From NCBI RefSeq assembly GCF_039541115.1, contig NZ_BAABFP010000002.1:1240001-1295952 (forward strand): a stretch of DNA of 55,952 nt, read 5' to 3'. The stretch comes from Angustibacter luteus. Its GTDB lineage: Bacteria > Actinomycetota > Actinomycetes > Actinomycetales > Angustibacteraceae. This document shows positions 1 through 55,952 of this stretch, in pieces. How positions within the stretch are numbered: the first letter of the stretch is position 1; every line of letters starts with the position of its first letter. The notes under the pieces are model-generated. The model ran no database searches, had not been told where the DNA came from, and saw only the letters and a list, made by a program, of their open reading frames with translations. Position numbers and translations under genes: made by a program.

Positions 1-123
1 CGCCAGCACGCCCGGTTGATCGAGGGGTCGCTGTTCGACGAGACCTGCGACATCTGGGACTCGCGCGGCCGGCTGGTCGCCACCGGGCACCAGCTGGCCG
101 GGATCCGGGTGCCGCGGGCCTGA
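1..123 (+). CDS. 3' end of a probable acyl-CoA thioesterase (hotdog-fold, TesB-like) family protein, partial
   Basis: Frame 1 reads RQHARLIEGSLFDETCDIWDSRGRLVATGHQLAGIRVPRA*. The 'E-x-C-x-IWDxxGRLVAxxxQ' pattern resembles thioesterase-family C-termini. Confidence 0.6.
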   Translation, partial: RQHARLIEGSLFDETCDIWDSRGRLVATGHQLAGIRVPRA

Positions 124-281
124 GCGTCCGCCCAGCGAAACGGTTGGCGCGGGCGGGAACACCTGCGAGAGCCTGGATCTTGCACCTGGTGGACGACGTC
201 GTCCGACCGCTTGGAAACCCCTGCCCGTCCCCGCCCCGTTGAGGGCCGCCCCGCCATGTCCTTGTTCGAGGAGCTCTCGCC

Positions 282-1538
282 GTGACGACCGCCTGCCCAC
301 CCGACACCACGACCGCACCCGCGGTCGCCGCGCCGACCTCCCGCGTCGGCCGGCTCGGGGTGCCGATCGGGCTCGTCGTGGTGCTCGGCGCCCTGCAGGG
401 CATCGGCCCGCTCTCGCTGGACACCTACCTCCCCGCGCTGCCCGACATCGCGCACGACCTGTCCGCCTCGACGTCGGCGACGCAGCTCACGCTGACCGCG
501 ACGCTGGCCGGGCTGGCCGTGGGACAGCTGTTCTTCGGGCCGATGAGCGACCGGCTCGGACGTCGTCGTCCGCTCATCGTGGGTCTCGCGGTCTACGTGG
601 TGGCGTCGCTGCTGTGCGCGGTCGCGCCGAACATCGGCCTGCTGATCGCCGGCCGCACGCTGCAGGGCTTCACGGCCGCGGCCGGGATGGTCAGCGCGAT
701 GGCGATCGCCCGGGACGTCTCGAACGGCGCCGCGATGGCCCGACTGTTCGCGGCGCTGATGCTGGTGACCGGGGCGGCGCCGGTCATCGCTCCCGTGCTC
801 GGTGGCCAGCTGCTGCTGGTCACGTCCTGGCGCGGCATCTTCGGGCTGCTGGCCGTGGCGGGCGTGCTGCTGCTGCTCACCGCGACGTTCCGGGTGCCTG
901 AGACGCTGCCGGTCGAGCGGCGCCGGGTGGGCGGCTTCGGCGAGACCGTGTCCACGTTCCGCCGGTTGGTGCGCGACCCGGGGTTCCGGACCCCGCTGCT
1001 GGCGATGGTGCTGTCCTGCGCGGGTCTGTTCGGTTACCTGGCCGGCTCGCCGTTCCTGCTGCAGGACGTGCACGGGCTCTCGGCGCAGGCCTACAGCGCG
1101 CTGTTCGCGGTCAACACCATCGGCCTGACCGGGCTCAGCCAGCTCAGCGGACGGATCGTGCACCGCACGGGTCCGCGGGTGCTGCTGCTGGCCGGGACGT
1201 CGATCTGTGCCGTCGGCGGCCTGGGGCTGCTGGCCGCCACCCTGGCCGGTGCCGGGCTGCTGGCCATCGTGCCCGCGCTCTTCCTCGTGGTCTCGGGGAT
1301 GGGCTTCGTCTTCCCCAACGCCACCGCGCTCGCCCTCGCCGACCACGGCGACACGGCGGGTTCGGCGTCCGCGCTGCTCGGGACCGGTCAGTTCCTGGCC
1401 GGCGCGGTGGCCGCGCCGCTGGTCGGGCTCGGCCCGGACGCCTCGCTCACGATGGCCGTGGTGATCGCCGTCGTGACCGTGGCTTCCGTCGGCGCCGCGC
1501 TGTCCGGCAGCCGGCGCCGCGAGCTCGCGCTGGCCTGA
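282..1538 (+). CDS. Bcr/CflA-family multidrug efflux MFS transporter
   Basis: 418 aa with about 12 hydrophobic segments; motifs LSLDTYLPALP and GPMSDRLGRRRP (MFS motif A); GAGGAG RBS upstream. Confidence 0.92.
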   Translation: MTTACPPDTTTAPAVAAPTSRVGRLGVPIGLVVVLGALQGIGPLSLDTYLPALPDIAHDLSASTSATQLTLTATLAGLAVGQLFFGPMSDRLGRRRPLIVGLAVYVVASLLCAVAPNIGLLIAGRTLQGFTAAAGMVSAMAIARDVSNGAAMARLFAALMLVTGAAPVIAPVLGGQLLLVTSWRGIFGLLAVAGVLLLLTATFRVPETLPVERRRVGGFGETVSTFRRLVRDPGFRTPLLAMVLSCAGLFGYLAGSPFLLQDVHGLSAQAYSALFAVNTIGLTGLSQLSGRIVHRTGPRVLLLAGTSICAVGGLGLLAATLAGAGLLAIVPALFLVVSGMGFVFPNATALALADHGDTAGSASALLGTGQFLAGAVAAPLVGLGPDASLTMAVVIAVVTVASVGAALSGSRRRELALA

Positions 1539-1567
1539 AGGGCTGGCACGGGTTCTCGTCGCGGGTT

Positions 1568-2152
1568 CTAGTCGCGGGTCCAGCCGGGCCCGGTGGGGAC
1601 GGGCGAGCCCACCTTGGTCGCCTCGGCGGCGCCGCGGGCCGCGGTGTCGGCACCCTCGTTCAGGACGTGGCCGACGTGCGCCTTGGTCCAGACCAGCTCG
1701 GTGGCGCTGCGGGTGGCCAGCAGCTCGACGACCGGCTTGATCAGGTCGACGTTCTTCACGTCCTGGCGGTCCTTGGTCTTCCAGCCGTTGCGCGCCCAGC
1801 CGCGGCACCAGGTGGTCGTGCACTGCAGCGCGTACTGGCTGTCCAGGAAGATCGTGACCCGGTCGTCCGGCCGGTGCGCGGTGGCCCGCAAGAACCGCAG
1901 CAGGGCCATCAGCTCCATCCGGTTGTTCGTGTCCACCCCGCCCTCGGGTGACCCGGCCGCCCAGCAGTCCGGCCCCAGGTACCAGCCCCAGCCGGCGAAC
2001 CCGGGGTTCGACCCGACGGCCGAGCCGTCCACCGCGACCTCGTACTGCTGGACGTCGGTGGCGGGCTCGCGCTGCTGGATCGGCTGGGGGGCAGGCTCGA
2101 GAGGGGCCTCGACGGTTGGCTCGAGGTCGAACAGCGAGAACTGCTCGGGCAT
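1568..2152 (-). CDS. Ribonuclease HI family protein
   Basis: Motifs VAVDGSA, TNNRMEL, FLDSQY, W..NGWKT, VKNVDL, WTKAHVGHVLNEGAD. Start re-called at MPEQFSLF, 5 bp after the purL stop. Confidence 0.88.
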   Translation of the reverse strand: MPEQFSLFDLEPTVEAPLEPAPQPIQQREPATDVQQYEVAVDGSAVGSNPGFAGWGWYLGPDCWAAGSPEGGVDTNNRMELMALLRFLRATAHRPDDRVTIFLDSQYALQCTTTWCRGWARNGWKTKDRQDVKNVDLIKPVVELLATRSATELVWTKAHVGHVLNEGADTAARGAAEATKVGSPVPTGPGWTRD

Positions 2153-2157
2153 CCGGG

Positions 2158-4443
2158 TCAGTTCTCGAAGACGGCGGGCAGGGTGGCCTCGTGCGCGGTC
2201 TGCAGCTCGTCCAGCGGCAGCACGAACTGACCCTGGACGTCGAGGGCCTGGCTCTCGTCGTCCACCACCCCGATACGCAGGTGCGCGACGCCGCGGGCGG
2301 TGCACATGTCGGTGAACCGCACCTCCTCCGAACGCGGCACGGACACGATCACCCGCGCCGTGGACTCGCTGAACAGCGCCACGAACGGGTCGATGCCGTC
2401 GCGCTCGCACAGCTCGTCCAGCCAGACCCGGGCACCGACGCCGTACCGCAGGCAGCCCTCGGCCAGCGCGATCGCCAGGCCGCCGTCGGACAGGTCGTGC
2501 GCGGCGTCCACCATGCCGTCCCGCGAGGCGGCGACCAGGATCTCGCCGAGCACCTGCTCGGCGGCCAGGTCGACGGTCGGCGGCAGCCCACCGAGGTGGC
2601 CGTGCACGACGTCCGCCCAGGACGACCCCCCGAACTCGTCGCGGGTGGACCCGACCAGGTAGATGACCTGGCCCGGCTCGCGCCAGCCGGACGGCGTCCG
2701 CCGCGCGACGTCGTCCAGCACCCCGAGGACGCCCACGACCGGGGTCGGGTGGATCGCGACGTCCCCGGTCTGGTTGTAGAGGCTGACGTTGCCGCCGGTG
2801 ACCGGGACGCCGAGCTCCTGGCAGCCGTCGGCCAGGCCGGTGACGGCCTGGGCGAACTGCCACATCACGCCCGGGTCCTCTGGTGAGCCGAAGTTCAGGC
2901 AGTCGGTGACGGCCAGCGGGACGGCGCCAGAGGTCGCCACGTTGCGGTAGGCCTCGGCCAGCGCCAGCTGGGCCCCCGAGTACGGGTCGAGCGCGGCGAA
3001 GCGGGCGTTGCAGTCGGTCGAGATCGCGACGCCGAGACCGGACTCCTCGTCCACCCGGACCACGCCCGCGTCGTCCGGCATCGCCAGGGCGGTGTTGCCC
3101 ATGACGTACCGGTCGTACTGGTCGGTGACCCAGGCGCGGCTGCTGAGGTTCGGTGAGGACGCCAGCTGCAGCAGGGTCGCGCGCAGCTCGTCCCCGGACG
3201 CCGGGCGGGCCAGCCGCTCGGGGGTCGGGACGTCGGCCTGCAGGGCGTCCAGGGTCGCCGGCCGCGCGTACGGGCGCTCGTAGACCGGTCCGTCGTGCGC
3301 CACCGTGCGCGGCGGCACGTCGACGACGGTCTCCCCGTGCCAGTCGATGACCAGCCGGCCCGTCGTGGTCACCTCGCCGACCACGGTGGCCTCGACGTCC
3401 CAGCGGTTCGTGATGGCCATGAACTCGTCCAGGTGGGCGGGCGTGACGACCGCCATCATCCGCTCCTGCGACTCGCTCATCAGGATCTCTTCGGGCGCCA
3501 ACGTGTTGTCCCGCAACGGGACCCGGTCCAGCCAGACCTGCATGCCGCCGTCACCGTTGCTGGCCAGCTCGCTGGTCGCGCAGGACAGCCCGGCACCGCC
3601 GAGGTCCTGGATGCCCTCGACCACGCGGGCCGCGAACAGGTCCAGGCAGCACTCGATGAGCACCTTCTCGGCGAACGGGTCGCCGACCTGCACAGCCGGG
3701 CGCTTGCTGGGCCCGGTGGAGTCGAACGTCTCGGAGGCCAGCACCGAGACCCCGCCGATGCCGTCGCCGCCGGTCTTGGCGCCGAACAGGATGACCAGGT
3801 TGCCCGCGCCGGAGGCGTTCGCGAGGTGGATGTCCTCGTGCCGCATCGACCCGACGCACAGGGCGTTGACCAGCGGGTTGCCCTGGTAGCAGGGGTCGAA
3901 GACGACCTCGCCGCCGATGTTCGGCAGCCCCAGGCAGTTGCCGTAACCCCCCACTCCCGCAACGATTCCGGGGACGACGCGGTGGGTGTCCGGGTGGTCG
4001 ATCGCGCCGAACCGCAACGGGTCCATCACCGCGATCGGGCGCGCGCCCATGCTCATGATGTCGCGCACGATGCCGCCGACCCCGGTCGCCGCGCCCTGGT
4101 ACGGCTCGACGTACGAGGGGTGGTTGTGGCTCTCCACCTTGAACGTGACGGCCCAGCCGTCGCCGATGTCGACGACGCCGGCGTTCTCGCCGATGCCGAC
4201 CATCAGCTTCTCGCGCATGGCATCCGTGGTCTTGTCGCCGAACTGGCGCAGGTGCACCTTGCTCGACTTGTAGGAGCAGTGCTCGCTCCACATGACGCTG
4301 TACATCGCCAGCTCGGACGACGTCGGACGGCGGTCCAGGATCTCCCGGATCCGCTGGTACTCATCGGGTTTGAGACCGAGCTCGGCCCAGGGCTGCTCGA
4401 CGTCCGGGCTGGTCAGCGCCGCCGTCACCGTGTCGACGCTCAC
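2158..4443 (-). CDS. purL: Phosphoribosylformylglycinamidine synthase subunit PurL
   Basis: 761 aa; motifs [59 protein letters not shown]. Confidence 0.98.
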
Positions 4444-5141
4444 GCGCGCACCAGCCCCTCCAACGTCGCCACGGCAGAGGTGAAGAAGCCCAGACCGTCC
4501 AGCCCGGCGGTGCCGCTGCGCGGGTCGGGGCCGTAGCCGGGCTCCGTCGCGTGCTCGGGGTGCGGCATCAGGCCGACGACGTTGCCGGCGGCGTTGGAGA
4601 TGCCCGCGATCGCCCGGTAGGAGCCGTTCGGGTTGTCGCCCAGGTAGCGGGCGACCACGCGGCCCTCCCCCTCGAGCTCGTCGAGGGTGCGGTCGTCGGC
4701 GACGAACCCCCCCTCACCGTTCTTCAGCGGGACGACGATCTGCTGGCCGCGCTGGTAGGCGCTCGTCCAGGCCGTGTCGACCCGCTCGATGGCCAGCGCC
4801 TGGTCGCGGCACACGAACTTGCGGTGGTCGTTGCGGACCAGCGCGCCGGGCAGCAGGTGCGCCTCGCAGAGCACCTGGAAGCCGTTGCAGATGCCGAGCA
4901 CGGGCAGCCCGCCGCGGGCGGCGTCCACCAGGGGCTCCATCACCGGGGCGAACCGGGCGATCGCGCCGCAGCGCAGGTAGTCGCCGTAGCTGAAGCCACC
5001 CGGGATGACGATCGCGTCGACACCGTGCAGGTCCGCGTCGCCGTGCCACAGCGAGACCGATTCGGCGCCGGCCAGCCGGGCCGCCCGGGCGGCGTCCTTG
5101 TCGTCGAGGGAGCCAGGGAAGGTGACGACCCCGATCCGCAT
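4440..5141 (-). CDS. purQ: FGAM synthase glutaminase subunit PurQ
   Basis: Begins [14 protein letters not shown]; motifs [26 protein letters not shown]; overlaps the purL start and purS stop. Confidence 0.97.
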
Positions 5142-5446
5142 CAGGCCACCGCGCCCGAGGCGTCCGGGTCGTCGTCGTGGTGGTCGGCCGAGTGGTGCTC
5201 GTCGGCGGCCGCCACCCGGACGACGTCCTCGATCACCGGGTTCGACAGCAGCGTGGCGGCGGCCTCGCGGGCGGCGGCGAGCACCTCGGGGGTGACCTCG
5301 CCGTCCACCTCGAGCTCGAACCGCTTGCCCTGGCGGACGGATGTGAACCCCGTGAAGCCCAGCCGCGGCAGGGCGCCGGCGACGGCCTGGCCCTGCGGGT
5401 CGAGGATCTCGGGCTTGAGCATGACGTCGACGACGACGCGTCCCAT
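5141..5446 (-). CDS. purS: FGAM synthase subunit PurS
   Basis: [37 protein letters not shown]; carries an extra His/Asp-rich tail. Confidence 0.96.
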
Positions 5447-5547
5447 GCAGGCGCTCCAGATGACGGCGGCCTTGCGGCCGGGCGAGCAGCGGTCCGCTCA
5501 GCGTACCGACCGCCGGGCCCTCCCCCCGCCACCGGGCCTCCGAGTGG

Positions 5548-5626
5548 CGCGGGGGCACCCAGCAACGAACCTCTTGGAGCAGGGGCACCCAGTGACGTGC
5601 CGCGAATGGAGCAGGGTGCCCCCGCG
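5548..5626. repeat. Intergenic REP-like palindromic element (family D)
   Basis: Perfect 13-bp inverted ends CGCGGGGGCACCC (5548-5560) / GGGTGCCCCCGCG (5614-5626); internal direct repeats GGGGCACCCAG (5552, 5582) and TGGAGCAGGG (5575, 5607). Confidence 0.65.
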
Positions 5627-5646
5627 GCGAAGGCGGGCGGGCCGGG

Positions 5647-6879
5647 TCAGCGGAGGCGATCGGTGAGCAGGGCCTGCTCGGCGACGTTGCCGGTCGCGGC
5701 GAGCGCCAGCCGGTCGGCGGCCCGCGCCTCGTCGAGCCGGCCGAGGTCGCGCAGCAGCTGGGCGCGGGTGGCGTGCAGCAGGTGGAACCGGCGCAGCGGG
5801 CGGGCCAGTGCGTCCACCTCGGCGAGCGCCACGTCCGGCCCCTCGACCCTCGCCGTCGCGACCGCCCGGTTGAGCCGCACCACGGGGGACGGGTCGTGCC
5901 GCAGCAGCAGGTCGTACAGGGTGAGGATCTGCAACCAGTCGGTCTCGTCCCAGGTCTTGGCCTCGCAGTGGCAGGCGGCGATCGCCGCCTGCAGCTGGTA
6001 GCGCCCCGGACGACGCATCGCCGCCGCCCGCTCCAGCAGCTCGATCGCCGCGGCCACCTCGCCGTGGCGCCACAGCGACCGGTCCTGGTCGGCCAGCAGC
6101 ACCAGGCGACCACCGTCGAACCGGGCGGCAGCCCGCGCCTGGTGCAGCCGGAGCAGCACGAGCAGGCCCAGGGCCTCGGGCTCGTCGGGCAGCGCGGTGG
6201 CGATCACGCCGGCGAGCCAGGTCGCGTCCTCGGCCAGGTCGCGGCGGGTCGGGTCGGGGCCGCCGGTGGCCAGGTACGCCTCGTTGTAGGCGGTGGCGAC
6301 GACGGTGAGCACCACGTCCAGGCGCTCGGGCAGCTCACCGACCGAGGGCACCCGCAGCGGGATCGCCGCCGCACCGATCTTGCGCTTGGCCCGGCTGATC
6401 CGCTGCGCGACGGTGGCCTCGGGTTCGAAGGTGGCCCGGGCGATCTCAGCGGTCGTCAGGCCCAGGACGGCGCGCAGGGTCAGCACGAGGCGGGACGCCG
6501 GAGCCAGCGCCGGGTGGCAGCAGCCGAAGAGCAGTGCCAGCCGCTCGTCGTCCCCGGGCACGACCCCGTCCACCGGCTCCGCCTGCACCGCGCGCGACCC
6601 GGCCGCCCACTCCCCCAGGGACGGCAGCCGGGCCCGCAGCCGGGCGTCGCGGCGGAGCCGGTCCAGCGCGTTGCGACGGGCCGCGGTGTGCAGCCAGGCC
6701 GCCGGACGGTCCGGGATCCCGTCCCGCCGCCACGCGGTCAGCGCCTCCGCGACGGCGTCGGCCACCGCCTCCTCGGCGACGTCCAGGTCACCGAGGCTGC
6801 GGTGCAGCAGGCCGACCAGGCGCCCGGACTCGGCCCGGACGACGGTCTCCAGCGCCAGGTCGGCGCCGACGTCCGCCAT
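5647..6879 (-). CDS. ECF sigma factor with long C-terminal TPR-like extension (ECF42 type)
   Basis: Region 2 (AEEAVADA..W...G.P.RPAAWL..AARR.ALD.LRR), [12 protein letters not shown], region 4 ([10 protein letters not shown]...[12 protein letters not shown]), [19 protein letters not shown]; lies directly behind a DGPF/YciI gene. Confidence 0.9.
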
Positions 6880-6882
6880 GAC

Positions 6883-7251
6883 CTACATGTCGCCCGAGTG
6901 GTCGACGATCGGCCGGACCTCCACGCTGATCCCGGGCAGCACCAGGTACGGCCAGGTCCGGGCGATGGCGATCGCGGCGTCCAGGTCCTCGACGTCCAGG
7001 ATGGAGAACCCGCCGACGACCTCCTTGGCCTCGGAGAACGGTCCGTCCACGACGACCGGCTCCCCGCCGTCCCGGCCGGCCTTGACGGTGGTGGCGGTGG
7101 TGACGGGCTGGAGCTCGGCGCCGCCGTCCGCGAAGGACGGACCGTACTTGTCGAACCAGGTGTAGACCTCGCCGTAGATCGCCTCGAGGCGCTCGGCGGG
7201 GACGTCGGCGAGCTGGGCCGGCTCTGACGTGAACATGATGACGTACTTCAT
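6883..7251 (-). CDS. YciI/DGPF family protein
   Basis: MKYVIMF...TATTV...VVDGPFSEAKEVVGGFSIL...[16 protein letters not shown]. Start re-called inside the longer 6883..9192 ORF. Confidence 0.93.
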   Translation of the reverse strand: MKYVIMFTSEPAQLADVPAERLEAIYGEVYTWFDKYGPSFADGGAELQPVTTATTVKAGRDGGEPVVVDGPFSEAKEVVGGFSILDVEDLDAAIAIARTWPYLVLPGISVEVRPIVDHSGDM

Positions 7252-7285
7252 GGTTTCCTCCTCGGTCGAAGACTGACACCCCCAT

Positions 7286-7312
7286 GACGAACAGGACCAG
7301 CCCTTCTCGACA
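7286..7312 (-). promoter_or_regulatory. ECF42-type promoter for the DGPF-ECF operon
   Basis: Minus strand reads TGTCGA-N17-CGTC, about 35 bp upstream of the DGPF start, matching the described ECF42 -35 TGTCGA / -10 CG(A/T)C consensus. Confidence 0.8.
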
Positions 7313-7392
7313 CCCGTCGCCAAGAACATCGCCCGCACGGCAGACTCGGCGGGGGCCCGACCCACCTGGCCCGTCCGGACAACGGAGGCGAC

Positions 7393-8796
7393 ATGACGTC
7401 CACGACCAGCTGGACCACCCCGGGGACCGCGCAGGCGGCGTCGCTCGACGGTCGGTCGTTCACCTTCTCGATGCCCTCGGACGCGGAGCTGATCAGCGGC
7501 GACCTCGTCGTGCTGGCCACCGTGGACGAGCGCCGACTGTGCGGTCAGCTGCACGACAAGCGGCTGGGCGCCCCGGGCGAGGCCGTCGGCACGGGTGCCG
7601 TGCTGGGCACGATCGAGGACGACGTCCTGCGGGGCGGGGTGATCGAGCCGTTCGCGAGCGCGACCATCTCCGGAGCGCCGGCCCCCCTGTGGGAAGCGGT
7701 GCAGCGCGGGGCGGGGGCGACCATGCCCGTCGGGTCGGCGCGGGCGGGCCACGCGTACCTGCGCCCGGCCGGCGTCAACCGGCACACGTTCCTCTGCGGC
7801 CAGAGCGGCTCGGGCAAGTCCTACGCGCTCGGCGTGCTGCTCGAGCAGATCATCCTGGACACCGAGCTGCCGCTGGTGATCCTCGATCCCAACGCGGACT
7901 TCGTCCGGCTCGGCGAGCCCACGGAGCAGGCCCCGCCGGAGGTGGTCGACCGGTTGGCCGACACCCGGTTCGACGTGCTCACGGCCCGCACCGATGCCGC
8001 CGCCACCGACCGCCTGTGCATCCGGTTCGACGAGCTCAGCACCCAGGCGAAGGCGGCCGTGCTGCGGCTGGACCCGCTGGCCGACCGGGAGGAGTACAAC
8101 GCGCTGCTCGATGCGGCCGAGCAGCTGCACACCCGGCGCGGCACGGACGTCGTCGCGGACCTCCTGGCCTCCGCCGAGCCCGGCGCGATCCTGCTGGCCG
8201 AGCGGATGAAGAACCTCGGCGTGCTGACCTGGGAGGTCTGGGCCTTCGAGGGCACCACGCTGACCGACCGGCTGGCCGACCAGGCCCGGGTGACCGTCCT
8301 CGACCTCGGCGGCTTCGAGCTCGCCGAGGAGCGGCTGGTGGTCGCCCTGGAGCTGCTGGACAACCTGTGGGAGAACCGGTCCAGCCGCCAGCCGACGCTC
8401 ATCGTGATCGACGAGGCGCACAACGTGTGCCCCGCCGAGCCGGTCACCCAGCTGGAGCGGGCGACGTCCGAGCGACTCGTGCAGATCGCCAACGAGGGCC
8501 GCAAGTACGGGCTGTGGCTGCTGCTGTGCACGCAGCGGCCGTCCAGGATCAACCCGGCGGTGCTGTCCCAGTGCGACAACCTGGCGCTGATGCGGATGAA
8601 CTCGCGGGCCGACCTCGCCCAGCTGCAGGAGACGTTCGGCTTCGTGCCGGCCGAGATGCTCGCGGCGGCGCCGTTCTTCCGGCAGGGCGAGTGCCTGATG
8701 GCCGGCGGGTTCACGCCGGTGCCCACGTTCGTCCAGATCGGCGGGCGTCGCACGCACCAGGGCGGCTCCGACGTCCCGGTGCCGTTGCGCGGCTGA
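7393..8796 (+). CDS. HerA/FtsK-superfamily ATPase (DUF87-like)
   Basis: Walker A GQSGSGKS, LVILDPNADF, Walker B IVIDEAHN, and EGRKYGLWLLLCTQRPS; GGAGG RBS. Confidence 0.88.
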   Translation: MTSTTSWTTPGTAQAASLDGRSFTFSMPSDAELISGDLVVLATVDERRLCGQLHDKRLGAPGEAVGTGAVLGTIEDDVLRGGVIEPFASATISGAPAPLWEAVQRGAGATMPVGSARAGHAYLRPAGVNRHTFLCGQSGSGKSYALGVLLEQIILDTELPLVILDPNADFVRLGEPTEQAPPEVVDRLADTRFDVLTARTDAAATDRLCIRFDELSTQAKAAVLRLDPLADREEYNALLDAAEQLHTRRGTDVVADLLASAEPGAILLAERMKNLGVLTWEVWAFEGTTLTDRLADQARVTVLDLGGFELAEERLVVALELLDNLWENRSSRQPTLIVIDEAHNVCPAEPVTQLERATSERLVQIANEGRKYGLWLLLCTQRPSRINPAVLSQCDNLALMRMNSRADLAQLQETFGFVPAEMLAAAPFFRQGECLMAGGFTPVPTFVQIGGRRTHQGGSDVPVPLRG

Positions 8797-8815
8797 CCGT
8801 GCCAGGCTGGGACCC

Positions 8816-9481
8816 ATGCGACTGACCCATCTCGGACACTCCTGCCTGCTCGTCGAGGTCGACGGCGCCCGCCTGCTGGTCGACCCCGGCGCCTTCAGCC
8901 AGGGCTTCGAGGAGCTCGGCGGCCTCGACGCGGTCCTGATCACCCACCAGCACGCCGACCACGTGGACGTCGAGCGGCTGCCCGCGCTGCTCGAGGCCAA
9001 CGACGGCGCGCTGCTGGTCGCCGAGCCGGAGACGGCGGCCGAGCTGCGCCAGGCCGGGATCGAGGCGCAGCCGCTGCACGCCGGGGACGAGCTCGAGATC
9101 GCCGGCGTGCCGGTGCGCGGGGCCGGTGGGCGGCACGCGGTGATCCACCCGGACGTGCCGCGGGTCGGCAACGTCGGGCTGCTCATCGGCACCTCGCGGG
9201 CGGACGGTGGGCAGGGCCTGCTCCTGCACCCCGGCGACGCGTACGACGTCGTGCCAGCGGACGTCGACGTGCTCGCGCTGCCGCTGAATGCGCCCTGGGC
9301 GAAGGTGTCCGAGACGATCGACTACCTGCGCGCCGTCGCGCCGGCTGTCGCTGTGCCGATCCACGACGCGCTGGTCCAGCCGATGGCCCGCGCCATGTAC
9401 CTGGGGCACTGCACCCGGCTCGCCCCGGAGTCGACGTCCGTCACCGACTGGAGCGGCGGCCAGCCCCTCGACGTCCCCTGA
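8816..9481 (+). CDS. MBL-fold metallo-hydrolase
   Basis: LGHSCLLVE, LVDPG, THQHADH (HxHxDH), HPGD, PIHD. Confidence 0.9.
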   Translation: MRLTHLGHSCLLVEVDGARLLVDPGAFSQGFEELGGLDAVLITHQHADHVDVERLPALLEANDGALLVAEPETAAELRQAGIEAQPLHAGDELEIAGVPVRGAGGRHAVIHPDVPRVGNVGLLIGTSRADGGQGLLLHPGDAYDVVPADVDVLALPLNAPWAKVSETIDYLRAVAPAVAVPIHDALVQPMARAMYLGHCTRLAPESTSVTDWSGGQPLDVP

Positions 9482-9515
9482 CCCGACCTCCCGCCGCACC
9501 CCCACCGGAAAGCCC

Positions 9516-9554
9516 GCTATTCGGGGTTATGGGCGCCGGATGACCCCGGATAGC
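9516..9554. terminator. Hairpin between convergent genes (terminator or REP-like)
   Basis: GCTATTCGGGGTTAT...ATGACCCCGGATAGC imperfect inverted repeat between the MBL and purC stops. Confidence 0.5.
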
Positions 9555-9574
9555 CCGCTAAGTGCGGTGGGCGT

Positions 9575-10468
9575 TCAGTGCGGGAAGTCGGTGCCGGTGA
9601 GGCGGCGGTAGGCCTCCAGGTAGGCCTCGCGGGTCCGGGCGACGACCCCGTCGGGCAGCGCCGGCGGCGGGAGGTCGGAACCGCGGTCCCAGCCGGACGC
9701 CGGGGAGGTCAGCCAGTCCCGCACGCCCTGCTTGTCGAACGAGGGCTGCGAGCCGCCGGGCGACCACAGCTCGAGCGGCCAGAACCGCGACGAGTCCGGG
9801 GTGAGCACCTCGTCGGCGAGCACCACGGCGCCCGCGGCGTCGACGCCGAACTCGAGCTTGGTGTCCGCCAGGACGACGCCCCGCTCGCGCGCGATGCCCT
9901 CGGCCCGGGCGTAGACGGCCAGCGTCAGGTCACGCAGCGTCGCGGCCACCTCGGCGCCCACCGTGTCCGCGACCCGCTCGAAGGTGACGTTCTCGTCGTG
10001 CTCGCCCAGCTCGGCCTTGGTCGCCGGGGTGAAGATCGGCTCCGGCAGGGGCGACCCGTCGACCAGCCCCGCCGGCAGCGGCACGCCGCAGACCGCCTGA
10101 CCCGCGCGGTACTCGACCAGGCCGGAGCCGGTGAGGTAGCCGCGCGCCACGCACTCCACCGGGTACATCGTCAGCTTCTGGGCCAGCACCGCGCGACCCT
10201 CGACCTCGGCCGGCACCGGACCGTCGACCAGGTGGTTCGGCACCAGGTCGGCGAGCTGGTCGAACCACCACGACGACATGGCGGTGAGGATCTTGCCCTT
10301 GTCGGGGATGGTCGAGGACAGCACGTGGTCGTAGGCCGAGATGCGGTCGCTGGCGACGACGAGCAGGTGCCCGGCCTCGTCGTCCGGCTCGTAGAGGTCG
10401 CGGACCTTGCCCGAGTAGATGTGCCGGTAGCCCGGCAGCGGTGGCGCCACGGGGATGTTGGCGATCAC
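9575..10468 (-). CDS. purC: SAICAR synthase
   Basis: [60 protein letters not shown]. Confidence 0.97.
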
Positions 10469-11754
10469 GCGCGGACCTCCTGAGCGAGGGCGGCCGCGGC
10501 CGCGATGTCGGTGCGGTGCTGCCCACCGTCCAGCTCGACCCGACCCAGCGCGTCGTACGCGACGGCGCGGGCGTCGTCCAGGGTCGTCCCCACCCCGACG
10601 ACCGACAGCACCCGTCCCCCGGACGAGACGACGTCGTCGCCGCGCCGCGCCGTGCCGGCGTGCAGGACGGACGCCCCCGGTACGGCCGCCGCCGCGTCGA
10701 GCCCCTGCAACACCCCGCCCGTCGTCGGCGCGACCGGGTAGCCGGGGCTGGCCAGGACGACGGTCACGGCCGCCTGGTCGGACCAGCGCAGCGGCGGGTG
10801 GTCGGCGAGCGTGCCGGTGGCGGCCGCACGCAGCAGCGCGCCGAGCGGGGACTCGAGCCGAGCCAGCACCACCTGCGTCTCCGGGTCACCGAAGCGGGCG
10901 TTGAACTCCACCACCCGCGGGCCGCGCGAGGTCATCGCGAGGCCCACGTAGAGCAGTCCGGCGAACGGGGTACCGCGGCGGGCCATGGCGTCGACCGTCG
11001 GCTGCGCGACCCGCGCCAGGACGTCCTCGACCAGGGTCGGCTCGGCCCAGGGCAACGGGGTGTACGCCCCCATCCCGCCGGTGTTCGGGCCGGCGTCGCC
11101 GTCCAGCAGGCGCTTGAAGTCCTGGGCGGGTTCGAGCGGGACGACGCTCACGCCGTCCGTGACGCAGAACAGCGACACCTCGGGGCCGTCCAGGAACTCC
11201 TCGACCACGACCTGGGCCACCTGGCCGGCGGCGGCGCCGTGCGCCAGGCAGGCCCGGGCGTGCGCGAGCGCCTCCGCCCGGTCGTCGGTGACCACGACGC
11301 CCTTGCCGGCGGCGAGGCCGTCGTCCTTGACGACGTGCGGGGCACCGAGGGCGTCCAGCGCCTGCTCGACCTCGGCGTCGGTCCGGCAGACGTGCGCCAG
11401 CGCGGTCGGCACGTCGGCCTCGGCCATGACGTCCTTGGCGAATGCCTTGCTGCCTTCCAGCTGGGCCGCCGGGCCGGTCGGGCCGAAGCAGTCGATGCCG
11501 GCGGCCCGGACCGCGTCGGCGACCCCGGCCACGAGCGGAGCCTCGGGCCCGACGACGACCAGGTCGGCCCCCCAGGTGGTGGCCAGCGCGGCCACGGCCG
11601 GGCCGTCCATCGGGTCGACGGCGAGCAGCTCAGCCTGGTCGGCCATGCCCGGGTTGCCCGGGGCCGCGGCGATGGCGGAGACCTCCGGATCGCGGGCCAG
11701 CGCCTGCACCAGGGCGTGCTCGCGGGCGCCGGTTCCGAGGACGAGGACCTTCAT
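10465..11754 (-). CDS. purD: Phosphoribosylamine--glycine ligase
   Basis: [64 protein letters not shown]. Confidence 0.97.
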
Positions 11755-11786
11755 GGGCCGCGAGCCTATCCAGGCCCGGGCAGCAC

Positions 11787-11890
11787 GAAGCCCCCGGGAG
11801 GCAGGGGGGTTTCTCACGGGGGCCTCGTCCGAGGCAGGACCGTCATTGGGGGGGTGGTGACGGTGCCGTTCTCGGCGCCGGCGAACCGGC
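11787..11890 (-). ncRNA. Candidate structured RNA or purD leader with C-rich loops (6C-like)
   Basis: Five consecutive hairpins on the minus strand: GCCGG-TTCG-CCGGC, GCCG-AGAA-CGGC, ACCGTCA-(CCACCCCCCCAA)-TGACGGT, GCCTCG-GA-CGAGGC and GAAACCCCC-CTGCCTCCC-GGGGGCTTC; preceded by an AT-richer stretch. Confidence 0.4.
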
Positions 11891-11989
11891 TGGACGGAAG
11901 ATTGTCAGATCAACCGCCTGCGCGCTACCCCCTGGGGACAATTATCCGATGTCCGAATTCGTCCCACTACGGACGGTGATCAACTTCGA

Positions 11990-13399
11990 CTATGAGAGCG
12001 TGCTCACGACCTCGGTCAGCGCGTCGTCGAGCAAGTCGAGGCCAAGGCGCGCCTCACCCTCCGTCACAGTGCACGGCGGCACCACGTGCAGCCGGTTCAT
12101 GTTCACGAACGGCAGCAGGCCACGCTTCTTGCACGCCCCGACCAGCGCGTTCATGGGCGCCGCCGCGGCCCCCGACGCGTTGTACGGCACCAGCGGCTCG
12201 CGCGTCGCACGGTCCTTCACCAGCTCGAGCGCCCAGAACACGCCCAGACCGCGGACCTCACCGATCACCTCGTGCTTGCCCTGGAGCTCGGCCAACCGCG
12301 GTCCGATGACCTCGGCGCCGATCCGGGCGGCGTTCTCGATGATCCCCTCGTCCGTCATGGCGGTGATCGTGGCCACCGCGGCCGCACAGGCCAACGGGTG
12401 CCCCGAGTAGGTCAGCCCACCGGGGTACGGGCGCTCGCGGAACGTCTCGTAGACGGGGCCGTTGATCAGCACGCCGCCGAGCGGCACGTAGCCGGAGTTG
12501 ACCCCCTTGGCGAACGTGATGAGGTCCGGCGCCAGCGTCCCGCCGCCGGTCGCCTGGAAGTGTTCGACGCTGAACCAGGCACCGCTGCGCCCGAAGCCGG
12601 CCATCACCTCGTCGGCGATCCACAGGATGCCGTAGCGGTCGCAGATCTCCCGGACGCCGGCCAGGTAGCCCGGCGGCGGCACCATGATCCCGGCGGTGCC
12701 GGGGATGGTCTCCAGCACGATCGCCGCGATGGTCGCCGGGCCCTCCATCTGGACGACGGCCTCGAGGTGCTCGAGCGCGCGGGCGCACTCCTCGTCGTCC
12801 GTGCTGGCGTGGAAGGCCGACCGGTACGTGTACGGGCCGAAGAAGTGCACGACGCCCTCGGCGCCGGTGTCGTTCGGCCAGCGGCGCGGGTCGCCCGTCA
12901 TGTGGATCGCCGCCTGGGTGTGCCCGTGGTAGCTGCGGTAGCGGGTGAGCACCTTGCGGCGGCCGGTGTGCAGGCGAGCCATCCGGACGGCGTTCTCGAT
13001 GGCCTCCGCGCCGCCGTTGGTGAAGAACACGTGGTTCAGGTCGTCGCCCGGGGCGCGCTCGACGATCAGCCGCGCGGCCTCGCTGCGGGCGGCGTTCGCG
13101 TGCTGCGGCGCGACCGTGCAGATCTTCGCCGCCTGCTCCTGGATGCCGCGCACGACCGCCGGGTGCTGGTGGCCGATGTTCGTGTTGACGAGCTGGCTGC
13201 TGAAGTCCAGCAGCGGGCGGCCGCTGCCGTCCCAGATCCAGCTGCCCTGGGCGCCGGTGATCACCATCGGGTCCAGCGCGCCCTGGGCGGACCAGGAGTG
13301 GAACACGTGCGCGCGGTCCAGGTCGTGGGTGCGCTGGGCGCCGTCCAGGTCGAGGGGCGGGGCGGCGGGCGCGAGGGACTCCACGGTCACGGTGCTCAT
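11990..13399 (-). CDS. Class III PLP-dependent aminotransferase (omega-amino acid/taurine-pyruvate-like)
   Basis: HVFHSWSAQ, FTNGGAEAIENA, SYHG, IADEVMAGFGRSG, PDLITFAKGVNSGY, GLTYSGHPLAC. Confidence 0.92.
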   Translation of the reverse strand: MSTVTVESLAPAAPPLDLDGAQRTHDLDRAHVFHSWSAQGALDPMVITGAQGSWIWDGSGRPLLDFSSQLVNTNIGHQHPAVVRGIQEQAAKICTVAPQHANAARSEAARLIVERAPGDDLNHVFFTNGGAEAIENAVRMARLHTGRRKVLTRYRSYHGHTQAAIHMTGDPRRWPNDTGAEGVVHFFGPYTYRSAFHASTDDEECARALEHLEAVVQMEGPATIAAIVLETIPGTAGIMVPPPGYLAGVREICDRYGILWIADEVMAGFGRSGAWFSVEHFQATGGGTLAPDLITFAKGVNSGYVPLGGVLINGPVYETFRERPYPGGLTYSGHPLACAAAVATITAMTDEGIIENAARIGAEVIGPRLAELQGKHEVIGEVRGLGVFWALELVKDRATREPLVPYNASGAAAAPMNALVGACKKRGLLPFVNMNRLHVVPPCTVTEGEARLGLDLLDDALTEVVSTLS

Positions 13400-13487
13400 G
13401 ACGGCCAGCCTAGGTCGGCCACGCCGTCCCGTGTCGAACACTGTGTACGCCGATCGCGCCCGGCCCCTTCCACCCCGTCACCCACGG

Positions 13488-13577
13488 TTCCGCCGCTCAG
13501 GCCGGTTTCCGCCGTCCAACCCGGTTTCCGGACGTCGAAACCGGCCTGAGCGTCGGAAAGGGGCCTGGATGGCGGAA
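13488..13577. repeat. Intergenic palindromic element built from 19-bp units (family B), copy 1
   Basis: Units TTCCGCCGCTCAGGCCGGT and TTCCGCCGTCCAACCCGGT, followed by two inverted units (13540-13558, 13559-13577); shares its unit with 50905-50996. Confidence 0.8.
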
Positions 13578-13600
13578 GCCGGGGGAGGGTGTGGGGCGGG

Positions 13601-14773
13601 TCAGCGGAAGGCGTCGATGCCCGTCAGGGCCTGGCCGACGACGAGGGTGTGCACCTCGGACGTGCCCTCGTACGTGAGCACGGACTCCAGGTTGTTGGCG
13701 TGCCGCAGCACCGGGTACTCCAGCGAGATGCCGTTCGCGCCCAGGATGGTGCGGCACTCGCGGGCGATCTTGATGGCCTCACGCACGTTGTTGAGCTTCG
13801 CGACGCTCACCATCTGCGGCGTCGCGGTGCCGGCCTCCTTGGCGCGGCCTAGGTGGTGCGCGAGCAGGAACGCCTTGTCCAGCTCGAGCGCCATGTTCGC
13901 CAGCTTCTCCTGGGTGAGCTGGAAGCCCGCGATGGGCTTGCCGAACTGCACGCGGTTCACCGCGTAGTCGATCGCCGTCTCGAGGCAGTCGCGAGCCGAC
14001 CCGATGACCCCCCAGACGATGCCGAAGCGGGCCTCGGTCAGGCACGACAGCGGACCGCGCAGGCCCTTGACGCCGGGCAGCACCGCCGAGCCCGGCAGCC
14101 GCACGCCGTCCAGCACCAGCTCGCTGGTCACGGACGCCCGCATCGAGAGCTTGTGCTTGATCAGCGGGGCGCTGAACCCCGGCGCATCCGTCGGGACGAC
14201 GAAACCGCGCACCCCGTCATCCGTGCTCGCCCAGACAATGGCCACGTCGGCGACCGAGCCGTTGGTGATCCACATCTTGGCGCCGTCCAGCACCCAGTCG
14301 TCGCCGTCCCGCTTCGCGCGGGTGCGCATGTTGCCGGGGTCGCTGCCGTGGTCCGGCTCGGTCAGGCCGAAGCAGCCGATCGCCTCGCCCGCAGCCATCC
14401 GGGGCAGCCACTCCTGCTTCTGCTCCTCGCTGCCGTAGGCGTGGATCGCGAACATGGCCAGGCTGCCCTGCACCGACACCATCGACCTGATCCCGGAGTC
14501 AGCAGCCTCGATCTCCATCGCGGCCACGCCGTAGGACGTCGCGTTCAGCCCGGCGCAGCCGTAGCCCTCGAGGTGCATGCCCAGCACGCCGAGCTTGCCG
14601 AACTCCAGGGCGAGCTCGCGGGCCGGCAGCGTGCCCGCCTCGAACCACTCGGCCACGTGCGGGCTGACGTGCTCGGCGACCATCGCCCGGACGGACGACT
14701 GGATGTCGCGCTCGTCGTCGGTGAGCAGGTCGGACAGCTTCAGCAGCTCCAGCGGTGCGATGCGTGCGCTCAT
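13601..14773 (-). CDS. Acyl-CoA dehydrogenase (glutaryl-CoA dehydrogenase-like)
   Basis: GCFGLTEPDHGSDP, GAKMWITNG, RVQFGKPIAGFQLTQEKLA, GANGI, TYEGTSEVH. Confidence 0.92.
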   Translation of the reverse strand: MSARIAPLELLKLSDLLTDDERDIQSSVRAMVAEHVSPHVAEWFEAGTLPARELALEFGKLGVLGMHLEGYGCAGLNATSYGVAAMEIEAADSGIRSMVSVQGSLAMFAIHAYGSEEQKQEWLPRMAAGEAIGCFGLTEPDHGSDPGNMRTRAKRDGDDWVLDGAKMWITNGSVADVAIVWASTDDGVRGFVVPTDAPGFSAPLIKHKLSMRASVTSELVLDGVRLPGSAVLPGVKGLRGPLSCLTEARFGIVWGVIGSARDCLETAIDYAVNRVQFGKPIAGFQLTQEKLANMALELDKAFLLAHHLGRAKEAGTATPQMVSVAKLNNVREAIKIARECRTILGANGISLEYPVLRHANNLESVLTYEGTSEVHTLVVGQALTGIDAFR

Positions 14774-14808
14774 GGCGGACATGCTCGCACGAGGAGCATG
14801 ATCGGCTC

Positions 14809-15552
14809 ATGTCGCAACCTGTCACCCGACCTCCCGCCAGGTACGACGACCTGTCGGCGGTGTTCCTCAACTGCACCCTCACCCGGTCCCCGGGTCTCTC
14901 GCACACCCAGACGCTGATGAACCTGTCCGTCGAGCTGATGCGGTCCGTCGGCGTCGCCGTCACGAACGTGCGGGCCGTCGACCACGACATCGCGCCCGGC
15001 GTGCAGCCCGACATGACCGAGCACGGCTTCGACCGCGACGACTGGCCGGCCATCCAACGCCAGGTGATGGACGCCGACATCCTCGTGATCGGGACGCCGA
15101 TCTGGTTGGGAGAGAAGTCATCCGTGGCCACGAGGGTCGTCGAGCGGCTCTACTCCTTCTCCGGTGAGCTCACCCCGGACGGCCAGTACGCCTACTACGG
15201 CCGGGTCGGCGGCGTCCTGGTCACCGGCAACGAGGACGGCGTGAAGCACTGCGCCATGAACCTGCTGTACTCGTTGCAGCACCTGGGTTTCGTCATCCCA
15301 CCGCAGGCCGACGCCGGCTGGATCGGTGAGGTCGGACCGGGCGCCAGCTACGGCGATCCGAGCGAGGACGGCGGACCGCCGATCGGGTTCGACAACGACT
15401 TCACCAACCGCAACACCACGTTCATGACGTGGAACCTGCTGCACCTGGCGCGGATCCTGAAGGACGCCGGCGGGATCCCGGCGTACGGCAACCAGCGGCC
15501 CCAGTGGTTCGAGGGCGAGCGGTTCGGCTTCGCCAATCCTGAGTACCGCTAG
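14809..15552 (+). CDS. Flavodoxin-like / NADPH-dependent FMN reductase family protein
   Basis: NCTL..SP..SHT, ADILVIGTPIWLG, TGNEDGVKHC, NRNTTFMTWNL. Confidence 0.85.
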   Translation: MSQPVTRPPARYDDLSAVFLNCTLTRSPGLSHTQTLMNLSVELMRSVGVAVTNVRAVDHDIAPGVQPDMTEHGFDRDDWPAIQRQVMDADILVIGTPIWLGEKSSVATRVVERLYSFSGELTPDGQYAYYGRVGGVLVTGNEDGVKHCAMNLLYSLQHLGFVIPPQADAGWIGEVGPGASYGDPSEDGGPPIGFDNDFTNRNTTFMTWNLLHLARILKDAGGIPAYGNQRPQWFEGERFGFANPEYR

Positions 15553-17354
15553 TCGCGCGGCTTGCGCGGCGGACGGCCTGCCGAACGGACCCCACCCGGG
15601 GCGTCCCGGTCGCGCCGCGCGGTCACCTTGCGGCCCTTGATCCTGGTGGCGCGCAACGCCTCCAGCACCTCGTCTGCCGCCGACGCCGGTACCTCGACCA
15701 GCGAGAACCGCTCGGTGATCTCGATCGAGCCGACGTCGCGTCCGGTCAGCCGGGACTCGCCGGCGATCGCACCGACGAGGTCCGCGGGACGGATGCCGGC
15801 CGCCCGGCCCAGCGAGATGTAGAGCCGGGCCCGACCCTCGCCGGGTGCACTGCGACCGCGTGGGCCGCTGGAGCCCGCGCCGCCGGACGCGCCGGCGGCG
15901 CCCGCTCGGCCCGCCGGCCGACGTCCGGCATCGCCCGCTGGGACGCTTGCCTCCGGGATCTCGGGCTCGTCATCGTCCGAGCCGCCCGAGGTCGCCTCGT
16001 GGGCCAGCTTCACCGCGGCGAGCGCGACCTGCATGACGTCGAAGTCGTCGGTCAGCGTCTCGACGACGACCCGGAACCGGTCGAGGTCGTCCTCCAGGAG
16101 GCTCTCGTAGAGCGCGGCGCGGGTGAGCTCGAGGCGGCGGGCCCGCAGGTCCGCGGTCGTGGGCACCTTCTCCATCGAGATCTTCTGGCGGGTGGCTCGC
16201 TCGATGGTCTTGAGCATGCGGTGCTCGCGCGGCTCGGCCAGCGTGATCGCCACCCCCTCGCGACCGCCACGCCCGACCCGGCCGATCCGGTGCACGTACG
16301 ACTCGGCGGCCGCGGGCACCTCGTAGTTGACGACGTGCGTGAGGTGGTCGATGTCCAGGCCGCGCGCGGCGACGTCCGTGGCGACCAGCAGGTCCGCGGT
16401 CTGCGCGCGCAGCCGACCCATCACCCGGTCGCGCTGCTCCTGGTTCATCCCGCCGTGCAGCGCCTCGGCCCGGTAGCCGCGCCCGTTCAGGGTCTCGGTG
16501 AGCTCGTCGACCTGCTCGCGGGTGCGGCAGAACACGATCGCCGCGGTCGGGGACTCGACGTCCAGCACCCGCCCGAGAGCGGCCGCCTTGTGCGCCCGCG
16601 CCACGACGTACGCGGTCTGCCGGACCAGCGCCTGCCCGGACGACGGCACCGCCCGCTCGATCTCGATCCGCACCGGCTCGCGCAGGTGCCGGCGGGCGAT
16701 GCCGTTGATCCGGCTCGGCATCGTGGCGGAGAAGAGCACGGTCTGACGGGCCTCGGGGGTCGCGGCGAGGATCGTCTCGAGGTCCTCCGCGAAGCCCATG
16801 TCGAGCATCTCGTCCGCCTCGTCCAGCACCACGACGGCGATCGAGGTGAGGTCGAGCGTGCCGCGGTTGATGTGGTCGATGGCGCGGCCGGGGGTGGCGA
16901 CGACGACGTCCACGCCCCGCTCCAGCTCGCGCAGCTGACGGCCGATCGGCTGGCCGCCGTAGATCGGCAGCACCCGTGCGCCGAGGCCGCGGCCGTAGCG
17001 GTGCAACGCCTCCGAGACCTGCATGCAGAGCTCGCGGGTCGGCACCAGCACCATCGCGCTCGGCGCCTTGCCGCGGTCGCCGGAGCGCAGCTGCTGCAGG
17101 ATCGGCAGCGCGAACGCGGCGGTCTTGCCGGTGCCGGTCGCGGCCTGGCCGAGCAGGTCGTGGCCATCGACGAGCTTGGGGATCGCTGCCCACTGGATCG
17201 GCGTCGGCTCCTCATAGCCCAGGGCGGCGAGCGCGTCCAGCAGCTCTGGGCGCAGGCCGAGGTCCGCGAACGTGCGCGCCGGCTCAGGGGGCGCGCCCGC
17301 GCTGGACTCGGTGCCGTCGTCCGCCGGACCGTCCGTGCTCTCGTCGTCGCTCAC
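15549..17354 (-). CDS. deaD: DEAD-box RNA helicase with C-terminal DbpA-type RNA-binding domain (DeaD/CsdA-like)
   Basis: Q motif PTPIQ, ATGTGKT, PTREL, TPGR, DEAD, SAT, ARGLD, HRIGRVGR, and GIRPADLVGAI. Start approximate. Confidence 0.9.
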   Translation of the reverse strand: MSDDESTDGPADDGTESSAGAPPEPARTFADLGLRPELLDALAALGYEEPTPIQWAAIPKLVDGHDLLGQAATGTGKTAAFALPILQQLRSGDRGKAPSAMVLVPTRELCMQVSEALHRYGRGLGARVLPIYGGQPIGRQLRELERGVDVVVATPGRAIDHINRGTLDLTSIAVVVLDEADEMLDMGFAEDLETILAATPEARQTVLFSATMPSRINGIARRHLREPVRIEIERAVPSSGQALVRQTAYVVARAHKAAALGRVLDVESPTAAIVFCRTREQVDELTETLNGRGYRAEALHGGMNQEQRDRVMGRLRAQTADLLVATDVAARGLDIDHLTHVVNYEVPAAAESYVHRIGRVGRGGREGVAITLAEPREHRMLKTIERATRQKISMEKVPTTADLRARRLELTRAALYESLLEDDLDRFRVVVETLTDDFDVMQVALAAVKLAHEATSGGSDDDEPEIPEASVPAGDAGRRPAGRAGAAGASGGAGSSGPRGRSAPGEGRARLYISLGRAAGIRPADLVGAIAGESRLTGRDVGSIEITERFSLVEVPASAADEVLEALRATRIKGRKVTARRDRDAPGGVRSAGRPPRKPRD

Positions 17355-17415
17355 CCGACCATCGTCGCGCATGGCGGAGCCGAGGGGCACCCGGCCGGGT
17401 CCCGCACTGGGGGAC

Positions 17416-17491
17416 CTCTCGAGGGTTGCTGCCGCTTCTCGAGGGTCCTTCGCCTCGAGAAGCGGGTCTGCACCCACTGAACGTGATCAAC
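17416..17491 (-). repeat. Family A repeat, solo end
   Basis: Reverse complement GTTGATCACGTTCAGTGGGTGCAGACCCGCTTCTCGAGGCGAAGGACCCTCGAGAAGCGGCAGCAACCCTCGAGAG, homologous to 24148-24226, 25331-25389 and 42088-42173. Confidence 0.9.
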
Positions 17492-17495
17492 GTCG

Positions 17496-18134
17496 TCAGG
17501 GGAGGCGGGCGAGCAGGCCGTCGCGGACGTCGGGCCACTCGTCCCGCAGGATGGAGAAGACGACGGTGTCGCGGAACGTCCCGTCCGCGCGGCGCTTGTG
17601 CCGTCGCAGCACCCCCTCGCGGGTCGCGCCGAGCTTGGCGATGGCGGCCTGCGAGCGGGTGTTGATCACGTCCGTCTGCAGCTTGACCCGGCCGAGCCGG
17701 CAGTCGTCGAACGCGTGCCCCAGCAGCAACAGCTTGCACTCGGGGTTCACCGCCGTGGCCCACCAGCGCGGGCCGTACCCGGTCCAGCCGATGTGCGCCT
17801 TCTCGTCCCCCACCACGACGTCGCCGAGGGACGTCGTCCCGACGACGGTGCCCGCTGCACCGAGGTCACCGTCCGCGACGAGCCGGACGGTGTACGCCAC
17901 CCGGTACGAGGGGTGCCCCGGCCGGAGCTCGCGGTCGCGCACCGCCGACGCGGTCGTCGCCTGCATGCCGTCCGCGTCGGCGGGACGACCGGCAGGCCCA
18001 CCGCCGTACCCCGCGGCGTACACCCGTTCGTCGTCCAGGGCCTCGAACAAGGCAGGTGCGTCGCCGGCCACCATCGGGTCGAGCCGGACGACGCGCCCGA
18101 CCAGCGGCCGGGCGTCGGGAGCGGTGGCACTCAT
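17496..18134 (-). CDS. GNAT N-acetyltransferase (RimJ/RimL-like)
   Basis: HIGWTGY...WATAVNPECKLLLL.HAF, RVKLQTD..N.RSQAAIAKLGATREGVLR, RDTVVFSIL..EW. Confidence 0.9.
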   Translation of the reverse strand: MSATAPDARPLVGRVVRLDPMVAGDAPALFEALDDERVYAAGYGGGPAGRPADADGMQATTASAVRDRELRPGHPSYRVAYTVRLVADGDLGAAGTVVGTTSLGDVVVGDEKAHIGWTGYGPRWWATAVNPECKLLLLGHAFDDCRLGRVKLQTDVINTRSQAAIAKLGATREGVLRRHKRRADGTFRDTVVFSILRDEWPDVRDGLLARLP

Positions 18135-18154
18135 GGCCACACGCTAGGGCCCGG

Positions 18155-18874
18155 CTACGACGCGCGTTGCCGCGGGAGGTCCAGCACGTGGACGACGGGG
18201 GGCGGTTCGACCGGGGCGACCGGCTGCGGGTCTCGTTGTGCCGCAGCGAGCACCTCGGCCGGCGGGCACGCGCCGTAGTACTTGGCGAGGTCGGCCGGCG
18301 TGATGTGCACCGGGTCGCGGTCGAAGAGCGTGCCGGTGCGTTCCATCGCCCTGGCCACGAACCCGCTGCAGATGTACCGGCCGTCCACGAAGAACGTCAG
18401 CTTCGAGCCGGTCAGCATCGTCAGCGCCAGGCTCGCCAGGGTCACGAACCCGTACTTGGCGCGGCGCTGCACGACCCACTCGGCGAAGGCCAGCACCTGC
18501 CGGACGTCATGCGCGCTGGCGTGGGTGCGGACCACGACGTAGTCGCGCTCCCGGTACTTCGACGCGTGGCTGCGGACCACCCCGCTGCCGAGCGCCTCGA
18601 CCAGGTCGCCGTCCACCGAGACGACCAGCGCCGCGTGGTTGAACCAGGCATAGCGCCGGTCCTCACCGTGGATGCGCAGCCGCTCGCCGAACCGGATCAT
18701 CCGGCTGACCGGCCCGTGCCCACGGGTGAGCAGGAAGTCCCCCGGCGCCCAGCGCTGCGGCTCGACACCCTGCTCGAACGTGGCCGTGTGCACCGCGGTC
18801 GCCAGGTGGATCGGCGGCCGGTTCGGCGGCCGGATCGGCGGTGGGATCGGCGGTGGGATCGGCGGGACCGGCAT
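18155..18874 (-). CDS. Permuted papain-like (YiiX/YaeF, NlpC/P60-related) amidase family protein
   Basis: PGDFLLTRG ... NHAALV ... EAL..GV ... KYG ... YICSGFVA ... ITPADL, i.e. the His-before-Cys order of permuted NlpC/P60 proteins. Start uncertain. Confidence 0.7.
   Translation of the reverse strand: MPVPPIPPPIPPPIRPPNRPPIHLATAVHTATFEQGVEPQRWAPGDFLLTRGHGPVSRMIRFGERLRIHGEDRRYAWFNHAALVVSVDGDLVEALGSGVVRSHASKYRERDYVVVRTHASAHDVRQVLAFAEWVVQRRAKYGFVTLASLALTMLTGSKLTFFVDGRYICSGFVARAMERTGTLFDRDPVHITPADLAKYYGACPPAEVLAAAQRDPQPVAPVEPPPVVHVLDLPRQRAS
18808..18867. repeat. Five 12-bp tandem units GG(A/T)TCGGCGGNN encoding a Pro-rich N-terminus
   Basis: Direct reading; translates as PPIPPPIPPPIRPPNRPPIH on the minus strand. 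Confidence 0.8.
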
Positions 18875-18940
18875 GACGCTCTCCTCGGCAGGTCGGCCAG
18901 GGTCACCTGAACCGAGCCGTGCCAGGGGTGCGCTGATACA

Positions 18941-19498
18941 TCACCAGGTGTGCGCGACGTCGATCACCAGCCGTGAGCCGCTGCCGGGACCGGCCAGGGT
19001 GAACACCCGGAACGGCAGCCGCGCCCGCACGCCGACCCCGAGCGTGGTGTAGCCCTCGAAGGTGCCGGCCCAGGCCACCTGCCGCAGCGTGCGGTAGCCG
19101 GCCGCGTCCACGAGCTCCCGCTGGTTCGCCGGACGGTAGGTCGGGTGCCCGGCGGTGTCGTAGGACGGCGCGACGACCGTGACCTGCAACCGCGCGCCAC
19201 CGCGCAGCGGGACCGGCTTGCCGCTGCCGTCCATGGTCACCGCGCTGACGTAGCGGACGTTGTACCCCGGTGCCCGGCCGGCCAGGTCCACGACGACCCG
19301 GTCGTAGCAGGCGTGGCGTCCGGCGCGCACCCCGGTGACGTACTTGTGGCTGCCGGCGGGGTGGCTCTTCGCGAGCGAGCCCCAGGCCGTGCTGCACGTC
19401 GCGGCGCTGGCGGACGTCGGGGCGGCGACGACGGTCAGGGCCGCCGCGGCGGCGAGGAACGGGACGGCGAGCAACGCGCGGGTGCGGGTCAGCTTCAT
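18941..19498 (-). CDS. Secreted actinobacterial AMIN-like domain protein
   Basis: Signal peptide (MKLTRTR + hydrophobic + ASA); [58 protein letters not shown]. Confidence 0.8.
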   Translation of the reverse strand: MKLTRTRALLAVPFLAAAAALTVVAAPTSASAATCSTAWGSLAKSHPAGSHKYVTGVRAGRHACYDRVVVDLAGRAPGYNVRYVSAVTMDGSGKPVPLRGGARLQVTVVAPSYDTAGHPTYRPANQRELVDAAGYRTLRQVAWAGTFEGYTTLGVGVRARLPFRVFTLAGPGSGSRLVIDVAHTW

Positions 19499-19549
19499 GG
19501 TGTCCTCCTCTCGGACACCTCTGGAACGCGCCAGCACGCCTTCCGGTTG

Positions 19550-20971
19550 TCAGCCCCGCGGGTCGGCCGACCGGTCGGTCGGGCCGGCAACCGGCCCGAC
19601 CCGAGGGTGGACGAGCGCCCGCCCGGTGCGGACGGGCGAGCGCCGGGCGGCGCGCAGCACCCGGGCGACCGTCGACGGCCGCATCAGCGCGGACGGCGGC
19701 TCCACCAGCTGCAGGACCCGGTTGAACCGCCGGGCCACGGCCACGTCGGTGTGGCTGGCCAGCAGGACCCGCAGGACGTAGCGGTTGACCAGGTCGGTTC
19801 CCGGCGCCTTCGGACCCTGGGTCAGCGGGTGCAGGAAGTCGGCGCCGACCGCGATGGACCACGGCGCGTCCAGGATCTTCGCCGCCCGCCGGTGGAACCT
19901 CCGCGGCAGCTCCGGCGAACCCGGCGGCAGCGTCCGCAGCAGCTCGCCCAACGACGCGGCCTGCAACGCAGCGCAAGCCATGCCCTGCCCGTAGACCGGA
20001 TCGAAGCTGCAGGCCGCATCGCCCACGACGACGAGCCCCGGCAGCAGGTCCGGCACCTTCTCGTAGTGCCGGCGACGGCTGGCCGGGAACCGGTAGTGCG
20101 CGACCGGCGAGACCCGCTCGCACCGTTCGACGACCTGGGCGACGCCCGGGCTGAGCAGGGTGCGGGTGAACGCGCGGAAGCCCTCGTCGTCCGTCGGCGG
20201 CGGGTCGCCGTGCACCCCCGCCAGCGTGACCATCCACCGGTCGCCCTCGACCGGCAGGACCGCGCCGATCCGGTAGCTGCGCGGCGGGGTCGGCCCGCAC
20301 ACGAGGAACCCGCCGTCCAGGTCGTCCGGGCCGCGGGCGAGCAGGCACGACGCGTACGCGCAGTCGATGCTCACCAGCGAGACCGGGGGCGCCAGCACCC
20401 CGGACGACTCCAGGTCGTGCGCGATCCGCGAGCTCCGCCCCGAGCAGTCCGCGACCAGGTCGGCCGGGCGTACCTCGACGCCGGACCCGGCAGCCACCTC
20501 GACGCCGGCCACCCGCCGTCCCTGCCGGTGCACCCGGTCGACCCGGACGCCGTCCTCGATCCGCACGTTCGGCACGTCGGCCAGCCGTCGCCGGACGGTC
20601 TGCTCCAGCAGCGGTCGGGTCATGCTCATCAGCACCGTGCCCCAGTCGCCCCGCGCCCGGTAGGCACCCTGCTGGAAGAACCAGGCCCGGGTGCCGTCGA
20701 CCCGCACCGCCCCGGCCGCCTCGAGCTCGGCGTCGATGCCGGGGAACCACGCGCAGAGCTGGTCCAGCCCGGCCGCGAGCAGCAGGTGCAGGTGGCGTCC
20801 CTGCGGCACGTGGCCGCGCGGGTGCGGCGGCTCGTCCGCCGCGTCGGTCAGCCGCTCACGCTCGAGGACCAGGACGTCGTCCACCCGGTCGGCGAGCGCC
20901 CGGGCGGTCAGCATCCCGGCGATGCTCGCGCCGACGACGATCGCGCTGGTGCCCGCGCCGACCGCCGCCAT
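19550..20971 (-). CDS. FAD-dependent monooxygenase/oxidoreductase
   Basis: AIVVGASIAGML.A, ERE, VPQGRHLH, ADCSGR, GDAACSFDPVYGQGM. Confidence 0.87.
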   Translation of the reverse strand: MAAVGAGTSAIVVGASIAGMLTARALADRVDDVLVLERERLTDAADEPPHPRGHVPQGRHLHLLLAAGLDQLCAWFPGIDAELEAAGAVRVDGTRAWFFQQGAYRARGDWGTVLMSMTRPLLEQTVRRRLADVPNVRIEDGVRVDRVHRQGRRVAGVEVAAGSGVEVRPADLVADCSGRSSRIAHDLESSGVLAPPVSLVSIDCAYASCLLARGPDDLDGGFLVCGPTPPRSYRIGAVLPVEGDRWMVTLAGVHGDPPPTDDEGFRAFTRTLLSPGVAQVVERCERVSPVAHYRFPASRRRHYEKVPDLLPGLVVVGDAACSFDPVYGQGMACAALQAASLGELLRTLPPGSPELPRRFHRRAAKILDAPWSIAVGADFLHPLTQGPKAPGTDLVNRYVLRVLLASHTDVAVARRFNRVLQLVEPPSALMRPSTVARVLRAARRSPVRTGRALVHPRVGPVAGPTDRSADPRG

Positions 20972-20977
20972 GGTGGG

Positions 20978-22267
20978 TCACTCCTCGAGCAGGTCGTGCC
21001 GGCTGATGATCTCGTCGCGCCCGGGGCCGACTCCGATGGCCGACACCCGCTGGCCGATCATCTGCTCGACGGTCTCGACGTAGCGCTGCGCGTTGACCGG
21101 CAGCTCCTCGAAGGTGCGGCACCCGCTGATGTCCTCCCACCAGCCGGGCAGGTCCTCGTAGATCGGCGTGGCGTGGTGGAAGTCGCTCTGGGTCATCGGC
21201 ATCTCGTCGTGCCGGACGCCGTCCACGTCGTACGCGACGCAGATCTTCAGCGTCTCGATACCGCTGAGGGTGTCCAGCTTGGTGATGACGAAGTCGGTCA
21301 CGCCGTTGACGCGGTTGGCGTACCGGCCGATCACGACGTCCAGCCAGCCGCAGCGGCGCGGGCGGCCCGTCGTCGTCCCGTACTCGCCGCCGGTCTTGCG
21401 CAGGTGCTCGCCCATGTCGTCGAGCAGCTCGGTGGGGAACGGGCCCTCGCCGACGCGGGTCGTGTAGGCCTTGAGGATGGCCACGACGCGGTCGATCCGG
21501 TTCGGCGGGATGCCGGACCCGGTGCACGCGCCGCCGGACGTCGCGTTGGACGACGTCACGAACGGGTAGGTGCCGTGGTCGACGTCCAGCAAGGTGGCCT
21601 GGCCGGCCTCGAGCAGCACGGTCTTGCCGGCGTCCAGCGCCTGGCCCAGCAGCAGCCCGGTGTCGGCGACCATGGGCCGCAGCGCGTCCCGGTGCTCGGT
21701 GAGCTCCTCGACGACCTCGTCGACGGTGATGGCCCGCCGGTTGTAGATCTTGGCCAGCACCTGGTTCTTGAGCTCGAGGGCACCCTCGACCTTCTGCCGC
21801 AGGATGCCTTCGTCGAACAGGTCCTGGACGCGGATGCCGATGCGGTTCATCTTGTCCGCGTACGTCGGGCCGATGCCGCGCCCGGTGGTGCCGATCTTGC
21901 GGCTGCCCAGGAAGCGCTCGGTCACCTTGTCGAGCGTGCGGTTGTACGGCGCGATGACGTGGGCGTCCGCGCTGATCACCAGCTTGGTGGTGTCGATGCC
22001 GCGCGCGTTCAGGCCCTCGAGCTCCTCGAACAGCACGGACAGGTCGACGACGACGCCGTTGCCGATGACGGGGGTGCAGGTGGGCGTGAGGATGCCGGAG
22101 GGCAGCAGGTGCAGCGCGTACTTCTCGCCTTCGATGACCACGGTGTGGCCGGCGTTGTTGCCACCGTTGAACTTGACCACGTAGTCGACGCGGCTGCCGA
22201 GCAGGTCCGTCGCCTTGCCCTTGCCCTCGTCGCCCCACTGGGCACCGACGAGCACGATCGCGGGCAT
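20978..22267 (-). CDS. purA: Adenylosuccinate synthase
   Basis: [58 protein letters not shown]. Confidence 0.98.
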
Positions 22268-22353
22268 GCTGACACCAACTTCCTTCACCGGGGCCGGACG
22301 CCCGCGCAGTGCGCCCGGACGCAGCGAGGTTACCGAACCTCGGCCGAGCGCGT

Positions 22354-23334
22354 TCAGCGGCGACCGAGCAGACCCCGCCGCTCGGCCACGACGCCGAGCT
22401 GGAAGCGCGAGTGCACGCTGAGGTCGTCCATCAGGTTGGCGACCCGGCGGCGCACCGTGCGCACCCCGATCCCCAGGTACCGGGCGATCGCCTCGTCCTT
22501 GAAACCGCTGGCCAGCAACGAGAGCAGGCGCGTGTCGGCGTCCTGCTCGATGTACTCGTCCGGGACCGTGATGCCGCTGGCCCAGGCGTCGTCGAAGACC
22601 GCGGTGAACGCGGCGACCAGCAGCGGCAGCCGGATCAGCACGGCGGACGACGCGGTGCCACCCCAGGTCGGGGCCGAGATGACGCAGGCGTCACCGAGCA
22701 CCGCGTACTCCGAGGGCACCTTGTCGACCAGCCGCTGGCGCTCGCCGAGACTGGCCCAGTCCCGCACCCAGGCCAGGTGCTGCGGGTCATCCAGGACCGA
22801 GATCGGGTAGATGGACCGCTGCTCGCGGCCGCGGGCCAGGTCCTCGCGGGCCCGGCTGTCGACGCCGGAGTCCGCCGCGGCGCCGGCGGCCACGTCGAGG
22901 TGGAAGCTGCGGATCGGGCCGGACGTCGTCCGCAGCATCTCCTCCACCGTGCCGGCCAAGGAGTCGGCGGGGATGACGTCGAGCGAGGTGGGGTCGAGGA
23001 CGTCACTGCGGCCGGCCAGGTGGTCGGCCGAGAACTCGCTCATCGCCGCGGCGACCTCCTCGAGCTCGCGCCGGCGCAGGTTGAGCCGGGCGTTCTCGCG
23101 GTCCACGAGCCGGGTGAGGGCGGCGCGGGGGTGCGGGGCGATCAGCGAGGCGTCGAGGTCCTGCCGGATCAGGCGGAGCTCGATGAGCGGCAGCAGCGCG
23201 GACCGGGCCCGCTCCAGCGGCCAGTCGAGCGCCTCCGCGTGCTGCTCGAGGCGCAGCCCGTCCTGGCGCAGGACACGTCGGTAGAGCCGGTCCGACTCGT
23301 CGCCGATGCCGAACGTCGTGAGGACGGTGCTCAT
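22354..23334 (-). CDS. Transcriptional regulator with N-terminal TrmB-like wHTH and C-terminal LuxR-type HTH
   Basis: N-terminal 'FGI...RLYR.VL', and C-terminal [44 protein letters not shown]. Confidence 0.85.
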
Positions 23335-23396
23335 CGGGTGGGCCCTTCGCCGATGTGATCGCTAGGCGTGACACACAGCCCACCGATTGTCATATT

Positions 23397-23429
23397 TGGC
23401 ATCTTAGTGCCATTGGCAGGTAAGGGACA
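23397..23429. promoter_or_regulatory. Candidate operator TGGCA-N6-TGCCA plus an adjacent imperfect copy
   Basis: TGGCA-TCTTAG-TGCCA (23397-23412) followed by TGGCA-GGTAAG-GGACA, in an AT-rich patch upstream of the regulator. Confidence 0.5.
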
Positions 23430-23439
23430 GACAGAATGC

Positions 23440-23660
23440 CTATCGGGGATGCATCATCGTGGTGGCGAGAGCGCGGCCGGTGCAGGGGTCGGCCGCGAAC
23501 TCGGATCGCAGTCAGCATGGCGACCACGGGGTCGGACGGGACCGGGCAGTCCTTTCCAGACCATCAGGGACCGTACTCGCTGGGGGCAGATGCGATCAGG
23601 GGTCCCATCTGGGGACGCTGGAGCGCCGGCCCCGGATCATCCGGGGTCGGCGCTCTGCCG
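23440..23660 (+). ncRNA. Candidate multi-hairpin sRNA with repeated GGGG motifs, divergent from the TrmB-LuxR regulator
   Basis: Hairpins at 23472-23497, 23521-23534, about 23538-23552, 23602-23616 and 23621-23655; about 8 recurrences of C(A/T/G)GGG(G)-type runs; no short RBS-led ORF found. Strand inferred. Confidence 0.35.
23621..23655. terminator. Strong 16-bp hairpin (probable bidirectional terminator)
   Basis: GAGCGCCGGCCCCGGA-TCA-TCCGGGGTCGGCGCTC, about 30 bp past the DUF3151 stop. Confidence 0.7.
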
Positions 23661-23685
23661 TTGGCGCTCTGCCGTTGGCGTCGAC

Positions 23686-24093
23686 TCAGCCCAGCTCGCG
23701 GGCGGCCTGCGGGTCGCAGTCCGCCAGGAACGTCACGCAACGCTCGTGCTCGGCCGTCTCGTCGATCTCGCCCGCCGCGACCCCGAGGGCGTGCAGCGCG
23801 CGCAGGAAGCCACGGTTCGGCTCGTGCGACCACGGCACCGGGCCCTGACCGCGCCAGCCGCTGCGCCGCAACGCATCCAGCCCGCGGTGGTAGCCGGTGC
23901 GCGCGTAGGCGTACGCCTCGATCGTCCGGCCGCCGTCGAGCGCCTGCTCGGCCAGCACCGCCCAGGGCAGGCTGGACGCCGGGTACTCGGCGGCGAGGTT
24001 GGTGGGGGTTCGGCCGGCGGCGAGCTCGCGGGCAACGGTCAGCTCCGGCTCGTCGGCGAGCCTGGTCGGGGGGATGCCCAGCAGGTTGTCCAT
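23686..24093 (-). CDS. DUF3151 family protein
   Basis: AYAYARTGYHRGLDALRRSGWRGQGPVPWSHEPNRGFLRAL; usual position between fbaA and purA. Confidence 0.9.
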   Translation of the reverse strand: MDNLLGIPPTRLADEPELTVARELAAGRTPTNLAAEYPASSLPWAVLAEQALDGGRTIEAYAYARTGYHRGLDALRRSGWRGQGPVPWSHEPNRGFLRALHALGVAAGEIDETAEHERCVTFLADCDPQAARELG

Positions 24094-24229
24094 CCCGCCA
24101 TCCTGTCAGGAGCCTCCACCCCTCCCCCACCCGCCAAGCGCGCCGATGTTGATCACGTTCAGTGGGTCCAGACCTGCTTCTCGAGGCGAAGAACCCTTGC
24201 GAAGTGGACGCAACCCTCGAGAAGTGCGC

Positions 24230-25195
24230 CTACCTCACCCACCGCCGCTCGGCACGCCCCCGGCCGCCGACGACGAGCCGACCCAACCGCGGCAGATCAT
24301 GGACGTCGGCCCAGCCGAACCGGACGACGCCCCAGCTCGCCCGCTCGATCGCCAGCTCGCGTCGCCGCTCCCGCCAGGCGACGTCCGACGCGGTCTCGCC
24401 CGGCTTCACTAGGCGTCCGTACTTGATCTTCCCGTCGAACTCGCCCACCAACCGCCACCGGATCCAGGCGAAGTCGACTCGGACGACCCCTTCGTCGGTG
24501 CGGATCTCGAGCTGGAGCTCGTCGGGTGCCAGGTCGAGCTGGTGCAGGGCCCAGCGCGCCAGGCTCTCGCCCGGCGACTCCGCTCGGCCGTCCGCCAGTG
24601 GCAGGACCCGGGACGCCCGCCGCGCACCGGGCCAGTCCATGCAGGCCTCGAGGTCACGACGCACCTGCTCCTGGGTGACGCCTCGCGCGCAGGCGGCGTC
24701 CGCGATCACCAGCGCACTGGCCGGCGAGGCGACGCGGGCGACGTCCAGGCTCGTGCGCGCCAGGTCCGACACCGGCAGGCCGTCCACCGTTCGCACGCGT
24801 TCGGTGGTCAGCGCCCCGACGTGGTGCCACACGCCCCCCTCGTGACGCCCGGATGACGCCCCGTCCGGGTGGGTGACGTGCACCTCGCTCAGGTCCAGGT
24901 CGTACGCCGGCAGCCCGTGCACCATCGCTGCACTCGTGTGCGAGAACGCGATGGGACTGCGCAGCGTCAGGTGCGCCGCGCGGGCCTGCAGGACGTGGCG
25001 GCCCGCGGCGTCCGCCTCTGTCACGAACCGGCTGGGTGCGAACACTCCACGCCGCAGGCGGACCCAGTGACCGTCCGCCAGACCGCGCTGGATCTCGCGC
25101 GGGTGCATCCCGACGTCCAGTGCCTGGGCCGTGGTGAAGACACCGCGCTGCGCGGCGACGACGGCATCGAGGCGGGGGTAAGGCAGTCCGGTCAT
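24230..25195 (-). CDS. AbiEi-antitoxin-like N-terminal wHTH protein with C-terminal Vsr/DUF559-like nuclease domain
   Basis: QRGVFTTAQA...WVRLRRGVF; SHTSAAMVHGL; VDGLPVSDLARTSLDVAR; AESPGESLAR; RVDFAW...GEFDGKIKY; ERRRE...WGVVRFGWADV. Confidence 0.85.
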   Translation of the reverse strand: MTGLPYPRLDAVVAAQRGVFTTAQALDVGMHPREIQRGLADGHWVRLRRGVFAPSRFVTEADAAGRHVLQARAAHLTLRSPIAFSHTSAAMVHGLPAYDLDLSEVHVTHPDGASSGRHEGGVWHHVGALTTERVRTVDGLPVSDLARTSLDVARVASPASALVIADAACARGVTQEQVRRDLEACMDWPGARRASRVLPLADGRAESPGESLARWALHQLDLAPDELQLEIRTDEGVVRVDFAWIRWRLVGEFDGKIKYGRLVKPGETASDVAWRERRRELAIERASWGVVRFGWADVHDLPRLGRLVVGGRGRAERRWVR

Positions 25196-25245
25196 CCGGA
25201 CAGGGTCGCCGCCCAGAGCGCGGTCGCGTAGGCCTCTACCGGCAT

Positions 25246-25286
25246 CTGTGGACGACGGGACGGGCCGGGCTTCCTGTGGACGACGG
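25246..25286. promoter_or_regulatory. 13-bp direct repeat pair upstream of the AbiEi-like gene
   Basis: CTGTGGACGACGG at 25246-25258 and 25274-25286. Confidence 0.5.
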
Positions 25287-25420
25287 CACCGCCCCCGGCC
25301 GCCAGCGACGAGGACCCCAAGGGCTGCTGTCACTTCTCGAGGGTTGTTCACCTCGAGAAGCGGGTCTAGACCCACTGAACGTGATCAACAGCGGGGGCGG
25401 AGCACGCCGGGGGGCAGGTG

Positions 25421-26107
25421 TCAGGAGGGGACGCCCAGCCCGTGCAGGGCCTTGACCAGGAACCACAGCCCGAACACCAGGCCCAGCGTCATGACGAGGA
25501 TGCGGTTCTTGGCGACCAGCCAGCCGACGATCTTGTCCAGCAGCGCCGCGGAGCGGACGGGCGAGACGAAGCCGATCGCCAGCAGCGCCAGCAGGGTCGA
25601 CTCGCCGAGGGCGATGAACAGCGCGAACGAGAGCACGCGCTCGGCGAGGGGCAGGCCAGCGCCGGCGATGGCCGAGACGGCGCCGACGGTGAAGACCCAG
25701 AACTTCACGCTGAGCAGGATCATCGCGATGCCGATGCCGAACGCGTTCGCCGGCGAGATCCGGTCGACGACGCTGAGCCACCGCGGCGGGGGCCCATCGG
25801 GGTCACCGTGCTTGAGGGCGGCCCCGAGCGCCGACAGCAGCATCGTCAGGGACACCAGCAGCAAGATGAACGACGCCACCGCGCCCGGCCCGTCGTCGGC
25901 GTCCTCGGCGATGGCGCTGCTGGTGTGCAGCAGCAACGCGAAGATCAGACCCTGGAAGACGCGCGCGCCCGTCATGCCCAGGACCCACGCGAACGCCTTC
26001 GGACGGCCGTTCTCGGCGCGCAGCAGCAGGATCGTGACCACGCTCTGCACCGGGACGAGGGCGCAGCCGAGGATCAGCGGGATGAGCGTGCCCCAGAGAC
26101 TGAACAC
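25421..26107 (-). CDS. GAP/Sap-family (glycolipid-addressing) membrane protein
   Basis: Six hydrophobic segments; 'ALVPV...ILLL....G...A.AWVLG', PPRWL, and 'GWL..KNR.L..TL.LVFG..FL.KAL.GL'. Confidence 0.7.
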   Translation of the reverse strand: MFSLWGTLIPLILGCALVPVQSVVTILLLRAENGRPKAFAWVLGMTGARVFQGLIFALLLHTSSAIAEDADDGPGAVASFILLLVSLTMLLSALGAALKHGDPDGPPPRWLSVVDRISPANAFGIGIAMILLSVKFWVFTVGAVSAIAGAGLPLAERVLSFALFIALGESTLLALLAIGFVSPVRSAALLDKIVGWLVAKNRILVMTLGLVFGLWFLVKALHGLGVPS

Positions 26108-26135
26108 CCCGCCTCCATCCGCCGTACGTCGGGGG

Positions 26136-27167
26136 TCAGCGCTGCCGCTGGCCGGCGCTGCGCAGGTTCTGGCAGGCCTCCACGACGCGCGCGGCCATGC
26201 CGCCCTCGGCGGCCTTGCCCCAGGCGCGCGGGTCGTAGGCCTTCTTGTTGCCGACCTCGCCGTCCACCTTCAGCACGCCGTCGTAGTTCTGGAACATGTG
26301 CGCGGCCGCCGGGCGGGTGAAGGCGTACTGGGTGTCCGTGTCGACGTTCATCTTCACGACGCCGTAGTCGACCGCGTCCGAGATCTCGGACGGGAGCGAT
26401 CCGGACCCGCCGTGGAAGACCAGGTCGAACGGCTTGGACCCGGCGTCCAGGCCCTTGGCGGACGCGACCGCGTCCTGCGCCTGCTTGAGGATCTCGGGGC
26501 GCAGCTTCACGTTGCCCGGCTTGTAGACGCCGTGCACGTTCCCGAACGTCAGGGCCGTCATGTAGCGGCCGTTCTCGCCCAGGCCGAGCGCCTCGACGGT
26601 GGCGATCGCGTCCTCGGGCGTGGAGTACAGCTTGTCGTCGATCGCGCCGACGACGCCGTCCTCCTCGCCGCCGACCACGCCCACCTCGATCTCCAGGATG
26701 ATGTGCGCGGCGTGCGCGGCCTCGAGCAGCTCGCGGGCGATCTGCAGGTTCTCCTCCACCGGCACGGCGGACCCGTCCCACATGTGCGACTGGAACAGCG
26801 GCAGCTCGCCGCGCGCGACGCGCTCGCGCGAGATCGCCAGCAGCGGCCGGACGAACCCGTCGAGCTTGTCCTTCGGGCAGTGGTCCGTGTGCAGGGCGAT
26901 CTGCACGTCGTAGTTCTTGGCCACCTCGTAGGCGTACGCGGCGAGCGCGACCGAGCCGGTCACCATGTCCTTCACCGTCGAGCCGGACAGGTACTCGGCA
27001 CCACCGGTCGAGACCTGCACGATGCCGTCGCTCTCCGCCTCCGCGAAGCCCTGGATCGCCGCGATCAGCGTCTGCGACGAGCTGACGTTGATCGCCGGGT
27101 AGGCGAAACCGCCAGACTTGGCGCGGTCGAGCATCTCGGCGTACGACTCGGGCGTTGCGATGGGCAT
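26136..27167 (-). CDS. fbaA: Class II fructose-bisphosphate aldolase
   Basis: FAYPAINV, ALHTDHC, FQSHMWDGS, GGEEDG, FGNVHGVYKPGNV, VFHGGSG, KMNVDTD, NKKAYDPR. Confidence 0.98.
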   Translation of the reverse strand: MPIATPESYAEMLDRAKSGGFAYPAINVSSSQTLIAAIQGFAEAESDGIVQVSTGGAEYLSGSTVKDMVTGSVALAAYAYEVAKNYDVQIALHTDHCPKDKLDGFVRPLLAISRERVARGELPLFQSHMWDGSAVPVEENLQIARELLEAAHAAHIILEIEVGVVGGEEDGVVGAIDDKLYSTPEDAIATVEALGLGENGRYMTALTFGNVHGVYKPGNVKLRPEILKQAQDAVASAKGLDAGSKPFDLVFHGGSGSLPSEISDAVDYGVVKMNVDTDTQYAFTRPAAAHMFQNYDGVLKVDGEVGNKKAYDPRAWGKAAEGGMAARVVEACQNLRSAGQRQR

Positions 27168-27247
27168 CAAGGCTCCTGGAGGGTCGTGGCACGGTCACGG
27201 TGCGGCCTGGCTAGAACCTATTGGACGGCGCGAGCGCAGGTCGAGTG

Positions 27248-28609
27248 CTAGAGGGTGGCGGCGAGCTTCTTGCAGGCGATGGCGACCGGGTCCCAGGTGG
27301 GTGAGAACGGCGGGCAGTAGGCGAGGTCGGCCTCGGCGACGTCCGCCGCCGTGAGCCCGGACCACAGCGCCATCGCGAGGACGTCGATCCGCTTGCCCGC
27401 GCCGCGTCCGCCGACGATCTGGCCACCGAGCAGCCGTCCGGTACCCCGCTCGCCGACGACGCGCACCGTGATCGGGTCGGCCTCGGGCATGTAGCCCGCC
27501 GCGGTGGTGGACTCGACGCTCACCTCGTCGACGTCCCAGCCGCGCTCGCGGGCCCACGACGCCAGGACGCCGGTCCGCGCCACCTCGGCCGCGCCGGCGC
27601 GGGTGATCGCGGTGCCGACCGAGCCGGCGAAGCGGGCCGAGCCGCCACCGATGTTGGTACCGGCCACCTTCCCGGCCTTGTTCGCGTGGGTGCCCAGCGG
27701 CGTGTACCAGTGCTGCTCGAGCACCCGGTCCCAGACCTCGCAGCAGTCCCCGGCCGCCCACACGCCGTCGGCCACGCGCTGCGTGTCGTCCGGCACCAGC
27801 CCGTCGTGCTCGCCGAGGGGCAGCCCGGCCGCTCGGGCCAGGGCCACCCGCGGCCGGACGCCGATCGCGAGCGCCACCGCGTCCGCCTGGTGCTCCACGC
27901 CGCTCACGCAGGCCGCGCTGATCCCGCCGTCGCGCTGCTCGAGGCCGGACACCTCGACCCCGGTGACCACCTCGACGCCGAGGTCCTCGAGCCCGCGGCG
28001 CACCAGGGCGCCCATCGCCGGGTCGAGCGAGTGCGCCATCGGCTCGTCGCTGCGGGTGACGAGGAGCGTGCGCACTCCGCGTTTGGCGAAGGACTCGGCG
28101 GCCTCGACGCCGATGAACCCGCCGCCGACCACGAGCACCCGCTCCGGTGCCTTGCCGTCGGTCGCGGCCAGCAGCCGGCGCCAGGCGGTGCCGTCGTCCA
28201 GCGTCTTCAGCTGCATCACCGCGGGGACGCCGCGGGCCCAGTCCGGCACGATCGGCTCGGCGCCGGTACCGATCATCAGCTCGTCGAAGCCGACCCGCTC
28301 GCTGCCGGCGTCGGTGCGCACGACGACGGCCCGCGCGTCCAGGTCGAGCTCGGTCACCGTCGAGCCGAGCCGCAGGTCGATGCCGTTGGCCCGGTGCTGG
28401 TCCGCCGTGCGCGCGACGAGCGCGTCGGCGCTCTCGACGTCCCCGGCGACCCAGTAGGGGATCCCGCACTGGCTGTACGACACGTGGTCGGTGGACTCGA
28501 GGGCGATCACCTCGAGCTCCTGCCCGCGCTTGGCCGCCACCCGCAGGGCCTGGCTCGCCGCACTCATGCCGGCGGCGTCGGCCCCGATCACGACCAGTCG
28601 TCTCGTCAT
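27248..28609 (-). CDS. FAD-dependent pyridine nucleotide-disulfide oxidoreductase (CoA-disulfide reductase/NADH oxidase family)
   Basis: [11 protein letters not shown], redox Cys motif [31 protein letters not shown]. Confidence 0.9.
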
Positions 28610-28648
28610 GCCCGCGACGCTATCCGGCGGTGCTGTCACCATGGGCCC

Positions 28649-29455
28649 ATGACGAGCCCGAAGCCGGTCGAGTGCTGGCTCACCGACATGGACGGCGTGC
28701 TGGTGCACGAGGAGCACGTGATCCCCGGTGCGCCCGAGTTCATCGCGGCGCTGCAGACGTCCGGGCGGCGCTTCCTGGTGCTGACCAACAACTCGATCTA
28801 CACCCCGCGCGACCTCAAGGCGCGGCTGCTGCGGAGCGGGATCGACCTGCCCGAGGAGTCGATCTGGACGTCGGCGCTGGCGACCGCGCAGTTCCTGGAC
28901 GGCCAGCGGCCGGGCGGCAGCGCGTACGTGATCGGCGAGGCCGGGCTGACCACGGCGCTGCACGACGTCGGTTACACGCTGACCGAGCGCGACCCGGACT
29001 ACGTGGTGCTCGGCGAGACGCGCACCTACTCGTTCGAGGGCATCACCCGGGCGATCCGGCTGATCGAGGCGGGGGCGCGGTTCATCGCCACCAACCCGGA
29101 CGCCAGCGGGCCGTCCACCGAGGGCTCGCTGCCGGCCACCGGCTCGGTCGCCGCGCTGATCACCCGGGCGACCGGCGTCGAGCCGTACTACGTCGGCAAG
29201 CCGAACCCGCTGATGATGCGCAGCGCGCTGAACCGGATCGACGCGCACTCGGAGTCGACGGTGATGATCGGCGACCGGATGGACACCGACGTGATCAGCG
29301 GGCTCGAGGCCGGGCTGCGGACGATCCTGGTGCTGACCGGGTCGACGAAGGCCGAGGCGGTGGACCGTTTCCCGTACCGCCCGACGCGCGTCGTCGACTC
29401 GATAGCGGACGTCGTCCCGCTGGTGGGGCAGTTCCAGCCCGTGGACCAGGGCTGA
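28649..29455 (+). CDS. HAD-IIA hydrolase (NagD-like)
   Basis: [36 protein letters not shown]. Confidence 0.93.
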
Positions 29456-29456
29456 G

Positions 29457-29840
29457 TCAGGCCCGTCGCGCAGCCGACCGGACGACCGGGACGACGGCGC
29501 CGACCCCGGCGCAGAGCAGGGTGCTGGGCACGTCCCAGAACAGGAACGACGTCAGCCACTCCTCGTCGGCGCCGTACTGCAGGCGGTCGACCAGTTCAAG
29601 CGTGCCGTTCGCAAGCACCGCCACACCGAACCCGATGATCGCCCCCCGCAGCACACGCTGGGCGAGGCCGTCGTCCGGGTCGTTGGGGACCTGCCAGCCG
29701 ATCGCGAGCGCGAGCGCCGCGAGCCCGACTGCCACCCCACCGACTGCAGCCAGTCCGGTGGCCCACCCGAAGGCGAGCACGGCCAGCAGAGCCAGGCCCA
29801 CACCGACCACCAGCGCGAGCCGGGCGCCGGTCTGCGTCAT
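29457..29840 (-). CDS. Hypothetical membrane protein
   Basis: 127 aa with about 4 hydrophobic segments; fills the gap in the same orientation as its upstream neighbour. Confidence 0.6.
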   Translation of the reverse strand: MTQTGARLALVVGVGLALLAVLAFGWATGLAAVGGVAVGLAALALAIGWQVPNDPDDGLAQRVLRGAIIGFGVAVLANGTLELVDRLQYGADEEWLTSFLFWDVPSTLLCAGVGAVVPVVRSAARRA

Positions 29841-29869
29841 GGCGCGAAACTAGAGCCGCGCGGCCCCGC

Positions 29870-30484
29870 TCACAAGGCCCGGGCGACGACCTCGAAGACG
29901 TGCCAGTGCTTGGGTCCGACGTCGCTGGCGCCGTCCCGCTCGTCCTCGGTCAGCTCGACGACGTCCAGCCCGGTGAGCCGGGACTCGACCGCCGCGCGGG
30001 TGTGGAAGGTCATCTCCGGGTGCTCGGCCGCCCACGAGTCGCGGTCGCCGAACAGCACCACCGCGAGCACCCCACCCGGCTGCACCGCGGCCCGCACCCG
30101 CTCCCACACGTCGTCGAACCGCTCCGGCGCGACGAACGGCAGGCTGAAGAACGCCACCACCAGGTCGGCGTCCGGCAGGTCCACGTCCGCGACGTCCGCG
30201 ACGACGAGGTCGAGGCGGTCGGTGTAGTCGCCGGCATTCAACCGCACGTAGGGCTCGCAGGCCGGGGAGGCGTCCACGGCCGTGACCGACCAGCCGTGCC
30301 GCAGCAGCCAGCCGGTGTCCGCGCCGTCCCCGCAGCCCAGGTCGACCGCCTCGCCCGGGCCGCGACCACCCTGCTCGTACGTCGCGTGCGCCCGCAGCAG
30401 CAGCTCGCGCGGCGGGCGGTCGGCCCGGCGTGCGTAGTACCCGGACCAATCCGGCTCGGTCGCGCCCGCCTGCGTCGTCACCAT
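29870..30484 (-). CDS. Class I SAM-dependent methyltransferase
   Basis: AVDLGCGDG, VTAVD, PGGVL, KHWHVFEVVAR. Confidence 0.88.
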   Translation of the reverse strand: MVTTQAGATEPDWSGYYARRADRPPRELLLRAHATYEQGGRGPGEAVDLGCGDGADTGWLLRHGWSVTAVDASPACEPYVRLNAGDYTDRLDLVVADVADVDLPDADLVVAFFSLPFVAPERFDDVWERVRAAVQPGGVLAVVLFGDRDSWAAEHPEMTFHTRAAVESRLTGLDVVELTEDERDGASDVGPKHWHVFEVVARAL

Positions 30485-30580
30485 CGGCCGACCGTACGCC
30501 GGATCGGCACCCATCCGGGCGCCCCGGCGCGCCGAAGTGGTTGGATGCGTCGGACAGGTGTTCCGGGCGAGGAGGGGTCA

Positions 30581-32917
30581 GTGCGACTGCAGGACCAGCT
30601 CGACGGCCGGCGGATCCTGGTCACCGGCGTGACGGGCTTCGTCGGCGAGGCGCTGCTCCAGCGCATGCTGACCGAGCTGCCCGGCACCCAGCCCGTGGTC
30701 CTCGTCCGACCGAAGTCGGGCCAACCGGGACGCGACCGCATCGCCGGCCTGCTCGCCAAGCCGACCTTCCAGACCGCCGCCGAGCGCGCGGGCGGCGTCG
30801 ACGCCCTGCTCGACCGCGTCGAGGTCATCGAGGGTGACCTGCGCAACCTGCCCGTCCTGCCCACGGACCTCGACGTCGTCATCCACTGCGCGGGCGACGT
30901 CTCGTTCGACCCGCCGATCCAGGAGGCGTTCACCACCAACGTGGTCGGCACGCACTCGCTGCTGCAGCGGGTGCTGGAGGCCAGCGCGGACCACCCGGTG
31001 CACTACGTGCACGTCTCGACCGCCTACGTCGGTGGACGTCGCCGCGGCGCCATCCCCGAGCGCTCGGTGGCGCACGAGGTCGACTGGCGTGCGGAGCGGG
31101 ACGCCGGCCTGCGGCTCGCCCAGCAGATCGAGGACGACTCGCGGCGCGGCGACGTGCTGAAGCGGCTGAGCACCGAGGCCGAGAAGGAGCACGGTCGCGC
31201 CGGCCCCATCACCGCCGCGCAGGACGCCGAGCGGCGCCGCCGCGAGTGGGTCAAGAAGGAGCAGCTCAAGGCTGGTGGCGAGCGCGCCCGCAGCCTCGGC
31301 TGGACGGACGTCTACACCTTCACCAAGGCGATGGGTGAGCGGGTCGTCGAGGAGCTCACCAGCGGGACGTCGGTCGACGCGCCCGGTGCGCCCGCGATCC
31401 CGGTGAGCATCGTGCGGCCATCCATCATCGAGTCCGCGCTGGTCTGGCCGCACCCCGGCTGGATCGAGGGCTTCAAGATGGCCGAGCCCATCATCCTGGC
31501 GTACGGCCGCGGCGAGCTGCCGGACATGCCCGCCGCACCGGACTCGATCGTCGACATCGTGCCGGTCGACCACGTCGTCAACGCGCTGCTGGCGGTGTGC
31601 GCGACGAGCCCCGAGCCGGGCAGGCCCGACTACTTCCACGTCTCGTCGGGCGCGCGCAACCCGTTGACCTTCCGGCTGCTCTACGAGCTGGTCCGCGAGT
31701 ACTTCGAGCACCACCCGTTCGACCTCGGCGAGCGCGGCGCGGTGCCGCTGGCGACGTGGCACTTCCCCGGCTCGCACCAGGCCGAACGACTGCTCACCCA
31801 GGGCGAGGCCGTGCACCGGCTGGCCGACCGCGCGCTCGGCCTGCTGCCGCGCAGCGACCGGGCTCGCGAGTTCTCCCGCGACCTGGACCGCACCCGGCGC
31901 CGGCTGGAGTTCCTGCGCCGCTACCTGGACCTGTACCGCTCGTACACCCAGGTCGAGCTGCAGTTCATGGACGACCACACCCTGGCGCTGCACCGTGCGC
32001 TCGACCCGGCGGACCTCGAGCTGTTCGGCTTCGACACCGCGGTCGTGGACTGGACGCACTACATCCGCGACGTGCACTGCCCCAGCGTCACCGAGCCGAT
32101 GCGCAAGTACGACGTCATCCGGCGCAAGCGCCAGGCGGCCGGCGACCCGGGGCGACGCAAGATCGACGGCGACGCGGGCGAGCCCGGCCAGAAGGTGCTG
32201 GCGGTCTTCGACATGGACGGCACCCTGTTGTCCAGCAACGTGATCGAGACGTACCTGTGGCTGCGGCTGCCCGAGCTGGACGGCGCCGGGCGGGCCCGCG
32301 AGATCGGCCGGCTGCTGCGCCGCATGCCGTCGTACGTCGGGGCCGAGCGCCGCGACCGCGGCGGGTTCCTGCGCGCCGTCTACCGCCGCTACGCCGGCGC
32401 CGACCTGCACGAGCTGGACTCCCTCGTGGACGAGGTCATCGCACCGCACGTGCTGGAGCGGGTGTCGGGCGCGGCGATGCGCCGGGTGCGCGAGCACCGC
32501 GCGGCCGGCCACCACACGGTGCTGCTCACCGGAGCGATCCGGCCGCTCACCCGCCCGCTGGCGCCCCTGTTCGACCACGTCGTCGCCGCCGAGCTGGCCG
32601 TGGACGAGCGCGGCCGGGCCACCGGCTACCTCGCCTCGCCCCCGCTCGTCGGTGAGTCGCGGGCCGCCTGGCTGGTCCGGTACGCCGAGGTGAACGGCTA
32701 CGACCTGTCGCGCTCGTTCGGCTACGCGGACAGCCACTCCGACCTGCCGCTGCTGCGCGCGGTCGGCCGTCCCACCGCGGTCTCGCCCGACGTCCCGCTG
32801 TACCGGGCCGCCCGGGCCGCGCGCTGGCCCGTCGAGACGTGGCGGACGCCGCCCGCGACCTCACGCGGCCGGGTGCCCGACGTCCGGCACGACACCACGG
32901 GGGTGAGCCTGCCGTGA
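30581..32917 (+). CDS. Fatty acyl-CoA reductase (male-sterility-type extended SDR) fused to a C-terminal HAD-IB phosphatase
   Basis: TGVTGFVG, HVSTAYV, YTFTKAMGE, IVRPSII, PGWIEG, DIVPVDHVVN, FD...VDW..Y; then FDMDGTL, LLTG, YADSHSDLPLL. GTG start after a [10 protein letters not shown]. Confidence 0.88.
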   Translation: MRLQDQLDGRRILVTGVTGFVGEALLQRMLTELPGTQPVVLVRPKSGQPGRDRIAGLLAKPTFQTAAERAGGVDALLDRVEVIEGDLRNLPVLPTDLDVVIHCAGDVSFDPPIQEAFTTNVVGTHSLLQRVLEASADHPVHYVHVSTAYVGGRRRGAIPERSVAHEVDWRAERDAGLRLAQQIEDDSRRGDVLKRLSTEAEKEHGRAGPITAAQDAERRRREWVKKEQLKAGGERARSLGWTDVYTFTKAMGERVVEELTSGTSVDAPGAPAIPVSIVRPSIIESALVWPHPGWIEGFKMAEPIILAYGRGELPDMPAAPDSIVDIVPVDHVVNALLAVCATSPEPGRPDYFHVSSGARNPLTFRLLYELVREYFEHHPFDLGERGAVPLATWHFPGSHQAERLLTQGEAVHRLADRALGLLPRSDRAREFSRDLDRTRRRLEFLRRYLDLYRSYTQVELQFMDDHTLALHRALDPADLELFGFDTAVVDWTHYIRDVHCPSVTEPMRKYDVIRRKRQAAGDPGRRKIDGDAGEPGQKVLAVFDMDGTLLSSNVIETYLWLRLPELDGAGRAREIGRLLRRMPSYVGAERRDRGGFLRAVYRRYAGADLHELDSLVDEVIAPHVLERVSGAAMRRVREHRAAGHHTVLLTGAIRPLTRPLAPLFDHVVAAELAVDERGRATGYLASPPLVGESRAAWLVRYAEVNGYDLSRSFGYADSHSDLPLLRAVGRPTAVSPDVPLYRAARAARWPVETWRTPPATSRGRVPDVRHDTTGVSLP

Positions 32918-34122
32918 TGCTGGCGCTGGAGATGTTCCGCTCGATCCCGCGGTTCGCCGCCGCGAAGGTGAGCGGCGGGCGGATGCCCGGGCTGCTCGTG
33001 GGCCCGATGGCGCCGCTGCGCCTGGTCACCCGCGACGAGCCGGCCGTCCGCCGTCCGGGCTGGGCGCAGGTCAAGCCGTTGCTCTCCGGGATCTGCGGGT
33101 CGGACCTGGGCGCCATCACCGGGCAGACGTCCCTGTACTTCTCGGCGCTGGTCTCGATGCCGTTCGTGCCCGGCCACGAGGTGGTCGGCGAGCTGGCCGA
33201 GGACTGCGAGGACCTGCCCCGCGGCACCCGCGTGGTGGTCGACCCCGTGCTGGCCTGCGCCGCCCGCGGCGTCGACCCGTGCGAGCCGTGCCAGCAGGGC
33301 CGCACCAACCTGTGCAACCACGTGACCGTCGGACACATCTCGCCCGGGCTGCAGACCGGCTTCTGCCAGGACACCGGCGGCGGCTGGGGCGAGCGGCTGA
33401 CGGTGCACCGCTCGCAGCTGCACGCGGTGCCGGACTCGCTGACCGACGAGCGCGCGGTGCTGGTCGAGCCGCTGGCCTGCGCCGTGCAGCTGGCCCGGCG
33501 GGCGCAGGTGCCGGCGGGTGGCTCGGTACTCGTCTCCGGAGCCGGCGCCGTCGGCCTGTTCGCGGTGCTGGCGCTGCGCGAGCTGACCGACGCGGGGCGG
33601 ATCACCGTGATCGCCAAGCACGGACGGCAGGCCGACCTGGCCCGCCGGTTCGGCGCCAGCGACGTCGCCGCACCGGACGAGGCGATGCGCGCCGTGCGGC
33701 GGACCACCCGGGCGCTGCGCGTTGCGCCGCAAGGACTTCCGGCTCCCGCCGCCCGGCTCACCGGCGCCAGCGAGATGCTGCTCGGCGGCGTGGACGTCGC
33801 GGTCGACGCCGTCGGCTCGACGTCGTCGCTGGACACGGTGCTGCGCTCCACGAAGGCCGGCGGGCGGGCGGTGCTGTCCGGCATGCCGGCCGGCGCCGAC
33901 CTGTCCCCCGCGTGGTTCCGCGAGCTCGAGGTGGCCGGCACGTACGCGTCGTCCGGCGACGCCTTCGACGTCGCGATGCGGCTGGCCGAGCAGGCGCCGA
34001 TGGACGACGTGGTGGCCGGTCGCTACCCGCTGCACCGCTGGCGCGAGGCGCTGGACCACGCCCAGTCCGCGGGCCGGCTCGGTGCCGTCAAGGTCTGCTT
34101 CGACGTCCGGAGCCGCGCATGA
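32917..34122 (+). CDS. Zinc-dependent medium-chain dehydrogenase
   Basis: GICGSD, PGHEVVG, structural Zn motif C...CEPCQQGRTNLC, EPLAC, GAGAVG; TGATG overlap with the upstream gene. Confidence 0.9.
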   Translation: MLALEMFRSIPRFAAAKVSGGRMPGLLVGPMAPLRLVTRDEPAVRRPGWAQVKPLLSGICGSDLGAITGQTSLYFSALVSMPFVPGHEVVGELAEDCEDLPRGTRVVVDPVLACAARGVDPCEPCQQGRTNLCNHVTVGHISPGLQTGFCQDTGGGWGERLTVHRSQLHAVPDSLTDERAVLVEPLACAVQLARRAQVPAGGSVLVSGAGAVGLFAVLALRELTDAGRITVIAKHGRQADLARRFGASDVAAPDEAMRAVRRTTRALRVAPQGLPAPAARLTGASEMLLGGVDVAVDAVGSTSSLDTVLRSTKAGGRAVLSGMPAGADLSPAWFRELEVAGTYASSGDAFDVAMRLAEQAPMDDVVAGRYPLHRWREALDHAQSAGRLGAVKVCFDVRSRA

Positions 34123-34159
34123 GCACCGGACAGTTCCGTTCCCAGGCAAGGAGAAGCTC

Positions 34160-35740
34160 GTGACCCGCCCCGGTTTCGTCCTGGAGGTCGACGACCGCAC
34201 CCCGCCGCTCGTCGTCCACGAGGGGGAGGGCTTCCGGCTGGAGACCTTCCCGCGCGGCACCCGCGTCGTCTACCCGCCGGAGGCGATGCCGGGCATCCGG
34301 GACGTCGACGGCGCGATCCGCCGCGCGCTGCTCGAGCCGGTCGGCAGCGACCCGCTGCCCGCGCTGCTGTTCTCCGGCATGCGCCTGACCATCGCCTTCG
34401 ACGACATCTCGCTGCCTTTGCCGCCCATGGTGAAGCCGGACATCCGCCAGCGGATCATCGAGCAGGTCCTCACGATGGCCGCCGCCTCCGGCGTGGACGA
34501 CGTCGAGATCGTGTCCGCCAACGCGTTGCACCGCCGGCTCACACCGGCCGAGCTCAAGGACATCGTGGGCGAGCGGGTCTTCCGCTCGTTCTTCCCGCAG
34601 GGCGCGCTCTACAACCACGACGCCGAGGACAAGGCGAACCTGCTGCACGTCGGGCAGACCGACCGCGGTGAGGACGTCGAGATCAACCGGCGGGCGGCCG
34701 AGTCCGACCTGCTGATCTACGTCAACGTCAACCTGGTGGCGATGGACGGCGGCCACAAGTCCGTGCCGATCGGGCTCGCGTCGTACAAGTCGCTGCGGCA
34801 CCACCACAACAGCCACACGATGGTGCACTCGCGCTCGTTCATGGACCACACCAAGTCGGCCATGCACCACAGCGCCTGGCGGATGGGCCGGATGCTGGCC
34901 GACCACCTGAAGATCTTCACCATCGAGACGACGCTCAACAACGACGTCTTCCCCACCAACTACAAGTTCCTGATGAAGCGCGAGTGGGAGTGGGGCGTCA
35001 AGGACCAGGCGTCCATGCTGGCCGCCCGCCGCGGGCTGGCGGTGGCCCCGAAGGGCCTGCGGCACAACATCTTCCAGGGCATGCGCGCGCCGTACGGGCT
35101 GACCGGGGTGAATGCCGGCGAGACCGAGGCCGTGCACGAGCTGACCGTCGCGAAGGTGCACGAGCAGCAGATGGTCGAGGTGCAGGGGCAGAGCGACGTG
35201 CTGGTGCTCGGCGTGCCGTACCTCGGCCCGTACAACGTGAACTCCGTGATGAACCCGATCCTCGCGACCTGCATGGGGCTCGGCTACTACTTCAACAGCT
35301 ACCGGGGCCAGCCCGTCGTCCGCAAGGGCGGCGCGGTGATCCTCTACCACCCGGTCGAAGAGGACTTCAACCAGCTGCACCACCCGTCGTACGTGGACTT
35401 CTACGAGGAGGTCCTCACGACGTCCACCGAGCCGTCGGTGATCGAGGCGAAGTTCGAGGAGCAGTACGCGACCGACCCCTGGTACATCCACCTGTACCGG
35501 ACGTCGCACGCCTACCACGGCGTCCACCCGTTCTACATGTGGTACTGGGCGGCGCACGCCATGGACCACGTGGGCGACGTGATCTGGGTCGGCGCGAACC
35601 GGCGAGCGGTGGAGCGCATGGGGTTCCGGGCGGCGTCCTCGCTGCAGGACGCGCTCGAGATGGCGTCCGGCACCGTCGGTCGCTCGCCGTCCATCACCTA
35701 CCTGCGCAACCCACCGCACCTGATCGCGGACGTGCGATGA
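34160..35740 (+). CDS. Lactate racemase (LarA/DUF2088) domain protein
   Basis: ALLEPVGSDPL, TIAFDDISLP, ANALHRRLT..EL, NHDAED, G.T..G..VEINR...ESDL, GGHK, GGAVIL; AAGGAG RBS. Confidence 0.78.
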   Translation: MTRPGFVLEVDDRTPPLVVHEGEGFRLETFPRGTRVVYPPEAMPGIRDVDGAIRRALLEPVGSDPLPALLFSGMRLTIAFDDISLPLPPMVKPDIRQRIIEQVLTMAAASGVDDVEIVSANALHRRLTPAELKDIVGERVFRSFFPQGALYNHDAEDKANLLHVGQTDRGEDVEINRRAAESDLLIYVNVNLVAMDGGHKSVPIGLASYKSLRHHHNSHTMVHSRSFMDHTKSAMHHSAWRMGRMLADHLKIFTIETTLNNDVFPTNYKFLMKREWEWGVKDQASMLAARRGLAVAPKGLRHNIFQGMRAPYGLTGVNAGETEAVHELTVAKVHEQQMVEVQGQSDVLVLGVPYLGPYNVNSVMNPILATCMGLGYYFNSYRGQPVVRKGGAVILYHPVEEDFNQLHHPSYVDFYEEVLTTSTEPSVIEAKFEEQYATDPWYIHLYRTSHAYHGVHPFYMWYWAAHAMDHVGDVIWVGANRRAVERMGFRAASSLQDALEMASGTVGRSPSITYLRNPPHLIADVR

Positions 35741-36696
35741 CCGGCCCCGTCGTGCACGTGACCCGGCACGTGCTGTCCGGGCAGCTGCTGCGCGGCGCCC
35801 GGCAGGACATCAAGATGGTGTCGAAGGGCTGGCGCTGGGGTCGTCGCTCCATGGTGCCGCGCTCGGCGGAGCCGTTCGTGCCGCCGAAGCAGAGCGAGCC
35901 CTTCCCGACGTCCTGGGCGCGTGGGCCGGCCGCCATCGCGGTCCGCGACGGGATCCAGCGCTTCGGCCTGGGACCGTTGCTGCGCCACGAGATCAAGCCG
36001 ACCGTGCACGGGCTGGACGTGCTCGACCGGGTCGGCGGTCCGGTCATCTTCGTGGCCAACCACACCTCGCACCTGGACACCCCGCTGATCCTCTGCTCGC
36101 TGCCGGACCGCTGGCGGCGGCGCACCGCCGTCGCCGCAGCCGCCGACTACTTCTTCGACACCTGGTGGCGGGCGACGAGCTCGGCGATGGTGTTCAACAC
36201 CTTCCCGATCGAGCGGCGCTCGGGATCGCTGTCGTCGACGCCGGGCGACCTGCTGGAGGACGGCTGGTCCATCGTCGTGTTCCCCGAGGGCACCCGCTCC
36301 CCCGACGGTTGGACCCGGCAGTTCCGGCACGGTGCGGCCTTCCTCTCGGTGCAGCACGACGTCCCGGTGGTCCCGATCGCGATCCGCGGCTCGTTCGCCG
36401 CGATGCCCCGTGGTCGTGGCTGGCCGGTCCCCGGCCGCCCGCCGGTCACGATGCGGTTCGGCGACCCGATCAAGGCCCGCGAGGGCGAGGGCGCGCGCGA
36501 GCTCGGCGCGCGGCTCGAGGGCGCCGTCGCGCAGCTCATGGACGAGGACGAGACCTCCTGGTGGGACGCGACCCGGCGGGCCGCCCAGGGGGTCACGCCG
36601 ACGACGTCCGGCCCGGACGTCGCCCGCTGGCGCCGGGTGTGGACGCAGACCGCGTCGCCCGACGTCCGGTCGCACCGCCGCGTCTGGTCCCGCTGA
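35737..36696 (+). CDS. Lysophospholipid/glycerol-phosphate acyltransferase (PlsC family)
   Basis: ANHTSHLD (HX4D), FPEGTRS, VVPIAI.G; ATGA overlap with the upstream gene. Confidence 0.92.
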   Translation: MTGPVVHVTRHVLSGQLLRGARQDIKMVSKGWRWGRRSMVPRSAEPFVPPKQSEPFPTSWARGPAAIAVRDGIQRFGLGPLLRHEIKPTVHGLDVLDRVGGPVIFVANHTSHLDTPLILCSLPDRWRRRTAVAAAADYFFDTWWRATSSAMVFNTFPIERRSGSLSSTPGDLLEDGWSIVVFPEGTRSPDGWTRQFRHGAAFLSVQHDVPVVPIAIRGSFAAMPRGRGWPVPGRPPVTMRFGDPIKAREGEGARELGARLEGAVAQLMDEDETSWWDATRRAAQGVTPTTSGPDVARWRRVWTQTASPDVRSHRRVWSR

Positions 36697-36700
36697 CCCC

Positions 36701-36765
36701 CCGCACCAATCGCGCTTGGTGTGGCTATTCGGGCCGAAGAACCACGTCTAGCGCGAATGGTGCGG
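36701..36765. terminator. Long imperfect hairpin between convergent genes
   Basis: CCGCACCAATCGCGCTTGGTGTGG ... CCACGTCTAGCGCGAATGGTGCGG. Confidence 0.6.
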
Positions 36766-36779
36766 GTGGGGGGCACGGG

Positions 36780-37409
36780 CTAGGTCGCGTGCTGGGTGAT
36801 CCAGGTGTGCATGGCGATCGCCGCGGCAGCGCCGGCGTTGATCGAGCGGGTCGAGCCGAACTGGGCGATCGACAGGACGTCGTCGCAGGCCTCGTGCGCC
36901 GCCGGCGACAGTCCTGGCCCTTCCTGGCCGAACAGCAGCACGCACGCTCGCGGCAGCCGGTAGCCCTCCAGCGGGACGGCACCCGGCAGGTTGTCGACGC
37001 CGATCAGCGGCAGCGACCGCTCGTGCGCCCACGCGATCAGCGCGGCCACGTCGTCGTGGTGCGACAGGTGCTGGTAGCGGTCGGTGACCATCGCGCCGCG
37101 ACGGTTCCACCGGCGGCGCCCGACGACGTGCACCTGCGCGGCGAGGAACGCGTTCGCCGTCCGCACCACCGACCCGATGTTGAAGTCGTGCTGCCAGTTC
37201 TCGACGGCCACGTGGAACGGGTGCCGGCGGGTGTCCAGGTCCGCCACGATGGCCGCCATCCGCCAGTAGCGGTAGCGGTCCACGACGTTGCGCGCGTCAC
37301 CCTCGGCCAGCAGCTCCGGGTCGTACCGCGCGTCGTCCGGCCACGGCCCGACCCACGGACCCACGCCGATCTCCGACCCGTTCTCCCACCCGATCTCCAC
37401 CGCATCCAC
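36780..37409 (-). CDS. TrmH/SpoU family RNA methyltransferase
   Basis: ENWQHDFNIGSVVRTANAF, RRGAMVTDRY, FGQEGPGL, SIAQFGSTRSINAG. Start approximate. Confidence 0.92.
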   Translation of the reverse strand: MDAVEIGWENGSEIGVGPWVGPWPDDARYDPELLAEGDARNVVDRYRYWRMAAIVADLDTRRHPFHVAVENWQHDFNIGSVVRTANAFLAAQVHVVGRRRWNRRGAMVTDRYQHLSHHDDVAALIAWAHERSLPLIGVDNLPGAVPLEGYRLPRACVLLFGQEGPGLSPAAHEACDDVLSIAQFGSTRSINAGAAAAIAMHTWITQHAT

Positions 37410-37459
37410 GCAGCGAGCGTAGGGCGCACACCTCGCGGACACCTACGCTGGTGCGCGTG

Positions 37460-38083
37460 ATGCATGCACTCGGCCCGTCGTGGCTCGACCCCCAGCACCT
37501 GATCGACACCTACGCGCTGCCCGGCACGCTGCTGGTGGTGTTCATCGAGTGCGGGCTCTTCTTCTTCCTGCTGCCCGGCGACTCGCTGCTGTTCACCCTC
37601 GGACTGCTGATCTCCCAGGGCACGCTGCACCACTCGCTGGCGTACGTGATCCCGCTGCTCATCGTGGCAGCGTTCGCGGGCAGCATCGCGGGCTACGAGA
37701 TCGGCCGGGCGATGGGGCCGAGGATCACCGGGCCGAACTCCAGGCTCATCAGGCAGAAGCACGTGGACCAGACCCACGCCTTCTTCGAGCGGTACGGCGC
37801 CCGCGCCCTGATCCTCGGCCGCTTCGTGCCGATCGTCCGGACCTTCATCACGTTGATCGCGGGCGTCAGCCGGATGGACCGGCGGCAGTTCTACGTCTAC
37901 AGCGCCATCGGTGCCGTGCTCTGGGTGACGACGATGACGCTCGCCGGCTACTTCCTCGGCACGATCGACTTCGTCGCCAAGAACGTCGAGGCGATCGCGA
38001 TCCTGATCGTGTTCGTCTCCGTCATCCCGATCGGTTTCGAGTACCTGCGGCACCGGCGCGCCGAGCGGTCCTCGCAGGGCTGA
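37460..38083 (+). CDS. DedA family membrane protein
   Basis: FIECGL..FLLPGDSLLF, FFERYG, GRFVPIVRTF. Confidence 0.93.
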   Translation: MHALGPSWLDPQHLIDTYALPGTLLVVFIECGLFFFLLPGDSLLFTLGLLISQGTLHHSLAYVIPLLIVAAFAGSIAGYEIGRAMGPRITGPNSRLIRQKHVDQTHAFFERYGARALILGRFVPIVRTFITLIAGVSRMDRRQFYVYSAIGAVLWVTTMTLAGYFLGTIDFVAKNVEAIAILIVFVSVIPIGFEYLRHRRAERSSQG

Positions 38084-38095
38084 GCCCGCACGGAG

Positions 38096-39352
38096 CTAGC
38101 CGATGAGCTTCTTCTGCTCGGCGGCGATCGGGATGATCGGGCGGGTGTCGCTCTCGCGCAGGGCCTTGAAGACGATGTTGGCCTGCTCCTTGTCCCACAG
38201 CACGACCGACCCCGCACCCGGCCGGTTGCCGGTGCCCGACACCGGCACGGTGATGGACAGTCCCCCACCGCCGGCCGCCGACTTCATGCCCAGCAGGAAC
38301 TTCAGCAGCGCGACCGGCCCGGTGTGCTCGTCGATGGTGAGCGTCGCGGCGCCGCTGGAGGCCAGCGGGAACGCCTTGAACGGGTTGATCAGCGTGGTCG
38401 GGGTGCTGGCCTTGGCCACGATGGCGCCGAGCACCTCACGCTGACGCTCCACCCGGCCGAGGTCGCCACGCGGGTCGGAGTGGCGGGCCCGGGCGTACCC
38501 GAGCGCGGTGGCCCCGTCCGCCTGCTGGCAACCCTTCTTGACGTTGAGTCCGGCGTCCTTGTCCTTCATGTTGCGCTTGGGGCAGATCTGCACGCCGCCG
38601 ACGGCGTCCACCATCGAGGCGAAGCCGCCCAACCCGATCTCGGCGTAGTCGTCGATCTGCACGCCGGTGGCCTGCTCGATGGTCCGCGCGAGCAGCTTGG
38701 GGCCGCCGTACGCGTACGCCGCGTTGATCTTGTTCTTGCCGTGCCCGGGGATCGAGACGTAGCTGTCGCGCGGGATGCTCATCAGGACGTTGGGCCCACC
38801 GTTGGCCGGCAGGTGCAGCAGCATGATCGTGTCGGTGCGCTGGCCGAAGTCGCCGCCGGTGTGCAGCTTCTTGCGCTGGGCCTTGGTGAGTCCCTTGCGC
38901 GAGTCCGAGCCGACCACGAGATAGGTGCGGCCGGGTGTGGCGGCGGTGTTGGCGGGCAGGGCGTCGACGCGCCCCAGGTGCCGCCACGCGACGAAGAACA
39001 GCGCGACCGGGTAGACGATCAGGGCCAGGACGACGATCAGCACGATCGCCTTCCAGCCGGGCCGGAAGCCGCGACGGGCCTTCGCCGGCTGCGCGGGCGG
39101 CTGGGGACCGGGGCCGGCTGGGCCGGTGGGTCCGGACGGTCCACCGGGGCCCTTCGGAGCCAGCGGCTGGCTGGGGCGGCGCCCGTACGGCGGCTGAGCG
39201 GGCGGCTGGGCGCCGGGGGCGTGGACGCCGAAACCGGGCGGCGCGTCGGGCGCGCGGCCCGAGCCGCCCGAGGACGGGCGCGAGGGCCCGTTCGGGCTGG
39301 GAGGGGTGCGGATCACCCGGGTCGGGTCGTCGCCGGGTCGCTGGTCCGCCAT
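38096..39352 (-). CDS. LCP (LytR-CpsA-Psr) family protein with Pro-rich N-terminus
   Basis: TM helix followed by VGSDSR, RTDTIML, SIPRDSYV, KINAAY, VDAVGGV, GDLGRVERQR. Confidence 0.95.
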   Translation of the reverse strand: MADQRPGDDPTRVIRTPPSPNGPSRPSSGGSGRAPDAPPGFGVHAPGAQPPAQPPYGRRPSQPLAPKGPGGPSGPTGPAGPGPQPPAQPAKARRGFRPGWKAIVLIVVLALIVYPVALFFVAWRHLGRVDALPANTAATPGRTYLVVGSDSRKGLTKAQRKKLHTGGDFGQRTDTIMLLHLPANGGPNVLMSIPRDSYVSIPGHGKNKINAAYAYGGPKLLARTIEQATGVQIDDYAEIGLGGFASMVDAVGGVQICPKRNMKDKDAGLNVKKGCQQADGATALGYARARHSDPRGDLGRVERQREVLGAIVAKASTPTTLINPFKAFPLASSGAATLTIDEHTGPVALLKFLLGMKSAAGGGGLSITVPVSGTGNRPGAGSVVLWDKEQANIVFKALRESDTRPIIPIAAEQKKLIG

Positions 39353-39487
39353 GTCCGACAGGTTAGGCGATCGGCGAGCACGGGCTCGGCCATCGATGTG
39401 AAGGCGGCGTGGTGAACCGGGGGTGAGCGTGCGCGGGTGGGTGCGGGGTGGGTGGGTGCGGGGGTGGGTGCGGCGAGGTGGTCGTGA

Positions 39488-40768
39488 TCACGACCCGTTC
39501 GCCGCACCCACCGGTGCACGCTCGGCGGGCGCGGTGGACTCGGCCGGCTCCGGCGGCGCGACGTCCCGCAGCGGCAGCACCCGCAGCGCCAACCACCCGA
39601 CGACGACGAGCGCGAGGGAGCCGAAGAGCACGAACGACGGCGCCGCCCCCAGCTCGGACCCGGCGAGCCCGCCGAGCGCGAGCGCCACGATCGAGCAGGC
39701 GCGGGACCCCCCGTTGAGCGCGGCGCCGACCCGGCCGCGCACGGCGTCGGGCACCCGGGTGAACACGAGCGTGCCGGTGCTGGTGTTGAGCGCCCCGTTG
39801 GCGACGCCGAGCGTGCTGTAGACGACCGCGAGCGCCAGCACCGACGGCACCAGCCCGGCCAGCAGCAGCGCGAGGCTCTGCACGGCCGCCCCGACGACGA
39901 CCACGACGACCCGGCGCGGCGTCCGGCGGATGCGCCCGGCGAGCAGCGAGCCGACCACGATCCCGGCAGTGGTCACGGCACCGACGAGCCCGTACTGGAC
40001 CGACGTCCCGTGCAGGTGGTCGCGGATCAGGAAGACCTCGACGACGTTGGTGGCCTCGCCGACCACGATGTAGGCGAACAGCGCGACGAAGATCGGCCAG
40101 AGGAGCCGGTCGGCGCGGATCACCCGCAGACCGTCCAGCGCCCTGGGGCGGTCGGCGGTGCGCAGCGCGGCGTCGTGGCGGCCGGCGCGCCGGGTCCGGA
40201 CGAGCAGGGCAGCGGCGACGAGGGCGAGGAAGGTCCCGGCGTCCACGAGCAGCGGGAGGCGCTGGCCGCCGAGCCCGCTGAGGAGCCCACCGAGGGGCGC
40301 TCCGGCGACGGCCGCGAGGGTGGACAGCGCCTGGGTGGCGCCCATCGCCTGGCCGAGCTCGGCCTCGCCGACGATGCGCGGCACGAGCGCCTGCCAGGTT
40401 GGGTTCACCACGGCCTGGCCGGCCTGGAGGGCCATGACCAGCAGGTACACGCCCCACAGCGGCGCTGTGAAGGCGAGCGCCACGCAGACGACGACCTGGA
40501 GCAGGGAGGCCGTGACGAGCAGCAGCCGCGAGTCGACCCGGTCGGCGAGGCTACCGGCGAGCGGGGCCAGCAGCACGGTGGGGACGGCGGCGCTGATCAG
40601 CAGCAGCATGACGCCGCGAGCGCCGGCGCCGAGGTCGTGCACGTGCAGCATGAGGGCCACCAGTGCGATCTCGTCACCGAGGATGCTGAGGGCCCGAGCC
40701 GGGGCAGCGATGCGCAGGTCGCGGTGCCGCCACACGGACTCGGTCGAGGTCTGAAACAGTCGCTTCAT
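39488..40768 (-). CDS. MFS transporter (H+ antiporter-3/DHA3-like)
   Basis: LSILGD, APLAGSLADRVD.R, multiple TM segments, VPDAVRGRV. Start uncertain because it lies within the palindromic operator. Confidence 0.87.
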   Translation of the reverse strand: MKRLFQTSTESVWRHRDLRIAAPARALSILGDEIALVALMLHVHDLGAGARGVMLLLISAAVPTVLLAPLAGSLADRVDSRLLLVTASLLQVVVCVALAFTAPLWGVYLLVMALQAGQAVVNPTWQALVPRIVGEAELGQAMGATQALSTLAAVAGAPLGGLLSGLGGQRLPLLVDAGTFLALVAAALLVRTRRAGRHDAALRTADRPRALDGLRVIRADRLLWPIFVALFAYIVVGEATNVVEVFLIRDHLHGTSVQYGLVGAVTTAGIVVGSLLAGRIRRTPRRVVVVVVGAAVQSLALLLAGLVPSVLALAVVYSTLGVANGALNTSTGTLVFTRVPDAVRGRVGAALNGGSRACSIVALALGGLAGSELGAAPSFVLFGSLALVVVGWLALRVLPLRDVAPPEPAESTAPAERAPVGAANGS

Positions 40769-40789
40769 ACTTCTGAAGGTACTGTTTCA
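40752..40789. promoter_or_regulatory. Palindromic operator between the divergent MFS and ArsR-like genes
   Basis: TGAAACAGTCGCTTCA-N6-TGAAGGTACTGTTTCA (14/16 arm match), AT-rich. Confidence 0.75.
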
Positions 40790-40821
40790 CATCTGGATTG
40801 GCAACCCCTTACGCTGGGGTC

Positions 40822-41463
40822 GTGCCCGACGTCCCCGCCCCGTCCGAGGACGACCCGTCCGACGACCCGCACGAGCCGCAGCGGGAGGGCGACCGGATCG
40901 TCCTGACCGACCCCCGCGCCCTGCGCGCCCTGGCGCACCCGGCGCGCACCGCCGTCCTGGACGAGCTGTACCAGGGCAAGGTGCGCACCTCGAGCCAGCT
41001 GGCCGAGCTCACCGGGCTCACCCCCAGCGCCATGAGCTACCACCTGCGGGCCCTCGAGAAGTGGGGGATCGTCGTCCGGGCCGAGTCGGTGGACGGTCGG
41101 GAGCGGCCGTGGGCCGCAGCCGCCAAGGGGTTCTCGCTGTCGGGGCGCGACGCCGCCCAGGCAGCGACCGACACCGTCGTCGGGCTCTACCTGGACCGGC
41201 TCGGGCGCGACCTGGCCACGTGGCGGCGCGCCGAGCCCACGCAAGGCGAGTGGTCGGACACCTCGCAGGTGAGCCGCGGTTTCCCGTGGCTGACCGCCGA
41301 CGAGCTGCGCGAGGTCAACGCTGCGGTCATGGCCGTCTTCGAGCCGTACTTCGTCCGGGATGCGACGAACCACCCGGAGGGCGGCCGCCGGGTCGCCTAC
41401 CTCTTCGCGACCGCGCCGCTCGTCGAGGACGCCGAACCGAGCGGCTCGGACGACGGCCCGTGA
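40822..41463 (+). CDS. ArsR-like winged-helix transcriptional regulator
   Basis: LRALAHPARTAVL..L, SSQLAELTGLTPSAMSYHLRALEKWG, GRERPW. Confidence 0.9.
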   Translation: MPDVPAPSEDDPSDDPHEPQREGDRIVLTDPRALRALAHPARTAVLDELYQGKVRTSSQLAELTGLTPSAMSYHLRALEKWGIVVRAESVDGRERPWAAAAKGFSLSGRDAAQAATDTVVGLYLDRLGRDLATWRRAEPTQGEWSDTSQVSRGFPWLTADELREVNAAVMAVFEPYFVRDATNHPEGGRRVAYLFATAPLVEDAEPSGSDDGP

Positions 41464-42092
41464 GCGAGTGGCTCAGCCAGCTGCTGCACCCGGACCTGGC
41501 GCAGTACACGGCGGCCGGTCTGTACGCCGTCCTGTTCGGGCTGGTCTTCATCGAGACCGGGCTGCTCGTCGGGTTCTTCCTCCCGGGCGACACGGTCCTC
41601 TTCACCGCCGGCCTGCTCGCCGCCCACCCGTCGTCGCCGCTGTCGCTGGTGGTGCTGGCGGTGGGGGTGGCCGCCGCCGCAGTGCTCGGCGACGCCGTGG
41701 GCTACTGGTGCGGACGGCGGCTCGGCCGCCCGTGGGTCGAGCGTCGGGCCGGGCGGTTGGCCGCGCACCTGCCGCGGACGGAGGCGTTCTTCGAGCGCTG
41801 GGGATGGTCGGCCGTCGTGGTGGCCCGGTTCGTCCCGTGGCTGCGCACCTTCACCCCCATCGTGGCCGGGACCGCTGCCATGCCGTACCCGCGGTTCCTG
41901 TCGGCCAACATCGTGGGCGCGCTGGCCTGGGGGTCGGGGCTCGTGCTGATCGGGTACGTCGCCTACTCGGTGCCCTGGGTGCGCTACGTGGCGTACGGGA
42001 TCGCGCTGGCGTCCGTGCTCGCGTCGATCATCGGGCCGCTCGTCGTCCGCCGGCGCCGCCGTCGACAGGCCGCCACCGCCCCCGGGCGTTGA
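41460..42092 (+). CDS. DedA family membrane protein (second copy)
   Basis: FIETGLLVGFFLPGDTVLF, FFERWG, ARFVPWLRTFTP; GTGA overlap with the regulator; stop TGA lies inside the family A repeat. Confidence 0.92.
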   Translation: MSEWLSQLLHPDLAQYTAAGLYAVLFGLVFIETGLLVGFFLPGDTVLFTAGLLAAHPSSPLSLVVLAVGVAAAAVLGDAVGYWCGRRLGRPWVERRAGRLAAHLPRTEAFFERWGWSAVVVARFVPWLRTFTPIVAGTAAMPYPRFLSANIVGALAWGSGLVLIGYVAYSVPWVRYVAYGIALASVLASIIGPLVVRRRRRRQAATAPGR

Positions 42093-42173
42093 TCACGTTC
42101 AGTGGGTCTGCACCCGCTTCTCGAGGGTCGTTCGCCTCGAGAAGCGGGTGTTCACCCACTGAACGTGATCAAC
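42088..42173. repeat. Family A 86-bp palindrome (empty REP/MITE-like copy)
   Basis: GTTGATCACGTTCAGTGGGT-CTG-CACCCGCTTCTCGAGG-N8-CCTCGAGAAGCGGGTG-TTC-ACCCACTGAACGTGATCAAC. Confidence 0.92.
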
Positions 42174-42198
42174 AGCGAAGGGGCGTGAGGCGTGGTGG

Positions 42199-42867
42199 TC
42201 AGGAGGGCGCGGGCGGGGAGTCCTGGGGCGCGGACGGCGCGGGCGCCGCCGCGGGCGGGGCGGTCGTCGCGGGCGCCGCGGCGGCCGAGGTCGACGTCCC
42301 GAAGGAGACCTGCGGGGCCGCCCGGGTCGCGGCGTCCTCGACCTCGAAGTACTCGGCGGTCGTGATGTGGAACATGCCGGCGACGATGTTCGACGGCACG
42401 GTCTCGACCTTGGTGTTCAGCGCGCGCACGTTGGCGTTGTAGAAGCGCCGGGACGCCGCCACCCGGTCCTCGGTGTCGGTGAGGTCGCGCTGCAGCTGCA
42501 GGAAGTTCGTGTTCGCCTTGAGGTCCGGGTAGGCCTCGGCCACCGCGAACAGCCGCCCGAGGGCCGCCGTCAGCACGTTCTCCTGCTGGGCCTGCTGCGC
42601 CGGGGACGCACCCGGCGCCGCGGCGGCCGCCCGCGCGTTCGTGACGGCCTGCAGAGTCTCTCGCTCGTGCGAGGCGTAACCCTTCACCGTCTCGACGAGG
42701 TTCGGGATCAGGTCGTGCCGCCGGTTGAGCTCGACGTCGATCTGCCGCCACGACTCCTGGACGACGTTGCGCAGCCGGATCAGGCCGTTGTACTGGCTGA
42801 CGAAGTACAGCGCCAGGATGACGACGATCACGATCACGACGATCAGGGCGATGATGCCACCGGTCAT
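42199..42867 (-). CDS. LemA family protein
   Basis: N-terminal TM; YN.L..LRN, IDVELNRRHDLIPNLVETVKGYASHE, EAYPDLKA, RRFYN. Confidence 0.95.
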   Translation of the reverse strand: MTGGIIALIVVIVIVVILALYFVSQYNGLIRLRNVVQESWRQIDVELNRRHDLIPNLVETVKGYASHERETLQAVTNARAAAAAPGASPAQQAQQENVLTAALGRLFAVAEAYPDLKANTNFLQLQRDLTDTEDRVAASRRFYNANVRALNTKVETVPSNIVAGMFHITTAEYFEVEDAATRAAPQVSFGTSTSAAAAPATTAPPAAAPAPSAPQDSPPAPS

Positions 42868-42953
42868 GGGGTTCCCTCCCGAGGGTGCAGCGCGATGCTA
42901 CCGGTCGTTCAGACGTGCGGACCGGCGCTGCGGTTCCCGTGGCGCCGAACGGG

Positions 42954-43685
42954 TCAGACCTGCTCGGGCTGGTAGCCGTGGTCGAGCCAGACGAAGCGGG
43001 GCACCCCGGCCAGCAGGTCGGCCACCAGCCGGAGCCGGTCCTCCACGAACTCCGGCACGAGCTGCCCGGCGTCGACCACGATCACCCAGCCGCCGTCCAC
43101 CCGCAGGGACGCGTCGTCACGCGCGAGCAGCCGCTCCACGGTGCGCGGGTTCAGCAGGTCCACGGCGAGCTTCTCGTCATCGGCCCGGACCCGGTAGCGG
43201 CGGTTGAAGTCGGCGTGCTCGATCTCGATGTCCTGACCGCCGAAGGCCCGCAACAGCCTGTCTCCCAGCCGTTCCCGGCTCACCACGACCCGACCCAGGG
43301 GGACCGGCAAGGCCACCGCGAGCACCCGGTACGCGTGGTCGCGACGCTGCTGGGTGGTGACCGTCCGACCGTTCGCGTCGGTGCTCGTCACGGTCTCGTA
43401 GGTCGTGAAGCGGTGGGTGAAGGCCACCTGACGCTGGCCGCCCACGACCCGGTCGCAGACGTCGTCCGCGTGCCGGTCCGAACCCTGCCCGAACGGGGCC
43501 CCCTGGAAGGCGCCGACCCAGCGGTCGTCCCGCCCGGCCAGCAGCCAGCCGCCGGCCTGGGCGAACGCCTGCAGCGCCGCCTTCCGCCCCTTCTCGCGCT
43601 TGCTGGCCAGCACCAGGGCCACGACGAAACCGCCGACCATCAGGATGCCGATCAGCACCACCAGCGGGAACAGCATCATGCTCAC
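42954..43685 (-). CDS. Hypothetical membrane-anchored protein (LemA-associated)
   Basis: N-terminal TM; DIEIEHADFNRRYRV motif; co-oriented with lemA. Confidence 0.75.
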   Translation of the reverse strand: MSMMLFPLVVLIGILMVGGFVVALVLASKREKGRKAALQAFAQAGGWLLAGRDDRWVGAFQGAPFGQGSDRHADDVCDRVVGGQRQVAFTHRFTTYETVTSTDANGRTVTTQQRRDHAYRVLAVALPVPLGRVVVSRERLGDRLLRAFGGQDIEIEHADFNRRYRVRADDEKLAVDLLNPRTVERLLARDDASLRVDGGWVIVVDAGQLVPEFVEDRLRLVADLLAGVPRFVWLDHGYQPEQV

Positions 43686-43787
43686 GGCGACACCCCCACC
43701 TGCCCGGTCGCTCCGGACGTCTGACGGTCAGTCTGCCGGGTCAGCCGCCGCCAGGGGGCCTGTTCGCGCACCGCGTCACCTTGGCGG

Positions 43788-44330
43788 CTACAGGCCGAGC
43801 TCGTCCTTGCCGTAGGCGAACAGGTAGTCCAGGCCTGCCTCGCGCACCTTCTCGGCCGCGCCGGTGTCCCGGTCCACGATCACCGCGACGGCGACGACCT
43901 CGGCGCCCGCCGCGCGCAGCGCCTCGACGGCGGTGAGCGCGGAGCCACCGGTGGTCGAGGTGTCCTCGACGGCCAGCACGCGCCGTCCGGAGACGTCCGG
44001 CCCCTCGATCTGCTTCTGCAGCCCGTGCGCCTTGCCCTCCTTGCGGACGACGAAGGCGTCCAGCCGCTCTCCGCGCGCGGCTGCGGCGTGCAGCATCGCG
44101 GCGGCCACCGGGTCGGCGCCCATGGTCAGGCCACCGACGGCGTCGAACTCGAGGTCGGCCGCCAGGTCGAGCATGACCTCGCCGACCAGCGGGGCGGCGG
44201 CGCCGTCCAGGGTGATGCGGCGCAGGTCGACGTAGTAGTCGGCCTCCTTACCGCTGGACAGGGTCACCTTGCCGCGCACGATCGCGGAGTCGGTGATGTG
44301 GGCGAGGAGGGCTTCGCGAGGAGTCGTCAC
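43788..44330 (-). CDS. pyrE: Orotate phosphoribosyltransferase
   Basis: TLSSGKEADYYVDLR, GGLTMGADP, VRKEGKAHG, VEDTSTTGGS, IVDR. Confidence 0.96.
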   Translation of the reverse strand: MTTPREALLAHITDSAIVRGKVTLSSGKEADYYVDLRRITLDGAAAPLVGEVMLDLAADLEFDAVGGLTMGADPVAAAMLHAAAARGERLDAFVVRKEGKAHGLQKQIEGPDVSGRRVLAVEDTSTTGGSALTAVEALRAAGAEVVAVAVIVDRDTGAAEKVREAGLDYLFAYGKDELGL

Positions 44331-44355
44331 AGGCCCCGAGCCTATCGGGTGCGGC

Positions 44356-45129
44356 TCAGTTGCCGGCGCGACGGGACTGGATCGTGCTGGACGCCTTGCG
44401 CACCAACGACCGCGGCGCGTGCCGGGACAGGAACGAGAGGGTCTTGAAGCGCCGGCTCGGGATGCTGACGACCCGGCCACGGTCGAGGTCGGCGAGCGCC
44501 GCCGAGACGACGTCGTCCACGTCCAGCCAGCCAGCGGCCGGCAGCCGGGACATGTTGATCCGGCCGCGCTCGTGGAACTCCGTCTTCACGAAGCCCGGGC
44601 ACAGCGCCATGACGCGGACCCCGCGCGGGCCGAGCTCGCCGGCCAGCGCCTCGCTGAACGTCGTCTCCCAGGCCTTGACCGCCGAGTAGGTCCCCATGGC
44701 CGCGAACCCGGCGACCGAGGACACGTTGACGATCGCACCGTGGCCGCGCTCGACCATCGGCTCGGCCGCGGCGTGGCTGAGGACGAGCACCGCGCGGCAG
44801 TGGATGTCGAGCAGCCGCTCCTGCGCCGCGACGTCACCGCGCAGGAACCCGTGCCCGAGCCCGAAGCCGGCGTTGTTGACGAGCAGGTCGACGGGCCGGC
44901 CGGAGTCCGCGAGGCGGTCGGCCACCCGCTGCACGTCGGCGCGGTCGGTGAGGTCGGCCGCGATCGTCTCGGCCTCGCGCCCGTAGACGGTGCGGACCTC
45001 CTCGGCGACCTCGTCGAGCCGCTCCCGCCCGCGGGCGACGAGGACGACGTCGTAGCCCTGGGCGGCGAGGTGGCGGACGAAGGAGTGGCCGATCCCGGCG
45101 GTCGCGCCGGTCACGAGTGCGGTCGTCAT
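44356..45129 (-). CDS. Short-chain dehydrogenase/reductase
   Basis: TGATAGIG, VNNAG, NVSS, YSAVK, CPGFVKTEF. Confidence 0.93.
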   Translation of the reverse strand: MTTALVTGATAGIGHSFVRHLAAQGYDVVLVARGRERLDEVAEEVRTVYGREAETIAADLTDRADVQRVADRLADSGRPVDLLVNNAGFGLGHGFLRGDVAAQERLLDIHCRAVLVLSHAAAEPMVERGHGAIVNVSSVAGFAAMGTYSAVKAWETTFSEALAGELGPRGVRVMALCPGFVKTEFHERGRINMSRLPAAGWLDVDDVVSAALADLDRGRVVSIPSRRFKTLSFLSRHAPRSLVRKASSTIQSRRAGN

Positions 45130-45204
45130 GGACGCCGACCCTAGTCGCCGCCGGGCTGCGCGGGCCTGCGCACGCTGTCGGAGCCGCCAGGTAGGTTCGG
45201 GACC

Positions 45205-45987
45205 GTGCGAATCGCCACCTGGAACGTGAACTCCATCCGAGCGCGGGTCGACCGAGTCGTGGACTGGCTCGAGCGGGCCGACATCGACGTCCTGCTCATG
45301 CAGGAGACCAAGTGCCGGGACGACCAGTTCCCGGACCTGCCCTTCGTGGGGCTCGGGTACGAGGTCGCGCACGTCGGGCACTCGCAGTGGAACGGCGTGG
45401 CCGTGGTGTCCCGGGTCGGGCTGGCGGACGTCGAGATCGGCTTCCCGGGTCAGCCGGGCTGGGGTGACCCGGTGGCGGCGGAGGCGCGCGCGATCGCCGC
45501 GACCTGCGACGGGGTGCGGGTGTGGAGCCTGTACGTGCCGAACGGCCGGACGCTGGACGACCCGCACCTGACCTACAAGCTGGACTGGCTGGCCAAGCTG
45601 CGCGAGGCGGGCGCGGGCTGGCTCGCGGACGACCCCGACGCGCAGGTGCTGCTGGGCGGCGACTGGAACGTCGCCCCGCGCGACGAGGACGTCTGGGACA
45701 TGGCGGTCTTCGCGACCAGCACGCACGTCTCCCCGCCCGAGCGCGCCGCCTTCCAGGCCGTCGTGGACGCCGGGTACGCGGACGTCGTCCGGCCGTACAC
45801 CGAGGGCCAGTTCACCTACTGGGACTACACGCAGCTGCGGTTCCCCCGCAAGGAGGGCATGCGGATCGACTTCGCGCTCACCTCGCCGGCGCTGGCGAGA
45901 CGCGTCACGGGGGCCGAGATCGTCCGCGAGGAGCGCAAGGGCAAGGGCGCCAGTGACCACGCGCCCGTCGTCGTCGAGCTCGACTGA
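45205..45987 (+). CDS. xth: Exodeoxyribonuclease III / AP endonuclease
   Basis: ATWNVNSIR, QETK, YVPNG, GDWNVAP, FTYWDY, RIDF, SDHAP. Confidence 0.95.
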   Translation: MRIATWNVNSIRARVDRVVDWLERADIDVLLMQETKCRDDQFPDLPFVGLGYEVAHVGHSQWNGVAVVSRVGLADVEIGFPGQPGWGDPVAAEARAIAATCDGVRVWSLYVPNGRTLDDPHLTYKLDWLAKLREAGAGWLADDPDAQVLLGGDWNVAPRDEDVWDMAVFATSTHVSPPERAAFQAVVDAGYADVVRPYTEGQFTYWDYTQLRFPRKEGMRIDFALTSPALARRVTGAEIVREERKGKGASDHAPVVVELD

Positions 45988-46001
45988 CCTAGGTTGCCGT
46001 C

Positions 46002-46910
46002 ATGACGACCGAGGGCTACGCCGACTTCGAGGGCTCGCAGACCTGGTACCGGATCGACGGCGAGTGGCCGCCGTCGGCCGACGGGCCGGCGCCGCTGGTG
46101 GTGCTGCACGGCGGTCCGGGCGCGACGCACGACTACCTGCTGCCGCTCGCCGAGCTGGCGCGCGGCGGCCGTGCCGTCGTGCTCTACGACCAGGCGGGCA
46201 ACGGCAACTCGACGCACCACCCCGACCGGGGCGGGGACTACTGGACGGTCGAGCTGTTCGTCCGGGAGCTGGCGAACCTGGTGCAGCACCTGGGGATCGG
46301 CGACCGCTACCACGTGCTCGGCCAGTCCTGGGGCGGGTTCCTGGCCCAGGAGCACGCGCTGACGTCGCCGCCCGGGCTGCGCTCCCTGGTGCTGTCCAAC
46401 ACGGCGGCATCGTTCCCGGACTTCGTCGCCGAGGCGAACCGGCTGCGCGCGGACCTGCCGCCGGACGTCGAGGCGACGCTGCGCCGGCACGAGGCCGACG
46501 AGACCACGGACACCGCCGAGTACGCCGAGGCGTGCATGGTGTTCTACCTGCGCCACGTCTGCCGGCTCGACCCCTGGCCGGACGGCGTCGCGGCCGGCTT
46601 CGCCAAGATCGACGAGGACCCGACGGTCTACCACACGATGAACGGGCCGTCCGAGTTCCACGTCATCGGCACCATCCGCGACTGGGAGTCGCACTCACGG
46701 CTGGGCGGGATCGCCGTCCCGACGCTCGTGCTGAGCGGTGAGTTCGACGAGGCGACGCCGGCCCTGCAGGTTCCGCTCGTCGACGGCATCCGGGGGAACG
46801 GCGTCGAGGTCGAGCAGGTGGTCCTGGACGGTTGCTCGCACCTGCCGTTCTGGGAGCAGCCCGAGCGGTACCGGTCGCTCGTCGAGGACTGGCTCGGGCG
46901 GCGCGACTAG
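46002..46910 (+). CDS. Proline iminopeptidase-family alpha/beta hydrolase (L-amino acid amidase-like)
   Basis: LHGGPG, YDQ.GNG.S, GQSWGG, MNGPSEF, G.FDE, SH.P.WE. Confidence 0.92.
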   Translation: MTTEGYADFEGSQTWYRIDGEWPPSADGPAPLVVLHGGPGATHDYLLPLAELARGGRAVVLYDQAGNGNSTHHPDRGGDYWTVELFVRELANLVQHLGIGDRYHVLGQSWGGFLAQEHALTSPPGLRSLVLSNTAASFPDFVAEANRLRADLPPDVEATLRRHEADETTDTAEYAEACMVFYLRHVCRLDPWPDGVAAGFAKIDEDPTVYHTMNGPSEFHVIGTIRDWESHSRLGGIAVPTLVLSGEFDEATPALQVPLVDGIRGNGVEVEQVVLDGCSHLPFWEQPERYRSLVEDWLGRRD

Positions 46911-47527
46911 CCGACTCCGGGACCCGTCTCGCCGCCGAGGCCGGGCCAGAGCGCGGCCATGACGAGGTCGGCTGCCTGCTGGGCGCTGACCTGTGCCTCC
47001 TGCCCCGAGCGCCAGATCGCCACCCGCTCGCACGCGCCGGTGACGAGCTCGGCGCGCACCTGCAGGGCCAGCGGGCTGACCTGGGCCGCGCCGGGCATCG
47101 ACCCCAGCAGGGCCTGCGTGTAGTCGCTCTGCTGGCGGCGGATCTCCTCGATCTCGGCCGCGCCGGGTCCGGCGTTCAGCATGGCCTCGGACTGCAGCAC
47201 CGCCCAGGCGGCGGCGTGGTCGTCGACGAACTCGAAGAACGCGCGGACGGCGTTCAGCATGATCGCCCGAGGCTCGCCACCGGCCGAGACGGCGGCCATG
47301 GTCTTGTCGTGCAGCTGCTGGCGGCTGCGCGCGAGGCAGGCGGTGAGCAGGCCGTCCTTGCTGCCGAAGTACTCGTAGAGCATGGGTTTGGTGACACCGA
47401 CCCGGGTGGCGATCTCGTCCATCGACGTCGCCTGGTAGCCGCGCTCGGCGAAGACGGCTTCGGCCACCTCGAGCATCTGCTGCTCACGCTCGGCGCGGGG
47501 GACGCGCCGCCGGGTGGGGGTCTTCAC
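46907..47527 (-). CDS. TetR/AcrR family regulator
   Basis: FAERGYQATSMDEIATRVGVTKPMLYEYFGSKDGL. Confidence 0.95.
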   Translation of the reverse strand: MKTPTRRRVPRAEREQQMLEVAEAVFAERGYQATSMDEIATRVGVTKPMLYEYFGSKDGLLTACLARSRQQLHDKTMAAVSAGGEPRAIMLNAVRAFFEFVDDHAAAWAVLQSEAMLNAGPGAAEIEEIRRQQSDYTQALLGSMPGAAQVSPLALQVRAELVTGACERVAIWRSGQEAQVSAQQAADLVMAALWPGLGGETGPGVG

Positions 47528-47537
47528 AGCGGCACTC

Positions 47538-47565
47538 TACCTCGGGTAACTTACCTCAGGTAAGT
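47538..47565. promoter_or_regulatory. Tandem TetR operator
   Basis: Perfect palindrome ACTTACCT-C-AGGTAAGT (47549-47565) abutting TACC-TCG-GGTA (47538-47548), between tetR and the divergent operon. Confidence 0.8.
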
Positions 47566-47593
47566 AGGCAGGGGGCCGAAGATCGGAGTTCGC

Positions 47594-48529
47594 GTGGCCG
47601 CAAGGGCACCAGGCTCGCCGCCGGACCACACGGTGTCGACGCAACACGCCGGGTCGACGCAACACGCCGTCAGCAGCCGGATCACCGTGCTCGCGCCGGA
47701 TGGCACGCGGCTGGCCACGTGGGTTCGCCAGCCCGCCGATCCGCTGCCGCACGACGCACCCACCGTCGTGCTCGCGCACGGCTGGACCCTGAACCACGGC
47801 GCGTGGGACCGGGTCACCGACCGGCTCCTGGACCGCCGCGACGTCCGGGTGGTCAGCTACGACCAGCCGGGGCACGGCGAGTCCGGGCGGCACGGGCGCC
47901 GGCACGAGGCCAGCGTGCACGACCTGGGGGATGACCTCGACGCCGTCATCCGCGCCGTCGCACCGCACGGGCCGCTCGTGCTCGCCGGGCACTCGATGGG
48001 CGGCATGACCGTGATGGCGTTCGCCGGGACCCATCCGGACGTCGTCCGCGACCGGGTCCGGGGGGCTCTGCTGGTGAGCACCTCCGCAGGCGACCTGTCC
48101 GGCCTCGGACGCCGCGGCGAGGCGGGGCTCATGCGGGCGCTCGCGCACGTCCCGGCGCTGCGCGGCGGCCGGGCGATCACCGCCCGCGGCCAGCGCGCCC
48201 TGCTGTTCGGGGACGTCGCCGACCCGGCCGACGTCGCCGCTACCCGCGCGATGGTGGCCAGGACCAGACTGTCGTCCGTGGGCGCCTACTACGCAGCCCT
48301 GGGTCGACACGACGAGTACGCCGCGCTCGACGAGCTCACCGACATCCCGACGACCGTGCTCGTCGGCGACCGCGACAAGCTGACACCCGTCTCGCACGCG
48401 CGACGGTTGGCCGAGCGGATTCCGAGCGCCGAGCTGGTCGTGCTGCCCGGCGCCGGCCACATGCTCGGCTACGAGGCGCCCGAGACGATCACCGACCACC
48501 TGTGCGCTCTGCTGGAGGGACCACGATGA
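47594..48529 (+). CDS. Alpha/beta hydrolase (esterase/lipase)
   Basis: LAHGW, YDQPGHGES, GHSMGG, GDRD, AGHML. Start uncertain. Confidence 0.9.
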   Translation: MAARAPGSPPDHTVSTQHAGSTQHAVSSRITVLAPDGTRLATWVRQPADPLPHDAPTVVLAHGWTLNHGAWDRVTDRLLDRRDVRVVSYDQPGHGESGRHGRRHEASVHDLGDDLDAVIRAVAPHGPLVLAGHSMGGMTVMAFAGTHPDVVRDRVRGALLVSTSAGDLSGLGRRGEAGLMRALAHVPALRGGRAITARGQRALLFGDVADPADVAATRAMVARTRLSSVGAYYAALGRHDEYAALDELTDIPTTVLVGDRDKLTPVSHARRLAERIPSAELVVLPGAGHMLGYEAPETITDHLCALLEGPR

Positions 48530-50082
48530 GCACCGAGGACGCGACCCTCGCGACTGGCTCGACTCCCGCGGACGTGGTGCACGAGGCGGTCGTCGTGGGC
48601 ACCGGCTTCGGCGGTCTCGCCGCGGCGATCGAGCTGCGTCGCACCGGGGTCCAGGACGTCGTCCTGCTGGAGAAGGCGGACGACCTCGGCGGCGTCTGGC
48701 GGGACAACCGCTACCCCGGCTGTGCCTGCGACGTCCGCTCGCACCTGTACTCGTTCTCGTTCGCACCGTCCTCCCAGTGGTCCCGGACGTTCGCGCGGCA
48801 GCCGGAGATCTGGGAGTACCTGCGCACGGTCGCCGCCGACTTCGGTGTGGCAGAACGGATCCGGTACGGCGAGGAGCTCGTGGACGCCCGGTACGTCAAC
48901 GGCACCTGGCAGCTGACCACGGCCCGCGGCACGTCGCTGCGCACCCGCTCGCTCGTGCTGGCGACCGGCGCGCTGCACGAGCCGTCCCTGCCGTCCATCG
49001 AGGGGCTGGACTCGTTCGGCGGCACCATCTTCCACACCGCGAACTGGCCGGACGACGACACCGCGGCGATCGACGGACGCCGGGTCGCCGTCCTGGGCAC
49101 GGGGGCCAGCGCCGTGCAGGCGGTGCCCCAGCTCGCCCCGCGCGCCGCGCACCTGACCGTGCTGCAGCGCACGCCGCCGTGGATCCTGCCCAAGGCGGAC
49201 CGGCCGGTGAGCGAGCGCGAGCAGCGCTGGCTGGAGAAGGTGCCCGGACTCAACTGGCTGGTGCGCTCGGGCATCTACTGGCGCAACGAGTCCCAGGTCA
49301 TCGCGTTCACCTCCAAGCCCGGCGTGATGAAGGTGATGGAGAAGCTCAGCCGCCGGACGCTGAGCAAGGCGGTCACCGACCCGGTCGTGCGCGAGAAGCT
49401 CACCCCGCAGTACCGGATGGGCTGCAAGCGGATCCTGCTGAGCAACGACTACCTGCCGACGTACAACCGGCCGGACGTCACCCTCGAAACCGCCGCGATC
49501 GCGCGTATCGAGCCCGACGCGGTGGTGACCGTCGAGGGCGTCCGGCACGAGGTCGACACGCTCGTGCTCAGCACCGGGTTCGCCGTCACCGAGCCGTTCC
49601 AGCACCTGACCGTGACCGGTCCGGGCGGGCGCACGCTGCGCGAGGCCTGGGCCGAGGGCATGCAGGCGCACCTGGGGGTCACGGTCGCCGGCTTCCCCAA
49701 CCTGTTCTTCGTGGTCGGCCCGAACTCCGGACTGGGCCACAACTCGATGATCTTCATGATCGAGACGCAGACCCGCTACCTGGCGCAGTGCATCTCGTTG
49801 CGGGACAAGGCCGGAGCGCGCTCCATCGGCGTCCCGCAGCAGGTCCAGGACGAGTTCAACGCCGAGCTGACCAAGCGCAGCAAGCACACGGTGTGGGCGT
49901 CCGGCTGCCACAGCTGGTACATCGACCGGTTCGGAAACAACCGGGTGCTGTGGCCGGCGTCCACGGTCAACTTCTGGCGCCGTACCCGGCGCGTCGACCC
50001 GCGGCACGTCGTCCTGGATCCCGAGCTGGGGCGCGCGGCGGCCAGCCCGGCAGCCAGCCCAACAGAGGGGGTGTCGGCGTGA
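48526..50082 (+). CDS. Flavin-containing (Baeyer-Villiger-type) monooxygenase
   Basis: GTGFGG, GGVWRDNRYPGCACD, FGGTIFHTANWP (FxGxxxHxxxW), GTGASA. Confidence 0.93.
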   Translation: MSTEDATLATGSTPADVVHEAVVVGTGFGGLAAAIELRRTGVQDVVLLEKADDLGGVWRDNRYPGCACDVRSHLYSFSFAPSSQWSRTFARQPEIWEYLRTVAADFGVAERIRYGEELVDARYVNGTWQLTTARGTSLRTRSLVLATGALHEPSLPSIEGLDSFGGTIFHTANWPDDDTAAIDGRRVAVLGTGASAVQAVPQLAPRAAHLTVLQRTPPWILPKADRPVSEREQRWLEKVPGLNWLVRSGIYWRNESQVIAFTSKPGVMKVMEKLSRRTLSKAVTDPVVREKLTPQYRMGCKRILLSNDYLPTYNRPDVTLETAAIARIEPDAVVTVEGVRHEVDTLVLSTGFAVTEPFQHLTVTGPGGRTLREAWAEGMQAHLGVTVAGFPNLFFVVGPNSGLGHNSMIFMIETQTRYLAQCISLRDKAGARSIGVPQQVQDEFNAELTKRSKHTVWASGCHSWYIDRFGNNRVLWPASTVNFWRRTRRVDPRHVVLDPELGRAAASPAASPTEGVSA

Positions 50083-50897
50083 AGCGCCAGGTGGCGCTGG
50101 TCACCGGCGGCGCGTCCGGGATCGGGCGGTCGTTGGCCGCGGCGCTGGCCAGACGGGGGCACACGGTGGTGATCGCGGACGTCGACGAGACCGCGGCGCA
50201 GGGAGCCGCGGCCTCGCTCGGCGGCCAGGCCGTCGCGCTCGACGTGACGGACCGGACGGCGTTCGCCGCGGTGGCCAAGCAGGTGGTGGCCGACCACGGA
50301 TCGCTGGACCTGCTGTTCAACAACGCGGGCATCGGCGTCGGCGGACTCGTGGACGAGCTCGGCGACGAGCACTGGGACCGGTGTCTCGCCGTCAACCTGC
50401 ACGGGGTGGTGCACGGGGTGCAGGCGGCCGTGCCGATCATGACCGAGCAGGGCAGCGGGCACATCGTGAACACGGCGTCCATGGCCGGACTGATGACCGT
50501 GCCGATGATGCTGCCGTACACGACGACCAAGCACGCCGTCGTCGCGCTGAGCCGGGCGCTGCGCGCCGAGATGGCGCCGGTCGGCGTGCGGGTCAGTGCG
50601 GTGTGCCCGGCATTCATCGCGACGCCCCTGCTGGACAACCTCAACCCTGGGCTCGGCGAGAACGAGGCGACGCGCAGCGTGCGGACGTCCGCCGCGCGCC
50701 TTCAGCCGGGCGGGCTGCCCGGGCCGGACGAGCTGGCCGAGGCGGTGCTGACCGGGGTGGCGCGGAACAAGGCGCTGATCGTGTTCCCACGCGCGCAGTG
50801 GGGCGTCGTCGCCGCGCAGCGCTGGGCGCCGGGCCTGGTGGACCGGCTCATCGGCCAGGAGGTCCGCGCCTACCGCGCCCGCCGCCGTCCCGCCTGA
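50079..50897 (+). CDS. Short-chain dehydrogenase/reductase
   Basis: TGGASGIG, FNNAG, NTAS, YTTTK; GTGA overlap with the monooxygenase. Confidence 0.93.
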   Translation: MKRQVALVTGGASGIGRSLAAALARRGHTVVIADVDETAAQGAAASLGGQAVALDVTDRTAFAAVAKQVVADHGSLDLLFNNAGIGVGGLVDELGDEHWDRCLAVNLHGVVHGVQAAVPIMTEQGSGHIVNTASMAGLMTVPMMLPYTTTKHAVVALSRALRAEMAPVGVRVSAVCPAFIATPLLDNLNPGLGENEATRSVRTSAARLQPGGLPGPDELAEAVLTGVARNKALIVFPRAQWGVVAAQRWAPGLVDRLIGQEVRAYRARRRPA

Positions 50898-50904
50898 CCC
50901 TCGC

Positions 50905-50996
50905 TTCCGCCACCCAGCCCGGTTTCCGCCACCCAACCCGGTTTCCGCCACCCAACCCGGTTCTGGAGTCACAAGACCGGCCTGAGGGGCGGAAGC
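50905..50996. repeat. Family B element, copy 2
   Basis: Three tandem 19-bp units TTCCGCCACCCA(G/A)CCCGGT (50905-50961) followed by one inverted unit ACCGGCCTGAGGGGCGGAA. Confidence 0.85.
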
Positions 50997-51105
50997 AGGT
51001 GGGTGAAGGCCGCGAGCGGCCCCTTCAGCGGAGCCCGATTCGAGCCGATGTGCGCCACACGCGGGCCCGCTCGGTGCCCGCGTCCCGCCTGGAGAGGACC
51101 TGTCC

Positions 51106-51693
51106 GTGCGACGCGCGCCCATCGGCCTGCTGTGTGTTCCCTTGATCCTGGCCGGCGCGACTGCCGGCTGCTCCGCCGGCGCGTTGTCCGCACCGATCAA
51201 GGCGGCTGCTGCAGCCGGCGAGCCGCCCGTGGTGGCCACCGGATCGCCGTTCACCGTCGAGCAGTTCGGCCTCACCCCGGTAGACCTCACGCTGAGGTAC
51301 CGCGAGTGCCGGACCGTCATGCCACCTGACGCGAGCCCCGCCGTAGCCGCCTACGTGAACGCCACCAACAGTGCGCTGCCGGGGGAGCTGCTGCTCACCC
51401 TGGCCCTCGACGACGGACCGGCCGATGCCACGGAGCGCGCCGAGCAGCTGCGGCTGGACACGATCAAGCTCGCGGCGATCAAGGCCGACCCCGAGCTGGC
51501 CAAGGCGGCAACGGCTCTCATCAGGTCCGTGTCCAACTACGACAAGGTCCTCACGATCTCGAAGGGCGACAAGATCTGGCAGAGCAATGCGCCCGTCGCG
51601 CACGCGTACAACAACGATCGCTCCGCAGCCAGCCAGCGCCTGCGTGCGGCCCTCCACCTGCCGCCCAGCGCCTGTGCCGTGCGGCGGCCCTGA
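51106..51693 (+). CDS. Hypothetical exported protein, possible lipoprotein
   Basis: MRR + hydrophobic stretch + TAGC lipobox-like motif; GAGGA upstream; convergent with clpB. Confidence 0.65.
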   Translation: MRRAPIGLLCVPLILAGATAGCSAGALSAPIKAAAAAGEPPVVATGSPFTVEQFGLTPVDLTLRYRECRTVMPPDASPAVAAYVNATNSALPGELLLTLALDDGPADATERAEQLRLDTIKLAAIKADPELAKAATALIRSVSNYDKVLTISKGDKIWQSNAPVAHAYNNDRSAASQRLRAALHLPPSACAVRRP

Positions 51694-51696
51694 GCG

Positions 51697-54291
<2,595 letters not shown>

Positions 54292-54342
54292 GCGTGATCT
54301 CCTGATCGTGCTTCGGTGGTCACCTTGGTCAACGCGCACAAA

Positions 54343-54363
54343 GTTGAGTGTGTTCCGCTCAAC
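54343..54363. promoter_or_regulatory. HAIR (HspR-associated inverted repeat) upstream of clpB
   Basis: GTTGAGT-N7-GCTCAAC versus the consensus CTTGAGT-N7-ACTCAAG. Confidence 0.85.
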
Positions 54364-54400
54364 CTTATCGGGATCGGCGCAGAACCGGCAGGATGGGCGG

Positions 54401-55306
54401 ATGGACATCGAGGCGGTCGTCGACGAGCTGTACCGGCTACCGCCCGACGAGTTCACCGGACGCCGCGACGAGCTGGCCGCCGACGCGAAGGCCGACGGGG
54501 ACGCCGCACTGGCCAAGCAGGTCAAGGCGCTGCGCCGTCCCACCGCCTCGGCCGCGCTGATGAACCAGCTGGCCCGCGACGAATCCGACTCCCTGGCCGA
54601 CTACCTCGAGCTCGGCGAGCAGCTGCGCGAGGCCCAGGCCAACCTGTCCGGCGATGACCTGCGCCGCCTCGGCCAGGAGCGCCAACGTGCCGCCGCCACG
54701 CTGGTGAAGCGCGCCGTCCTGCTGTCCGCCGGACCGGTCAGCCCGGCCGTGTGCGGGGAGCTCGACGCCACCTTGCTGGCCGCCGTCGCCGACCCGGCGG
54801 CCGGCCAGGCGGTCGTATCCGGCGCCCTGACGCGCGCCCTGTCGTACGCCGGCCTCGGCGAGGTCGACATCACCGCGGCCACCGCGACGCCGCTCAGCTC
54901 GACCTCCCCGGCCCCACGGACGACGTCCGGCGGGCCGCCGCCCAGCCCGGCGCCGGCGTCCGGTGACGGGACCCGGCGACGGTCCAAGGAGGACCAGCTC
55001 GCCGAACGCCGGACGGCCGCGGACGAGCGGCTGAGCCAGGCCGAGGAGGACATCCGCGAGGCCGCGCGCGCCGTCCAGGCGTCGATGCAGGCCGAGCTGG
55101 ACGCTGAGCAGGCGCAGCAGACGGCCGAGCGCGAGGTCGAGGATCTGCGCGAGAAGCTCACCCAGGCCCGGTTCGCCGTCCGCGCCGCGCAGCAGCAGCT
55201 CACCACCGCGCACAGCGACCGCGCCACCGCCGAGCGCGCGGTCAGCGCGGCCGAGAAGGCGCGGGACAAGGCCAAGCGGCAGCGCGACATCCTCGGGGAG
55301 GACTGA
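54401..55306 (+). CDS. Conserved actinobacterial hypothetical protein with C-terminal coiled coil
   Basis: [26 protein letters not shown]...[12 protein letters not shown]; Ala/Glu/Arg-rich tail. Confidence 0.8.
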
Positions 55307-55307
55307 C

Positions 55308-55895
55308 GTGCCACCGATCAGCGGCGAGGACTGGTACGCCCGCGACCTGTCCGGCGAGCGATTCGAGAACGAGCAGCTGCTGGACGTCGACCTCACCGAG
55401 TCGCGCGGCCAGGGCGCCGTCTTCGACAGCTGCACCTTCCGCGGCGTGCGGTTCAACGTGTCCGAGTACACCGACTCCGCGTTCCTGTCCTGCACGTTCG
55501 TGCGGTGCTCGTTCTTCGACGCGCGGTTCACCGGCTGCAAGCTGACCGGCAGCACCTTCGACGGCTGCGACTGGGGGCCGGTGCGGGTCGAGCGGGGCGA
55601 CTGGTCGTTCGTCACGCTGGCCGGTGCCGACCTGCGCTCGGCCACGTTCAGCGGCGTGCGGATGCGCGAGGCCGACTTGTCCCGGGTGCGGTTGGACGAC
55701 GCGAGCCTGCGCGGGTGCGACACCTCGGGGGCGTCGTGGCGCGGGGCGAACGTGAGCGGGTGCGACCTGCGGGGTAGCGACCTGTCGACGCTCGACCCGG
55801 TGGGTGCGCAACTGCGGGGCGCGCGGATCACCATCGACCAGGCGGTGCAGCTCGCCGAGGCGCTGGGACTCGACGTGCGGCCGGACGCCGACTAG
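55308..55895 (+). CDS. Pentapeptide repeat protein
   Basis: Runs of [AC](D/T)(F/L)xx units, e.g. CTFRG, CSFFD, ARFTG, ADLRS, ADLSR, CDLRG. Confidence 0.93.
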   Translation: MPPISGEDWYARDLSGERFENEQLLDVDLTESRGQGAVFDSCTFRGVRFNVSEYTDSAFLSCTFVRCSFFDARFTGCKLTGSTFDGCDWGPVRVERGDWSFVTLAGADLRSATFSGVRMREADLSRVRLDDASLRGCDTSGASWRGANVSGCDLRGSDLSTLDPVGAQLRGARITIDQAVQLAEALGLDVRPDAD

Positions 55896-55952
55896 CTGTA
55901 CTGACCACACAGGTTGGGGACGCGACTGGCCGGTGGTTGGCCGCCGAGTGCG
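55892..55952 (-). mobile_element. Right end of an IS481-family insertion sequence (transposase C-terminus, partial)
   Basis: Minus strand encodes ...ALGGQPPASRVPNLCGQYS*, a typical IS481 transposase tail. The element end TGTACTGACC.. starts at 55897, and the stop codon comes from the flanking ACTAGC (NCTAGN target). Confidence 0.8.

Follow-up and report, generated by a model that had tools for sequence, protein, structure and literature searches.

A rearranged actinobacterial counterpart of the Myxococcus elb cluster with a putative role in ether-lipid synthesis

Introduction

Ether-lipid synthesis in animals proceeds through a fatty acyl-CoA reductase (FAR), GNPAT, AGPS and a reductase. In bacteria, the system closest to the operon treated here is the ether-lipid operon elbA-E of Myxococcus xanthus (MXAN_1531-1527), for which the available portions of the literature report that ether lipids disappear when elbD or elbE is mutated, that purified ElbD showed no FAR or acyltransferase (AT) activity, that elbC is of 'unknown function' and that the steps by which a fatty acid becomes an alkyl ether lipid are unknown; the accessible part of the review describes no elbC mutant (Lorenzen 2014; PMC9131029, PMC13012113). 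A second M. xanthus operon, MXAN_1676-1674, is listed in the text available as AGPS, a FAR-GNPAT fusion and a short-chain reductase (SDR). Because elb combines FAR, AT, SDR, HAD and ElbC without AGPS, ElbC becomes a candidate for the AGPS job. Related clusters can be smaller: sponge elb-like families 5-10 contain only elbD and elbB homologues, and Pontiella has elbD homologues and no ether lipids were detected in it.

The numbering of elbA-E makes elbC MXAN_1529, which is listed as a member of LarA-like (LarAH) group 15, and no publication was found linking ElbC to LarA, DUF2088 or nickel. The characterised LarA enzymes are isomerases and all act on 2-hydroxy acids. Group 14 (Franean1_4168, Noca_2000) is listed as being of unknown function, the accessible part of the source drawing no link to lipids or elb (Desguin 2020, PMC7583248). 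For the Frankia LarAH14 protein, none of seven racemase/epimerase assays was positive. Here, a four-gene operon carrying a LarAH gene is described in a stretch of 55,952 nucleotides of the Angustibacter luteus genome (the window) and compared with these systems.

Organisation and conservation of the operon

The four plus-strand genes, G1 to G4, form one operon encoding a FAR-HAD fusion, a Zn-dependent medium-chain reductase (MDR), a LarA-like protein and a PlsC-type acyltransferase (Table 1), with a GC3 of 0.96-0.98 across all of them. The co-oriented operon of the original prediction was borne out in its gene set, its overlaps (TGATG between G1 and G2, ATGA between G3 and G4) and its hairpin. 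Another ATGA, at the G2 stop (34119), starts an ORF of 14 codons, the stop of which runs into the G3 start codon, a GTG at 34160 located directly downstream of an AAGGAG site; ATG 34119 was ruled out as the G3 start because its frame differs from that of G3. The 14-codon ORF may act as a ribosome relay or may be a product of chance. The hairpin (-56.6 kcal/mol, z -3.99, 0/200 shuffles as good) has no T-run, the terminator scan gave 0 terminator-type sites and the promoter scan 0 sites; it is likely a bidirectional terminator lacking a U-tract.

Table 1. Features of the operon, in coordinates of the window
Feature	Position	Strand	Remarks
RBS-like purine run	30569..30577	+	before G1 GTG; seen in sequence
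G1, 778 aa	30581-32917	+	NAD_binding_4 E 2.6e-46, Sterile, HAD E 6e-34
FAR part of G1	30581..32110	+	eukaryote-type; NAD_binding_4 + Sterile
HAD-IB phosphatase part of G1	32170..32917	+	D544-x-D546, T650, D717, D721
G2, 401 aa	32917-34122	+	ADH_N + ADH_zinc_N
14-codon ORF	34119..34163	+	overlaps G2 stop and G3 start
G3, 526 aa	34160-35740	+	Lar_N; NCBIfam NF052592 LarAH14/15/16
G4, 319 aa	35737-36696	+	Acyltransferase E 2.6e-24
Long hairpin	36692..36775 (about)	.	between G4 and convergent SpoU gene

Y245 and K249 of the FAR part are present in 136/136 aligned homologues, and its best PDB sequence match is the fatty acyl-CoA reductase 7EOZ (E 1.6e-42). G2 is of the polyol/ketose type, with catalytic C60/H87/E88/E184 and the four structural Cys intact; its best PDB match is the NADP(H)-dependent ketose reductase 1E3J, and Ala233-Lys/Arg234, without an acidic residue, suggests that it is NADPH-type. 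G4 carries the motifs H109-x4-D114 (HX4D) and FPEGxRS of the PlsC type (PF01553).

When the best 80 of at least 592 confirmed relatives were kept, 66 of the 80 loci had sufficient flank, and all five modules were found in identical order in 61 of these 66; none of the five exceptions (L028, L029, L030, L034, L089) is titled as an actinobacterium. A failure of the genes to co-occur had been named in advance as a possible refutation, and the modules do co-occur. The same neighbours (COG0204, COG0560, COG1063, COG3320) are tabulated for LarAH group 14, without function in the part of the source available, in Table S1 of PMC7583248. The LarAH gene is carried by 70 of the 301 Actinomycetota genomes sampled, and a plasmid search gave only 11 distant LarA matches, 0 of them reaching 80% coverage. 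Named carriers include Nocardioides soli, a Kribbella and an Actinomadura. Ether-lipid data for a named carrier were not found in the literature, and glycerol ethers in Gaiella, for which the literature gave no confirmation, are not relied upon.

Homology to the elb cluster

The group-15-type query led to loci ordered HAD-LarAH-[FAR-ACS-ACP-AT]-epimerase, that is, in elbBCDE order, this class being set by gene order and resemblance and not by named taxon. G3 is 44-46% identical over ~520 aa to three LarAH proteins of such loci; with MXAN_1529 itself it was compared by eye over the first 400 residues. Domain profiles made from 10 elbBCDE-order loci alone were then run on the A. luteus genome. 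The HAD part of G1 ranked first in the genome (161 vs 128 bits), as did its FAR part (246 vs 24 bits) and, by a modest margin, G4 with the AT profile (117 vs 95 bits), and G3 was the only match to the LarAH profile. These domain-by-domain best matches bear out a likeness to myxobacterial elb clusters, with which the original prediction had called for a comparison, and they identify, at the level of sequence, the FAR part of G1 as the counterpart of the ElbD reductase domain, its HAD part as that of ElbB and G4 as that of the ElbD acyltransferase domain.

The ElbE SDR epimerase/dehydratase is absent from the operon, and an ElbE-like gene is found in the same genome at G000:C5. Over 122 loci, the reductase was MDR-only in 89, ElbE-only in 11, both in 0 and neither in 22, and high-scoring LarAH proteins with neither of them nearby exist, for example in L202. 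Bridge clusters combine a full ElbD with HAD, MDR and LarAH (L034, L176, L194). By this distribution the MDR is placed in the ElbE slot. AMP-binding and ACP domains are lacking in the operon, and 13 ACS-like matches occur elsewhere in the genome. The operon is almost certainly homologous to the elb cluster and, judged from its domains, represents a rearranged actinobacterial counterpart of elbBCDE without the acyl-CoA-synthetase/ACP module. The ElbD comparison from which an ether-lipid pathway had been proposed is thereby extended, with the LarA-like protein as ElbC homologue and HAD, FAR and AT matching ElbB and ElbD; its product part draws on homology.

The LarA-like protein and its cofactor

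Against NF052592 (LarAH14/15/16), G3 scores 919.6 bits, the cut-off being 740, which by sequence classifies it as a LarAH group 14 protein and ElbC homologue. It retains D82 (the ribose Asp), H124 (the first catalytic His), K200 (the Lys that tethers the nickel-pincer cofactor, NPN), H216 (the Ni-ligand His), Y358 and H456. When 187 high-scoring homologues were aligned, K200, H216 and H124 proved to be conserved in 185-186 of them and Y358 in 185. LarA Arg75, His174 (the second catalytic His) and Lys298 are absent, with Leu85, an Asn/Val region and Asn365 instead. Because only one catalytic His remains beside the NPN Lys and His, G3 is probably not a racemase, and the idea that it epimerises a lipid backbone has lost ground on account of these absences and the negative Frankia assays. 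An insertion of ~50 aa (residues 262-311) is basic; its helix (+3.8 mean) shows no marked hydrophobic moment, for which reason no role in binding membranes is proposed.

The NPN genes larB, larC and larE were all found in the A. luteus genome. In the class sample larC occurred in 23/23 genomes with LarAH above the cut-off vs 50/178 others, in one order in 62/62 LarAH-positive genomes vs 20/68 others, and in all 27 locus genomes searched (27 of the 80), counts that overstate the association since kin are not independent. In L188, L198 and L221, larBCE (or larE at the contig end) adjoins the operon. In the phylum sample, larB was absent from 9/70 LarAH-positive genomes, and the five of these nine that were re-searched (92-98% complete) all lacked larB, larC and larE (5/5); they keep the operon with K200, H216 and H124, and among them LarAH is split across frames in L204 and AT in L205. 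G3 is quite likely to use the NPN cofactor.

Decayed copies and joint loss

In the genus g265, three genomes lack larB and larC and have a LarAH that has lost K200; of their MDR genes, the one in L217 no longer encodes the Zn ligands, the one in L218 is split and the one in L219 runs off the contig end. In a further 20/20 loci, K200 is lost, the operon has no MDR gene and the FAR and HAD residues are intact, the acyltransferase being intact in 6 of the 20. Of the 21 low-scoring loci, G607 was left out. In 22 loci a catalytically dead LarAH has kept its full length next to an intact FAR-HAD, and FAR-HAD therefore has a role independent of LarAH catalysis. larC is still present in 14/21 genomes with dead LarAH. 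The best conserved part of the dead copies is the N-terminal 40 residues, with an identity of 0.66 vs 0.35 for the catalytic domain. The LarAH tree, a quick tree with long branches and odd composition, placed 22/22 dead copies on one side of a branch and was unable to resolve separate origins for them. The FAR tree, consulted in its place, rejected a single origin of the K200-less operons (p-AU 4e-05, quick tree, 35/78 rows retained and 43/78 dropped). Searching 201 genomes of the class with the degenerate LarAH P0250 revealed no additional dead lineage. Hence the NPN residues have been lost together with MDR decay or deletion, FAR-HAD remaining intact, in at least two lineages. This joint loss shows that LarAH and MDR are paired, in a reaction that for the MDR would be a carbonyl reduction.

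The persistence of FAR-HAD, with AT in 6/20 loci, after the decay of LarAH and MDR would also suit a non-ether lipid (a monoacylglycerol, a wax-type ester, a long-chain diol or a lipid with an inverted stereocentre), in which LarAH and MDR would be an optional tailoring pair inverting or reducing one centre. LarA enzymes are isomerases, two WS/DGAT genes (PF03007) occur elsewhere in the genome, and the actinobacterial operon is tied to ethers by homology and not by lipid data. Against this, all modules have their match in elb, a cluster backed by genetics, G3 lacks part of the racemase residues and the operon contains no WS/DGAT. This explanation is considered unlikely; the wax-ester alternative raised at the outset is weakened by the HX4D PlsC-type acyltransferase.

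The dead copies bear equally on an ether pathway in which LarAH is a scaffold, a lipid carrier or NPN-free and another module forms the ether. Their full length and conserved N-terminus agree with such a role, as do the five genomes with intact LarAH and no larBCE, the elb-like clusters without elbC and the ether-linked lipids reported in Propionibacterium propionicum and Cutibacterium acnes, whichever operon form, if any, is present there. The near-universal K200, H216 and H124 of high-scoring homologues and the closeness with which larC follows intact copies argue for catalysis, however, and no other module has ether-forming chemistry, which leaves the scaffold role only a slim chance.

Proposed pathway

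The preferred reading is an elb-type pathway to 1-O-alkylglycerol ether lipids, with acyl-CoA presumably taken from the general pool. FAR, by family and catalytic residues, would reduce acyl-CoA to fatty alcohol (step 1), the acyltransferase would acylate a three-carbon acceptor, DHAP or G3P (step 2), and HAD would strip the phosphate (step 3), before or after a fourth step in which NPN-loaded LarAH14 would put the alkyl chain in place of the acyl chain, a redox-neutral exchange overall, as AGPS does in animals. NPN would be supplied by larB, larC and larE encoded elsewhere in the genome. The favoured chemistry for step 4 would be a transient hydride transfer, a carbonyl-assisted elimination of the carboxylate and addition of the fatty alcohol. 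The NADPH-type MDR would then reduce the carbonyl of alkyl-glycerone or alkyl-glyceraldehyde (step 5), and the product might be re-phosphorylated by a lipid kinase, which some clusters encode. The keto-reductase role first assigned to the Zn enzyme thus gains the ElbE slot and an NADPH-type look, the reaction itself staying a prediction.

No AGPS or PlsA/Ger candidate was seen in the A. luteus genome: of its two PF02913 matches, the one compared further is glycolate-oxidase-like and the second is part of a 968-aa frame, and DUF2229 (PF09989) gave 0/1. A complex prediction for the FAR domain and LarAH (L232 pair, 78-row alignments) gave no support and was weighed neither for nor against.

The ether could instead arise by hydrogen borrowing, or reductive etherification, on LarAH, the alcohol being oxidised to an aldehyde on NPN, followed by formation of a hemiacetal with a hydroxyl group of glycerol, loss of water and return of the hydride, with the MDR recycling a carbonyl by-product. 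A known NPN enzyme does move hydride between two substrates, the Tyr of single-His LarA homologues (307 in LarASp, Y358 in G3) sits like the catalytic Tyr of that hydride-shuttling enzyme, and an i15:0 aldehyde is elbD-dependent in M. xanthus. Nevertheless, no precedent was found for hemiacetal dehydration inside an enzyme pocket and the constant acyltransferase is less well explained, making this route distinctly improbable.

From the gene content, an ether lipid is the probable product of the operon. The complete scheme, in which LarAH forms the ether and LarAH and MDR replace AGPS, is given a probability of roughly 0.5. A broader proposal is put forward tentatively, at somewhat short of even odds: that ElbC/LarAH14-15 is an NPN enzyme forming the alkyl ether bond of bacterial lipids with an interchangeable MDR or SDR, that aerobic ether-lipid synthesis is common in Actinomycetota and that the dead copies are retained for a second, structural function. 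If true, the missing enzyme of the elb pathway would be named, the LarA fold would gain a reaction beyond racemisation and the ether bond would be formed by an enzyme that is not related in fold or cofactor to AGPS or PlsA/Ger. Surveys of bacterial ether-lipid producers query with ElbD, AGPS and Ger and would miss or under-score the split operon form, and many soil actinobacteria would become possible sources of alkyl glycerol ethers, which are environmental markers.

Comparison with known systems

The closest solved fold to G3 is the NPN-loaded single-His LarA 9Q3K (TM 0.75, ~22% identity), one of the LarASp/LarABw structures (9Q3K, 9Q2U, 9Q3J; PMC12611868). By hand count, Asp73, His115, Asn185, Lys195, His211, Tyr307 and His401 of LarASp correspond to D82, H124, N191, K200, H216, Y358 and H456 of G3, whereas Lys76 and His306 of LarASp/LarABw are not retained; G3 has in addition the basic insertion and an N-terminal extension, and its context is lipid genes instead of sugar metabolism. 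With Franean1_4168 and Noca_2000 it shares the same residue pattern as a full member of group 14. The animal route and MXAN_1676-1674 have the same steps as those proposed here (alcohol, acylation, exchange and carbonyl reduction), and the slot of their FAD-dependent AGPS would be filled in A. luteus by LarAH with HAD. In comparison with elb, whose lipids are supported genetically whereas those of the A. luteus operon are predicted, FAR is fused to HAD and AT is free instead of FAR being fused to ACS-ACP-AT, a Zn-MDR stands in place of the SDR ElbE, elbA is lacking and LarAH belongs to group 14 instead of 15. Common to both are FAR, HAD, a LarA-like protein, a PlsC-type AT and one NAD(P)H carbonyl reductase.

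The operon and its surroundings

The predicted unit of four genes was found in the window, with unambiguous domain assignments: a FAR-HAD fusion, a Zn-MDR, a LarA-like protein with a Lar_N domain (LarAH) and a PlsC-type acyltransferase (AT). The overlaps proposed between the genes stand at two of the three junctions; at the third, the ATGA is out of frame. The closing hairpin is stable far beyond shuffled sequences (z -3.99). Because the flanking genes, a methyltransferase upstream and SpoU downstream, are oriented in the opposite direction, the unit comprises just these four genes.

Coordinates of the operon, its surroundings and related features
Feature	Sequence	Coordinates	Strand	Remark
Four-gene operon	window	30581-36696	+	FAR-HAD, MDR, LarAH, AT
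LarAH start codon	window	34160	+	GTG
14-codon ORF	window	34119-34163		spans both MDR stop and LarAH start
Ordinary housekeeping regions	window	1-29500, 37400-55952		purine genes, purA, fba, NagD-type HAD, DedA, LCP, LemA, pyrE, ClpB
HerA-like ATPase	window	7393-8793
AbiEi-like gene	window	24230-25375
larB-larC (L121)	A. luteus contig C4	306800-313300		near PAP2-phosphatase and DAGK-type genes; may be chance
ElbE-like SDR (L243)	A. luteus contig C5	86545-87750		far from operon; 170 bits, own ElbE profile
IS481-type transposase	Acidobacteriota cluster L034	6867-7814		between MDR and LarAH

Conservation and distribution

A scan of species genomes confirmed at least 592 relatives, of which the best 80 were kept; among the 66 of these with enough flank, the order FAR-HAD, MDR, LarAH, AT was the same in 61, which bears out the expected co-occurrence of the genes. 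Above the NCBIfam NF052592 cut-off, the LarAH family was detected in 70 of 301 sampled Actinomycetota genomes (the unpublished-marked G088, G146 and G217 are among the 70, and G001, G018, G048, G068, G120, G171 and G228 lie further within the 301) and in 23 of 201 genomes of the window's class (G315 among the 23). It was absent from all 14 genomes listed from the window's order. These conservation tallies are the sole results that draw on unpublished-marked genomes. Distant relatives (28-41% identity) in other actinobacterial classes (L100-L104, L114, L118, L119) are solitary or close to an acyl-CoA synthetase gene. Two loci of one family (L109, L110) have a PlsY gene upstream of FAR-HAD in place of the PlsC-type gene; between their MDR and LarAH genes lies an inserted protoglobin gene, together with a MOSC or GAF gene.

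LarAH and its cofactor genes

Alignment with Lactiplantibacillus plantarum LarA showed that the Asp, the first catalytic His, the Lys that tethers the nickel-pincer cofactor (NPN) and the nickel-binding His are kept in the window LarAH, and that Arg75, His174 and Lys298 are missing, a pattern noted by Desguin for LarAH groups 14 and 15 (PMC7583248). The structure model (pLDDT 95.8) is nearest to 9Q3K, an NPN-loaded single-His enzyme with which it has the pocket residues Tyr307 and His401 in common. A Frankia group 14 protein had no activity in seven racemase/epimerase assays.

Of the genes for NPN synthesis, A. luteus carries larB and larC on contig C4 and larE on contig C8, the latter near an AMP-binding enzyme, perhaps by chance. 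Overlaps between larC and LarAH were tallied by hand from genome lists: larC accompanied over-cut-off LarAH in 23/23 genomes of the class sample (50/178 others), in 62/62 of one order (20/68 others) and in 27/27 locus genomes. The figure for larB was 61/70 against 143/231, and eight of the nine LarAH-positive genomes without larB belong to one family. In five of these, which are 92-98% complete (G179, G268, G213, G116, G014; loci L203-L207), larB, larC and larE were not found, and the operon is retained with all key residues, including K200, H216 and H124. These carriers might take up the cofactor, use LarAH without NPN or have lost the genes recently; alternatively, the genes may lie on missing contigs.

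Joint loss of LarAH catalysis and the MDR

Two sets of loci contain degenerate LarAH. In three genomes of one genus (g265; two are single contigs), larB and larC were not found and LarAH (L217-L219) has lost K200, N191, H215, E256 and H326 in 3/3. One MDR no longer has its zinc ligands, another is split and the remaining one is truncated by a contig end; both loci that cover FAR and HAD have them intact, and AT is intact in all three. The second set comprises 20 of the 21 low-scoring loci in the order of locus L012 (L223-L242). The MDR gene is missing from the operon in 20/20, K200 is lost in 20/20 and H124 in 19/20, with LarAH frames still of about 500-540 codons. All 20 have intact FAR and HAD residues, whereas AT is intact in six and weak, partial or missing in 14. 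By this joint loss, the MDR and the catalytic function of LarAH form a single module. The link holds in one direction: where LarAH is dead the MDR is lost or damaged, but high-scoring LarAH can lack a nearby MDR or ElbE.

The dead-LarAH operons sit in two or three places on the FAR tree, where a single origin is rejected; the dead copies cluster together on the LarAH tree, which may reflect long-branch attraction. Their best preserved parts (the N-terminal 40 residues, a short insertion motif and the C-terminal 55 residues) hint at a second role for LarAH besides catalysis. Full-length dead LarAH beside intact FAR-HAD resembles the published group 16.

A candidate route

Myxococcus xanthus has an ether-lipid cluster, elbA-E, and a second operon encoding AGPS, FAR-GNPAT and an SDR (PMC9131029). 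Both contain FAR, AT and SDR, whereas elb adds a HAD and the LarA homologue ElbC and is without AGPS. Because the elb set has no AGPS, ElbC, aided by the HAD, would occupy the AGPS slot by subtraction. No AGPS or PlsA/Ger candidate was seen in the A. luteus genome. The MDR is of polyol/ketose type with a fingerprint that we take to be NADPH-type, which suits reduction of a glycerone carbonyl. What the data establish is the gene set with its motifs, the homology, the co-occurrence and the joint loss. In the proposed route, for which we infer every substrate, the step order and the exchange chemistry, FAR would yield the fatty alcohol, AT acyl-glycerone(-P) and HAD its dephosphorylation; LarAH would then carry out an NPN-dependent acyl-for-alkyl exchange and the MDR the final reduction. 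NAD enzymes, SAH hydrolase among them, provide a precedent for transiently oxidising a substrate before an elimination and an addition. An NPN enzyme with intermolecular hydride transfer is known (PMC13524815). Some clusters (L028, L030, L089, L175, L176, L183, L194) contain a DAGK/YegS-type lipid kinase gene, mostly directly after LarAH, which fits re-phosphorylation of the dephosphorylated product.

From sequence comparison, the carriers would probably make ether lipids. Against the proposed route count Pontiella, described in the available text of PMC11868695 as having elbD homologues and being without detected ethers; the lack of elbC in many sponge elb-like clusters, according to the accessible part of bioRxiv 10.64898/2026.06.23.733905; and the persistence of FAR-HAD after LarAH catalysis is lost. 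The ether-linked lipids of propionibacteria (PMC11237483) were also counted against it.

Correspondence with the elb system

The LarAH group has been published as of unknown function, together with its gene neighbours and its unusual set of residues (PMC7583248, PMC12611868, PMC11770544). The elb operon (MXAN_1531-1527; PMC13012113) has also been published, with no function for ElbC in the available text. A literature search, with most subscription papers outside its coverage, found no paper joining the two, and the figures or supplements of the sponge preprint, where genes are coloured by Pfam, may already show the Lar_N domain. In a review that lists ElbC as a protein of unknown function, ether lipids are lost in elbD and elbE mutants, the elbB effect is polar and elbA has none; its accessible text does not mention an elbC mutant (PMC9131029). 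ElbC (MXAN_1529) belongs to LarAH group 15, with SDR, HAD and acyl-CoA synthetase as neighbours; Frankia and Nocardioides proteins belong to group 14, whose neighbours are those of the window operon (PMC7583248, Dataset S2 and Table S1).

A group-15-type query retrieved 80 metagenome loci, many ordered HAD, LarAH, FAR-ACS-AT, with HAD in 67 and FAR in 53. The original prediction had proposed a comparison with elb clusters: profiles from ten of these group-15-type loci in elb order, with zero actinobacterial sequences, placed the window's four domains first in the A. luteus genome. The ElbD architecture of AMP-binding domain plus FAR was present in all 120 long FAR-domain homologues among the matches listed. 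In 7/7 cases inspected, the ORF that immediately followed the ElbD-type gene encoded an epimerase-family SDR, unlike two ORFs lying further away in other such loci. Some clusters bridge the systems; among them, L034 (Acidobacteriota) combines a complete ElbD and HAD with the same MDR and LarAH, and L030 (Dehalococcoidia) contains MDR, LarAH, lipid kinase, FAR-AT, HAD and PlsY. Among 122 long loci, the reductase was MDR only in 89, ElbE-type SDR only in 11, both in 0 and neither in 22. The operon makes the open step of the elb pathway directly testable. Unlike elb, it is without ACS-ACP and ElbE; it is a real, conserved variant of the elb system, not a formal member, and the odds are good that it functions like elb.
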